Assembly: GCA_002189035.1 (NCBI GenBank)
Contig: NEEC01000012.1
Span: 744,001-808,000, forward strand
Direction: 5' to 3'
DNA length: 64,000 nt
DNA from: Utricularia gibba
Taxonomy: Eukaryota; Plantae; Magnoliophyta
A program made the translations under genes and the position numbers. Below are positions 1 through 64,000 of the stretch, piece after piece. Every line of letters begins with the position of its first letter. Position 1 is the first letter of the stretch. Below the pieces are notes generated by a model, which saw only the letters and a list, made by a program, of their open reading frames with translations, was not told the DNA's origin and ran no database searches.

Positions 1-3
1 GTA

Positions 4-703
4 ACTGTAACTGATGATTACAGTGATCAGCAGAAATAGGTAATCATCATTTTGCTTGGTAGAGTACTATAAGTATATTCTCTGAGAATTGTAATTGATG
101 ATTACGATGATCGGCAGAAATAGTTAATCATCGTTTTGCTTAATAAAGTATTATAAACATTTTCTCTAGTAACTGTAATTGATGATTACGGTAATCCGTA
201 GAAACAGATTATCATTTCCTTATATTACTTTCAATTCTTGTAACTATAATCGGTAATTACGGTGACCGTAAAATTTAGAGATACAAACTATTACTCGAGT
301 AATTCTTATTTTCTATTTTATGCTTGTTCGGAACACTTTTGGTTAATAGACTACTATCACCATGTTTTCTAATCACTGTAATTGATGAATTATAGTGATC
401 GATGGAAATAAATGATTATGGTTTTTCTTATATTACTTTTATTTGTGGTAACTATCATTGATGATTACAGTGATCGTTAGAAATAGGCAATTATTTTTTT
501 TATATTAATTTTATTTTTTATAACTGTAATTGATGAATTGTAGTGATTGAAATAAATATGTAATTATTATTTTCTTTATATTAGTTTCATTTCTAGTAAT
601 TGTAATTGATGAATTGTAGTAATCGATAGAAATATGTAATTGTTGTTTTCTTTATATATATTTTTTTATTTCTGATAACTGTAATTAATGAATTACAGTG
701 ATC
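4..703. repeat. Degenerate tandem array (about 9 units, roughly 70-85 bp period) with a palindromic core ACTGTAATT-N4-AATTACAGT; probably continues left of the window
   Basis: Core recurs at 4, 88, 172, 243, 375, 451, 523, 599 and 678. The copy at 678-699 is a perfect 9-bp inverted repeat around a 4-nt loop. Confidence 0.85.
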
Positions 704-3275
704 AACATAAATAAAAAATATTAATATGAAAAAGTTAAATGAAACGATATTTATGATTTTTAATTTCATTTATTATTTATAAAAGAATATATGATATAAT
801 TTGATTTTTCATTTTGTTTAAATTATTTATTTTTCTATTGTTTAATTGTATATATTTTTGAATATATAATAATTAAATAAAATATACATTATGAAAAAAT
901 TAATTTGATTTTTTTTATTTAATATAATTTTTGAATTATAAAAAAGATATTTTAATAATATTTATTACAATTTTTGCAAAACTAATGTAATATATTTTTA
1001 TTTTTTTGTAAAAAAGATAATAGTATTAAAATATGTTGTCAAAAATAAATTCAAAAATGAAAAGAAAATCTGTAGAATGAATGGTTTTGACAAGTAGTAG
1101 AGATGAGATGCACACACCATGAGGTGCACACACCAGTAGATGCATACACCGACAGGATGGTTTTGGAACTGGATTTTTTTGTAGTAAGTGTATTTTGTAA
1201 TAACTCCCGGGGGAAGACAAGCAGTAGAGGATGCGGCAGACTTGCTGCCACGGCACATTTATTTTCCAACCAAACACGTGCTGTCCAGACTTTGTTCCCT
1301 ACATAATTCCTTTTCTCGTTTCTTTCCCCGAGTGGTGGGCGTTCCCAACCAGAGATGAAGAGGAAGAGAAAGAAGAGCAGGATGAGCTACGGAACCAGCG
1401 AAGGAAAGAAAGCGCGATGGTTCTGGTTTTCTTGAGTTAGGCTCCAGAATGATTTTCTCATAAGTATTCAATGCTGCGCTCACTTCTCTGAATCTGTCAA
1501 CTTCCACGTAGTCCACGAGGTGTTAACATCGGGATCCTGCTGCTGATAAATACTAGTGTCTGGTTGCTTCTCGCACTAAAACTCAGTCCTCCTTCCACTC
1601 CATCTGGTAGTGTATGCATCTGTCTTGTTTCTTGCAGATCCAGAGTCTTCTCCTTAAACAGGAAGACTCCTCACAGACACACAAGAGGCCCCGGGCCATA
1701 AATGTTGTACAACATTCCATTCCCTAAAGCTTAATGAACTAGAAAACCAGTTTATTTTTTTCTCTGAATATCCAGTTTAAAAATGCATTGCTGATACCTA
1801 ACAATTGGCTTGTGTTAGTCGTTCAGCTGGACATCTCGCACATCTGCATCGAGTCTTGTTACAACTATTGAAAATCCATGTATCCGAGTCCTGGTATCTT
1901 TGTAACAGTAACCACACAAAGTAAAAACGTGTGAAGGGATCAGTTCCCCCACCATCATTTACAGGTCAACATGATCGCCATTCATGAACAACGTGAGACT
2001 AGACTATAATCAGAATAATCAACCCTTCTCATGCGAGCAAGATGGTAACACGAGTTTTCAGAGCCAGCTGGTCAGCAGGAGTAATAAAGGTGATTATGCT
2101 GACTACATGTTATTGGAGTGTGTTGTTTCCAGCGAACCCAAGCAGCACCTCCTTGTAAGTGAAATCAGCCCTCGCCAGCGATTCAGAAACAAATCAAGGA
2201 CATTCTCTCAATCAGCAAGTCATAATAAGGAAAAGTAACAATGGGTCTCTTCCTCTTTAAATCCATTGTGTTCGGTTGTTCCTGTAAATTTAGGTTTGGT
2301 TGTGCAATACTTTTTCACCTGTGTTTCACTCCGCCTCCCACTGAAATTCCTATTCTCTAAAACCCTCTTTAAATTAATTGATAATGCAATTTATAAAAAA
2401 ATATCTACGTTTGTAGTAAAATATTATTTAAATTTTTTAATCTGTAAATTATATTTTATATTATTTTTATTATAATTAAAATGATATGTATTAAAATTAA
2501 AATCCAAAAATTAAAGTATTTCAATAGGTCATTTGAATAAAATAACATTATAGTTGTAACAAATAATTTATTTAAAAAGTTGTAATTTTTTATAAAAAGG
2601 ATGCATATAAATTTCTAATTCTCACATAAAAGCTAAGCTATTATGCTTTTGATAGAACTAGAATGATTTTTAAAAATCCATTCTTGTAAAAGAAAATCTC
2701 ATATATGTTTGGAAGATAAAAATAATTTTTATAAATAGAAAAAAGTATGATTTCTCCATTTTCCAGTGATAATAAAAATAAATATAAAGTGAGCGAAATG
2801 GATGAAATAAGTGTTTATAATTCACCTGAAGTTAGAATAAGAAATAAAGCAGACATGTCGTGTGTTGAAGATATTTAGATTGCGAGGAATATGATGAAAA
2901 TAATATGATTGAGAAAAAAAATAAAATTTAAATTTATATGAAATTATTCGTTTTGAAATTGACGAAGATGAAATAATATTTTTTCTTTATTTTGAATTTC
3001 ATATTATAGTAATTAAAAATAACAAAAAACGACCGTCACTCCCGATGGGTGGTGTTGGGTGAAGAGGAGGAGTTGGTGAAAGCATTTCATCATCTTATCG
3101 ATGACGTGGCGTTTATTCCTTCGATAAACGTGGGGCCCAACTAATTTGATTAATCACACGCTTCCTTTTCCTCCAGCGATCAGATTCATAATACTTGTTG
3201 CTGGAGGTTTGGTTGGTTTCCCTTTTGATGATTTGCGTCCAAGTGACCTGAATCCCTTCCGTAGGCCGACGACGT

Positions 3276-3309
3276 ACGGACGGACGGACGGACGGACGGA
3301 CGGACGGAC
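3276..3309. repeat. (ACGG)8.5 microsatellite upstream of SCL1, probably in its leader
   Basis: Direct read: acgg x8 + ac, about 670 bp upstream of the ATG. Confidence 0.95.
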
Positions 3310-3977
3310 TTGGATTGATTGCCCGAGGCTCAGGAACTCGGTCGGGTATTATTTCCGTCCATTTTCTGGGCTGTCTACACCTGCACAGCCATTCGGCTGA
3401 CTGGTCATTGTCTCTCATTAGTTTCAAGCATTTCCTCGCTCGGTCGGGTATTATTTCCTTTCGCCTTTTTCCAAGTTTCCACGACGTTTCGGTTCTGAAG
3501 CATAATCAGCAATTCCTTGGATTTTCACCTGTCTCCGCGTCGACTTTTCGGCATGACAATGGAGAAATTTTCAAAGTAAGCTTTCATACGTGGTACACGG
3601 TTAACAATTTCTAGATATCATCCCGCGGAACGAAGTCCGGGTTTTGCTTTGACTCTTTGGCTGCTCCCCGGCAAGATATTTTTTTGATTGCTTATTGCAA
3701 TTCCTGTCACTTGCCTTATGGAACTGAATGCTGGATCTCCAAGTACTTGAACCGCAATAAGGTGTTCAGCTCTCTACGGTGTTGACCACCTCTTCTGAGT
3801 CTGGGTTCTTGCTGGTATGGCTATGGCGCTTCGTAATTATGCTCGTTTATCACGTTCTCTGTGAACTTTTTGTGCGTTCTTCTTCTGATCTTGAAAGTCT
3901 TGTTACCTCTTTTGTGCTTCTATAAATTTGTGAAGGCTCTCCTCTGTTCTTCGCGTTGGTGGTAGTTGAAGTGAACA

Positions 3978-5654
3978 ATGCCATTAGTAAGATGTGCTGC
4001 CGTGTTTGGGAATCATGATACTTACTCAATGAAAAGTTCCCGCAAAACCTCCGACCTGAACCCGGAAAACCATGAAGGTTACATATCCGATCCTTACGAT
4101 GGTGTTGGTTATGACCATACATCGTTCATTGACTCACCATCAGATGAAATTTTGGACGTAATGGGATTAGACGTCTTGGAGAATTCTTCACATGAGACGT
4201 ATTTAAAAAACTCTGCCTGTTCTCTGTTAGTCTCGAAGCATAATGGTTTTCGATTTGATGGTGAAAAGGATAGCATGAACATCCAGAATCCCATCGAATA
4301 CGATGGCAATAAGCTGACATTAAAGATCCAAGAACTTGAGAAGGCTCTTCTAGATGATAATGCTGCTGAAGATGATTGTATCATTGATCATTACAACCCC
4401 ATGGACATTGATAGTGAATGGGCTGTTGCTATAAGTTTGCCACTGGTTGATGGTTCACCGAAGCAGACTTCGTCTTCCGAGTCTGAAATCACCAGCACAA
4501 GCAGCCCTCAGGAAATACCGTGTACCACCCCATCAAGCCCCCGGGATTTGCTATTTGAATGTGCTGCTTTGGTTCAGTATGGTAAGTTTGAAAGAGCAAC
4601 CGATATGGTAAATATATTGCGAGAGAGGGTCTCCATACAGGGGGATCCATCCGAGAGGATTGCAGCTTACATGGTTGAAGCTCTGGCTGCTAGGATGGCC
4701 TCATCAGGAAGAGGTCTGTATAAAGCATTGAAATGCAAACAGCAGCCATCTTTGGATCGGCTTTCTGCTATGCAAGTGCTGTTTGAGGTTTGTCCATGCT
4801 TTAGGTTTGGTTTCATGACAGCAAATAGTGCTATCCTGGAGGCATGCAAGTTTGAAAAGAAGATCCATATAGTAGATTTTGACATTAATCAAGGAAGTCA
4901 ATATTACACACTGCTGAAAACATTGGCTGAAAAACTAGGACCCCGAGTCAAGGTGAAGTTAACTGGAGTAGATGATCCAGAGTCAGTACAACGACCTGTA
5001 GGTGGTCTGAGAATCATAGGACAGCGGCTCGAGCAACTCGCTGAAAATCTTCAGCTGTCATTTGAGTTCCATGCTCTAGCTGCTGAAACTGCATTGATTT
5101 CTCCATCCATGCTTCGTTGCCAGCCGGATGAAGCTCTGGTGGTAAACTTCGCTTTCCAGCTCCACCACATGCCCGATGAGAGCGTTTCGACTGTGAACAT
5201 GCGGGATCAACTTCTCCGAATGGTTAAAAGCTTGAAACCAAAGCTTGTTACTCTTGTGGAACAGAATCTGAACACCAACACCTCCCCATTCTTACCAAGG
5301 TTTGCCGAGGCTTATAGCTATTATTCAGCTGTTTTTGAATCTCTTGATGCAGCTCTGCCACGGGATAGCCAAGATAGGATGAATGTTGAGAAGCAGTGTT
5401 TAGCTCGTGAAATCATTAACGTGATTGCATGTGAGGGAGAAGACAGAATTGAACGATACGAAGTTGCAGGGAAGTGGAGTGCAAGGATGAGTATGGCCGG
5501 CTTTGCATCCTGTCCCATTGCTTCAAGAGTGAAAACTGAAATCAGAGAACTCATTCAACAGTATTCTACTAGATACAAAATGGAAGACCAGATGGGAGCG
5601 CTCCATTTTGGATGGGAAGACAAGTTACTGATATTCAGCTCGACTTGGAGGTGA
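3978..5654 (+). CDS. SCL1: GRAS transcription factor, SCARECROW-LIKE 1 (PAT1 subfamily), 558 aa, intronless CDS
   Basis: GRAS motifs: LHRI (DLLFECAA), QGDPSERIAAYMVEAL, RLSAMQVLFEVCPCFRFGF, VHIID-like IHIVDFDINQGSQY, VVNFAFQLHHMPDESV, ACEGEDRIERYE and C-terminal SAW-like SSTWR. Confidence 0.95.
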   Translation: MPLVRCAAVFGNHDTYSMKSSRKTSDLNPENHEGYISDPYDGVGYDHTSFIDSPSDEILDVMGLDVLENSSHETYLKNSACSLLVSKHNGFRFDGEKDSMNIQNPIEYDGNKLTLKIQELEKALLDDNAAEDDCIIDHYNPMDIDSEWAVAISLPLVDGSPKQTSSSESEITSTSSPQEIPCTTPSSPRDLLFECAALVQYGKFERATDMVNILRERVSIQGDPSERIAAYMVEALAARMASSGRGLYKALKCKQQPSLDRLSAMQVLFEVCPCFRFGFMTANSAILEACKFEKKIHIVDFDINQGSQYYTLLKTLAEKLGPRVKVKLTGVDDPESVQRPVGGLRIIGQRLEQLAENLQLSFEFHALAAETALISPSMLRCQPDEALVVNFAFQLHHMPDESVSTVNMRDQLLRMVKSLKPKLVTLVEQNLNTNTSPFLPRFAEAYSYYSAVFESLDAALPRDSQDRMNVEKQCLAREIINVIACEGEDRIERYEVAGKWSARMSMAGFASCPIASRVKTEIRELIQQYSTRYKMEDQMGALHFGWEDKLLIFSSTWR

Positions 5655-5999
5655 CCACCGGCTGCAGCTGATACAGTCCCATCACTAATTTGTGTACTTC
5701 TGAAAACCCTGTAATGCTGTGTACGGAATTGATAATTACCTGGAATCCCAACTTTCCCAATATATTCACCCTTGTCAGCCCGTTTGCCTTCTTTCGTTAA
5801 ATAGCAAAATTTGTATGAATCCTGAAACTATGTAGAGGAAGGCTTAAGGTGTGGTATTCTTTTTCCGTGTTTCTTCCCTGGCTCCTCTCCTTTCTTATAA
5901 TAAGCATACAGTTCATAAAATTGCGGCTGGAAATATCCGAAGAAGAAATACTTTGTAAGCCAAGAAGAAAGATATTCGACCTTTTTTGCCATCTTTAAG

Positions 6000-7060
6000 A
6001 AGAGCTTTTATCAAAATCTAATCAAAGTGAAATAAGGCAAGGTAGGTGTTCCCTGTAAGTAGATCGCTTGAATTCTTCCTGCTTTCTCCTTGATGAAAGA
6101 TTGTATTTAGCAAAGCAAAAGACAAACATAACATACTGAAACCTGAGTTATAAGAACAAAACAGCAGCCAGAAAAAAAGCTTTGTCTAAATGAGAGACGA
6201 AAGAAAATATTTGATTCCTTTACATGTTTTTTGGACATATGCTTTGATATTTTGATCACTATTCCATGAGTAGAGTCAATCATTTTTCTCAAACATATCC
6301 CCCTCAAGTTGGGAGTTGGATGGAACTAATAATCCTAAATATGTAAACACAACAAAAAGATGGGATGTGACAATGACTTTGTGAATAAATCAACTGGTTG
6401 TTTGGTAGATCCATTGTGATAAAGTTCAATGAAATCATAAGCAACTCCATTCTGCATGATATGACAATCTACTTCAATGTATTTTCAAGGTTCATGGAAG
6501 ATGAAATTGCAAGCAATGTAAATTTGTAGCTTGACAATCACATGCCACAAGGATTGGCATATGTGAAGGAACTTACAAATCAATAAGGAGATAGGAGGGC
6601 CACTTTAATTTGCATACCAGTATTCTCAAGCTACGATATTCGGTTTCAGTTGAAGATGAGATTGCAAGCAATGTAAATTTGTAGCTTTATTATCATATAC
6701 CACGAGGATTGGAAGATATGAAGGAACTTGCAAATCAATAAGGAGATAAAAGGGCCACTTTAATTTGCGAACTACCATTCCCAAACTACAGTATTCGGCT
6801 TCAGTTGAATATCGATAAACAACAAATTATTTCTTAGTCTTCCATGAGATCAATGGTGTTCCAATAGTTGGATAAAGACCTAGTATCGGGACAACTTGCC
6901 CAATTAGCATCTACAATATACTGAGTAGCAAGCCAATGAGTAAGGAAAGGGAAATCCGAATATTAACCTGATTGTTGTACACGATAGATGATGTATGGCT
7001 ATGTAAAGCCAAGATCAGAATGACATAATATACTTGCCATTTTGATGGATGATTGGTGTA
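6000..7060 (-). mobile_element. Ty1/copia 3' remnant: degraded RT end and RNase H, PPT and start of the 3' LTR; left boundary uncertain
   Basis: Minus-strand fragments DANWASCPDTR, KYIEVDCH and DLFTKSL. PPT GAGGGGGA at 6305-6298 is followed by TA and TGTTTG at 6295. Confidence 0.8.
6497..6808. repeat. Diverged tandem duplication of about 156 bp inside the copia RNase H
   Basis: GAAGATGA(A/G)ATTGCAAGCAATGTAAATTTGTAGCTT...TTCAGTT occurs twice head-to-tail. Confidence 0.85.
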
Positions 7061-7191
7061 TGACTTCTATAGAGCTGTAGAACATTATGAGAGGGATGAC
7101 TCAAGAATAGGAGAATTAAGAGGTGAGGCTGATGGATGCATGTGAACCGTGTTTAACAATAATCATGATGGAAGGTGGAGCATTTTCTTTT

Positions 7192-7707
7192 TGATGGGGT
7201 ATAAATTAGGTGAGGATAATCGGCTTCTGAAAGGCTGTCAAAAGGAGCTCTGATGGGATAATGCCAACCGACAAATCGACATGTGTCAGAGATTTGACAG
7301 CGGCGGCCGTATGGCATAGTCTGAAAAGTAACTGAATTACGGCAGAGCAGGCGGCCGGTATCTAAAGAGCGAGATCACGATGCAGGCGCAAAAGCAACCC
7401 ACATCTATAGGATTCAGGACTCGGTCACATTGGCTTCTTCGATAAGTAGAGGAAATCACGAGGGGAAAGGGGTTCGATCCTTAACTTCCCAACTTGTATT
7501 CTCTCCCCTCAACTCCGTCTAGTGAAGATTATCTCCGGCGAGCTTCAACAGCTTTGTGGTTTTTTCGCCTTTTGATGGTTTCCACATAAAAATCTTGCTT
7601 TATCCAAACCCCGAATACCACCCAAATTCAAACCGAGTACGCTGCCCTCAGTCACACCCATAACTCAGAATTCGGCCCAACCCGGATACCGATTTTTGCC
7701 CTTAACA
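7192..7707 (+). repeat. Tat-1 5' LTR (516 bp)
   Basis: TGATGGGG...CCTTAACA, followed by TTT and a PBS. Aligns with 22192-22708. Confidence 0.9.
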
Positions 7708-7710
7708 TTT

Positions 7711-7728
7711 TGACGCCCACTGTAGGGC
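7711..7728 (+). promoter_or_regulatory. Primer-binding site (tRNA-Lys CUU), degenerate
   Basis: TGACGCCCACTGTAGGGC differs from TGGCGCCCACCGTGGGGC, the complement of the plant tRNA-Lys 3' end, by three transitions. Confidence 0.85.
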
Positions 7729-7782
7729 AGATCTATCGTCCCACTCGAGAAATCCACAGAAGCCGCTCACTAAACATCGATC

Positions 7783-10700
7783 ATGGTGGAAAATAACACG
7801 GCCACCAATTCTGTCCACGAAGGAAGTGCCTGCATTCAAGACCCCAGCCTTATGGTCATCAGTAGGGAGCAACTGAAGGCCCTTTTGACGGAAATCCTTT
7901 CCGACTTTAGGGCACCTTCGGGGTTGAAATCCAATGCACAGGAGGGGACACCCGAAGCTGCATGATGAGTAGAAAAGCAATCCCTGATTCCGGAATACCC
8001 CCGAACAAGGAGATTGAATCCGAAACCGAGGAGGAGATGTTGCGAAGAAAGAGGCGCAACCAAGTCATCTATGAGCGAGGGACGAATAGGGAAAACATGA
8101 TTGGCGAAATCTTGGAAAAAAAAGGAAGAGGAGCTGAAGAGAGAACTAGACCAGATTCGTAAGAGAAGAAGAATTATCGGCAGACAGATGTTGCCAAGGG
8201 GAAGAAAGAGAAGGGGCTTCAGGGATGCTTTCGACCAGAACGTATGCATTGGAAGAGGGGATGTTCTAGCCAATATTAACCTAGCCCTCAAGAGCAATGT
8301 TGAAGGAGCAGCTGGAACCCCAGTGCTACGTTTTGACCCTTTCTCAGATGAATTAATCAGGGAAGAGCCAGAGAGGGGATTCAGAGTTCTTGACGGACTA
8401 TCCATGTATGACGGAAAAGGAGACCCCACATCTCATGTAACCGACTTCGACATGAGGATGGCTATGGTCCGCCATTCAGAAGCCATGAAATGTAAGCTAT
8501 TCGCTTGCTCGCTCCAAAAGGGAGCAAAGACTTGGTTTAAGCAGTTGGAACCGTGTAGTGTGGGATCCTATTGGGAGTTGGTATTACTCTTTACTACCCG
8601 ATATGCTGTCAACATCGAAGCTCCACCTTCAAAGGCAGCACTGTATTCTATTCGGTATGACCACCGAAAAGAGAGCTTGAGAAGATTCATTGATCGATTC
8701 AACTGCCTGGCGCAGGATGTTCAGCTGGATTTGAAGGAGAGGGTGGAAATAATGAAGTGGGCCCTAGGAACGTTGAAGCTGGGGCAGAGTATATCTAAGT
8801 CCCCACCGAAGAATCTCGGAGAATTGCTAAGGAAAATCATGAAGTACATCCGAATCAATGACGACCTCAAGGCTGAGATGAAAAGCCGCATAGAGATCCG
8901 TCCGATCTCGCAGCAAGAAGTGCAACCCAACCGTGCCCCCCGGCCGAATAAGCAGCGTGAAGTATATCAGGTGGAACCGACCAGAGCGGACACCTATTGT
9001 GAGATACACAAGACCACAAGGCACGACACTGTCGACTGCCAGATAATGAAGACAATGATCGAGCAGTATCATGCTGGTGGCGGCACAAACAGCGCGACAT
9101 GGAACCCCGCACCAATGATGAAACGGAAAAGGGGACATAACGAACACGCGGGGAATGAAGGTAGGTGATATCCGAAATTTCCCTCAAAACCAGCAGGGGG
9201 AGCCCCACATACTGGCAAAGTCTTGAACCCCGAAAGGGAACAAGACAGATCGGAAAGCTCAAGGAACGCAACAAGGCACAAGGTAGTCCCCCCTATGTTC
9301 GGGAAATCCATATGGTATCCGGGGGGACTGAAACTGATGAATCATGAAAAGCACGGAAGAGATACTTGGAGGAGGCTAGAAGAGGAGAAATCTTTGAAAT
9401 TGGGAAAGGTTAGATTGAGAAAACTGGTTGGGAGAAGGAAGAGATCAACTTCTCTAATAGAGACGTTCCCGTCGACCTGACCACAAGAAACGAACCTTTG
9501 GTGATGGTGGGGATATGTAGAAACACCAAAGTAAGAAGGATTCTCATCGATCAGGGATCTTCCTGCAACATCATGAAGAAGGAAGTCGCCGAGTTACTGA
9601 CATCATCTAAGGAGGGAGATATCCGTCTAGTCAGCATGGAGTTATACGCATTCGATCAACGGGCTGTGCAAACTGTCGGGAAAATAACCTTGCCCATGAC
9701 ATTCGGTGCAGCAGGGTGAAACCGGACCGAAAGATTGGAATTCTTGATTCTAGATTCGGAGGTCTCATATAACATTATCCTTGGGCGACCCGACATCAAT
9801 CAATTCAGTATGTACCCTTGACTGTGCATCTGAAAATCAAATTTCCCACACCAAGGGCATCTGTACGCTGGATATTGACCAACCAGCCGCCCGATCATGT
9901 TATGTTTCTTCTTGCCGAGATCCCCGTGCGAAGAAGCCAAGAATAATGATGATGGAGAAGGAACCCCGGGAACCTCCCAGACAAGCAATGGAATCGGTGG
10001 GATACAAGTCCTTGCAGTTAGTACTTGGAGATACACAGAAAACGATTCGCATTGGCATCAACTTGAACGCCGAGTTTGAGAAAAAGGTTAGCGGAACTTC
10101 TAAGAAAGAATGTCGATATTTTTGCCTGGACTGCCGTAGACTTTGTAGGTATCGATCGATCTGTTGCTGAGCATCACATTGATACCTACTTGGGTACAAA
10201 ACCGTTTCGGCAAAAGCAACGGCATTTCTTCGAAGAAAAGTGCCGAATTTTCAAAGAGAAAGCAAGAGAGCTTTTGGAAGCCGGTTACGTGAAGGAGATT
10301 CAGTACTCCGAATGGGTGGCCAACCCCGTTGTTGTCCCGAAGCCTGGGGGAAAATAGAGAATGTGTGTGGACTTCACCGACCTCAATGCCTGTTGCGAGA
10401 GGGACCCTTACCCCTTGCCAAAGATAGACAAACTAGTAGATGCTATCACCGGATCTCGATTCCTGAGCACCATGGATGCCTATTCTGGATATCATCAAAT
10501 CTTCGTCGCCGAGAAGGACCAACCGAAAACCACCTTCTACACCAAGGATGTTGCTATGTTGCGATGCCCTTTGGTTTGAAGAATGCTGGGGCAACATATT
10601 AGAGATTGGTGAACGAAATCTTCTCTTCTAAAATCGGTATCCTGATGGAGGTGTAGTTGGAAGATATGATCGTGAAATCTATGAATGAAGAAGATCATTT

Positions 10701-11740
10701 AACGTATTTGGATTCTTGCTTCTCCCTATGTCGGTTGTACGGGTTAAAATTTAACTCGCTGAAATGTTGCTTCGGGGTGCAAAGCGGAAAATTCCTTGGG
10801 CATTATGCATCGGAAAGAGGAATCGAAGCTAACCCCAAGAAAATTAAGGCAGTATGCGAAATGCAACCACTAAGGACAATCAAGGAATACCTGAGTCTCA
10901 CGGGTAAGTTGGCTGCCCTTAGCCGTTTCATATCTCGGTCGACCGATAAGTCGGCATCTTTCTTCAAGGCCCTACAAAAGGGAAACACTTTAAAATGGAT
11001 TGAGGATTGTCGGATTGCCTTTGAGAAGCTCAAAGAGTATCTCTCATCACCCCCACTTCTGGTGGCTCCGAAGGAAGGGGAGCCCCTAGGGCTCTACCTA
11101 TCAACATCGCTTGTCGCGGTCAGCACAGTTTTGACAACCATCTCGTGAGATAAGTACATGCTGGTGTATTATGTGAACAAAGTTTTATTACCGGCCGAAA
11201 CCCGGTAACCAGTGACAGAGAAATTCATCTTGGCTCTAAAAATGGCGGCCACCAAGTTGAAATCATACTTTCAAGATCGGCACATCGTGGTATTCACCAA
11301 TCAGCCTTTGAAGAATATCCTATCTCGACCCAAAATTTCTGGAAGGGTAGCCAAATGGGCGGTTGAGTTAAGCACAATGGATATCGAATTCAGGTCGAGA
11401 ACGGCAATTAAAGCCCAACCTCTTGCCGATTTTGTGGTCGAGATGACTCGGCCAATTGACCAATTTGTGGAGATCAACGACCGGTGGGCCATGTATGATG
11501 ATGGTTCTACATACAACGGGGCTGGAGGTGGAATCGATATCCGAACTCGGGATGGGGAACACATCTACATCACGGTGAAGTTCCTATTCCCTGCATCTAA
11601 TAATGTAGCTGAATACGAAGCCCTAGTCGAAGGGATGAAAATTGCCAAGGAACTTGGAGTTGCAGAGCTCAACATTTATACAGATTCACAGCTAGTACAA
11701 GGACAGTTTTCGGGAGAGTATGAAACCCATGACCCCCTAA
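7783..11740 (+). pseudogene. Tat-1 gag-pol (gag, protease, RT, RNase H, additional archaeal-type RNase H), broken by stops and frameshifts
   Basis: gag YDGKGDP..H and CEIHKTTRHDTVDC; protease LIDQGSSCNIM; RT WVANPVVVPK, MCVDFTDLN, MDAYSGYHQI, MPFGLKNAGATY; RH RVAKWAVELS; aRH SNNVAEYEALVEG..IYTDSQLV, which is a Tat-lineage hallmark. Confidence 0.92.
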
Positions 11741-13779
11741 TGGTTCTGTGCTGTGTTAATTCTTTGAAGAAGGTTGTTACTACTGCACCTGTGATGCAAC
11801 CACCTAATTGGAAATATGATTTTGAGATAATGTGTGATGCAAGTAATCATGTTGTGGGTGCTTATTTGCGATAGAAAATTGAAGGAAAGCACCATGTTAT
11901 CTCCTATGCTTCGAATACCTTGGATGAGGCCCAGAAAAATTATACCATCACTGAAAAGGAATTTCTTGCTGTTATTTTTGACTTGGAAAAATTTCATTCT
12001 TATCTTTTAGGTAGCAAACTGTTGGTATACACTGATCATTCGGCGGTGAAGTACTTGATGGAGAAGAAGGACTCAAAACCAAGACTTATTAGATGGGTCC
12101 TTCTTGTTCAAGAGTTTGATGTTGAGATAAAGGACAGACCTGAAAGGGAGAACCTTGTGGCTGATCATCTCAACGGGATTGAAGGAAGTGAAGGAGATGG
12201 AATCATCACTGAAACATTCCCAGATGAACAGCTATGCTCAGTTCGGACTAGTATACGTGAACCGTGGTTTGCTGATCTTGCAAACTTTGTTTCAACAGGG
12301 GTGATGCCACCGGGAATGGACTATCATGCGAGGAACAAGTTGAAAAGTGATGCCAAATGCTACATATGGGATTATCCATATTTATGGAAGAGATGCAATG
12401 ATGGTGTCATTCGAAGGTGCGTTCATGAAAATGAAATTCCAAAAATCATTAATTCTTGTCATGCATGACCTTTTGATGTCCATCATGGACCAAACTAAAC
12501 AGCCAGAAAAATTTTAGATTGCGGATTTTATTGGCCTCACATCTTCAGAGATTGCTACGCTTACTACAAAGGTTGTGAATCGTGCCAAAGGGTAGGAAAT
12601 TTATCAAACAAAAACGAAATGCCCCAACAAGGAATCCTAGTATGTGAATTATTTAATGTATGGGGTATAGATTTTATTGAACCATTTCCTACTTCAATAG
12701 GTTACAATTACATTTTTGTTGCGGTTGATTATGTGTCCAAATGGATTGAGGCAATCCCTACATGAACTGATGATGCCAAGATAGTGATTAATTTCTTGCA
12801 CAACAACATCTTCACGAGATATGGAACTCCTAAGGCGGTGATCAGTGATAGGGGAACACATTTTTATAATCAGGTCTTAAGGAGTGTTTTGAAGCATTTC
12901 AATGTTTGGTACAAGCCTTGTGTAGTGTACCATCCACAAACAATGGCTAAAGTGAAGTTTCCAATAGTGAAATCAAACAAATTTTGAAGAAAGTTGTGAA
13001 CCCAAGCAGAAAGGACTAGAGCATGAGGCTAAAGGATGCACTTTAGGCTTTACAAACAGCATACGAGACTCCCATTGGGACCTCACCATTTCGGTTGGTC
13101 TATGGGAAGCCTTGTAGATTACCAGCAGCTCTTGATCACAAGGCCTGGTGGGTTGTGAATAAGTTGAATTTTTATTGGAACCTCAGTGCAAGTCATAGGA
13201 AGCTACAGCTTTCAGAACTGGAGGAGTTGAGAAATGATGCGTACGAGAGTTCAAAACTATTCAAAGCTTGGATTAAGAGTTATCATGACGTGCATATTTC
13301 CAGGAGAAATTTCGAGATTGGCCAGAAAGTCTTATTATTCCAATCCAGGTTGAAATTGCATCCTGAGAAACTAAAATCAAGATAGATAGGGCCTTTTGTT
13401 GTGAAAGAAATTTTTCCAAATGGTGTAGTGAAGATATTTGATGAAGACTCAAACAAAGGATTTTTGGTAAATGGGCATCACTTGAAATTTTTTTATGAAA
13501 ATGCTAACATGTTCACAGGAAATCTGGAGATGATCAAGCTGATGAATGCTCCAGAAACGTAGCCACACGAGAAGTCGAGCCGAAGACTATAAACAAGGGT
13601 GCTTATGGGAGGCAACCCATAGTTAAGTTTTTAATTTCAACATTTTAATTATTAGTTTAATCTTTTTATTTTAGGACTTTTATCCATATTTTGTGCTGCT
13701 GGGAAATGATTTTTAGTGTTAAGAGGAGTTATTGATGGGGAGTTATTAAAATCAGACCATTGAGATGAGTGGGAAGTTG

Positions 13780-15500
13780 TACCAGAGGGGAATGAAAAAA
13801 ATGCCCATCACGCTTAAAAGTACTTGGAAGAACCGTTACTGTTCTTCACTTCACCCACTTGTCTGCAATTTTTCTGTGAAAAATTACAGTTGTAGAAACA
13901 CAATGCCGGCGACATGAAGCACAAAGAAAGCCACAAAGGAGAAGTCTGGCCGAAAAAAGACGCAAAAGAAATAGGCGAGGGAAGGAACAGGAGATGCTGA
14001 AGCATCCATCACTGTTGCTCCGACCTAGGAAGAAGCGATTCAGCGTGCTGCTGCCACCATAGAGAATCCTCAAGGAGCAGACGTGATCCCTCAAACAGTG
14101 GAGGTGGGAGAGTCCCCTACAGGGAAAAAGCGGAAGGACCCAGCCTCGAAATTGGAACACACCAGTTTGCAGCAACGTTTGAAGGATATGCAGTAGACTT
14201 ATAAGAAGAGAAAAACTCCAACGGAAGAACTACCAATAGAGCCACAGGTCTTGCCTAAGAAGAAAGGAAAAAAAACATGGAAAGAAAAAGCAGAAGGAAC
14301 CACTGGGGGAATCTGCACTGGAAAAAGAACCTGCTGCACCTAAAGAAAAAGTGCTGCCCGTCATGGAGGAAAATGCTGGAATTTCAAGAAATGAAGAAGA
14401 GGCACCAGAGGAAGAGCCTAAGGCTGAAAATGAAATTAAGGAAGAGAAAAATCAAGAGGAGGCTCGCGATAAAAATGAAACTGGACATGCATAGGAAACG
14501 GACGAACATGGTGTGCAGCCACTAGTCTGAGATGAGAAAGAGCAGGGAACCCCACCTGCAGAAACTACCGCGAGCATAACTGAAGTGGAGCAGGAAGGGA
14601 TGGAGAAGGTAAAGAAATTTCTTCCAAAATTGGTTCCTATGTTCATGAATGCAGGGAAATTTGCTGTGGAAAGGGAGCTGTTCCAAAGACAAATGACCGG
14701 AAAACGAATCCCCTATTTCAAGCACCATGTGGATATGTTGAATCACAAATACCTGAAGTTTGAAACAGCAGAATGCATGGACAGGTATGGAGAGGTGAAA
14801 GGTGCTAAGGTAGATTCACATGATTTTGTTGCTTCTTTATTCGATTATCCAACAGACTTTGATGCTGAAGAATTTTATGGAATTTTAACTGATTAGCATG
14901 TCATTGAATTTAAGGCAAAGGGAATGAAATCTGAATTGTTTGTTGATCTGTTCATGCGATATGTTAGTCACTACAACCCTTTTCGAAAAAAATGTTGGGT
15001 TTAATGCTCTTTATAAATGTGAATTATTTGTGTTGTGGTGCATTATGAATAAGCAGTCTTTGAACTTAGGTGCAATGCTTGCTGAACAAATGAATAGGGA
15101 TTATAGGCGTACTAAAATTCAGCAACTAAGCTTTGGTCAGATTGTTATGCATCTGGTGCATACTCTTTGTCCTGAAAAACTGTTTGAGCTTGAATTTTTC
15201 CATAATGAGACTAAGACAGTACTCCTTGATGCATATTTATTGAAAGTTGCTGGACTAATCAAAGCCCAAGGAAGTGGGTTTGTTTTTAGATCTTTGGCAG
15301 GGCTGGAAAAAAAAGCGTTATCCCACGGAAAAAGAAGGGAGACACTGCTGCTCCATCAACCTCGACTCCAACTCAAGGAGAGAAATGCTCCTGCTGCCCA
15401 GAAATGTTGGAGGTGATGAGCATTAAAATTTTAGATTTAATTCGGGTGATCACAAAGTTAAAACAGGGAGTGGCCGACGCCTCCCTGAACAAGTAATCTG
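13780..15500 (+). pseudogene. Athila env-like/extra ORF, copy 1 (fragmented, internally deleted)
   Basis: Acidic N-terminus, then PYFKHHVDMLN and LFVLWCIMNKQSLNLGAMLAEQMNRDYRRTKI. Homologous to 33169-34671. Confidence 0.7.
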
Positions 15501-16134
15501 TTGCTAGAACGATTTAGTATAGTAGGTTTTGAATTTTATTTTATTTTATTTTCATGTTTAGGATCATGTCTACATCAAGGAATGGTATCTATTAGTCTAA
15601 GTTTAGACTTAGAGTTGTGTTTACCGTAGGTTTTGTTTAGTAGCAGCAAACTGTTTCCAGTGGCTAAGTGATTGAACATTATAGCTGCCAGATGAATTCT
15701 GTTGCATGAGTTTTGTAGACCTTTCTGATACCAGTGAGCATGTTTTTATCTTTTTATTTTATGAGAGCATGTGTATGACTAGAGGAATCTAAGGAGTGTA
15801 ATCTAGATTGTTTTTTTTTATGAATTGTTGAACTTCATAGTCATTGTGGAACAGGTTGCCAACACAAAAAAAAAGAGGTGAATAAAGGGTCGAAAAAACA
15901 AAGAAAAAAAATTGAGACCCAAGTCCTAAAAAGCAACACATATAAAAAGAGCATGTGCGGACTCAATAAGTAGTAAGAGAGTGAGTGGGGATAGACTAAT
16001 CTGAAGGAGTATGAAGGAGCTTGGCGTTATAAGGTGTGAGTGCTTGGCAAACACTTTGATGAAGAAAAAGGCAATCACATTATGCCCAAATTAGTTTGGA
16101 ACAAGCTGCCCCTTCACTGCCCCTTCACTGCCAG

Positions 16135-17505
16135 AAAACACATTTTTAATTATGTTTAAGTGTTAATTTTATAGGTTTAAGTATTTTTATTTGATTAGGG
16201 AAAATATGATTTTTGATGTATTAGTGAGGTGAATCCTTTGATTTAGTTCACCACATGTCTAACCCGATTTTGGAGTCTAGCAACAACCCAAAAGTCAAGG
16301 AAGAAATTTGGATTTCGTGCAAGTCACCAAGGTGCAGGGGCAATGAGTGCACTGTCACGGCGACAGTCTGCAAGTCAAGCCCAAGAGCAGCAGATTTGTT
16401 AGAGAATATACTTGTCTTGAGCAGTGGGAGGCGAGAGAAAGAGGAGGAGGAGAGAGAGTCACAAAAAGGGGAGGACAAGCAGAATTTTCAGAACAGACAC
16501 GAGAGGGTTTCTCCCCCAACTCGAACACGAAGAATACAAAAGGAGGAGAAAGAAAGGCGATTTTTTTGAAGAAGAACTTCCAGCATGAAGGAAGAAGATC
16601 AAGACCCAGTGCAGCGCTATTGTTTCGGACTGTGAACAGTAGTAGACGGAAACCAGAACTCTACTGCTTTCTTTTAGTTTGTTGATATCTTAGTTTTTGC
16701 ACCCAACTTCTGCACGATGTTCTTTACATTTTTGTTGTTTTATGTTAATGTCATTACTTTTTACCTTTCAAATATAAGTAGCTAAAGCCCTAGGGATGCC
16801 TTGAGGTGAAGCATAGTGGTGTGGGTCTAGGAATCTTAATAACATTCACCATTGTTTCTTAGCTTTTGTTTCTATCAAGTCATGGGTAGACCTAAGGAGG
16901 AGAATAAGTAGCTTCACAACTTAGACGCTTGATTTAGAGGTAGACCAACAAATCAAGACGTGAGCAGTAGGTGTTAGTCTGAGGTAGGACCAGTAGAACC
17001 GGGTAGACCTAATTCTATATGCTTTGCATGCGGGTAGACCTAATTGCAATGTTGGTGATGATATGGGGGACTAACTTAGCCGAAAATATGATGAATGAAC
17101 TGGTTAGACTTAGGTTATTTGAAGTTGTGAGTGTAGGAACATGGTAGATCAAATTAGGGATTTTGGCACTATACCACCTGCAGACCCTTAAGGCACCTTA
17201 GTATTATTCTGAATTAGAACCTGTACCTATTACTTTAGCGTTAAGACCTGATATCATTTACTGATCTTGTTTACCGAACTTGTTCACCATTGTAGGTCCG
17301 AGCTTAGGCTTAGACTAAGACTTACCATTACCTTGAATTATGCATCTGCTGAAATACATGACAATCACAAGCTCCTTGTGATCGACCCCGACATCCACTA
17401 TACAAGTTTTCTCAATTTGTATTTTGTGTAGATTAAGGCTTATAAATGTATTTGATACGGAAGTTTGCTTTTATTGCAATGATATGCTAAAATTTCTGTT
17501 TATTA
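16135..17505 (+). repeat. Athila 3' LTR, copy 1 (5' edge and PPT deleted)
   Basis: Aligns along its length with the solo LTR at 39153-40423. Confidence 0.8.
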
Positions 17506-17880
17506 GGCAGCCACGTCGAGATACGATCCTTATGCAGAAAAGCTTTGAGAAGCGGATATTATTGGCCAACTATGAGGCAAGATATTACTAAAATGGTAAG
17601 GAAGTGTAAAGTATGCCAATACCATGCAAGCATACCAAGAAAACCAGTAATCGGAAAAGAATTACAATAAGCCCGTTTCCCCAAGAGAATTTTCGGAAGG
17701 AGACTTGGTGCTCCGAAACATTCAACCACAGAGGCATGTGGGAAAATTAGACCACAACTGGGAAGGCCCTTATCGGATCTCAAGGGTAATTGGAAAAGGA
17801 GCTTATTGTCTAGAAGAACTAGATTGCATAGAATTTCCAAGGTCATGGAATGCCTCGCATCTGAGGAAATTCTATGCCTA
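17506..17880 (+). pseudogene. Tat-1 integrase remnant (H2C2 zinc finger joined to the C-terminus; catalytic core deleted)
   Basis: KALRSGYYWPTMRQDITKMVRKCKVCQ, then DHNWEGPYRI..GAYCLEEL..WNASHLRKFY. Confidence 0.85.
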
Positions 17881-17989
17881 ACCAACCCGATATCAATCTC
17901 TATCATAGGTTTTCATAGGTTTCGGTATTTTCTTAATCAAAACACTCAAATGGTCATAAATTCCTCCAAAGTGGAGATGAAATAACAAA

Positions 17990-18535
17990 ATCGTGAGCCT
18001 TGACGAAGTCATGTAAGCCCAGGCAAGTCTTCTAAATCTGCGCCCCTTGGTGGGCGCAGGAAATCAGCTCGGGGCTACCCCCGAAATATAAAATCCTCAC
18101 AACCCAGGCCCCTAGTGATAAGGGTAAGCCTTGGTACAACTTGGGCACCGGTTTCCTAAAACCATTCGTGTAAGCCCCGAAAAATCCCTTTAGTACAAAA
18201 CGTACTGCCAAATCTCGAGACGGCAAGAGCACCCAAAGCAAATCCACCCGTGTTGTTAAAACAATGGGATTCCAGCTAGAAGAGGGCCCATTCAGATTGG
18301 GGACATTGTTCAACCCATGAGGGGTTCCGATCTACCTCCCTAGAAGTGGTTCAGCTCGCGTAAGGGAAGAATAAGGTAAATTAAAATGTCCAACCAAGTG
18401 GTTGACAAAGGATATACAACCCTCGAGTCAAGTGAGCTCACACAAACCCAGGCACTAGTAAGGAGGGTAAGCCCTGGTACAACTCAGGTACCGCTTCCCC
18501 TAAATCGTCCATGAGAGCCCCGGAAAAACTCTAAG
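17990..18535. repeat. Tat-1 3' internal tandem-repeat region (about 1.3 units)
   Basis: Shares TCTCGAGACGGC and GAAGAGGGCCCATTCAGATTGGGG with the array at 26120-27060. Confidence 0.75.
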
Positions 18536-21500
18536 TTTCCTCCTCGGCCATGCTTTCCGAGAATACTCCTCAACAAACTTTCCTCCTCGGCCAATGACTT
18601 CATCTTTGCATCTTGGTCCTCAACATGTTTTCGAAGCCGAAGGATCTCTTGTGAATGAGTCTCGGCTCCTTTGACCATCCTCCATCCGAAAGTTAGAGCC
18701 TGAGAAGGGGACACCGAATAAAGAGTTGAACCATGTATAACTCCAAGAAAAGAAGAAAACTTGTACCTGCCAGATTCTCTTTAGTATAACTTCCGGCTGA
18801 GCATCCGGAAGACTTGGCTCAGCCTCCCTCAACAACCTCCTCAATTCGGTCGGAACCGACGACGGAGGAAGCATCAAATCGCCCCTTACCTCTGTATGAG
18901 TATGCTCTCTCGGTACGGCATTAGGGGGGGCTGAGGTAGAGGCATCCACTGAAAAGAGCTCCGCGTTGGGAATCGGAGTGAGTTTCTCTTTCCCCTTGTC
19001 AGCTAGGAGAAGGGGAGTCGGCTCCTAACTCTCAAAAACTTCGACCACTTAGTTCCCCTATGGCGGGTGATTGCCAACATCCGAATGAACTTCTGGGGAC
19101 CCAATCTGGAAAGAAAGGTAACAAAATGAGAATCGGGAACCTATATTCACCGATAACGGAAAACAGACCTACATAGAAGGTGCCGGCTCAGGTTCTTGCA
19201 TCCTCTGCATCTCGGCAGAGAAGCAGGCCATGACCGAATCCTCCAGAGCACTTCTCAAGGCCATTTCATCAGCTGCAGCCAAAAATCGGGGAAACAATCA
19301 CAATACACCGCGGATGTTGAAACGTGGGGAAGCAGAGCCTAACTACCTCTTTGCTTCTTAGAGGGTTTATGAGCAAGCGTCTTAACCCTCTTCTTTTTCT
19401 TGGGGGCCACGGGTTGAGTGGTTTGGGGAATCAGAGACGAGACAGGAACTAGGGAGAGACTCGGAGGAGGATGGGGGGGGGGTCGGTAAACCGGCGCCTT
19501 TAGAAGGCACAATATCGGGCCAATTAGGATTGCGAGAACGGCCGATAATACCCAACCTCCTTAGAGACTCCCCCGAAAACATCAAGGAACGGGTTTCGAA
19601 CCGAAAGGAAGCTCAGCTAAGCCTTTCGTATAAGGCCTCTCAAGATTCGGACGAGGACCGATATACATCAAAGAGCTTTACTCTAAAGGGAGTTGGGGGA
19701 TTAATCGGGAAGTTCCACCAAAAACATGAGGGGGGCGCCACCCAGACAAAAGAAGACCACCAGTCATGGTGGGTATCGGGAGCTTTCACAATGAAGTGAG
19801 GATTATCCTCAAATCGGCAGAACTGGAAGTGAGAGCATCCATCCATGGGGGATTTCACTTTTCGGACAGCAATTTTGAAAAGGTGAAGAAAATCTACTAG
19901 GGTCATAGCTGGATCCATACCAATTGAATAGATTAAAAACATAGCGAAACAAAAGATGGAATTAGGGACAAGGCAATAAAGCAGCATGGCGAAAGTATGA
20001 AGGAACTGCACTATCAGAGGGTGAAGAGGAATCTGTAAACTGCTTTCAAAGTAAGCTAAGGGAATTGGTAAGCTGAAGGAAGGAAGCGGGCTCTCACCTA
20101 ATCCCCACGGGATTTCAGTTGTTAGTGTATGTGCTCTAGAGACAATCAATTCATTAGCAAATCTTATCTTATGATATTTACTTTGAATTGTGATCAAATT
20201 TATATCATTGATAAAATCCTCTACTTGATCTATGTGCTATAGAAATTATGATGAGATCATAATGTGAGATTCTTCAAGCACTCATGATCAAGTTAAAAAC
20301 TCCCTAGCTAGAGTATTTGTGAAATGAGGATATCACAAATACGGATAAGCTGGCACACATTGAGTTCCCTAAATTGTTTAGGCAATGGTTCTCACAATTG
20401 ATGTAATGAGATTACTAGAACCTATGTGTGGGTGTCGATTAGAGAATCGATTCACTGGATGACTCATCTTCGAGATGCTACTATGGGAAGCTAACCAAGT
20501 GTCAGTAGCAAGATCTCGAATATGACAGCCGTGCAATTAAGCTTAGACTTGAGGTCAACAAAGTTATCTTGATCTTAAGCTCACATTTTCGCTCATTACT
20601 AATGGGAGCCTAACCATGGCTTGCCTAGTATGGATGAGTAGGGATGTGACTCCTTAAGGTTGGAGATAGTTGATTGATCAATAAAGGATTCATCACTCAT
20701 GCTAGCGATGAGATCATATCTCAAGTAATTGTATCAAAGCCTAACAGTAAGTCCTAGGCCCAGGGTAATGACACTCGAATTGTTTGAGTAGGTCATTGAG
20801 TGTTAGTGCTTGAATGCAATTATAAGTTCGATACATCAGAAAGACACACACCCATGTTCTAGTATCGAATGAGATATAAGTATGATGAAAGCTGTTCATT
20901 GCATGGTGGATGGTTATGGAAAGGCTCAATCAGTTCACCTGATTATTCTTACATCTTGGGGATCATGATATGTTGCTAGACATCACTCATGATCGATAAT
21001 GATGGATTTGATTAATTAAGAGTTAATTAATAAATCCATTATTACGGCCTTGATTGAAGAAGCCTATAGGGTCACACACAATAGTGGAGTCACTCAACGA
21101 TATAAAATAGAATAACACAGTTACATGAGATGTAATTGGTAAAGTGGATAAATTAAATTGAGAGTTATTTTGAGATTAATATTGATTAAACTCAAAATAA
21201 AAGATCATATATAAATAAGATTTGGAACATATACATATCTCCACAAGATAAGATCTTTACGAAGATATGATTTGATATGTTACCATATATCTGTCAAAAG
21301 ATTTAGATTTTGAGACATGCTCCATGGGTCTTCGTGCTATCAGAGACTAATCCACAAGGGGGCGTTTTTCTCTACTAGCACCTAAGGAATTCGACCAGCA
21401 TTCCAAAGCCTTGAGAAGGTTATTGACGGAGTGCTCCACGTGTGGATACCATAGAGGCCGTCTCCTATTGGCGGTTGGTGAACAACGGAGTCATCTGAAA

Positions 21501-21714
21501 GGTATTTCAGCATCCCTTAGTCTGATGTATTCTGTATTCCAAGATCTGCGTTGGGGGTTTCTCAAAATTTTAAAATTCCGCTGCTTTTGAGACATACGAT
21601 GTCTACGAGAAACCCAACATCAGTATCCTGAGCGTGAGAAACCTAGTACTCATCAGGGATCAAGCACCGAATGCAGAGAGAAGGGAGGTCCAACTCACTA
21701 GATCTTCTACCCAT
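18535..21714 (-). pseudogene. Spliced antisense gene of Tat-1 (Transposase_28-like N-terminus, basic NLS-like patch, coiled-coil C-terminus); interrupted by the Angela LTR and 3'-truncated
   Basis: ATG at 21714. Coding resumes after the LTR with QIPLHPLIVQFL..LVPNSI. GT-AG introns at 19346-19273, 19168-19106 and 18766-18700. PKKKKRVK near 19385-19407. Confidence 0.8.
20120..21619 (+). mobile_element. Ty1/copia (Angela-like) solo LTR, 1500 bp
   Basis: TGTTAGTGTATGTGCTCTAGAG...AACCCAACA flanked by a perfect 5-bp TSD, TCAGT/TCAGT. No PBS or internal region. Lineage assignment is from recalled LTR motifs. Confidence 0.88.
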
Positions 21715-22191
21715 GTTCAGAAAAATGAAGGAAGGAAAAAACCCTAAAAATAAATGGAAACCCGTGAGAGGGAAGAAGGCAAGAGAAAAAAGAGAGCCCA
21801 ATCAAACCCCAAAAAGCCCAATGGAGAGGGTAACGAACTGACTGATACCTGAAAATTCGCAGTTCGCAGTGGGAGTACGGTGGCGTAGGCGACGGACGTA
21901 CCGTGTTGAAATTTTGTGGAGGAACATAGAAAGCAAATGGGAGGAATGATGGGGAAAGTGCATATTTATAAGGGGATACTCGGAAGACGAAACGGCGCGT
22001 CATTTGAGATGCCCAAAATGAGCTGGAAAAAGCATGGCGCACCCAAGAGGCGACAAGTGGCGATGAAATCGGCCTAAACCGGTACGAGACTTACCCACAG
22101 AAAAGTGATATGCCTAAAGTCGGTATAGTAATAATTCTGACTCATCGATTTGCCTTGAAAAGGCCAATATCGGTAAATCAGAGGGGCTGAA

Positions 22192-22708
22192 TGTTGAGGT
22201 ATAAATCGGGTGAGGATAATCGGTTTCTGAAAGGTTGCCAAAAGGAGCTTTGACAAAATAATGCCAGCCGAAAAATCAATATGTGTCAGAGATCTAACAG
22301 CGGCGACCATATGGCACAGTCTGAAAAGTAGCCGAATTACAGCAGAGTAGGCGGCCGGTATCTGAAGAGCGAGATCACGATACAGGCACAGAAAGCAACC
22401 GACATGTGTAGGATTTAGGACTCGGTCAGATTGGCTTCTTCAATAAGTAGAGGAAATCACGAGGGGAAAGGGGTTCGATCCTTAGCTTCCCAACTTGTAT
22501 TCTCTCCCCTCAACTCCGTCTAGTGAAGATTATCTCCAGCGAGCTCCGGCAGCTCCGTGGAATTTCTGTCTTTCGATGGTTTCCACGTAAAAATCTTGCT
22601 TTATCCGAACCCCGAATACCATGCAAATTCAAACGGAGTACGCTGCCCCCGGCCACACCCATAACTCGAAATTTGGCCCAACCCGGACACCGATGTTCAC
22701 CCTTAACA
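22192..22708 (+). repeat. Tat-1 3' LTR (517 bp)
   Basis: Preceded by purine tract AGAGGGG. Aligns with 7192-7707 and ends CCTTAACA. Confidence 0.9.
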
Positions 22709-23984
22709 CTTCTAATAAATAATGCAAATGCTCAAATATTTTTATTTCATTTGTTATGTAGTTTTCATTTATACAAATTTTGTAAATTATAAAAAAAAAG
22801 AGTTCTTAATATTTTATCTTATCTTTATGATTTTTTTGTTATTGTATTTTATTTTAATAAAATTTTTAGATACATTTTTTTAACAAATTAATAATATATA
22901 TTAGATTTAGAATATAGAATTTAATATTTAGTATTTGCAATTTAGGGATAATATAGCATTAGGTTTCAGGGAAAATTTTATGGATGAAAGTTGGGTTGCA
23001 TTGGGCTTCCCTAAGTTCCTGACTCTAGTTTTAAGGACTTTCACCAAATTTTAGGCTACAGTTAGGATGAAATTTATTTTTTTACTGTTTTGAAATCCAT
23101 GATTTTAATTTGTTTATTCTTTGAGTTGGACCAGCTATAGTTGGCCCATCGCCCTAGTATTTTTTAAAAATGTATTTTATAAAATTAAATATTTAAATTA
23201 TAAAGATTGATTTTAGTTAAATAAATTACAAAGAAGCTTGTTTGTAGAGATTCCAAATTTTAGCAAATATCAACTCAAAAAGTTTTGAAGTAGATATTAT
23301 TTGAATAAAAAAATGAGATTCAAGATTGTTTTTCAAAATGGCATTCATGACAATAGAAGTGCTGATTGATCGTTTTGAAATTCGGATACAATCGTCGCAA
23401 AACTTGAACAGAAGGATGTCCTAATCCACTAGCGTGGACAGTAAGAAAATCATCACCATTATGATGTTTCTGAAGAGCATAACAAAAAATATTGACAGGA
23501 TTAGATGAAACTACGAGCTGGGTAGAGAGATCAAAGGATTTAGTATCTAGAAGATAGAGACCATTCTGAACCGGTGCATTTTGGGGAGGTGGTGAGATTT
23601 AATTATTTTTCTCTTGGTTTTGTGGTTGCGTTTCCTTGCAGCTGCTCGCAGTGTACTAATAGTAAGTGGAATCGCAGTGGAATTTCATTTTTGGGTGTTG
23701 TGGCTTCACAGGCTTTACATAACACAAGGAAGCAAACAGAAGCTTCTGAAGCACCTGAGGGATTTGGGAGATGAAGAGCTTCAGGGTTGCCATCAACTTG
23801 AAGTTGTTTCATAAACTAGGAGACAACATTCCTGCATACCTCATTGGAGTGAAAGCAAGTAGCGAGTGATGGTGGAAACATCCTGAAAGTGATATGGTAC
23901 AACCAAGTAGTATTTATGAATGTGATTGATGATGGGATGTCTGGTCTGGCTTCTTCGAGTCCCCTTTTGGGCCAAATCAAATGA

Positions 23985-24661
23985 TCACTGAACCTGGGCA
24001 TCGTAGTTGAATCCAACCCTGGGTTTTCCCATGCTGAAATTCAAGACTCTGGCCTCCATGTTGTACTGAATCTCTCCTTGATACAGCATCCTCCTGATAT
24101 AATGCTCAATGTCCGAGCCAATCAAACGAAGTGTGTATTCTGTCAACGGAGCTCCCTGTTCCACCATACCACACAATCAATAGTCTTCAGACTTTGAGAA
24201 GAGCAAGAAGGGTTGAGACGATTGACCTCATAGTAGTCGACGAGCTCCTGGAAATAGGAGTAGACTTTGTTGCAGGTTTCATCAGTCCATACGAACTCAT
24301 CAGTGGGATCAAGGATGAGGGTGAGCTTATCGGTCTGAGTCTGATCGAATTCGCACGTCTCAGGATCAATATAAGCAGCGTAAATCCTGACATGCCTTGT
24401 GGTGCTGCTGAGCCACTGCCCTCCCACGTTCCTTTCCATGTTCTTACTTTTCACATTCACCTGCTTCTCAACCGGGCGTGGCTGCGTGGGTATCTGGCTC
24501 CTGCTCTCGACACTCTTCTCTGGTTCTTCTCGGACGCTCGCCTCTTGGGATGAAGTCGCCAGAATCACGCTTCGTCTCTTGACTTGGCTCCTAATCCTCC
24601 TCCAAGCCGTCGTCGCCAAGCCGGCCGAGGCAACGTAAGTGGAAGTTGAACAACAAGACAT
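23985..24661 (-). CDS. NDHM: NAD(P)H-quinone oxidoreductase subunit M, chloroplastic; exons 24661-24227 and 24155-23985, 201 aa
   Basis: RPVEKQVNVKSK, GGQWLSSTTRHVRIYAAYIDPETCEFDQ and VYSYFQELVDYYE|GAPLTEYTLRLIGSDIEHYIR..RVLNFSMGKPR. A 71-bp phase-0 GT-AG intron and an Arg/Ser/Ala-rich transit peptide; no lesions seen. Confidence 0.97.
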
Positions 24662-25970
24662 CCTGACGGCGGGGAGTGGATTGGATTGGATCCAGGGCTA
24701 CTACTGGTTCGCTTTGCTGGTTTGCTTCCGAGGATAAGAGAGGACTGGAGTGTCGTTACATCCACACGTTCTGGTCTATAACCACTAACAAATTAGAATC
24801 CATATTCTGACGTGACGGTAAAGGGAGTGCAAAAAACCGTATCTATCTATTATGCGCCTCTGCATCTAAGCTCTACCATAAACACCACTTTCTTAATTCT
24901 GGATCTACGAAATTTCAACATTCAATGTGAATATTCTCATTCTTTTAATTATTCAACCATTTCAATTATTTGTAAGAAGTAGTTTTGTTGGTTGGTTAAT
25001 TGGTCACATTTTATTCATGAAATGGCTTTGGTTGATATAATTCTGGATACTGTAAAATAATTATATTAGATAGAATAAGTACAAGTAGCTTGGATTAGAA
25101 TTTATGAATTCTATGGCTCGGATCTTTAGTATTCTCTTATTTATTACTTGTCTCTAATATTTAGGAAGAATACCGTCCTCCACTCTTATTAAGAAACTGA
25201 AAGAAAGAAAGAAAGAAATCCAAAAAGTATAAGAAAAAAAGAGCTTATGATAAGAGATAAGAGATAACTAACTTCGGAAGACAAAATACAAATAAATGAA
25301 AATAAAGATAAGGTACCAAAAACCCAATCTGTTTTTGAAGAATCTTATCTAAAGGAAAAAAAAAAGTCCACTTTTTTGTTTGAGAAAGTTCTTACAACTC
25401 TTCTTTTCGATACATTAAACTAATCAATTTGACAATGCCATCAAAAAGGAAATGCCACAATATTTTTTCCTCTAAAAGTACATGAGTTATCACCAAAACT
25501 ATTGATGGGTTGTAAATTGGCCAAAGATAATCAGGCTCTGAAAAGACTGCCGAAAGGAGCTCTGAGGAAACAGTGTCTGCCGACAGACCGATATGTGTCA
25601 GAAATCTGACAGCGGCGGCAATATGGCGCAGTCTGAAAAGCGGCTGAACCATAGCAGAACGAGCGTCAATCATCTGAAAAGTAAGGTCACAGTGAAAGTA
25701 CAAAAAGCAACCGACACCTGCAGAAAGGGCAGATTCATATAGATCGGCCTCCTCGATAAATAGGAGAAGTTCCGAAGAAAGAGGGGTTGAATCCTAATAC
25801 TCAAAAAACTTGTATCGCTTTTTCGATCACCTCCGTCTAGTAGAAGTCTTCTCTGCCGAGCTCCGACAACTCTGTTGTTTTTCCGCCTCACGGTGGTTTC
25901 CACGTAAAAAATCTCTGCCTACAGTCATCTCATCTGGTCGCGTCGAGCGGATTTTCACCCACAACATATT

Positions 25971-25988
25971 TGGCGCCCACCGTGGGGC
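25971..25988 (+). promoter_or_regulatory. Primer-binding site, tRNA-Lys(CUU)
   Basis: Exact TGGCGCCCACCGTGGGGC, 4 nt after the LTR-terminal CA. Confidence 0.93.
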
Positions 25989-26119
25989 CATCTATCGTCC
26001 CACTCGAGAAATCCACAGAGGTCACCCACCAAACATCAACCATGGCAGAAAATAAAATGGCCACGAATTCTGTCCACACAGGAAGCATCGGCATGCGAAA
26101 CCCTGTCCCGAGTGATAAG

Positions 26120-27060
26120 GATAAGCCCTAGTATAACCCGGGCCTCGGTTCCCGCAATTGTACACGTAAGCCCCGAAAAGGCCCTTAAGTACTAACCTTA
26201 CCGTCAAAATCTCGAGACGGCGAGAGCACACAAAGAAAATCCACCTATGCTCAAAACACTAGGGTTTCAGCCAGAAGAGGGCCCATTCAGATTGGGGAAG
26301 TCGCTGAACCCATGAGGGGTCTTCGTCTACTTTCCTAGCAGCGGTTCAACTCGCGTAAGGAAGTACTAAGGCAAATCAAAACTGAAAAGCCCAACCAAAG
26401 GATTCGCAACAAGATATCTATCCCCCGGGTCACAAAAGCCTAGACGAACCCTCAAAATTTATGCCCCGCTAGAGGCACAACAAACCAACTCGGGGCTGCC
26501 CCCAAAACATGTGATCTCCAAAGTCTAGGCCCCAGTGGGAAGGGTAAGCCTGGGTACAACTCGGGCGCTGGTTCCTACAACCGTCACCGTAAGCCTCGAA
26601 AAAGCCTTTAGGTTCAAACCTAATTGCCGAATCTCGAGACGGCGAGAGCGCCCAAAGCAAATCCGCACGTGTTTAAAACAAGGAGATCTCGATCAGAAGA
26701 GGGCCCATACAGATTGGGGAAGTTATTCAACCCAAGAGGGGTCCCCCCCTACTTCCCTAGCAGCAGTTCAGCTAGCATAAGAAACAACCACAACAAATAA
26801 AAATCCCACTAAATGGACGACAATAGATACATGACCTCCGGGTCATGTGGGCCCCGGTAAGCCCCCCAGGTCTAAACCCGTCATGGGCACAACAAACCGA
26901 ATCGAGGCTCTCCCCGAAATATAAGACCTCCAAAACTCTAACACAACTTGGGTGCCAATCCTCCCTAAATGCTGTTCGAATAAGCACCGAAAAAGCTCTA
27001 AATAAAGAGAACGCTGCCGAATCTTGAAATGGTAAACATGCCCGAAACCGATCCGGCTAT
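26120..27060. repeat. Degenerate tandem repeat of about 420 bp (about 2.3 units) in the Tat-2 3' region
   Basis: TCTCGAGACGGCGAGAGC near 26210 and 26632; a weaker third copy near 27020. Confidence 0.8.
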
Positions 27061-28508
27061 GCCTTGAAAGCACGGATCTGACCAGGTGAAGACATATTCG
27101 AAGTAGGGAAATAACTCAAACCCAGGTGGTTCTCGAGCATGTCCTTAATGAAAATCGAGTGATTACAAGAGAATACTTGAGCGAAGAGCCCGGTCGGGTG
27201 ATTGGCGAATCGTGCAACTCGTAAATATCAGTAAAGGCGAAAGTAGTAGAAGCCAAAGATAATAAAATCAGAAAGAAGAATCCCGAACCGGGATCTCAAA
27301 GTTTCCAAAAACCCCAGAATCGGAGACAAGAACATTAGTTCAGCAAAAGAAGAGACAAGGAGATTAAACTTCAGGAGGAGGAGGGGATCGCTGCGAGGAC
27401 CGACTGAGGGGCCAACATCCTCCGAAGCCTCGCCAGCAGTTTGGCCTCATTCTCCCGCTCGATTCTAGACCGAATGAGTGTAATCAAGCGCGCCCGATCA
27501 ACCTCGAATCCGAGTCCAAGTGCAGGGTGAGCATCCGCGATAACATCGAGCATATTCTCATCCTTCGTCAGAGGGTTGACCCTTTCGAAGTGTGGATCCA
27601 TAATGGCCAATCCAAATTCTCTGCTTGTTACGAGTGAAAATCGGTATGGCGGACTGGGCCGATTTCGGGTTGCGGGTGGTATTGTGTCCTTTTTTCTGTC
27701 TGTTCGGTTTGATTGGATAAAATAGAAGTAGGCGGGGATTGTGGAAACCACCGTGAGGCGGAAAAACCACGGAGTTATCGGAGCTTGCCGGAGAAAATGT
27801 TTACTAAACGGAGATGATGGAGAAAGATACAGATTGGGAGGCTAGGGGTCCAATCTTCTTTCCCACCATGATTTCTTCTACTTATGAAGAGGGAAAGGGG
27901 ACCGACCCGACCGAATCATGAGCTTCGCATGTGTCGGCTATCTTTCTGTGCTTGTGCTATGATCTTACTTTTCAGACAATCGTCGCCCATTCTGCCGTGA
28001 TTTAGTTACTCTTCAGACTGAACCATGCAACTCTGTCAGATCCTCTGACAAATATCGATCGGTCGACAGACATTATCTCATCGATGACCTCCAAGAGTCT
28101 AGGCTTCGATGATATGGGTAAGCCAACTCGGGTAACCCGCTTCCTCACATTATTCGTATAAACCCCTCGAAAAAGCTTTAAGCAAAGCCCATGCTCCTCG
28201 TTCTGGATATGGCAAACGCATTTGAAACAGATCCGAATATATCCCGACAGCGTGGATCTCGCCCAAGACGACCTATTGAAAATGAGGCGAGGTTCCACTC
28301 ATAACGAATACTCAAGCACGAAAGTCCAACTATTTAACTCGCCGAGCAAATCGTGCGATTCGCAGATTGAAGCAACCAGTAAAAATAGAAGGCAATATGA
28401 CCAAAATAAGGGAAGCGAAAGAAGCAATCCAAAATCGGGACTCCCCGAAATACCCAAAAAACCCCAAACCGGGGACAAAAATGTTAGCTTCAAGCAAGCG
28501 AAGGAAAA

Positions 28509-30520
28509 TTAAGAGAAACTAAAGTTCAAGGGAGGGAGATCCGTAGGAGGACCAACTGAAGGGCCAACATGCCCCTGTAACCATGCCCGCAGCCTAGCCT
28601 CGTTCTCCCAACCGACCCTAGTTCGGATAAGTGCAACTAGGCGTTCGTGATCCACTTCAAAGCCAAATTCAGGAGCAGGATGAACGTCCGAGATGATGTC
28701 GAACATGTTCTCATCTTTCGTCAAGGGGTTGACACTGTCAAAAAACGGATCCGTAATGGATAGTCCGAACTCCTGGCTGATTTGACGCCTTTGTCGATAT
28801 AGAAGCAGACTGATTAAATCACCGGTGTAGATGTCCAACAATTCGGAGAAGCAAGCCGACTTCACGAAATTCTCCAAAAGCTCCCGCTGGGATGCCTCTT
28901 GCTCGAGTAGTTTGGCCTCTAAGGCCAAAATGCGTTCTTTGCTCTACTTTAACTCCTCCTCAGCCTCTTGAAAACGCATTTTAAAGTTTTCCTTCTCAGA
29001 GTTGGCATCATCGATCGCCTTCCCCATCTCCCTCACTAACGTCTGCAGCTCCTCCTCCCGGCGGGTGCGCTTCCTGAGAATACACCTCAATGCACTCCCT
29101 TCCTCTCCCAGTGAATTTATTTTGGCATCCTATGCCTCAACTTGAGCTCAAAGCTGAGAAACTTCCTCCGTGGTGGATCCCATTTCCTTGGCCATCCCCC
29201 ATGCAAAGGTCAAAGCCTGGAAGAAAGGTAATCAAGTCGTCATCCGAGCGTGCATTATCCTGAGAAAGAATAGAACCTGCCAAATTCCCTTGAGTATAAT
29301 TTCCGGCTCAACTCCTGACATACTCGAAGTCGACTCCTCTAAGGCTTTCCATAGCTCCTCTAAGGCTTTCCGAAAAGGGGTCCCTGCCGAGAACTGGACT
29401 TTCGACAGGCATCAACGAGGGAGACATCTTCTTTTTCCCTTTTCCAGAGGTCGAAAAAGGAGCCGTTTCCCGAATCTCATGAACCTTAGTTACTCGGCCT
29501 CCTTCCGCAGTCAAATCAACAGCATCTGGGTGAACTTCTGGAGAACCGGCCTAGCGGAATAAATAAAAAGGGTCAGACTCGGAAATCGGAAGTCGATGTA
29601 CGGGAAAACAGACCTGTGCGGGAGGAGTCACCTCGGACTCCTGCATCCTCCGCATTTCGGCAAAGAAACGGGACATTACAGAGTCCTCCAGTGCACTTCC
29701 TCGTACCATCTCCTCAGCTGCACACGAAAGTGGGAAAAACGGTGAAACATGATGAAGGCATTATGATTCGGGGAGACAGAGCCTAACTACCTTTGTGCCT
29801 TTTGGAAGGCTTCTGTGCACGAACTTTAACTCTTGTTCTTTTCTTTGGAAGAGAATGGCGAACAGAAGGTTCAGAAATTGGGTCGGGGGAAGATGGAATT
29901 ATCGAATCGGAAATGGGAGGTGTACCAGAAATAACAGGGGTATCGGGTGGAGACTGAAAAAGGTGACGAAATTCCAACTTAGAACCAAGGGGAATGATGA
30001 AATCAGACCAAGGCCCCCCCCCTCCCCTCCCCCCAAATGTGGCCAAGGATCCCGCACGCAGTTAGTGTGTCTCGTGAAAGCATCTGGGATCGGGACTCGT
30101 ATTTCACAGAGCACTCACTGAGCCTCCGATACACATCCCTCCGAGAATCGTTAGAAGGGCGAAAGCGGCCGAAGTTTTTAACCTCAAAGGGACTAGGGGG
30201 TTTAATTGGGAAGTTCCACCTAGCTCCTATAGGGGGAGCAACCCAAATAAAAGAGGACCACTAGTCATGGTGAGTATCGGGAGGTTTAACAACGAAATCG
30301 GGATGATCTTCGAATCGGCGAAACTGAAAGTGAGCACGCCGATGCATCGGCGGTTTAGCTTTTCGAACAGCTATTTTGAAGAGTTGGAAAAAATCCACCA
30401 AAGTCATCGCCGGATCCATTGCCGCCAAATAGAACAAGAAGGCCGTAAAGTAAAAAATTGAGTCTAGGGCCAGGAATTAATCCAGGAATGCGAAGGAGAT
30501 GTGGAGAAAATACGGATACC
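28509..30520 (-). pseudogene. Spliced antisense gene of Tat-2 (N-terminus deleted, scattered stops, one frameshift near 29310)
   Basis: MDPAMTLVDFFQLFKIAVRK matches the Tat-1 copy. GT-AG introns at 29790-29718, 29613-29551 and 29276-29217. The last exon is E/K-rich and ends PPLNFSFS*. Confidence 0.82.
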
Positions 30521-31748
30521 TGAAGAACGCGCAATTTCCGATGAGCGGCACGGCGGCGAACACAATGGAACACGAATGGTGCTGAAACTTCACGAAAGAA
30601 CAAAGAGGGCAAAGGGGAGAAGTGACGGGAAAAAGGCGTATTTATGAAGGAAGTGTTCGGGAGGCAAAACGGCGCACTGTTTGGAGTGCCCAAAATGAGC
30701 GAGAAACAAGCGTGGAGCATCCTGGAGGCGACGCGTGGCGAGGAAATTGTTTTGGGTGAGTTAGAGGCCCAACCTTGAGAGGACGATATGCTCGAAATCG
30801 GAATAGTTACGATTCTGATTCCCCGACTTGCCCGAGAAGGGTCCACATCGGCAAATCAGAGATGGACCGTTTGTGTCAGATCTCTGAAAGGCTGCCAGGT
30901 GGGCTCTCCATGAGATAATGCCTGCCGATAGACCGATATGTGTCAAAGATTTGACAGCGGCAATATGGCACAGTCTGAAAAGTGGCCAAGTCATAGCAGA
31001 ACGGGCAGCGATTGCCTGAAAAGCAAGATGACAGTACAAGTACAGGAAGGTAGCCAACACCTGCAGAACTCATGATTCGGTCAGGTCGGCCTCCTCTATA
31101 AATAGAAGAAATCATAACGACGAGGGGCTTGGACCCTAAGTCTCACAGCCTTTACCTTACTCCACCACCTCCAGTAAGGCAGTTTTCCTGCGAGCTCCAA
31201 CAACTCCGTGGTTTTTTCCATCTTACGGCAGCTTTCCACATAAAAACCTTTGCCTGCCTTTCTTTCTTTCGATCACACTGAACAAATAAAAAAAAAAGCA
31301 TAACAAGGCACGATAATTCTGGTCGCATTTATAACCCAAAAATCGGCCTCACCTCGGATTCCGATTTTCACACCTAACATATAGGTCGATTGTTGATCAT
31401 ATTTTAGTTGAATGCTATTAAAAAATTAAATAAAGGAAGAATTTAAATCTAATGACATATTGTACATACCCTCTCTCTCCCCTATCTCCTTTAGTGCAAT
31501 TTGAGAACTGCTATTAAAATTTTTTCCCCTTTGCATCATATCCTATCATTATTTTCGGTTTGCAAAACACCATTTTTTGTTTATCATTTTTAAAATACCG
31601 TATATTAAATCTCCCTTTTTAGAATTCTAAATCAAAAAAATACAAAGATAATCAAACTAACAAATGAATTAAATTCATATAATTGAAAAACTTACAATTA
31701 TAATTAAATTCAACAATGAACGACATACCTCACTCCATAGGATCATAT

Positions 31749-32041
31749 TGTTGGAGATCAGCCTCAATCCAAAGATTGAAGGTGATTGGAAGCACTAATC
31801 TTGTGTTATAAAGTTATGTTTCAATTAAAAAGTGTTGGGTTCGAGTTGTTGGACTTTTTGTGTGTTTTTAATGATTGTGACCCACTGTTGGGTAACCTGG
31901 GTATTGGGTATATATAAACCCTACTAGGAACACATGTGAATTAGGTTTTTGGTTATTCTTATTGTTCATGAGTCGTTTTTCATCCAAGGTGATCTCATGA
32001 GAATCATCCCCTTTGTTCCTTGCATCAACATGGTATCAGAG
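31749..32041 (+). mobile_element. Copia-type LTR (about 282 bp) plus tRNA-iMet PBS, truncated
   Basis: TGTTGGAG...CATCAACA followed directly by TGGTATCAGAG (32031-32041). Confidence 0.7.
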
Positions 32042-32239
32042 TGTTTGCCTCACGGCACGGCTAGGGCGGCCAAGATGGGTTTCATTCTGGTCAGAGATCC
32101 GGTTAACAAAAAAAAAAAAAACAAGGAGATGCATTGGGGTTAGGTGACAAAAATTAGATCGACCTATAACCCGAGCACTACCTATAATCACACGAAAAAA
32201 AAAACACAAGTCGTAATCAGATCAAAGACCAGTTCGACT

Positions 32240-33150
32240 AAAGGGCGGGTGTTAGAATACAACCCACATCGGAAAATGAAAATGGAATAGTAATCAATTG
32301 GGCCTAATCTTTTCTAATGTGATCCACGTTTCTTATGTACTTGGGCTTCACGTGTGCATTTGCCCGACCCATCGGATCCTGAATTTCAACATGGTATCAG
32401 AGCAGTAAGGTTCTCAAACCTGTGTTCGTTTCAGTATTTTATTTACAGTTCAGCCTTTTTTCACTTAGTGGTTTGCCAAGTATCAACCCGAAGCTTGTCA
32501 AACGGTGGCTATAATGGCATCTGGTAGGGGGCCTCATATATTTGATGGTTCTGAGAATGGAAGTTGGGTCAAAAATATGCGTAGCTACCTTTGAGTCAAA
32601 AAGATTTGGGATGGGGTTGAAAGGGAGATACCGACTATTACAGTAACAAGCAAATCTGCATCAGAACAACAAGAGGAAGCTAAGTATCTTCAACAGAGAA
32701 AAGATGAAGCAATGGATGTCTTATATCAAGCCATTTTTGAGCATCTATTTGATGATATTGTAGAGTGTCAATCAGCGAAAGAAATATGAGATACTCTCAA
32801 ATCCCATTATGATGGTGATGTCAAACTCAGAGAGATAATATGCAAAAACAAGTTCGAGGACTTTGAGAGGAACAAAATATTAGACAATGAAACCATACAA
32901 GTCTATTATGAACGTACTGCGAAGATTGTGAAGTAGATTCGAGGATTGGGGGAAAAACATGAGGCTAAAAAGGTCAGCAAGGCAATCATGAGCCTACCTG
33001 CAAGATTCGAGCCAAAGATATGTGCACTTGAGACAGAAAGAAAAATCCTTGACATTAATGAATGAAAGCTCCATCAACTTTATCTTGAATATACTGTTAC
33101 ACCAAAGCCAACATTTAGAGAGATGATGATTGAGATGCAATCTACAGAAA
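32240..33150 (+). mobile_element. Second copia remnant: PPT-like tract, 142-bp LTR (32250-32391), PBS-iMet and degraded gag
   Basis: AAAGGGCGGG|TGTTAG...TTTCAACA|TGGTATCAGAGC. From 32514: MASGRGPHIFDGS..YQAI..IVECQSAKEI*DTLK..IMSLPARFEPKICALE. Confidence 0.75.
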
Positions 33151-36100
33151 AGAGATTGGAACTAAGAGATGGTTATTAGGTTGAGAAAACTTATGGTAAA
33201 ACTGCTCTCCTCACCAAAATGCAGAAGTATATATTTTGTTACATTCATTAGATTTTTTGTTCCTGAAGAAGAAGGTGTCGTGCACGAGGAACTAGTAGCA
33301 CCTATTCCAGAGGAAAATACTGAAAAATCTAGAGATGAAGTAGAGGCAATTGAGGAAGAACCAATTGCTGAAGAAGAGGCTTTAATGGAAAAAATGACGG
33401 CGAAGATGAAGAATATCGGAATAAGGAAACTGAGCAGGCAGAAGAGGAAGCAGGGAGCGATCACTTGGGAGCACCACAGAAAAGGAAAGCGAAGGTAACA
33501 TTAAAAGAAATAAATTTTTGCCTAAATATGTCCCTTTGTACATGAAAACAGGGAAGTTTGCACAAGAAAAGGAGAAATTCCAGAGGCAAATGACACGCAA
33601 GGGGATACCGTATTTTAAGCATCATGCAGATATGTTGAACACCAAATACTTGACTTTCACAGAAGAAATGCAAGCTGATTGGTACGGTGAGGTCAAGGGT
33701 GCAAAGGTAACACCATGTCGTCATATTGATCACGATATTCTGGTAGAATTAGGAATTGCTAATAGAATTTCTTCTCTGTTTGAAGGCATAGTGTTCATTA
33801 AATTGTTTGAGATGAAATTTCCTGCTTACATTGAATTATCTTACGAATTTGCTGCCACTTTTGTGTATGAAATCCCTGAAATTGTGCAAGACCTTGCTGC
33901 TATCTCTTTTAGATTGATGGATATTGAATTTTCTTTTTCATTGGCTGAATGAAACGTAGCTCTAGGATTCTGTTCAGAACATGATGTAGATTCTCATGAG
34001 TTTGCTGCATCCTTTTTGATTATCTTGATGAATTTGATGCTGAGGAAATTTATGCGATTCTGACCGACCAGAATGCTATAGAATTTAAGGCAAAAGGGAC
34101 TAGGGCAGACTTGTTTGTTGATCCGGTTATGCATTATGTTCATATCCTTGTTATCACAACCCTCTTTGGATGACCTATAGGATTCAATTCTATTTATAAG
34201 TGTGAATTATTTGTCATGTGGTGCATTATGAACAAACGCTCTCTGAACTTAGGTGCTATGATTGCTTAACAAATGACTAGAGACTATAGACGCACTAAAA
34301 TTAAACACTTGAGTTTTGGCAATATCATCACGCATCTTGCATATACTTTATGTCCAAAAAAACTGTCTGAATTGGAATTTTTCCATGTTGAAACTAAGAC
34401 AGTGCCTTTAGATGTGTATTTCTTGAAGGTTGTTGGACTAATTAAAGCCCAAGGGAGTGGGTTTGTTTTTAGATCTTTGGCAGGTGTATGCGGACATTCT
34501 ACCCCTGGAGAAGGCAACTCAAATACCCCTGCTCCTGCAACGTCCAAGGACAACAGCAAGGGATGTTGCTGCCTGGAAATGATCAAGGATTTGAGTGAAA
34601 AAATGTATGATTTAATTCTTGAGGTGCAAAAGCTGAAACAGAGAGTGATTGACTCCTCCCTGAATAAGTAACCTGTTGCTGAACTTATTTCATGAAGTTT
34701 TATTTTATTTTCATTTTTATTTTTAGTTTTAATTTTCCTTAGGATCATGTTCGCGTATGTGTCTACTAGTCTATGCTAGGAGTAGTAGAGGGCTTGTTGT
34801 TTGTTTTATTTAACATCGTAAACTACTTTGAATGCCATATGATTGAACATCATAACTAAGAGATGATTTGGATGTATGAGCTTTCTATGCCTTTTATATT
34901 CCCAGGAGCATGTTTTTACCATCTATTTTATGAGAGCATGCACATGAATAGAGGATCATAGGGAGTGTGATCTATATTAGCTTAAATTGAGTTGGTGGAC
35001 TTCATAATCGTTTTGGGACAGGTTGCTAGTTTAAAAAAAAAAGAGAGAAGAAAAAAAAAGAGAAAAGCAGCATAAAAAAAATGATGAGATCAAAGTCCTG
35101 AAAAGCAACACATAATAAAAAGCATGTGCGGACTTAAGTAGTGAATGGGTGCAAAGACATGGATTGATCTGAAGGAGTAGGAGGAGGCTTGGAGTTATAA
35201 GGTATGAGTGCTTGGCAAACACTCTTTCATAGGGAAGGCCATGACATTATACCCGGATTAGTCCAAAACAAATTGCTTTTCACTATCAAAAGAAAAACAA
35301 GAAAGAGAGAAAGAAAAAAATTTGGCAACCATTGTCCTAAGCGATTTTGGACAAATCAACTTGAGGAAGCAATCTTCGAAAACACTCCCCAAGAGAAATC
35401 TATTCATGCACATTTGAATGATAACATGACATGCACACCAGCACTACTACACCTCATGCATCTGAATTTTATCAAAGTTGTTTATGTTTATGTTTATCAT
35501 TGGCGCTGACAAAGTTAGTTTTCTGTTAGTCTTAGCTAGGACTTGAGAACAAGTCTCGTGTCGTTGTAGCATAGTGTGATGACACACATTTCCTCTGAAT
35601 TTTATAATACAAAATAGTTATATTTTATTATGGTTTAGGTTAGATAAATGTGGTTTTTCATGCTTATGTATGTTTAACTTAATTTTAGGTGTTTATGTTA
35701 AAAAGTGGACTAAATCCATTGATTTAATCCACCACCTTTGTTACTAATGTTTGACTAAGTTCAGCAGGGAGATCAGCCGAAAAATCAGACTTATAAACGT
35801 GTGGAACAAGTGAAAAAGGGCGCAATACCTGAAGAGAGACAAAGAGCACTGTTCTGCCGCTGCATGCAGTATGCAAGTTCAGGTCGAAAATAGTGCTGGG
35901 ATCAGGTGCAATGGAGTGAAGGAGGGGAGATATTTTTCGAAAAGGAGAGAGAGCGAAAAAAAAAAAAACAGACACACTAGAGGAACACAGAATGCACGCA
36001 AGGGGGCCTCTCCCTCAACGTGAAAAATACCAATCAGAAGAGGACAAGGAGGCCCTCATCATCAAGAGCAGCACAAGAGCCCAGTCCAGCACTACTTAGA

Positions 36101-39092
36101 GATGTTATATCAAACAAATGAACACGATTATCTATGTTCATATTCGTTTATTTAAGTTAATCGAACAAGATTTTTGTTCATATTCGTTTATTTAATGTTC
36201 ACAAACATTCACGAACGTTCACGAATAAAGATATATTTATAAAACTCAAATTTAAAAATAACATGTTATTATTATTCATGTTTTTATAAAATAAATAACA
36301 AATAAAATAAACTAATATTTATTCAGGAAATGAAATATAAGTATCATATTCTTGTTCTTCTTCTTGCTCTTCACATGCTCCAACACTTGTCTTGCCACCA
36401 TAACTCTCTTGTTCTCGTTGAAGTCCAACTTGTTTCACAAAAATATAATTGTTATTAAACAAAGTATTTAAATATATTAAAATAAATATGCAAAATAATA
36501 CTACTTACACATGTAGATTTCTTTATTCCATGAATTCCTTTCACCCAATCACCAGCACAAAGTAACCTCTCACAAGTTTCAGTTGATAAATTTGATCGAA
36601 AATCATCAATAACTCGATCACCAGCACTGAAAGTAGCTTCTAAAGCAACAGATATCATAGGAATAGCCAAAATATGTCTTGCAATATTGGCTAAGATAGG
36701 ATATTTCACACTATTTATTTTCCACCAATTCAAAATATCAAACTTTGATGCAACATTAGCATCACTAAGAGCACAAGGGATAGTATCATCTAATAAGTAG
36801 ACTTCCAAATCTGATTTCTCCAAAAATTGAGATACTGATTTTTTTCTAAAGGAAGCAAATCTCGCCATGCCAGTTACAATTTTTGGCTTATAATTTGATC
36901 TTCCACTAGAAATATTATCTGATATTGGCAGATGAGTTTGTACCTGAGTAGACTGAGATGTTGTATGAGACAATGCATACTCATTATATAAATCATTCAA
37001 TACTTTCTTGACTTCCCCAATCTTCTCATGTGCCTTGTCCTCCCCATACAATATTGGAAAAGTAAATTCCAACAGCTCCAATTTGAATCTAGGATCTAAA
37101 ACTGCTCTTAATGCTATTACCATATTGCATTCACCCCAATACTTATCAAATTTCAAATTCATACTGAAAGCCATAGCCCTTACACGAGCATTAGGATCTA
37201 AATTTTTCTCAACCAAAAGTTCTTTCAATCTACAAAGCTTTGTGAGAAAAGATTAGAGGTTGGATAATCTGAAGCTGAAATAATGTTCGCTAACACATAA
37301 AAACAAGCCAAAAAAATCACATACTTGCAACCACTCATTAGTAGTAGGAACATAACAAAATCCAATATCTCTTTCTTTATACCTCATCAACACATCTTTA
37401 ACTTCAAGGCAAATGACAGCATCATATATGTAGAATTCCATCTAGTAGGACAATCCAAAATCAATTTTCTGATTGGCAATTGTAACATTTTTTTTATCTT
37501 TCCAAACTCTATCAAACGAGCCTCTGAACTATTCAAATATTTGAGTCCATCTCTAATACAGTCAACAACATCACCAATTTCATTCAAACCATCTTGTACC
37601 AAAAGATTTAATATATGAGCACAACAACGAACATGAAATAATTGACCTTTAATAGACAAATTCTTTCCCATCAAAAAGCTCTCTTTGAACATCCGTATGC
37701 ATACATCATTATAAGAAGCATTATCAACTGCAATACTGCATATTTTATTTTCAATCCCCCAATCAGTAAAACAATTCATCAGAGCATCTGCAATAATAAC
37801 TCCCGTATGGGGAGGTGGCACATTGCAAAAATTCAACACGTGTTTCTGTAAGCTCTAATTATGATCCAAAAAATGTCCTGTTACAACCATATACTACAAA
37901 ATCAAAGAACAAATGAATAATCATCACATCACCTCATCAATCTTCACTTGTAAACAATATTAGTTGGGGAATTTGGTTGAATGGAAGGGATGAGAATGAG
38001 GGTGACGTGCGCTAGTGTTGGAGGGGAAGGGAAGAGTGTTTTTAATTTAATATTTGATATATTATTTATATATATAATTAAATATATTCAATTATGTTTG
38101 ATTATATTCAATTGTTCGTTTATGTTTGTTCATTTAAGTAATTGAACATAAATTTTCTTCGTGTTCGTTCAATTATACTATTCAAACGAAAATAAACAAT
38201 TTTAATTAAATTGAACACGATTCGAACATGAATTGTTCCGGGCCGTGAACAGTAGCAACCGGGCGACAGAACAATCTTTATTTCTTTTTCGTTTTCTGAA
38301 TGTTTCGAGTTTCTGTATCTGACTTGCTTACAATGTTCCTGCTATTTTCACCATATTATCTGAATAAAATCGTGTTTTATTTTCCAAGTATCAATAGCTA
38401 AAGCATTAGGGATGCCTTAAGGTGAAGTATGGTGGTGTGTTCTTAGGATTAATAATGAAATTTATGTTTGCTCTTTATCTCTTATTTCTATCAATTCACA
38501 GATAGATCTAGGAAGGGGAACAAGTAGTTTCACAACTAATATGTTTGGTTTAGAGGTAGACCAACAAATAAAGATTGGAGCAGTAGGTATTAGTCCAGAG
38601 TAGAACCAGGTAGACCTAGTTCTATATGCTTTGCATGCAGGGAGACCTAATTGCAATGTTGGTTATGATATTGGGGACTAACTTAGCCAAAAATATGATG
38701 AATGATCTAGGTAGACTTAAGTTATTTGAAGTTGTGAGTGTGGGAACATGGTAAATGAAATTAGGCACCTTAGCATAACACCACATGCAGATCCTTAAGG
38801 CATATTCATATTATTCTTAGTTAGAACCAATACTTCTTACCTTTCGCATTGAAACCTGATTCCGTTTACAGAATTTACTTGCCACTACTAGTCCGAGCTT
38901 AGACTAAGACCACTGTATTCCGAATTATGCATTTACTAAAATACTTAGCAAGCATAAGCTCCTCGTGATCGACCCCAACATCCAATATACCAGTTTTCTA
39001 AATTTGTGTTTTGTGTAAATTATGGACTATAAATTTATTTGATATGGAAGTTTGCTTTTATTGCAACGATATGCTAAAATTTCCGTTTATCA
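33150..39092 (+). mobile_element. Athila-like 3' half, copy 2 (env-like ORF 33169-34671, 3' spacer, LTR 35577-39092 interrupted by hAT)
   Basis: MPKYVPLYMKTGKFAQEKEKFQRQMTRKGIPYFKHH and MTRDYRRTKIK are homologous to copy 1. GGACTTGAGAACAAG precedes the LTR start TGATGACACAC; the LTR ends TTCCGTTTATCA. Confidence 0.85.
36097..38234 (-). mobile_element. hAT DNA transposon derivative with a frameshifted, 5'-deleted transposase (about 36455-37890), inserted in the Athila LTR
   Basis: VDNASYND, HVRCCAHILNLLVQDG, DCPTRWNSTYMML, LDPRFKL and the dimerisation domain LNWWK..YPILANIARHILAIP. Subterminal GAACA/TGTTC repeats at both ends. TAGAGATG terminus at 36097. Confidence 0.9.
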
Positions 39093-39152
39093 GTAAATTA
39101 ATTTTTTCAATATGATTATGGTATTTTATAAAAATAAAAAAATCATAAAGTA

Positions 39153-40423
39153 TGATAGCACACAAATTTTCATGTTCTTAGGATATGAAATTTAGGAAAA
39201 TGTGATTTTTTGTGTGTTAGTGGGCTAAATCCTTTGATTTAGCCTACCCATGTTCTAACCCAATTTTGAGCCTAGCAGCTACCCGAAAATCATGGAAAAG
39301 TCAAGGATTCTGTACAAGTTATCGCGCAGTAAGAAGCAATGAATACACTGTCCCGACAACAGTCTGCAAGTCAAGGGTAGGAGTAGCAGATTTGTCAGAG
39401 AATGTACTTGCCTTGGGCGGTGGGAGGCGAGAGAAAGGGAGAGGAGAGAGAATCGTAAGGGGACAACACGTTTTTCAAAATACACAGGGGGGGTTTCCCT
39501 CCAACATCGGGGACAACAACTTCTTCTCAAACAACAAGACCCCCAACACAAAGAACACCGACCAAGAGAGGAGAAGAAGAACTTCATCCTCAAGAACAGC
39601 ATCAGAACCAGTTCAGCGCTACTGTTCTGGTCCAGGAACAGTAGCAGACAAAAACCAGACTTCTTACTGCAACCAACTTCTACACGATGTTCTTGACATT
39701 TTCTTTGTTTTATGTTAATATTATTACTTTTTAACTTCAAAATATGAGTAGCTAGAACCTTAGAGATGTTTTAAGGAGAAGCATGGTGGTGTGAGTCTAA
39801 GATTCTTAATAAAATTCACCATTGTTTCTTAGTTCTTGTTTCTATTATTCCATGGGTAGACCTAAGGAACTAAGATGCTTGATTTAGAGGTAGACCAACA
39901 AATCAAGACGGGAACAGTAAGTAGAACTAGTAGAACCAGGTACACTTAGTTCTATGTGCTTTGCATGCGGGTAGACCTAATTGCAGTGTTGATGATGATA
40001 TTGGAGACTAGCTTATCCGAAAATGGGATGAATGACTTAGGTAGACTTAGGTTATTTGAAGTTGTGAGTATAGGAACATGGTAGATTAAGTTAGGTATTT
40101 TGACACCACACCTCCTACACACCCTTAAGGCATCTACGTATTATTTTGAGTTAGAACTAGTACTTGTTACCTTTTACATTGAAACCTAATTTCGTTTACT
40201 GAACTTACTTGTCACTGCTAGTCCGAGCTTAGACTAATACCATTGTATTCCGAATTATGCATCTACTAAAGCACTTAGCAAGCACAAGTTCTTTGTGATT
40301 GACCCCGAATTCCACTGTACAATTTGTGTTTAATTTGTATTTTGTGAAGATTAGAGACTATAAATTTATTTGATACGGATGTTTGCTTTTATTGCAAAGA
40401 CATTGCTAAATTTCCGTTTATCA
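39153..40423 (+). mobile_element. Athila-like solo LTR, 1271 bp
   Basis: TGATAGCACAC...TTTCCGTTTATCA with a perfect TSD, AAGTA/AAGTA. Confidence 0.92.
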
Positions 40424-43400
40424 AAGTATTTAAAAAATACACTGGTAATTGTGAAATAATAAGAGACCATAGGAAGAGAGGAGTTTTATCCATTTACATT
40501 TGACAAACGCTAGGGAATTGGGCAAATAATAAGAGATTTGTGATTGACTTGAGTTGTATAAGATTCTACTGCTACTCTACTAAATGAGTTGTAAAATCAT
40601 TTCATCCCCCTCCTCTCCGTCCTTGGTATTGCTCATTTGCTCCTTCCTCTTCATTCTATGGCTTCAAATTTCACCTCAAGAATGTTTCTATGATTCATTC
40701 TCTTTCATTTTTCTTGTTTTCTTGACCTCTAATCTAAACTTTGCATTCAATAAACATTTTTCTTGAACCAATGATCAAAGTTATATTGAAATTCTAGTTA
40801 GATGGGCAATATTGGGTGATTCACTATCATGTATATGCTTCAGAACTGACGAAAATCTTAGTGGTGAAAAAATTTATTTGTAGAAATATGCTATTTAAGA
40901 CTAATCAAAGTGAACTAGGAATCATAGTGAATTTTTACAATGTTTGACAATGTACCGATTCAATATATCTCTCCTACACTATGGATCCCAATATATCTGA
41001 TTTTGATATTGAAATGTTAATTTTGCAAGTTAACATTTGCTTTTGATCCTTATGAATTTTATACAATTTTTTGTGAATTTGAAAAAAATTACTAATTTAA
41101 GCATACAATATTTTTCTTTTTTTTCTAATATTTTAATTTTTTAAATAATGACTATTTCACATCTCTTTCTTTTTTATCGGTTTTACTTGTTATACTAAAA
41201 TGTCATTATTAATTTTTAATTTAATTCATATTTAGTTAAAAATATTTTTATTCATTTGATTGGTTCTTAATCTCAATAATATTTTTTAAAAATTATAAAC
41301 AAATAGAAGTAATTTGAACGTACTATTCTTATTATAAAATTCAAAGCTTATTATTGTGATTTTTATTGTGATTGAGAAAACTAGCATATTTCTTGTTATA
41401 ATAAAATATTAATCATAAAAATATCTGATAAAAAACAAAGGTCAAAACAAGTATTTTTTCAAATGAAATAGGCCTTACACACAAATAAATTTTAGTTAGG
41501 TTGATAAGTTTATCTTATTGATACAACCAATGTATATACAAAACATGTATTTTGTATATACTTTCCCTACCTTTAGTATTCTACAATGACTTTTTCTAAA
41601 AGATATATTTTTTAATTCTCTCATGAAATTAATATAAGAAAAATAATAACATAATCTAAAATTTATTATCTAGTTTTTCCAAATCAATTATAATTACTAG
41701 AAAAACGTTTATAACTGATAGCATAAGCTAATGCAAACTCTCAAATAGTAAAGAAAAGTATTCTGAACAAGCATAATAAAATACAAAATGAGAGTTACCT
41801 TATTAGCACTTTGTAATACTCCCAATCTCAATAGTCTTCATTCGTTGATGCTTGACCAATGTGATTAATAAACAGGCTATTAATTTTGATAATTTTCGGC
41901 TGCATATTAAAATGGAAAAAATAGTGAATTCAAAAAATTGATATGTTTGAGAGTCTAAAAATTTATAGTTTAGTATTTTGGGGAATGTATGTATATAGTT
42001 TTTCTACATGCCCATTAAAAATAATTGAATTCAAAAAATTATTTATAATGAGATCGATAGATGAAAAAATCTAAAACTGTATATGCCTAAAAGTTTTTTT
42101 CATCAAAAGATATATATAAAACTGAAAAAACAATTTACATTACATTCATGAAGAAAATATCGTAGTAGTAGCAAGGGAAGGTTGATCCATAGCGAGCAAA
42201 CATTTTTCAATTATAAATAATATGCGTAAGTAGGATTAAATTGAGAGTTTTTGTAGAGATGTGAGTTTCTATTCTAATGAAATTATTAAAATTCTTAAAA
42301 TGGCTTCTACACTAAAATAGGCAATGAAATGAGCAGATCAGTGTTTCTAAAAGTTTAAAAATATGCATTTCAGTTAATCCGAAAATAAATCATACTTAGA
42401 AGAAAATCTAAATATGCTCCAATTACTACTCTAATTCACGTTTAAAAATAGAACAGAACATGATAAAGAAAGCATGCTGAATTGAAGACACTCAAAAAAG
42501 TATATATTCTAGCAAGAAATGTAAATGGAACAAGTAGGTTACGAAAATGCAAAAAGAAAATGTATAAAATAAAAAGTTTGTTCAATTCTCTAGGTCAGGT
42601 CTATGTATCGATCCTCTTCTCTTCTCATGCAGGCTGGTTCTAAGGTTTTGATAAGAAGGTTCCGAGTGTTCTGCTGCGATAGTTCTAGTATCATTCTAAA
42701 ATTACTTCCATCGTTTCTTTTTCAACAAGCATATCTCTGTTTTCATAGGGCTCTTGATGCTAAAGGTTAGTTCTAGTGTCATGATAGAACTTCTACTCCT
42801 CTGACTTCTTTTCTCAAGAAATATGAAAGTTCTTGCCAAAAAATCTCTAGGAAAAGATCCCAAGTTGGTCTCTAGAGCTTCCCTCCAGAATCGCTCCTTT
42901 TCTTTTTGATTTATTTTTTATGTTATTCTTGTAACCAGATCATTCCAATCTATCCCATATTTGGATAGTCAGACTTGTCAACATTTTATTTTTCGGTTGC
43001 AACAAGCTTATTATTCCTCTTTTGGGCTTCAATAGTTTACTTTTTCTTTTTTTTTTTTCTGACACTTGCTCAAAAAATATCATTTCTCATTAATTCGGCT
43101 CTCCACATAGGCTTAAAATTCATCATTTGTTCCTATACTAAAACAACTATGCAAATTGGTCAAACACAAGGCTTGACCCAAATGGGTTGACAATTCCTAA
43201 GCTTGGATGAACATTATAATCACACCTGCCCTTGGATTAATGTAGAAAATGGTTCAAAACATATTTTTACCCAAAATAATTTTTTTAATTTTCATAATTT
43301 TTTCTACTTTAATTCACCTAATCTCCTATGCTAACACTCAAAATAGTATAAATATGATCAAATTTAGCACAACATCAAAGACATGCTCATTACTCAATCT

Positions 43401-44741
43401 AAAACTATACATACATATTCATGTTACAAATTTAAAATCTCATCCATGTTAGTAAAAAAAAATTATAATAAATTAAAAATATTTTGTAATTCATTATTAT
43501 GTTCAATATATGATTATATTTTTTCATTTCAGCTTCAAAATAATAAAATAGATTTATAGGATTTTGGGTTTAGGGTTAATAGAGTCACCTCATACTCAAT
43601 TACGGTGACCATTCATAATGTTATTTTTAGTAGAATCCCACCAAATTTTGCTTCTCACTACCCCTTATTGTGTGTTACAATAACTTTGACTAAAAAAGAA
43701 TTATTCAATCCTCCATAGATAGTGTCAATTTACCTAATTTATTAAATAACATTTTCCAAAAAATATTAATTACTTTAAAAATTCATTTACATTATATTAC
43801 ACTTGCTTCTTCAAGCACTATATCTATCTACACACTCAAGGGTTTTTTTTATACAAAAAAGGTATCTTTTATATCAAATTTTTTTTTAATACTTGATATA
43901 TTGATAAACATATTTTGGAGAAGTATTTTGAATTTGTGATCACCGTATTGTGTACAATGCTTGTCTACTCAACTATCTAAGAAGATAAAGTCATGAGTTC
44001 ATAAATTTTTTGAATTGTTTGTCAAATTATAATAAATATTATTAATATATAAAACACTATTTGAAAAATATGAAAAACAAAATGTGATTGATCTACTTTC
44101 ACACACAAATGTATTTTTCACTCAAATAATTGCTACACATTTATGGTAACAATTATAAAAGTTAAATAGACAAAATTTGTTTTTATTAATTGGAATATAA
44201 TTATACTACATATATAAAAAGGGATGTTTTTATTATTTTGATACATTTAAAATATAATATAATATATTTACATTTTCAAATAAGAAATTCAAATATATCA
44301 CAGAATATTTTAAATATAGATATGTTATTTTTGTAATTTTGGAATCATATAATTATAATAGTCATTACAATATGAAAAATACCAATTACAATTTATTCCT
44401 TTCAAAAGCAATTTGAAAATATTCATTAGATAATAAAAAAGATAATTTTGAAAAATTTGCTAATTATGATCTTTTAGCATGTAAACTTATAAATTCTGAA
44501 AAAGAATCTTTTTTCTTTCTAGATTGATTTTTCAAGCAAATAATAACTAAAAGATTTATTTAAATATGCCTAAAGAAAAACCTTTTGAAAAGTTGAAGAA
44601 TCAAACTATGTTAAATGATCGGGATGATATGCTATATATGAAAAAGGATGTTAAAGAATATTATGATTGTCAAATAAAGCAAATAAATTACTAGAAACAA
44701 TTTTCCAATTGGATCGGAATGCATGTAGAAAGAATTAAGGT

Positions 44742-47324
44742 TGATAAACAAAAATTCCTAATGTCGTTACGAAAATAGAAATTTCATATCAAATAAATTT
44801 ACAAGCCCTAATCTACACAAAATACAAATTTAGAAAACTTGTATAGTAGATTTCGAGGTCGATCACGAGGAGCTTGTGCTTGTTAAGTGTTTCAGCAGAT
44901 GCAAAATTCGGAATAACAGTGGTCTTAGTTTAAGCTTGAACAAACATAGGTGATCAAGTTCAATAAACAAAATCAAGTCTCAACACTAAAAGTAACAATT
45001 ACTGGTTTTAAGACAGACTAATGCAAAGATGCCTTAAGGGTCTGTAAGTGGTGTGGTGCTAAGATGCCTAATTTAAATTACCATGTTTCTATGTTCACAA
45101 CTTCGAACAACCTAAGTCTACCCAGGTCATTCATCATATTTTCGGCTGAGGTAGTTCTCAATATCATCATCAACATTGCAATTAGGTCTACTCAGATGTA
45201 AAGCATATAAAACTAGGTCTACCCGATTCTACTGCTTCTACTATGGACTAATACCTACTACTCTCATCTTGATTTGTTGGTCTATCTCTAAATCAAGAAT
45301 CTTAGTTGCGAAATTACTTGTTCCCCTCATTAAGTCTACCCATGGAATTAGGTCTACCCATGGAAGATAGAAACAAGAACTAAAAAATAAATATAAATTT
45401 CATGAATAATCCTAGATCTACACCAACATACTTTACCTTAAGTCATATGTAAAGTAAAGTATGTAAAGTCATAGGTTTTAGCTACTCATATGTAAAAGAT
45501 AAAGTATGATATCATCAAGATAAACTGAAGAGAATTGCAAAGGCATTGTAAAACAACAGTCAACGTAACGAAATATCCAGCAAACTAAAGATAAAGTTGA
45601 GTGTTTTGTTTGCAATCTACTACTGTTCACTACCCGGAACAGTAGCACTGAATTGGGTCTGTGATGTTGTTCTTCAAGTCTTTGGTCTTCCTTCTGAAGA
45701 AATCGACTTCATCTTCCTTCCTTCGTGTTCTCTCCCCCCCCCCCCCCCCCCCCCTCCTGAGGTATGGTCATGTTCTCTTCCTTCTCCCTTCTTCAAAAAT
45801 ATCCTCACATTTTTTTTTCATTTTCCAAAGTAAGTCCACTGATCTTGACATCTATCTATACTTGATAACACATCTTTTTGAGTGATTGAGTAGATGGAAA
45901 AGACTCATATTGTGCTACAAAATTAAGTTTATTGCCTAGTTCTACATTTTTACGCATAAGTACCCCGTAGTTGTGTTATTTTAGTCTTAGTTGGGAAACC
46001 TTCTAATAGTTTTCTTTGAGCAATGCAGCACAAGTCGTAACATCAATCCCAAGGAGTCGTATAGGAACAATGTAGTGGTAGAAGATGGGGTCAAAGTCTG
46101 AAAAGGAGTACACACAAACTCCAAGGAAGGAAAAAAGATGGATTTTGGACAAAAAGGGGGAACAAGATGGAGAGAGAAGGCAGATCTCCTGATTGGAAAC
46201 TCACGACATTCTTCTTAGAGAAGGTTTCCGGGGGAGAAGGAGGAAGACGAACAGGAACTAAGTTGATGCTTGAAGACTATTTTCTGTTTCTAAGGATTAT
46301 TACTCTTAGCTAAGAATATCTAGCGACATTTCCAGCTTTCTGTTGAATTTTTAAGTTTCCAACTTGTTTCTTTTTTGGTAGTTGACTAAGGGATGAGTAC
46401 ATTGTGGATGATATTTTCTTTTCTATTTTCGTTTATCTTAAGCATGAGTGGCTTAATACTTATGGGGTGCCTTGGGGTGAAAGGGGGAAAAACATGCTAA
46501 TCAATCTTTAGACCTAATTAGCCATAAGTCACGCTACTTCCTTAACAAACCAGGATAGATCCAGGAGGAGGAAGTAGTGAAACCCAGCTTAACAACCCTA
46601 ATTAGAGGTAGACCAAAGATTAGGGGGAAAACAAGAGTGTGGATAGACGTAGACCTTGTGAGTTAGTTGTATGATTTATGGTTTGTGTGAGTGTGTTTAA
46701 TGATAAACATACATCTCCTAGGACCCAAAGCATCACACATTTCATTCCAGAAACAACCGAGCCCCAAACTTATTACTTTTCTTTACTGTATTCCGTTGTA
46801 ATTCTGCCTTAGTTCTAGTTAAGACCAATTCTACTAATATGACACTGATTTCATGCATTAACTTTCACATAGCAAGTACCTAGTTCCTTATGTTCAACCC
46901 TAGCTCATTATGCTCATATTTTCCATATGATTTGAGGTGAATTAGACTTATAAATTTTATTTGATAGGAGAAATTTGCAAATTAATGACTTTGTACAAAT
47001 TTTTCGTTTATCAGTACTGTTCCTAGCTTTAACCTGCAGAATGTGGGTGGCTAAATATTAATCATGTCTCCTCCTTGTATCTTGTGCCCCTCGAATTGTG
47101 CTTATAAACTAGCTAAATGTGATCTATAATTCTACTTCTAATACTTGGAAGAATATTAGAAATCATAATATAGAGTAAATCAATGATTTAGTCTATATTA
47201 TGCATAAAAATACAAATAACATTATAATTAACAAAATATTAAAAATTATAATTAAAATACTTAATTTTATCATTAAACATATTAATTTTATAACTTAAAA
47301 ACACTAGTGAAATGTGTGTTATCA
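44742..47324 (-). mobile_element. Athila-like LTR on the minus strand, interrupted by a nested solo LTR
   Basis: Reverse complement begins TGATAACACAC (47324) and ends GTTTATCA (44742). The body aligns with the other Athila LTRs and homology resumes after 47018. Flanks AAGGT/GGCAT do not match. Confidence 0.72.
45863..47013 (+). mobile_element. Athila-like solo LTR (different subfamily), 1151 bp
   Basis: TGATAACACATC...TTTCGTTTATCA with a 4/5 TSD, ATACT/GTACT. Confidence 0.82.
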
Positions 47325-48504
47325 GGCATACAAAATCCTGAATGTTGGTTCTTCTTTGAATTTATTTTTCTTTATAAGAGATATTAAAAGAACCATAGTT
47401 TATACCAAGAGAATTATTTTTTAAAATTAGAATATAAATGAAAAAATAAGAGTGAAAATAATAAAATAAAGAAAATACCAACTTATTATTATTCCCCAAA
47501 AAAACTTCCAAATAAAGTCGAAAAAGGATTCTAAAACCAAAAATACCTTGAATCTGTTTCCCACAAAATAATGATATTAATATGGAAGAAAAAAATAGAT
47601 CTCTTAAGTATCCAAAATTTTAGTGAAAAATGTACGGAATATAAACATGCATATATAAAATGATATATCAATGTATATTGAACTCTTAGTACATAAATAG
47701 TAAAATACAATTTGATTATATCAATAACAGGTTTTATATAGATACATAAAATACGTTTATTAGCTAGTTACCTACCTAAAAAACTCAAGGGTTGCAGTTT
47801 AAATAAAAGCAAAAGGGAATTAGATTCTAATAAGATCCAAATCTCAAAGTAGGACTAAGGGGGATATGGTGAAATGAGGAGACGCTGTGGACTTGAGATG
47901 AATCCAAAGCTCTTATTTTCTGTCGAATGTTCTCCTCCAAAACTTGATGCAAATAAATGCATTTTTGCTATATATATGCAGACTTAATCCTGGTCATTGT
48001 TTGACAATAACTAATTGATTTCTTTTCTTTCAATTATTATTATGGTCCATAAATAATTACCAACCGTTTTTCCAATGTAGAAAATATAAATTCCAATGGT
48101 TTTGGCTACTATAACCCTCCCGAGCACAATTTTCTAGGTATTTTATTAGAATAAAAGATAAAATTGTGTTTTTGATAAATATAAATCAATACCAAAACAA
48201 AGTAAATGGAATAATGGATAAAGAAATAGTGGGTTCCATTATTACTTCGTAAACTTTGAGATCCAGAGCCTTTCCTTCATTTAATCAATGTCACTGGAGA
48301 CTACACTCTGGATCTATCCATTAACAACTCTTTCACAACGAGACACGTCCGTACAGTAACGGTATTTAATGATGAATGGATGCACCAGAAGGGTATTTAT
48401 CGAGTGTCAGGATTCACCAAGCAGTAGGAATGAAGCAGGGCAGAATCACAAACTGGAGGGGGGGGTGGGGGGTGGGGTTTGCTCTCTATCAGACGCATCT
48501 ACTG

Positions 48505-51500
48505 CTATACACATGTCTCCATATCTAAATCTACAGTCTGATTCTCCGGTATGAGTGCAGGCCCGTTTGGGTCCTCTTCGTCGTCACTGACATCTAGACC
48601 GATGTAATCTGGGAATTTTCCATCATGAAAACCTGCATCAACCTTACCTGTAGAGAACGGCTTCTCTACGAATGAACAACCAGCAGCAGCAGCATCGATG
48701 AGCTCACTGTCGAAGTATCGTCCACGAGGAGCATTTGCATCACCAGGATTAGGCGTCTTGTCTGCTTTTATCTTTGGATGGTGGAGCTTGCACGTGGATG
48801 CCTGAGGGCATCTTCCCGTGGCTTCAAATGCAGGACACACGTATGTGTGTTTCCTTGGGCACTAGAGTTCAGACAGACAGTAAAACATTTTACAAGATCT
48901 AAGGTTAGCGGCGAAAGCAGAAGCGAGAACCATGAATGATGATCTGGTGCAGGATTCAGCATCTGAAGGTATCTTACAGAACTGGATCAGCACCCAGTCC
49001 AAAGAGTTGGATACAGGAATATATAAAAGAGTGCTTTAAAAGGTAACGAAACAGGGTGGACAGCACATACCTCATTTCCATCGACACAATAGCCTCTGAG
49101 GAAACTCTCACAGACAGATGAGTTGGGGTTTATATTAGCATGTCTATAAGGGCAATTATCATTCGAGCATGATCCTACAACAGGATAAGAGTGCCAAGAA
49201 ATCAGACGCCCTAGGAAGTTATTCCCAAACACATGCAAATCAATGATGCTTATATTGCCCACCTTTCAAGAAGTAAGAGCAATCTTGCATCCTCTCAGGG
49301 ATAACCTGCATGACATGATTTTGAGCATTAATATGCACATCCATGCTTAAGCATTAAGATAAGCCACCACCTTGTGAGTCAATTTGCAACCGGGATTGGA
49401 ACAAGATCCACTCAGAAACTTCGTGCAAACCACAATTTTAGATGGGTCATGGATGTAAGGGCACTTTCCACCATCCTTGTTGCATTTTCCATATCTGGTA
49501 AAAAATTGGCAATATTTTCTCTTCCTAGCCAACCGTAATCTGGCAGTATGCAGGCTCCGTCGGATCTTCTCACTTGCTAAAACTCGAGTTCGTTTCTTTG
49601 GATCTCTTACCAATTGGTTTCCTTTGCCAATTCTCACGTATCTAACCAAAGTTTAACACATAAGTCACAAACCCTCGGCCATAGTCTTTTTTTAAATCAT
49701 CGAATACATGAGAAGAATAAATGCTTGAGCTACAAAGGTGAGATGTAGGTGTATATATTAAAGGGTAAATACCAAATAGAACTTACTTTTCACAGCCTAA
49801 CAAAAATTTCCTTGGTACACAATTCTCGTTATTGGTCTGGGAGTGGATAGCTGAAGATGATGACCCTCGTTCGGCTGCATAGAAAAAAGGGGATGGGGCG
49901 TTAATTACCATATTACAGGAAAGTGCAAATGCAGCAGCAGTTGTATTTATGGAAGAAAAGAGGTTCGAATATGCGAACCAGCAGACACTTCCAGTGCAGA
50001 AGTAAATAAACTTTGGGTAATTCCCTAACCAGTGGACAGCTTTAAAAAGGAAAACCAAGAAACAACCTGTGATTCTCTGAAGAGTCCTCCTTGATGGATC
50101 CATCTTGTATCGCTCCGAACCAATTAGAAATGTTCGATCCCCTGCTTTATAGAAAGTACAATAAATATGGTTTTTGATAAACAGTAAGGCACATGGCATA
50201 CACGCCGTGGACACGTATTAAAATCAAACAAATTCAGATTCATCCAACCCAAGATTCCAACATCTTACTTGGCCACACCTCTACACAACAAACTTACTTG
50301 GAATAGAACAGCTCAGTGATGTCACACCAGTCTCTCCATCTTTTGTAGACTCCTTCACAGAACTGCCAGCAGAGATATTCTCCTACACGGAAGCTATTGG
50401 TTCATTGATGAGGATGCTTAGCTAAAATCCACGAGAATCAGTATGAAACTAACCTCAGTGGCCTCCTTCGTACACTTCTCAGTGGATTTCACCCACTTTC
50501 GGGCAGACTTGTAGACATTTTGGGCTCTGGACATCCTAAGAGAATACCCATGAGATGATCTAACATAAAAGGTACCTCTTTTCCTTGTAAATAAGAATTT
50601 TTTACTGCAGAATAATTTAAAAACACCAATAGATCAGTAATATTTAGTTTATGATGCATATCAAGAATTTCTTGATGGTCCACAAAAAGAAAAGAGCATA
50701 AACAAACATACCTAGTGGGCAGCGCATCGGTGCTGTTTTCTCTCATATAAACAGCATGCTTACAGCTTCTCCAGAAAGTACTTTTTTTCCATGGTAAGAT
50801 ATGTGGAAAAAACTTTTGAGTGGCGATCACTTGCTTATGTTTGCTTGGAGACTGCTTACCATGTAACTTCCAAACAAAAGAAAAATTCGAGTATTTGATT
50901 GCCTTTGAAAGAGCAATGATCCGCTTTGTGGATGGCCTTGTAAGAGTCGCACGAGCCAAAACTTGTGGAGGGCTTATGCAAGTCTCTGCTTTCTTGTTAT
51001 GAAATCCAGAATGTTTTCTGACAAGCTGGTTGTCCTTACTCTTGAAGTAGCCGAGAGATGATGCTTCACTTTTTTCCAGATTGGCAGATTTGCCAGCGGG
51101 AGTGGGAACTGCAACCAACTGATATCTTTTCCTTTTTATGTATCTCATCTCCTTCCGAGACTTTTCATCTTCTACCACATAACGACAGTCAGAATTATCA
51201 AGTAAATCTGCATTGCAGATAGGAACCATGGAGGTCATCGCTGCACCTTCCTTTGAAGTTTCAAGTGTTTGGCAAGGTAAACCATTTCCAGGGGTATTCA
51301 TAGCTAAAATTGGGCTATCAGATTGCTTATCTGGGAGCTGTGATGATCTTGAAGCGTCAGCACCATGAGTCCTGCCATTACATGGCTTTCTATCTTTATT
51401 ACAACAAGAAATCAGCCTAGAAACAGGCCTCTGAATTGAAGGTAAACCATCCCTTGAAAGAAGTGGCTTCCTCACAAGAGTATTACCCTTTCGCATATAT

Positions 51501-54013
51501 ATATCTGCATTTTCTATGGTCTTCTGAACTTTCAAAAGAGATGTAGGTGGTAATTTTGGTTCTACAACTCCATTAGCATTGTTGCTACTTCGATGCCAAG
51601 TCCTTGCTTTCAATGAGTGATGATAACCAACCAATCTGCGTTTCTTTAGATAGAGACTTTTTTCTTTTTCTAGTTGACTGGCATTTTCATCATCAGAAGA
51701 ACCTATTATAGAGCCAGACAGCAGACCTCCCGAACGTGTCATACCTTCTGAATCAGCTCCACCCTGGGGTGCAGTTTTATGAGTTTGACCCGGCTGTTCC
51801 ACATTAGCATTAACAACATTCTCAGGTTTCTGAAGCAACTGTCTGAAATCTACCATAGATGAGCTTGTCAGGCTCCCTTGAGGAACCTCATAAGTGTCAC
51901 TGCCATGATCATCCAGGGGAGAAGTAATTTTGGAAACATCTTCCACAGCCACCAGTTCATGGTTAGAAGAGTCTCTATTTACGTTATCAACTCCAAGCCT
52001 ACCATTTTCGTGATCTTCCAGGGATTGAATGATTTTCGAAGGTTCTTCTATGGTAAAGCTTTCCAAAGATACGAGCTCATGATTAGAAGAGTCCTTATTT
52101 GCATCTTCTCCTTTATCATTTGCCATACTGCTGAATGCAGCATTTTCTGCACAACACTCATCTTTTAGATTGATCCTAAAACCAGTATTCTGATTAGTAT
52201 CCTGATCAAGGGAAGAATCTGCATGGACAAGACATCCTATTTCATCAAATTTCAACATTGATGCACCGTCAGCATCCTCAGCAGTACTCAGTGGTCTCTC
52301 TCGACGACCATGACTATCCGCTTGTACACATGCAGCAGCAAATGCTGACAATTCTGAATCTCTGGAGCTCCTTCGTCTCTTTAAATTGCACGCTTGGCCA
52401 ACAGTCTGGACATCAACACTTTCATTACAATTATCAACAATAGATGTATCATTCCCACTATGCAAAGAGTTTTCATGGAAATGCTGTTCCCTAAGCCTTT
52501 TATTTTTCGATAAACAAGTCAGGCCTGTGGAACCTAGATCAATAACGTTGGAATTTTCACAAAAACCACTACCAGCGCCAGAAGCATCAGATCGGGGCAC
52601 TACCTCACGTGTTAGATTGGGTTTCAACACCTCCTTTGTAGACTTTTTGGTTGATAAATCAGTCATGGTATTGACAATTTTTTTTGTCTTATTCTTCAAA
52701 TTGGGATGATCCTTGACATCTGAATGAGATGGATATACAATATGTTCAGCGACAATCACATTCGACATGAATGGGATTGCAGAGTCTAAAGGGTCATTCT
52801 CTCTCTCCCTCTCATGAATTCTTTCACATTCAATCATCTTTCCTCTTTCCTTTTTTCTTAGAGTTGCAGCATATCTCGATTCCACAGAGCGGCAATCTTT
52901 TCTGTCCTGAAAAACAATTAAAGCATTTATTTTTTTTATTCTACGCCTCTTGGAAGATCTGATCTGTAACTCGTGTTCTTTCTGATAACTCAATTCTCCC
53001 TTTGAAGGTCCTTTTGGTTGGGGACCATTACCCCGTTTCCAATTCTTAAATTCAGTGTTTGTGTAAGAGCATTGGTGGTGATCACTTAATCCATGACCCC
53101 GTCTTCCATGGCGATGCTCCCTGCCAATGTGTAGCCTATGATCCTGCACATTTAAACTACTTGGCAATGCGACACTGTTCCAATGCTTATCAAAGGAGAT
53201 ACGCTGATCCAGATGACTTATACCACCAAATGTTGATTCAACATGTCGCACCCCATTATACAAGGGACGACCAGGATCACCAGCAAAAGCAGGCCATCTG
53301 CGATCACCTTCAACGCTCCCACTGTATAGGTCGCGGAACGGTCCATCACTAGAACTTTCCCAACTTCCTTCACCAAATCCCCTCTGCGCGTCAAAATTAG
53401 GACCCAATACACAAACACTTCTACGCCTCCCATCTAAGCGCCTCTGACTAAACAAGTCGATATTGTAGTCATTCACAAAAATCCTACTGCCGTCATCATA
53501 GTTCTGTTCGTAAATGCATCCCCTCTCGTCATGCAAATCAGGACCCAATCTGTAAACCTTCCCAAATCTATTTTCACCTATACGCCTGTCAGGAACCCCT
53601 CTCTGGTCATCATAATCCCTTGGCAACAGGCATCTTATTTCAAAATCCCTGGTGGAAAAAGAACTCGGATGGCTAAAATGCGCGTTTTCTGGAGGGAAAA
53701 GTGCCGCAGGCGGCAGCACAGGGTCGGGTAAAGATTGAGATCCACATCTGGTGTGGCCGGTATCGCAAAGATGCAACCCACTGATACGAAATCGCTGAGA
53801 GGAGAAATTAAAGCGAGGATAAACGGGATACCGTACCTCTTGAAATGCTTTCATGGAAGATGGGTGCGGAGGAAAAACATCTGGCAGCCGATGCAACGGT
53901 GGGGGCGGCGGCATGTGACGATCGAACGGTTGCCGATCAATATCGTGCGTAGGAAACAGATCTCCATACCAGATTCGGTGACGGAAAGGCTGTGGCGTCG
54001 TAGGAAGATCCAT
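48505..54013 (-). CDS. C3H7: CCCH zinc-finger protein (C3H7 / At1g21570-80-like, ZC3H3-type), about 1492 aa. Exons: 54013-50712, 50604-50454, 50382-50298, 50144-50067, 49874-49787, 49641-49371, 49305-49263, 49174-49071, 48861-48505
   Basis: All eight introns are GT-AG with compatible phases. Five C-terminal CCCH fingers: CQFFTRYGKCNKDGGKCPYIH, CTKFLSGSCSNPGCKLTH, CSYFLKGSCSNDNCPYRH, CESFLRGYCVDGNECPRKH, CPAFEATGRCPQASTCKLHH. Also YKMDPSRRTLQRI and RGRYF. Confidence 0.9.
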
Positions 54014-54145
54014 AGGTTCACTTGAATCAACGGAAGTTTTTCAAATTTCACAACCTTGCAGGTTTGCTTGTACGTTTGTTCATCGACCAAACGATTCAAT
54101 GGCGAAAGATGTTTTGTTCACAAAACCGCTTGTTTATCGACAATC

Positions 54146-54205
54146 GGCCCAACCCGGCCCGGCCCACTTAAGGATAAAGATCCTGGGCATCAAGACCCAA
54201 TGGGC
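54146..54205. promoter_or_regulatory. Cluster of site II-like (GGCCCA/GCCC, TCP-type) motifs 130-190 bp upstream of the C3H7 ATG
   Basis: GGCCCAACCCGGCCCGGCCCAC and GGCGGGCCCAC; motif match only. Confidence 0.55.
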
Positions 54206-54420
54206 GGGCCACTGCATCCCATCCTGCAGCTCTGCAAGTACTTCTCTAGGACTCTTTTCTCCGAGCTTCTTCAATCCCTCAAAAACAGGGCGAGGTGTAA
54301 GCTGATGCTTTTCTTTAAAAGTATTGTATCTTATAGGTATGGTGTATGATCATGTACGATATCTACAGATTTGGGGGAAGGAAGACAGACAACATGCACA
54401 CAAACGCATACAGTGTTCCT

Positions 54421-57400
54421 TCAAAGAGCTCTTTGATCCAGCCTCTCGTTCCAGTTCAAGCACCGTATCAGGCTTTGAAACCAGTCGCATGTTTGGTCGG
54501 ACTTGTTCACCGTGGGAAGCGGATGTTGGCTCATTCTTATACTCACGGAGTCTCCTCTTGAGAGCTGCTGCCGCCTCTTACCGTCGAATGAAACCCAAGC
54601 GTTGCTTCGAGCGTCCTCTGGAATCTGCCATTGCCCAAAAGAAGATCACCGCATCAGGTGAAGGAATCTCTCTATGGCTCAACTACAACAACGCACAGGA
54701 TTTGAGGAAATCAAAGATGTATATAGCACAGGACACCTTCAGTTCAAGTCGAGCTGAATCTGGGAGTATGACAGGTCTGAATGAGAGCGAGTGTGGGCAA
54801 ATCGGAGTGAACAACATGCAAGGAACATTAGGATGGACCTGAAATCGGAAACAGTAAAATGAGAATCACATTGCATGTAGTGAGTGAGGCTAAGCAAGCA
54901 GCAGCCGCACCATTGACCCTCCGGCTGCAGAGGAATATGCAGTACTTCCGGTGGGGGTGGCGACTATGACTCCATCGCCTTGCACCTTTGAGCGAGTCAC
55001 CATGATTCCAGTTTAACCACAACCGGGGGAAATAAAAAGACAGCATTCTGCAAGCATACCTTGGTGATAAGGCGGTCATGCTCATAGCATTCAATTTTTG
55101 AAAGATAAGGATTTGATCCTCGATCAACAACAACTTCGTTTAAGACATCAAATCTCTTTCCAGGGACGGCTTTCCCATTGCGAAATATTTCGCATCGGAG
55201 GCGCATACGCAGAGTGATATACACTCCATCAGTTGTGCTGTTTCCGTGAATCACATGCCTAAGATCACTCTTATGATCTTCAAACTGGACAAGGAAGAAA
55301 TGGATTTATACTAAATATGACTGACTGTAGGTTGGCAGTATCAGCAAAGAGCCATACCGTATGGGAAGCAAGAAATCCAAGTGACCCAAGGTTAAATGAA
55401 ACAACTGGAGGGACGGCACCCCTGAATAAATTTGATGCATGGAGTATGACCCCATCTCCTCCAAGGCAAGTCACAAGATCAACCCTTTCATGCAGGTTGC
55501 TGCAACGATATGTGAACGCAATACTCAGGCTAAACAAAAGGAAATGGTTCTAGCGAACTAGAAGAAAGCAGAAAATTGCAAGGCAAAACTAGAAAACCTT
55601 GTATCCTGACTGTAGAATGTTTGAACAAACCCAAATCCCGGAATTCTTGCTAGAATGTCATGAACCTCAGGTTCCACAAGAACATTCATATTCTCTTGGT
55701 AATATAAGAATGAAGCAACCTGGAGAGCACACAAAACTCTGGTTCATAAAGTTTCAGGTTCTTGGAAACTACTCTCGTTTTTGATTTGTTCAACTTTTAT
55801 CTGCTTGAATTATTGGTCGGTATTCTCATGAAATAAAGCATCTATGAAGAGTATGCCTACCTCTTGAACTTCATCCATCAGCTCTTGGCCCAGCTTCTTC
55901 AATAACAACACTGTCTTTGGTGCAGATTTCCACAAAAGCATCTGCTGCTGTGTGCTAGGATGAGTGAATGCCAAAGAAGATTCTGTTACTTTTTCTCTTG
56001 TACAAGAAACCCCATCCGTTCTCACTAAGAACATCTCAGCTTTTTTTCTTGATTGCACTCTAACAACACCAGTTGCTGAAGCACACATATTTCCTTCAAT
56101 CATATCCATGTTTTCTTCATCTGAAGAAATGTAGTTCTCAAAAACTTCAGTAGTTTGCTGAATGACAAAGTTAGAGGTCTCATCCTTCTTCTTATCATCG
56201 TTTGGGTCTTTGTTATCATCACTTGACCCACTGTTGTCATAAATACCATTGCTAGGTTTAGCATGAACAGAAGATTCCTGATATGAACCATATGAGGGAA
56301 TCATCAGTCTTGCACCGCCATTTGATCCATTAGCCAAGTCTTGACCACCGACTGTGAAACCAGACGTCTTTCCACCTTTTGTGGCCACCCCATTAGATTG
56401 ATATGGTGATGAAGACCATTTTTTTAACTGTTTCTTTCTGGAGAAAGAGTATGTGTCAGGTGAAATTGATCTACTTCTGAAAAAATCGGACATCTCCTTT
56501 CTGGAAAAGATATCACGAGGAGGTACTTGGGACTTTAATGGTTTAGTATCTGCAGTGAAAGCGACGTTTGATGATTCCCCATTGGTAACGAGAACTGTTC
56601 CATCTGTGTTCCCAGTAGCACTATCAGATCCAAGATCTAGTTTAGGTCCGCTTTGTGAGGGTGAACTTGATGGATCAGGAGACACAGAAAGCTCCTCACT
56701 TCCATCAGGAGAGACTGCACCACTGTTTGAGCTTGTTGAAGAATCTAAATCTTCCACTCCTTGGGTATCTCTTGCTTTCACCTCAGTGAAACTATCTTGC
56801 CTTTTGGCAGATGCCTTAAGATCCATGACTTTCCTCCACCTAGAGATCATAGAAGATGTCCTCCATCTTCCTTCATTACTGCATACATAAATGAACCTCT
56901 TATTCAGACTCGACACTATGGAAGCAAAGTGCTCAACCTGATCCATTGAAGGTGCAACACCTACTTCAACAGGAAGTTTAATAAGCTCAATCTTTCCAGA
57001 CAGTACAGCTTCATCAAGAACGGCTTCATAGAAGCTGTCCTTCACGGTTTCTGCCCTGAGATCAATAATTGTTCGAAATCCCTTTTCCAGTAGCCATTGG
57101 AGACCTTCATCTGTCACTTGCCCACCTTTCCAAAATGCAACCTCCAAATCATCTAACTGTGATCTCTCTTTCGAATTAGAAAAAGAAACGCGTCCCCAGT
57201 TTGCAAATAATGAGTGGCAGGGCTCATCCTCAAGTCTAGGAAAACCAGAATCATAGCACAAGTTTTTCAATCTCTGCAGTTTCCTCCAAACATTCAAGTT
57301 CTTATCGTCACCTGGCATCAAATATTTCTCAAGAGCAGCATGGAGACTTTCACAATATCTCTTCATCTCAGAACGAAATTTCGCAAGCGGGGAATCTGAT

Positions 57401-58138
57401 CATCAATATCTGTTTCACCAGTGAACTGAAACGAGCTCATAGAAGAGGATCTCCCCAACATAACATCTCCCCTTCCCTTGTTTAACAAGCATATCATGCC
57501 ACCTAGAACCGATACTATTTTATCTTCCAAAGTCAATTTATCCTCCGGTGATACATCATAAGAAACGGTGCATTCTCCTGTAATTGGACTGCACAATGCA
57601 CCCATCACAGCATTGTGAAACCGTTCAGCTGCCCTGAAGATTCTGCAGTAAGCCTCAACTTCTGCTATGTCTCCAGGAAGCGGTCCAGCCAATGGCAAAT
57701 GCGATGATTCATAGGAGTATGTACCCTTCAAAATCATGTCAATTACGAAGGTGAAATACAAAAGGATGGGATGAACCATTTCCCAGACATAGTGGTGGGC
57801 AAAAACTGTCAGCAAGAGCTCACATTTCCGATTAAAATAATTTCAGCATACATATAACTTTGCAAAGTAACAAAAATTACATTATAACAAACCTGAAAAT
57901 CAAAACCGGTATTGGTCGACAAGGAGTTGTACAGCTTCGAGTTAACAGCAAGGCTGAAACGGCGTCTTCCCACTTCCGTCCATCTTTTTCTCTTGGAGTG
58001 ATGCCGCAGAAACCCGAGAACCTTGAGTTGGCTCACATGATGCCAGAAAAACGGTGACCCAGAAACTCGATTGGAGTGGGAGTGGCACAGGCAACTGTAG
58101 TCATTGGAAATATAGCAAGCCGAAGACGTCACCGCCAT
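54421..58138 (-). CDS. NADK2: NAD kinase 2, chloroplastic. Exons: 58138-57893, 57725-55861 (1-bp frameshift at 57389-57392), 55719-55598, 55499-55358, 55284-55060, 54985-54911, 54838-54737, 54624-54421
   Basis: [83 protein letters not shown] and [12 protein letters not shown]. All splice phases are consistent; the frameshift is the only lesion seen. Confidence 0.93.
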
Positions 58139-58489
58139 ACAGACCACACCGTGAAGATAAAATGGATTCAGAAAAAAACCATTTCTTCAATCCGGCATCA
58201 GGGTAGGTTTGGTTGTTCTGGCTGAATTGACGTGGTTTCTTCGGGTAGCATCCTAAAAGCATTGAGCAGTGTAATGACAAAAGTATTTTTTGTGTGGATA
58301 GAAGCGATGAACACGTTTGGGATTATTCAATTTTGGTGATGGTAACCCGCAGCGGGCACTTGCAAATTGCAATCCTCTGCTTAATTCCTCCCTCAGGCAC
58401 AGATCTGGTAAATGGATAAAAGCGTATTGGGCTACGCCAGCAGGGATTGAGCCCGCTCCGGTGGATCATGGCTTGCCGCCGGTCCCGTC

Positions 58490-60000
58490 CACGTAGTTGG
58501 CTGGCTGGCTCTAGTCTGTCTTGTCATGGGAAATAAAGAATTGGGCTTCTTATTAATCTGCCTTGTGTAACTCCGATCTGGTCCAGAAAAAGAAGCGCAA
58601 GCTATATCGGATCATGTTGCCCCGTGCCAAAGAAGCCCAACAGGCCAACCTTGTTGCTGAATTGCCTCACTTGGAAGCTTTAGAGGCATTGAATGAGGAA
58701 GACCAAGTGGTGAGGTGAGGCGTGCCTCCGGGGAGGCGCCCTCCCTCCACAGCGACTCATGACCGTACTATTTGCGTGTGGTAGTAATAAAGATGATAGG
58801 CATAGCGGAGCGAGCGTGGGAAGAGCAGGAGGATTCCTGTCCTCCATTCATTTAAGCTTACCTCAACTCACGGCACTCAGTGTCACTGGGCAGGGGTCAC
58901 ATCGGGGCGGCCAAGAGCCGGAGCTCAGGCTGTGTGTGTTGTTTTGCAGGAGTAGGGTAGAGTAGGGGCGGCTGGGAATGCACTTGCATTCATTCATTCA
59001 TTCACGCCCACGCCCCCCGATTATTCATTCATTCCTGTAGGTACCGCACCCTCTCCTCCTAACCTATCCTATCCTCGAGTTTTATTTTGAGGGGGTTGGT
59101 GGGGGGTGACACATTGCTAGCTAGCTATATTCCAACCTTAAAATAATACAGGAATGATTGCACCTATAGAGCACACGGAGAGGCGAAAGCTCCTCCACCG
59201 CCGTCGGTCTGAGGCCCCTTCCCCTGCCCCTCGCCGTCGATTTCGGTCTGGTTCAGCAGGCGAGGAGGAGTGTCCACATGGGCGGCCCGGCCCGGCCCGG
59301 CCCGGGTAAAAGAAAGGATGGATGGCTGGTTGGCTGGCAATAGCGATTGATCCTATTCCTATTCCTGGCTCGCTCACTCGCTCACGCCACCATAACAAGG
59401 GAACGGGTGGTGTGGTGTGGTGTGGTGTGGCGTTGTGTGCGGCCCACGTGGAATGCCCATCCCACGCACTGCACAACAACCCACATACAATTAATGAATT
59501 GCAACTTGCAAGTGGAGAGGGGAGGCATGCCACCGTGCCCCCTGCCCCTGCCCCCCCCCCCTTCGAGTAGACAAGGACGGAAGATGGGGGACTCGCAACC
59601 AGAGGAGAGGAGAGGAGAGGAGAGGAGAGGATCCCGAATCCCCATGAGACAGACAGACACACACACACACACACCATTCAATTCAATGCCGCTCAACAAC
59701 TAACCCTACACTCCCCTTCCCTTCCTCCACTCTTTGCTTATTATCTGCTACCACCACATGGGCCCACCAACCCAGCCCATGGTTGACAAAGTAAATTGCA
59801 GACTTCCCTTTTTTCATTTTATAATTCTGAAAAATTGCGTAAATCCAGGATTGGATTGGATTGGATTGGGTTGAGTAAAGATGGGCAGATTTGGTGTCTC
59901 CGATGGGCACCGGACCCGATTGATTGTTTTTTCACTGGTCCTCACCACACCCCAACTTTCTTTCTTTCCTTCTTTCTTTCTCTTGCTTTACTTTTTTATT
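58490..60000. repeat. Microsatellite-dense divergent intergenic region
   Basis: (CATT)4 at 58987, (GGCCC)4 at 59284, (TGTGG)4 at 59411, (AGAGG)6 at 59601, (AGAC)3/(AC)n at 59647-59674, (GGATT)4 at 59848 and TTTC runs near 59955. Confidence 0.9.
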
Positions 60001-60374
60001 TTTCTGTTTGTTACCGCCAGCCCTCCTTGGATCCACTCTTCCCTTCCCTCTTTCTCACTTGACGACTTGGCTACAGTCCGCGTCGACCCAACTGGTGTTG
60101 TCCACGCCGCTGCCGCCGATCCCCCCACTGAACCACCGCCATTGATCCATGCGCTGCCACTACTTCTTCCCCAAGGTTAATGCTCTCTTTCTTTCCTTAC
60201 TGGAGGAGCCTCAAATCCAATAAAAGAAAAGAAGAAAGGAAAAATGCCATCTTTTGGTTCCGGGATGAGATCTCTCAATTTCACCGTGGATTTTCGACTC
60301 CAGTACTGCTGGTGAAGAATCACTGGGCGCCGGCGGCAGCGATTCCCTTGTAATGTAAGTAATATCTATGCCCC

Positions 60375-63300
60375 ATGGGTTGTAGTGGGTCAAAGGCCGA
60401 CGGCACCTTGGAGTTGGTGATTCGATGTCGAGAGAGGAGGGACCTCATACGCGCTGCCGCGGACCACCGCTACGCTCTTGCTGCCGCCCATGTTTCCTAC
60501 TTTAGGTCGCTCGAGGACATAGGGAATGCGCTGAGGAAGTTCGTTGATGAAGATATCATTGTTGCTGCGTCTGCTTCCTCCTCTTCCTCTCTGTCATCCC
60601 CATCTCTCATCTTGCCTCCCTCTTCCAAGAAAAAACTTGATGAATATCCGCTGCATTTGCATCACGATGATGAATCGGGGTCGGATTCTGAGTCGGAACC
60701 TTCAGGGGATCCACATGATTGCGAACATCGGCATCGGAATGAACCAGACCACGTTTCACATCCCACTGATAACAAGGCCGCTGTGGAAACGAGTTTTGAT
60801 GAGCAAGTCGGGCAGTGGCGTGAGCAGGAATCTTCTTTTCATCCTCTCGGAGCCTTCGGCGGATATCCCTATGGTTATGTCGACGGTCTGCCGAATAACC
60901 AGTATCCCAGAAATCCTCGTCCGTATCCTCCGCCTTACCACCGCTCCTATCCTGATCCTTCTTATACGGATCCCTGGAATCTAGGGGAGGAGGAGCGCCA
61001 ACACTGCAGCCGTGGTATTACCCAACTACCTCCAATGTGTACTACATGAAGAAATCTGCGCCAGCGACAAAAACTGTCATTCAAGAACCGCTGCCCGGCG
61101 ATTACTCAGATTCTTATGGAAACTTTCCGGCTGGTTACGGCGGTAAATACGGCTATTTCTACGAGGTCCCATCTAATAGAATGGGAAACGCTGGCGATAC
61201 TGCTGGTGCCGGACAAAACTCAGCTCCTCCGCCACCATCACCCAAGTCGTCGGCGTGGGATTTTCTCAATCCATTCGATGGATTTGAGAATTCATGTCCA
61301 AGCTATTTTTCTAGAGGAGGAAATGCATATGGATCTAACCCTAGTAGCCCAGGTTCGAGCGAGGTCAGGGAGAGGGAAGGGATTCCTGATCTGGAAGAGG
61401 TGACTGAGACCGAGATGTTTAAAGGATTGAAGTTGGATAACAAATCGAAAACTGGGTCAAGAAAGAGTTCAGGGAAAAGGCCTTCCGGAAGGAAGGGTTT
61501 TGCAGATGGCCCTGCACGATCAAGAATTAGCAACACGAGAAGAAAAGGCGAGGGTTACTCAAGATCAGTGCCAGTGAATAAGACTGAACACGGTGCAAGA
61601 AGTCATGGAAATGAAATTAGATCAAGATCAACACTATCACCGAGTAGTGGGGACAGCGATGGAACTTTTCTGACACCCCAGTTAGAGACAGAGAGCCCAA
61701 AGCCATCTTCCCCTTCAAATCATGTCGAGATAACCACGGAACATTCCAGTCCTACACAATATAGCGATGAAAAATCATTGGTGGATGAAGCTCCCAACTT
61801 AGATTTAGAGGGTTCAGTCCATTTCACAAATGATGAAAGCAGTGACAATGTTTTGTCAAAGAGTATGGATGAGGCTTCCTTGAAGAAGACAGGTGTGGTA
61901 TTCGAAGTTGAGGAAGCATCCAACCATGATGGCGATTCATCGAAACACAGTACCATGACCGTCCAACCACCCAGTGGAAAGAGGGACCTGAAAGGTGTGG
62001 TGGCTGAAATCAGAGATGAATTTGAGGCGGCCGCTACATATGGCAAAGAGGTTGCCATGTTGCTTGAGGTAGGCAAGGTGCCTTATGAATCCAACTTTCT
62101 TAAAGGTGTGTTCTATATGATAATCTCGTTAGTATTGATTTATTTTTCTTAGGAAGCTTAGTTTATAGTGTTATTTGTTTCCATATTTTTCCGACTGTTT
62201 GCAGCAATGCTCTTTCGTTTACTGTGCTTGATTTCGCCATCAATGCCATCACATAAGCCTGAAAAAAGGAAATCCATGAAGTCAGCTACTAGAACCATGA
62301 AGTTGGCTGCCCCGCCTTCTGAAGATGACAAGGCTCTTACCCTTTCATCAACTCTGGACAAGCTTTATGCTTGGGAGAAGAAGTTATACAAGGAGGTTAA
62401 GGTAGAGTGCATTCAGTTTGTATCATATTGGGGCGTGAGATTCAGATATGAGTTGGATGAAAATTCCAAATGGGAAAGGAATTTTTTTTTTTTTTTTTTG
62501 CACGCTCATAGTTGAGAACGGGGTTATTAGTGCATGCCTTTCATTGAGATGACTAAAATCCTGTTTTTCTACATATGCACAGCACTTTATATTGTGGTTC
62601 GTGACTGTTATATGATGTTTTATAAATCCTGTGTTGTGGTATATGCTTTTGGTTATGGTTTGCTATTTCTGCGATTAGGATGAAGAAAGACTCAGAATCA
62701 TGTATTTGAAGGCACGTAATAAATTAAAGGACTTAGACAAGCAAGGAGCAGACCATAGTAAGCTTGATGCAGCGCGCATTTCTGTCTTAAGATTATTATC
62801 AAAGCTTGACATGAGTATCAGAGCAATCGAGGCTATTGCACGCAGCATACACAAGTTGAGAGATGAAGAATTACAGCCTCAGGTTGCTGCTCTAATTTTC
62901 GGGTATGAACATGTTTTTTAGCAGCTTCTTCTGCAGTTGGATATTCTTGCATGGTTGCAAAAACTGGAGACTCACTTGTGTCACTTATTTACTGTGTTTC
63001 CAAGGCTGATTAATATGTGGAGGGCTATGCTCAAATGCCATCAAAAACAGTTTAGAGCAATTATGGATAGCAAAATGCGGCGTCTGAAAGCAATCATGGG
63101 TCATGACAAAGATTCCAGCTCTAGAGCTTCAGTTGAGCTTGAGAAACACCTTCGTGTTTGGTGTGAGCGTTTCAATGAATGGATTCGCACCCAGAAATCT
63201 TATGTGGAGACGTTGAACGGGTGGCTCCTCCAGTGCCTTCATTATATACCCGAAGAGACCCCTGACGGGCCAGCACCCTATTCCCCTGCTAAGCTTGGGG

Positions 63301-63809
63301 CTCCCCCTATTTTCATTATTTGCAATGACTGGCAACATGCCATGAAATCTATCTCTGAGGCAAGAGTAGCAGACGCCATGGACACCTTTGCTGCGAGTTT
63401 GAGGCACTTGTGGGAAAAACAAGATGAGGAAGCTCGCCAGAGGCTGAAAGCAGAATACCTCATGAAAAATTACGAGACACTGCTCGGAACCCAGGACGAG
63501 ACTGGGACAAGGAAAATAAAAGATGCCAGAGCAGATAAGCCTGGACGACTATCCATGGTTGCATCTGATACTGGGGCATTAGTACTGGAAGACTACAATA
63601 AATTGGACATAGATTCGATGCGGCAGAGGTTAGCTGAGGAGCACACAAAGCACAAGGACTCACTGAAATTAGTCCACGACGCAGCTTCTAGCAGCCTACA
63701 GGGAGGCCTTGTTCCCATTTTCAAGGCCTTGGAGAGCTTCACGGCCGAAGCCCTGCAAGCACACGAGAATGTCAGACTGCAGCAGCAGCAGAAGGTTGAG
63801 AGGAGCTGA
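60375..63809 (+). CDS. DUF630/DUF632 protein (NRG2/APSR1/REL2 family). Exons: 60375-62105 (1-bp frameshift at 60984-60987), 62205-62401, 62679-62902, 63005-63809
   Basis: DUF630 MGCSGSK..CRERR..ALAAAHVSYFRSL; AWDFLNPF; DUF632 STLDKLYAWEKKLYKEVK|DEERLRI, IHKLRDEELQPQ, YVETLNGWL and APPIFIICNDW. GT-AG introns with compatible phases. Confidence 0.93.
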
Positions 63810-64000
63810 TAAGCATGCAGAACAATTTTGTAGTGTAATTGTTGGAGAGCCAGCTTTCGTGTATATCACATCAGGCCGCAGTCCCCGTTGCAGGAGATGA
63901 AGCTGAAGTGCAAGGGGCTGCAACTTCAGCCAATGAGTCGTAGCTCCGTTCTCCTCCAGCGGTTGTGTACATATGCGCCAGTGTCATCTATTCCCTCCCC

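Follow-up and report, generated by a model that had tools for sequence, protein, structure and literature searches.

Tat-1 and Tat-2, two diverged Ty3/gypsy LTR retrotransposon copies in the Utricularia gibba genome, share a minus-strand gene that is best explained as an accessory gene, spliced and intron-bearing, on the antisense strand of a Tat lineage VI element, a reading we hold with good confidence. We are equally confident that the gene has several exons and that splicing removes at least intron A, and somewhat less so for introns B and C taken individually. All coordinates refer to the window, the whole 64,000-nt stretch of DNA that was analyzed, and within it both copies of the gene are pseudogenes.

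Tat-1 is a 15.5-kb element whose borders were obtained from self-comparison and from the ends of its LTRs:

7192-7708, plus strand: 5' LTR of Tat-1, TG..CA ends
22192-22708, plus strand: 3' LTR of Tat-1, TG..CA ends, 87.7% identity to the 5' LTR

The plus strand of Tat-1 encodes gag, RT and a dual RNase H, in which an archaeal-like RNase H comes after that of the Ty3/gypsy type, all upstream of the minus-strand gene; the region at 11209-11871 (+) matches RT_RNaseH, followed by matches to RVT_3 and RNase_H. The span from pol to the 3' LTR is ~4.3 kb (~17.9 kb to 22.19 kb), in agreement with the 2.9 to 6.6 kb of Retand elements (PMC11963269), and the antisense gene sits in this stretch on the minus strand, pointing toward pol. 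Judged by the dual RNase H, the long region and the antisense Transposase_28 layout, the host element is assigned to Tat lineage VI (Retand-type) of Ty3/gypsy. Tat-2 is a partial element. A deletion relative to Tat-1 19919-21902 has removed the N-terminus of its gene, whereas the C-terminus is complete as far as the stop codon at 28509-28511. A third fragment carries only a part of the gene:

27380-27670, minus strand: C-terminal domain of the antisense gene, stop-free, 51% amino acid identity to Tat-2

Tandem Repeats Finder detected no tandem repeat arrays in 17500-31500. The predicted exons and introns of the two copies are as follows:

29791-30509, minus strand: Tat-2 exon 1 remnant, with the back half of the Transposase_28 domain, a linker and the NLS-like PKKRTRVK; N-terminus deleted
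29790-29718, minus strand: Tat-2 intron A, 73 nt, GT..AG, phase 1, in-frame TAG at +7 to +9
29717-29614, minus strand: Tat-2 exon 2, 104 nt, open
29613-29551, minus strand: Tat-2 intron B, 63 nt, GT..AG, phase 0, in-frame TAG formed at the acceptor
29550-29277, minus strand: Tat-2 exon 3, 274 nt, one internal frame change
29276-29217, minus strand: Tat-2 intron C, 60 nt, GT..AG, phase 0, in-frame TGA
29216-28509, minus strand: Tat-2 exon 4, coiled-coil-like stretch and C-terminal domain, stop at 28509-28511, three internal stops
20197-19347, minus strand: Tat-1 exon 1, Transposase_28 domain, linker and NLS-like PKKKKRVK, with stops and one frame change
19346-19273, minus strand: Tat-1 intron A, 74 nt, GT..AG, missing from a related contig of run X1
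19272-19169, minus strand: Tat-1 exon 2, 104 nt, last codon TAG versus CAG in Tat-2
19168-19106, minus strand: Tat-1 intron B, 63 nt, GT..AG
19105-18767, minus strand: Tat-1 exon 3, 339 nt, frame kept, three stops
18766-18700, minus strand: Tat-1 intron C, 67 nt, GT..AG
18699-18487, minus strand: Tat-1 exon 4 remnant, C-terminus lost

Reading the minus strand and translating the exons reproduced exactly the Tat-2 coordinates and, in both copies, the lengths, phases and GT-AG ends given in a preliminary description of this DNA, as well as its observations that each Tat-2 intron (A, B and C) holds an in-frame stop and that both local copies are pseudogenized. A GT start and an AG end are found in 6/6 segments, at homologous codon positions of both copies; a pyrimidine-rich stretch lies ahead of the AG end in all six, and every upstream exon ends with AG. 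With the slash marking the exon border, Tat-2 intron A is bounded by ..KPSKRHK + G/GTAGTTAGG ... TGCAG/CT, the donor of Tat-2 intron B is GTCTGTTTTCC, and intron C interrupts ..ILKGIWQ/ALTFAW.. in Tat-2 and ..ILKRIWQ/ALTFGW.. in Tat-1. In-frame stops occur in all three Tat-2 introns and in Tat-1 intron A; Tat-1 intron B has none, and Tat-1 intron C is open but enters exon 4 out of frame. The two copies in the window are both dead relics. In Tat-1, exons 1, 2 and 3 are interrupted by stops, the reading frame changes within exon 1 and the C-terminus is missing. In Tat-2 the N-terminus is deleted, a stop falls in the Transposase_28 part, the frame changes within exons 1 and 3, and exon 4 contains three stops. 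No intact copy of the antisense gene was seen in this analysis.

The exons retain a coding signal. Over 207 ungapped codons compared between Tat-1 and Tat-2, the predicted frames give a pN of 0.196 and a pS of 0.69 (dN/dS of ~0.12), and the identical columns read in the other two frames give dN/dS values of 0.72 and 1.34. Differences at codon positions 1, 2 and 3 number 55, 37 and 101, and the signal extends to single exons, with a dN/dS of 0.07 for exon 2 alone (34 codons) and of 0.13 for the first 50 codons of exon 4. These values support the earlier proposal that the exons evolved under purifying selection. Since synonymous sites are saturated yet pN is only 0.196, the gene was kept under selection while the elements diverged. 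In both copies the selected frame changes from one side of intron A to the other, as it does at intron C in Tat-1, and excising exactly the predicted segments yields a single continuous frame in both copies. The length pairs of intron A (73/74) and intron C (60/67) differ by non-multiples of 3, yet removal of the segments restores the frame in each case.

The segments also differ from their surroundings in composition and rate of change. Their interiors are 27 to 49% identical between the copies, compared to 58 to 77% in adjoining exon blocks, and their T content is 36 to 46%, compared to 13 to 24% in flanking exon blocks; the interior of intron C in Tat-2, for instance, shows 27% identity to Tat-1 and 37% T. 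A U-rich interior and faster divergence than the exons, both characteristic of plant spliceosomal introns, are thus found together, although some parts of exons 1 and 3 have diverged as much as the introns. The splice sites stand out in the opposite direction: the longest identical run in the 1.5-kb alignment (16 nt) lies across donor A, the run at donor B (13 nt) ties for second-longest, and acceptor A lies in a run of 9 nt. The TAG at +7 to +9 of intron A is common to Tat-1 and Tat-2, which, given the synonymous saturation, places this stop in a period of selection on the exons. Conserved dinucleotides of the two kinds are rare in the alignment (0.016 per column for GT and 0.024 for AG), and by a rough estimate the chance that three conserved GT..AG pairs fall where they are required and restore the frame is ~1e-5 or less. 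Taken together, these comparisons support the view that the segments behave as spliceosomal introns. The preliminary description regarded them as true introns; the frames, the composition and the conservation of splice sites agree with this for all three, one contig adds to the case for intron A, and for introns B and C the argument is the comparison of the two copies.

That contig came from a comparison of four runs bearing the same species label with 18300-22200 at 80% likeness. The RNA status of the run concerned, X1, is a guess, and its shape resembles a transcriptome assembly. The contig (434 nt, mean depth of ~6) is ~87% like Tat-1 exon 1 and covers 19834-19347, its fit ending precisely at 19347, the final base of exon 1. 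Beyond this point it continues with a 13-letter overhang, on the gene strand CTGAAGATATGGC, which matches the start of Tat-1 exon 2 at 11/13 positions, the start of Tat-2 exon 2 at 10/13 and the conserved intron start at only 2/13. In the whole window, on both strands, the sole match of the overhang with no more than two mismatches is 19260-19272, the first 13 bases of exon 2, and the homologous Tat-2 site is among the three-mismatch matches. The chance of such a match at one prespecified position is about 1e-5. The border and the overhang together indicate that a related copy exists in which exon 1 is joined to exon 2 at the predicted borders. The preliminary description had named all three junctions as places where spliced reads should be sought; intron A is covered by this single contig with its 13-nt overhang, and no contig from the four runs spans B or C. 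Beyond the overhang into exon 2, no contig of the four same-species runs aligned with exons 2 to 4 or introns B and C at 80% likeness, runs X2, X3 and X5 had nothing matching 18300-22200 at that level, and the studied stretch itself is absent from every listed run.

Two other features of the X1 contig concern exon 1. The contig is without 74 nt (19669-19742) that Tat-1 has, and this gap has no GT-AG ends under any allowed shift. It was rejected as an intron and read as a deletion in the source copy, which must then be defective. Furthermore, the frames of the Transposase_28 and NLS parts of exon 1 connect in both copies only with a net 1-nt skip (mod 3), for which a fourth intron was considered. 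The contig retains this region, with 86 letters compared to 84 at 19449-19532, and the 2 extra letters would alone reconcile the exon 1 frames, making a fourth intron less likely.

How else could such a pattern arise? The segments might not be introns at all but fast-evolving linkers or decay in a once continuous antisense ORF, with GT and AG at their ends by chance. The heavy decay in both copies would suit such an origin, as would the length of intron B, divisible by 3 in Tat-1 and Tat-2 alike, its lack of an in-frame stop in Tat-1, and the exon stretches that are equally diverged. The selected frames flanking A and C, however, remain unconnected unless the segments are excised, the intron A TAG shared by diverged copies dates from a time of purifying selection, and no nucleotides of the region are better conserved than those of the donor sites. 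The sharp switch to T-rich composition in the segments and the link between exon 1 and exon 2 in the X1 contig also speak against a continuous ORF, which we consider improbable. A shade less probable still is that several independent small antisense ORFs exist, one with Transposase_28 and one with the coiled coil, in place of one spliced product. This would accord with the ~1.6 antisense ORFs per Retand cluster and with the Transposase_28 and Smc-like matches that fall in different ORFs (PMC11963269). Against it, exon 2, with its 34 codons, lacks a start codon and nonetheless evolves at the low dN/dS given above, conservation reaches every junction from both sides (IWQ/ALTF), and the junction contig connects exon 1 with exon 2.

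The introns could also be real and the gene a mere passenger, a host fragment captured once and now decaying, with no role for the element. We give this about the same small chance as the absence of introns. The gene has no known function, both copies here are dead and the origin of its domain is unsettled (PMC7264820, PMC11963269), all of which would fit a passenger; a pN of 0.196 between two element lineages, despite a saturated pS of 0.69, is hard to reconcile with it, and so is the presence of a Transposase_28 ORF in 97% of recently active Retand clusters (PMC11963269). A spliced accessory gene that the element family maintained is the reading carried forward below.

What protein would this gene encode? 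The N-terminal ORF of Tat-1 (19643-20197) matches the Pfam profile PF04195 (Transposase_28) with an E value of 6e-4 and 20.4 bits over profile positions 5 to 67 of 69, a score below the gathering threshold of 26.2 bits and obtained from a decayed copy. The nearest Atlas feature clusters of the N-terminal piece contain PF04195 in 82 to 94% of their members (score 0.96), and the N-terminal domain is a probable, though unproven, member of this family. The search against PF04195 proposed in the preliminary description thus gave a match by E value that stays under the cutoff by bit score; the structure prediction proposed alongside it was run and yielded no usable fold, with pLDDT values of 38.8 for the N-terminal piece and 50.6 for the C-terminal piece, values too low to support fold searches. 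A basic NLS-like motif that resembles the SV40 signal is encoded at the end of exon 1, PKKKKRVK in Tat-1 and PKKRTRVK in Tat-2. A coiled coil is suggested by weak matches to coiled-coil families (E values of 0.01 to 0.03) and by long helices in the low-confidence model. The combination of an antisense Transposase_28 domain and a coiled coil that defines Tat lineage VI therefore appears to be present, the coiled-coil part being the weaker of the two. No bZIP domain was matched in the Pfam search.

Searches for relatives of the protein returned little. The 144-amino-acid C-terminal piece, compared by HMMER with 1.84 billion representatives, retrieved only a spurious animal protein (P0001); the 185-amino-acid N-terminal piece had no match in a word-indexed protein search, the length filter of which excluded full-length relatives; and a metagenome scan returned only a bacterial ATPase contig (L001), a chance match. 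No homologous protein or gene model from other genomes was retrieved by these protein and metagenome searches. Plant transposon proteins seem scarce in the searched libraries, so that these blank results carry little weight.

Upstream of the coding exons, the two copies share further features:

30520-30645, minus strand: Tat-2 upstream region, with an ATAAATA box at 30645-30639 and a leader exon ending at 30520, followed by GT at 30519-30518
21643-21970, minus strand: Tat-1 upstream part, with TATAAATA at 21970-21963 and a leader exon ending at 21849, followed by GT at 21848-21847

The Tat-2 upstream region and Tat-1 21640-22110 have 74% column identity, with the ATAAATA box and TTCAG/GTATC conserved, and the latter, as the conserved end of the leader exon, explains why the feature had originally been ended at 30520. 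The TATA-like box lies ~230 bp inside the 3' LTR border, within the internal region. In Tat-1, a likely start codon at 21714 is followed by a short open stretch, and a second X1 contig falls on 21734-21689. These features apparently fit a putative promoter, a leader exon and a leader intron with a conserved GT donor and an undefined acceptor.

We propose that the element carries an ordinary-looking Pol II gene, with an internal TATA-like box, a leader exon, an apparent leader intron and four coding exons, the latter separated by three short (60- to 74-nt) U-rich GT-AG introns of phases 1, 0 and 0. The predicted product would consist of an N-terminal Transposase_28 domain, the basic NLS-like motif, a short acidic part from exon 2, a variable part from exon 3 and a helical part from exon 4, which would be coiled-coil-like and carry a conserved C-terminal domain. 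The replicating RNA would be the opposite strand, on which the introns read CU..AC and offer no substrate to the spliceosome. Being unrecognized on the sense genomic RNA, they would be copied through each round of reverse transcription, and splicing would be confined to the minus-strand transcript, whose start probably lies on the downstream side of the internal TATA-like box. Survival of introns in antisense orientation follows from what is established about splicing and retrotransposition, and our data fit a preservation of the introns through replication by this orientation. Within this scheme, the removal of introns B and C is deduced from the alignment of the two copies, and promoter activity and nuclear localization of the product are presumed. 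As for its role, a separate promoter and a nuclear product have been reported for the antisense gene of Grande (Vicient and Casacuberta 2020, PMC7264820), and by analogy with this counterpart we favor a nuclear factor that might act in trans on the nuclear steps or the regulation of the family.

If the model is right, its consequences reach beyond this locus. An intron-bearing gene in a retroelement is hard to gain via transduction of a spliced transcript, which bears on the question of its origin raised in both dedicated papers (PMC7264820, PMC11963269). A split gene would account for the ~1.6 antisense ORFs per cluster and for the Transposase_28 and Smc-like matches in separate ORFs, and ORF-based surveys would fragment or overlook it. 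One survey reported Transposase_28 in 23% of Retand elements (PMC6317226), and another, which also counted short ORFs, in 97% of clusters (PMC11963269), a gap for which the splitting of the gene may account. On a broader and distinctly more speculative view, which we consider possible but on balance unlikely, the separate antisense ORFs (Transposase_28 and Smc-like) of Retand/Tat lineage VI elements across flowering plants would belong, as exons, to a single Pol II gene that contains introns and has a promoter of its own, and its introns would be old and functional. Splicing may then mark the accessory mRNA as host-like, to be exported, translated and spared RNA silencing, unlike the unspliced sense RNA. 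On this view the introns would also suggest that the gene was taken up as genomic DNA and not as a transduced processed transcript. The element would offer a natural plant case in which the spliceosome treats the two strands of one element differently, and expressing the real protein of an accessory gene present in 97% of recently active Retand clusters has to begin with a correct gene model.

The gene family and its position are already known, and the exon-intron architecture is supported as new as far as it was checked. Tat lineage VI has been characterized by a Tr28 domain that is encoded in antisense and joined to a coiled coil (Ustyantsev 2015, PMC4408406), and antisense extra ORFs are well described in ORF4 of Silene Retand, rice RIRE2 and gene23 of maize Grande (PMC4408406, PMC7264820, PMC11963269). 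The word "intron" is absent from both the survey of Retand elements in 617 assemblies (Vicient 2025, PMC11963269) and the review of additional ORFs, which closes by calling for a search for spliced antisense transcripts (PMC7264820). The preliminary description raised the possibility that such an architecture was undescribed, and the full-text literature that could be searched contains no description of introns in Tat antisense genes; a prior mention may exist in subscription papers such as Steinbauerova 2011 and Gomez-Orte 2013. The gene studied here resembles the Retand, RIRE2 and Grande ORFs in its position between pol and the 3' LTR, its orientation, its Transposase_28 and coiled-coil content and the long region in which it lies. 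Unlike these, which were published as plain ORFs, it has four coding exons and three conserved introns.

Antisense transcripts of deltaretroviruses have one intron near their 5' end. Their minus-strand spliced accessory genes, HBZ of HTLV-1, APH of HTLV-2/3/4 and AS1/AS2 of BLV, are comparable to the present gene in that an intron survives reverse transcription, and their products are nuclear and their transcripts start in the 3' LTR (Romerio 2023, PMC10186651). Here, in contrast, the TATA-like box lies inward of the LTR, and the coding region itself is split by three introns. With no sequence relationship to these genes and no bZIP match, the gene is an analogue and not a member of that group. 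Another analogue is Ogre (Tat lineage IV), likewise a plant LTR retrotransposon of the Tat group with a spliceosomal intron (cited in PMC4408406 and PMC6317226). The Ogre intron, however, is on the sense strand between gag-pro and pol and is excised from only part of the genomic transcripts, whereas the introns described here are antisense and not removable from genomic RNA. A parallel in logic is provided by reporter cassettes with an antisense intron, in which the intron is spliced only from the transcript that is sense to it (PMC12786077). The geometry is mirrored: the reporter intron is sense to the element and lost on transposition, while the introns of the Tat gene are antisense to the element and kept.

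Donor-side sequence of two of the three GT..AG introns that split the minus-strand antisense gene is conserved between Tat-1 and Tat-2, the two decayed Tat/Retand copies. Identity is perfect up to +14 in intron A (Tat-1 19348-19333, minus strand; Tat-2 from 29792) and up to +11 in intron B (Tat-1 19170-19158, minus strand; Tat-2 from 29615), and these runs are identical even though synonymous sites between the two copies are saturated. Such extended conservation could reflect a splicing enhancer or a signal carried by the opposite strand. Both runs exceed the length required for U1 base pairing.

Two stop codons in Tat-1 lie directly against a GT:

19171-19169, minus strand, TAG immediately 5' of GT (CAG in Tat-2)
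21645-21643, minus strand, TAG immediately 5' of GT

At the former, a change from CAG to TAG would be a C-to-T substitution, the type of decay that CHG methylation would be expected to cause. The latter suggests an additional phase-0 donor immediately after a short N-terminal open stretch beginning at 21714.

The likely start codon region (21714) is separated from the Transposase_28 ORF (from 20197) by the following stretch:

20130-21350, AT-rich, about 1.2 kb

This stretch could represent either an insertion nested in Tat-1 or a portion of a long intron; its entire counterpart is deleted in Tat-2, so that the two copies cannot be compared there. A second contig of X1, a same-species sequencing run that we guess to be RNA, is 182 nt long and aligns at 21689-21734, the site of the likely start codon, with flanks that are apparently homologous but carry indels. 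Since the other contig lies on exon 1, X1 represents two separate parts of the antisense gene and nothing else in the 3.9-kb stretch 18300-22200.

Elsewhere in the window, long ORFs probably belong to another retroelement, in which tblastn found no copy of the antisense gene:

50489-57815, minus strand, ORFs of 1,174 and 518 aa

The neighborhood of Tat-2 is rearranged across 25502-28084:

25502-26103, LTR-like piece, about 73% like the Tat-2 3' LTR
26107-26934, copies of a Tat-1 pol-to-3' LTR repeat
27380-27670, second C-terminal fragment of the antisense gene
27740-28084, LTR-like piece, inverted

Because its likeness is only about 73%, the first piece and the Tat-2 3' LTR probably do not form one pair. 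Within Tat-1, two further features point to either a nested element or duplicated sequence inside the internal region:

11875-13382, plus strand, second RNase H and integrase block
14928-15413, plus strand, weak match to Transposase_32 (PF20167)
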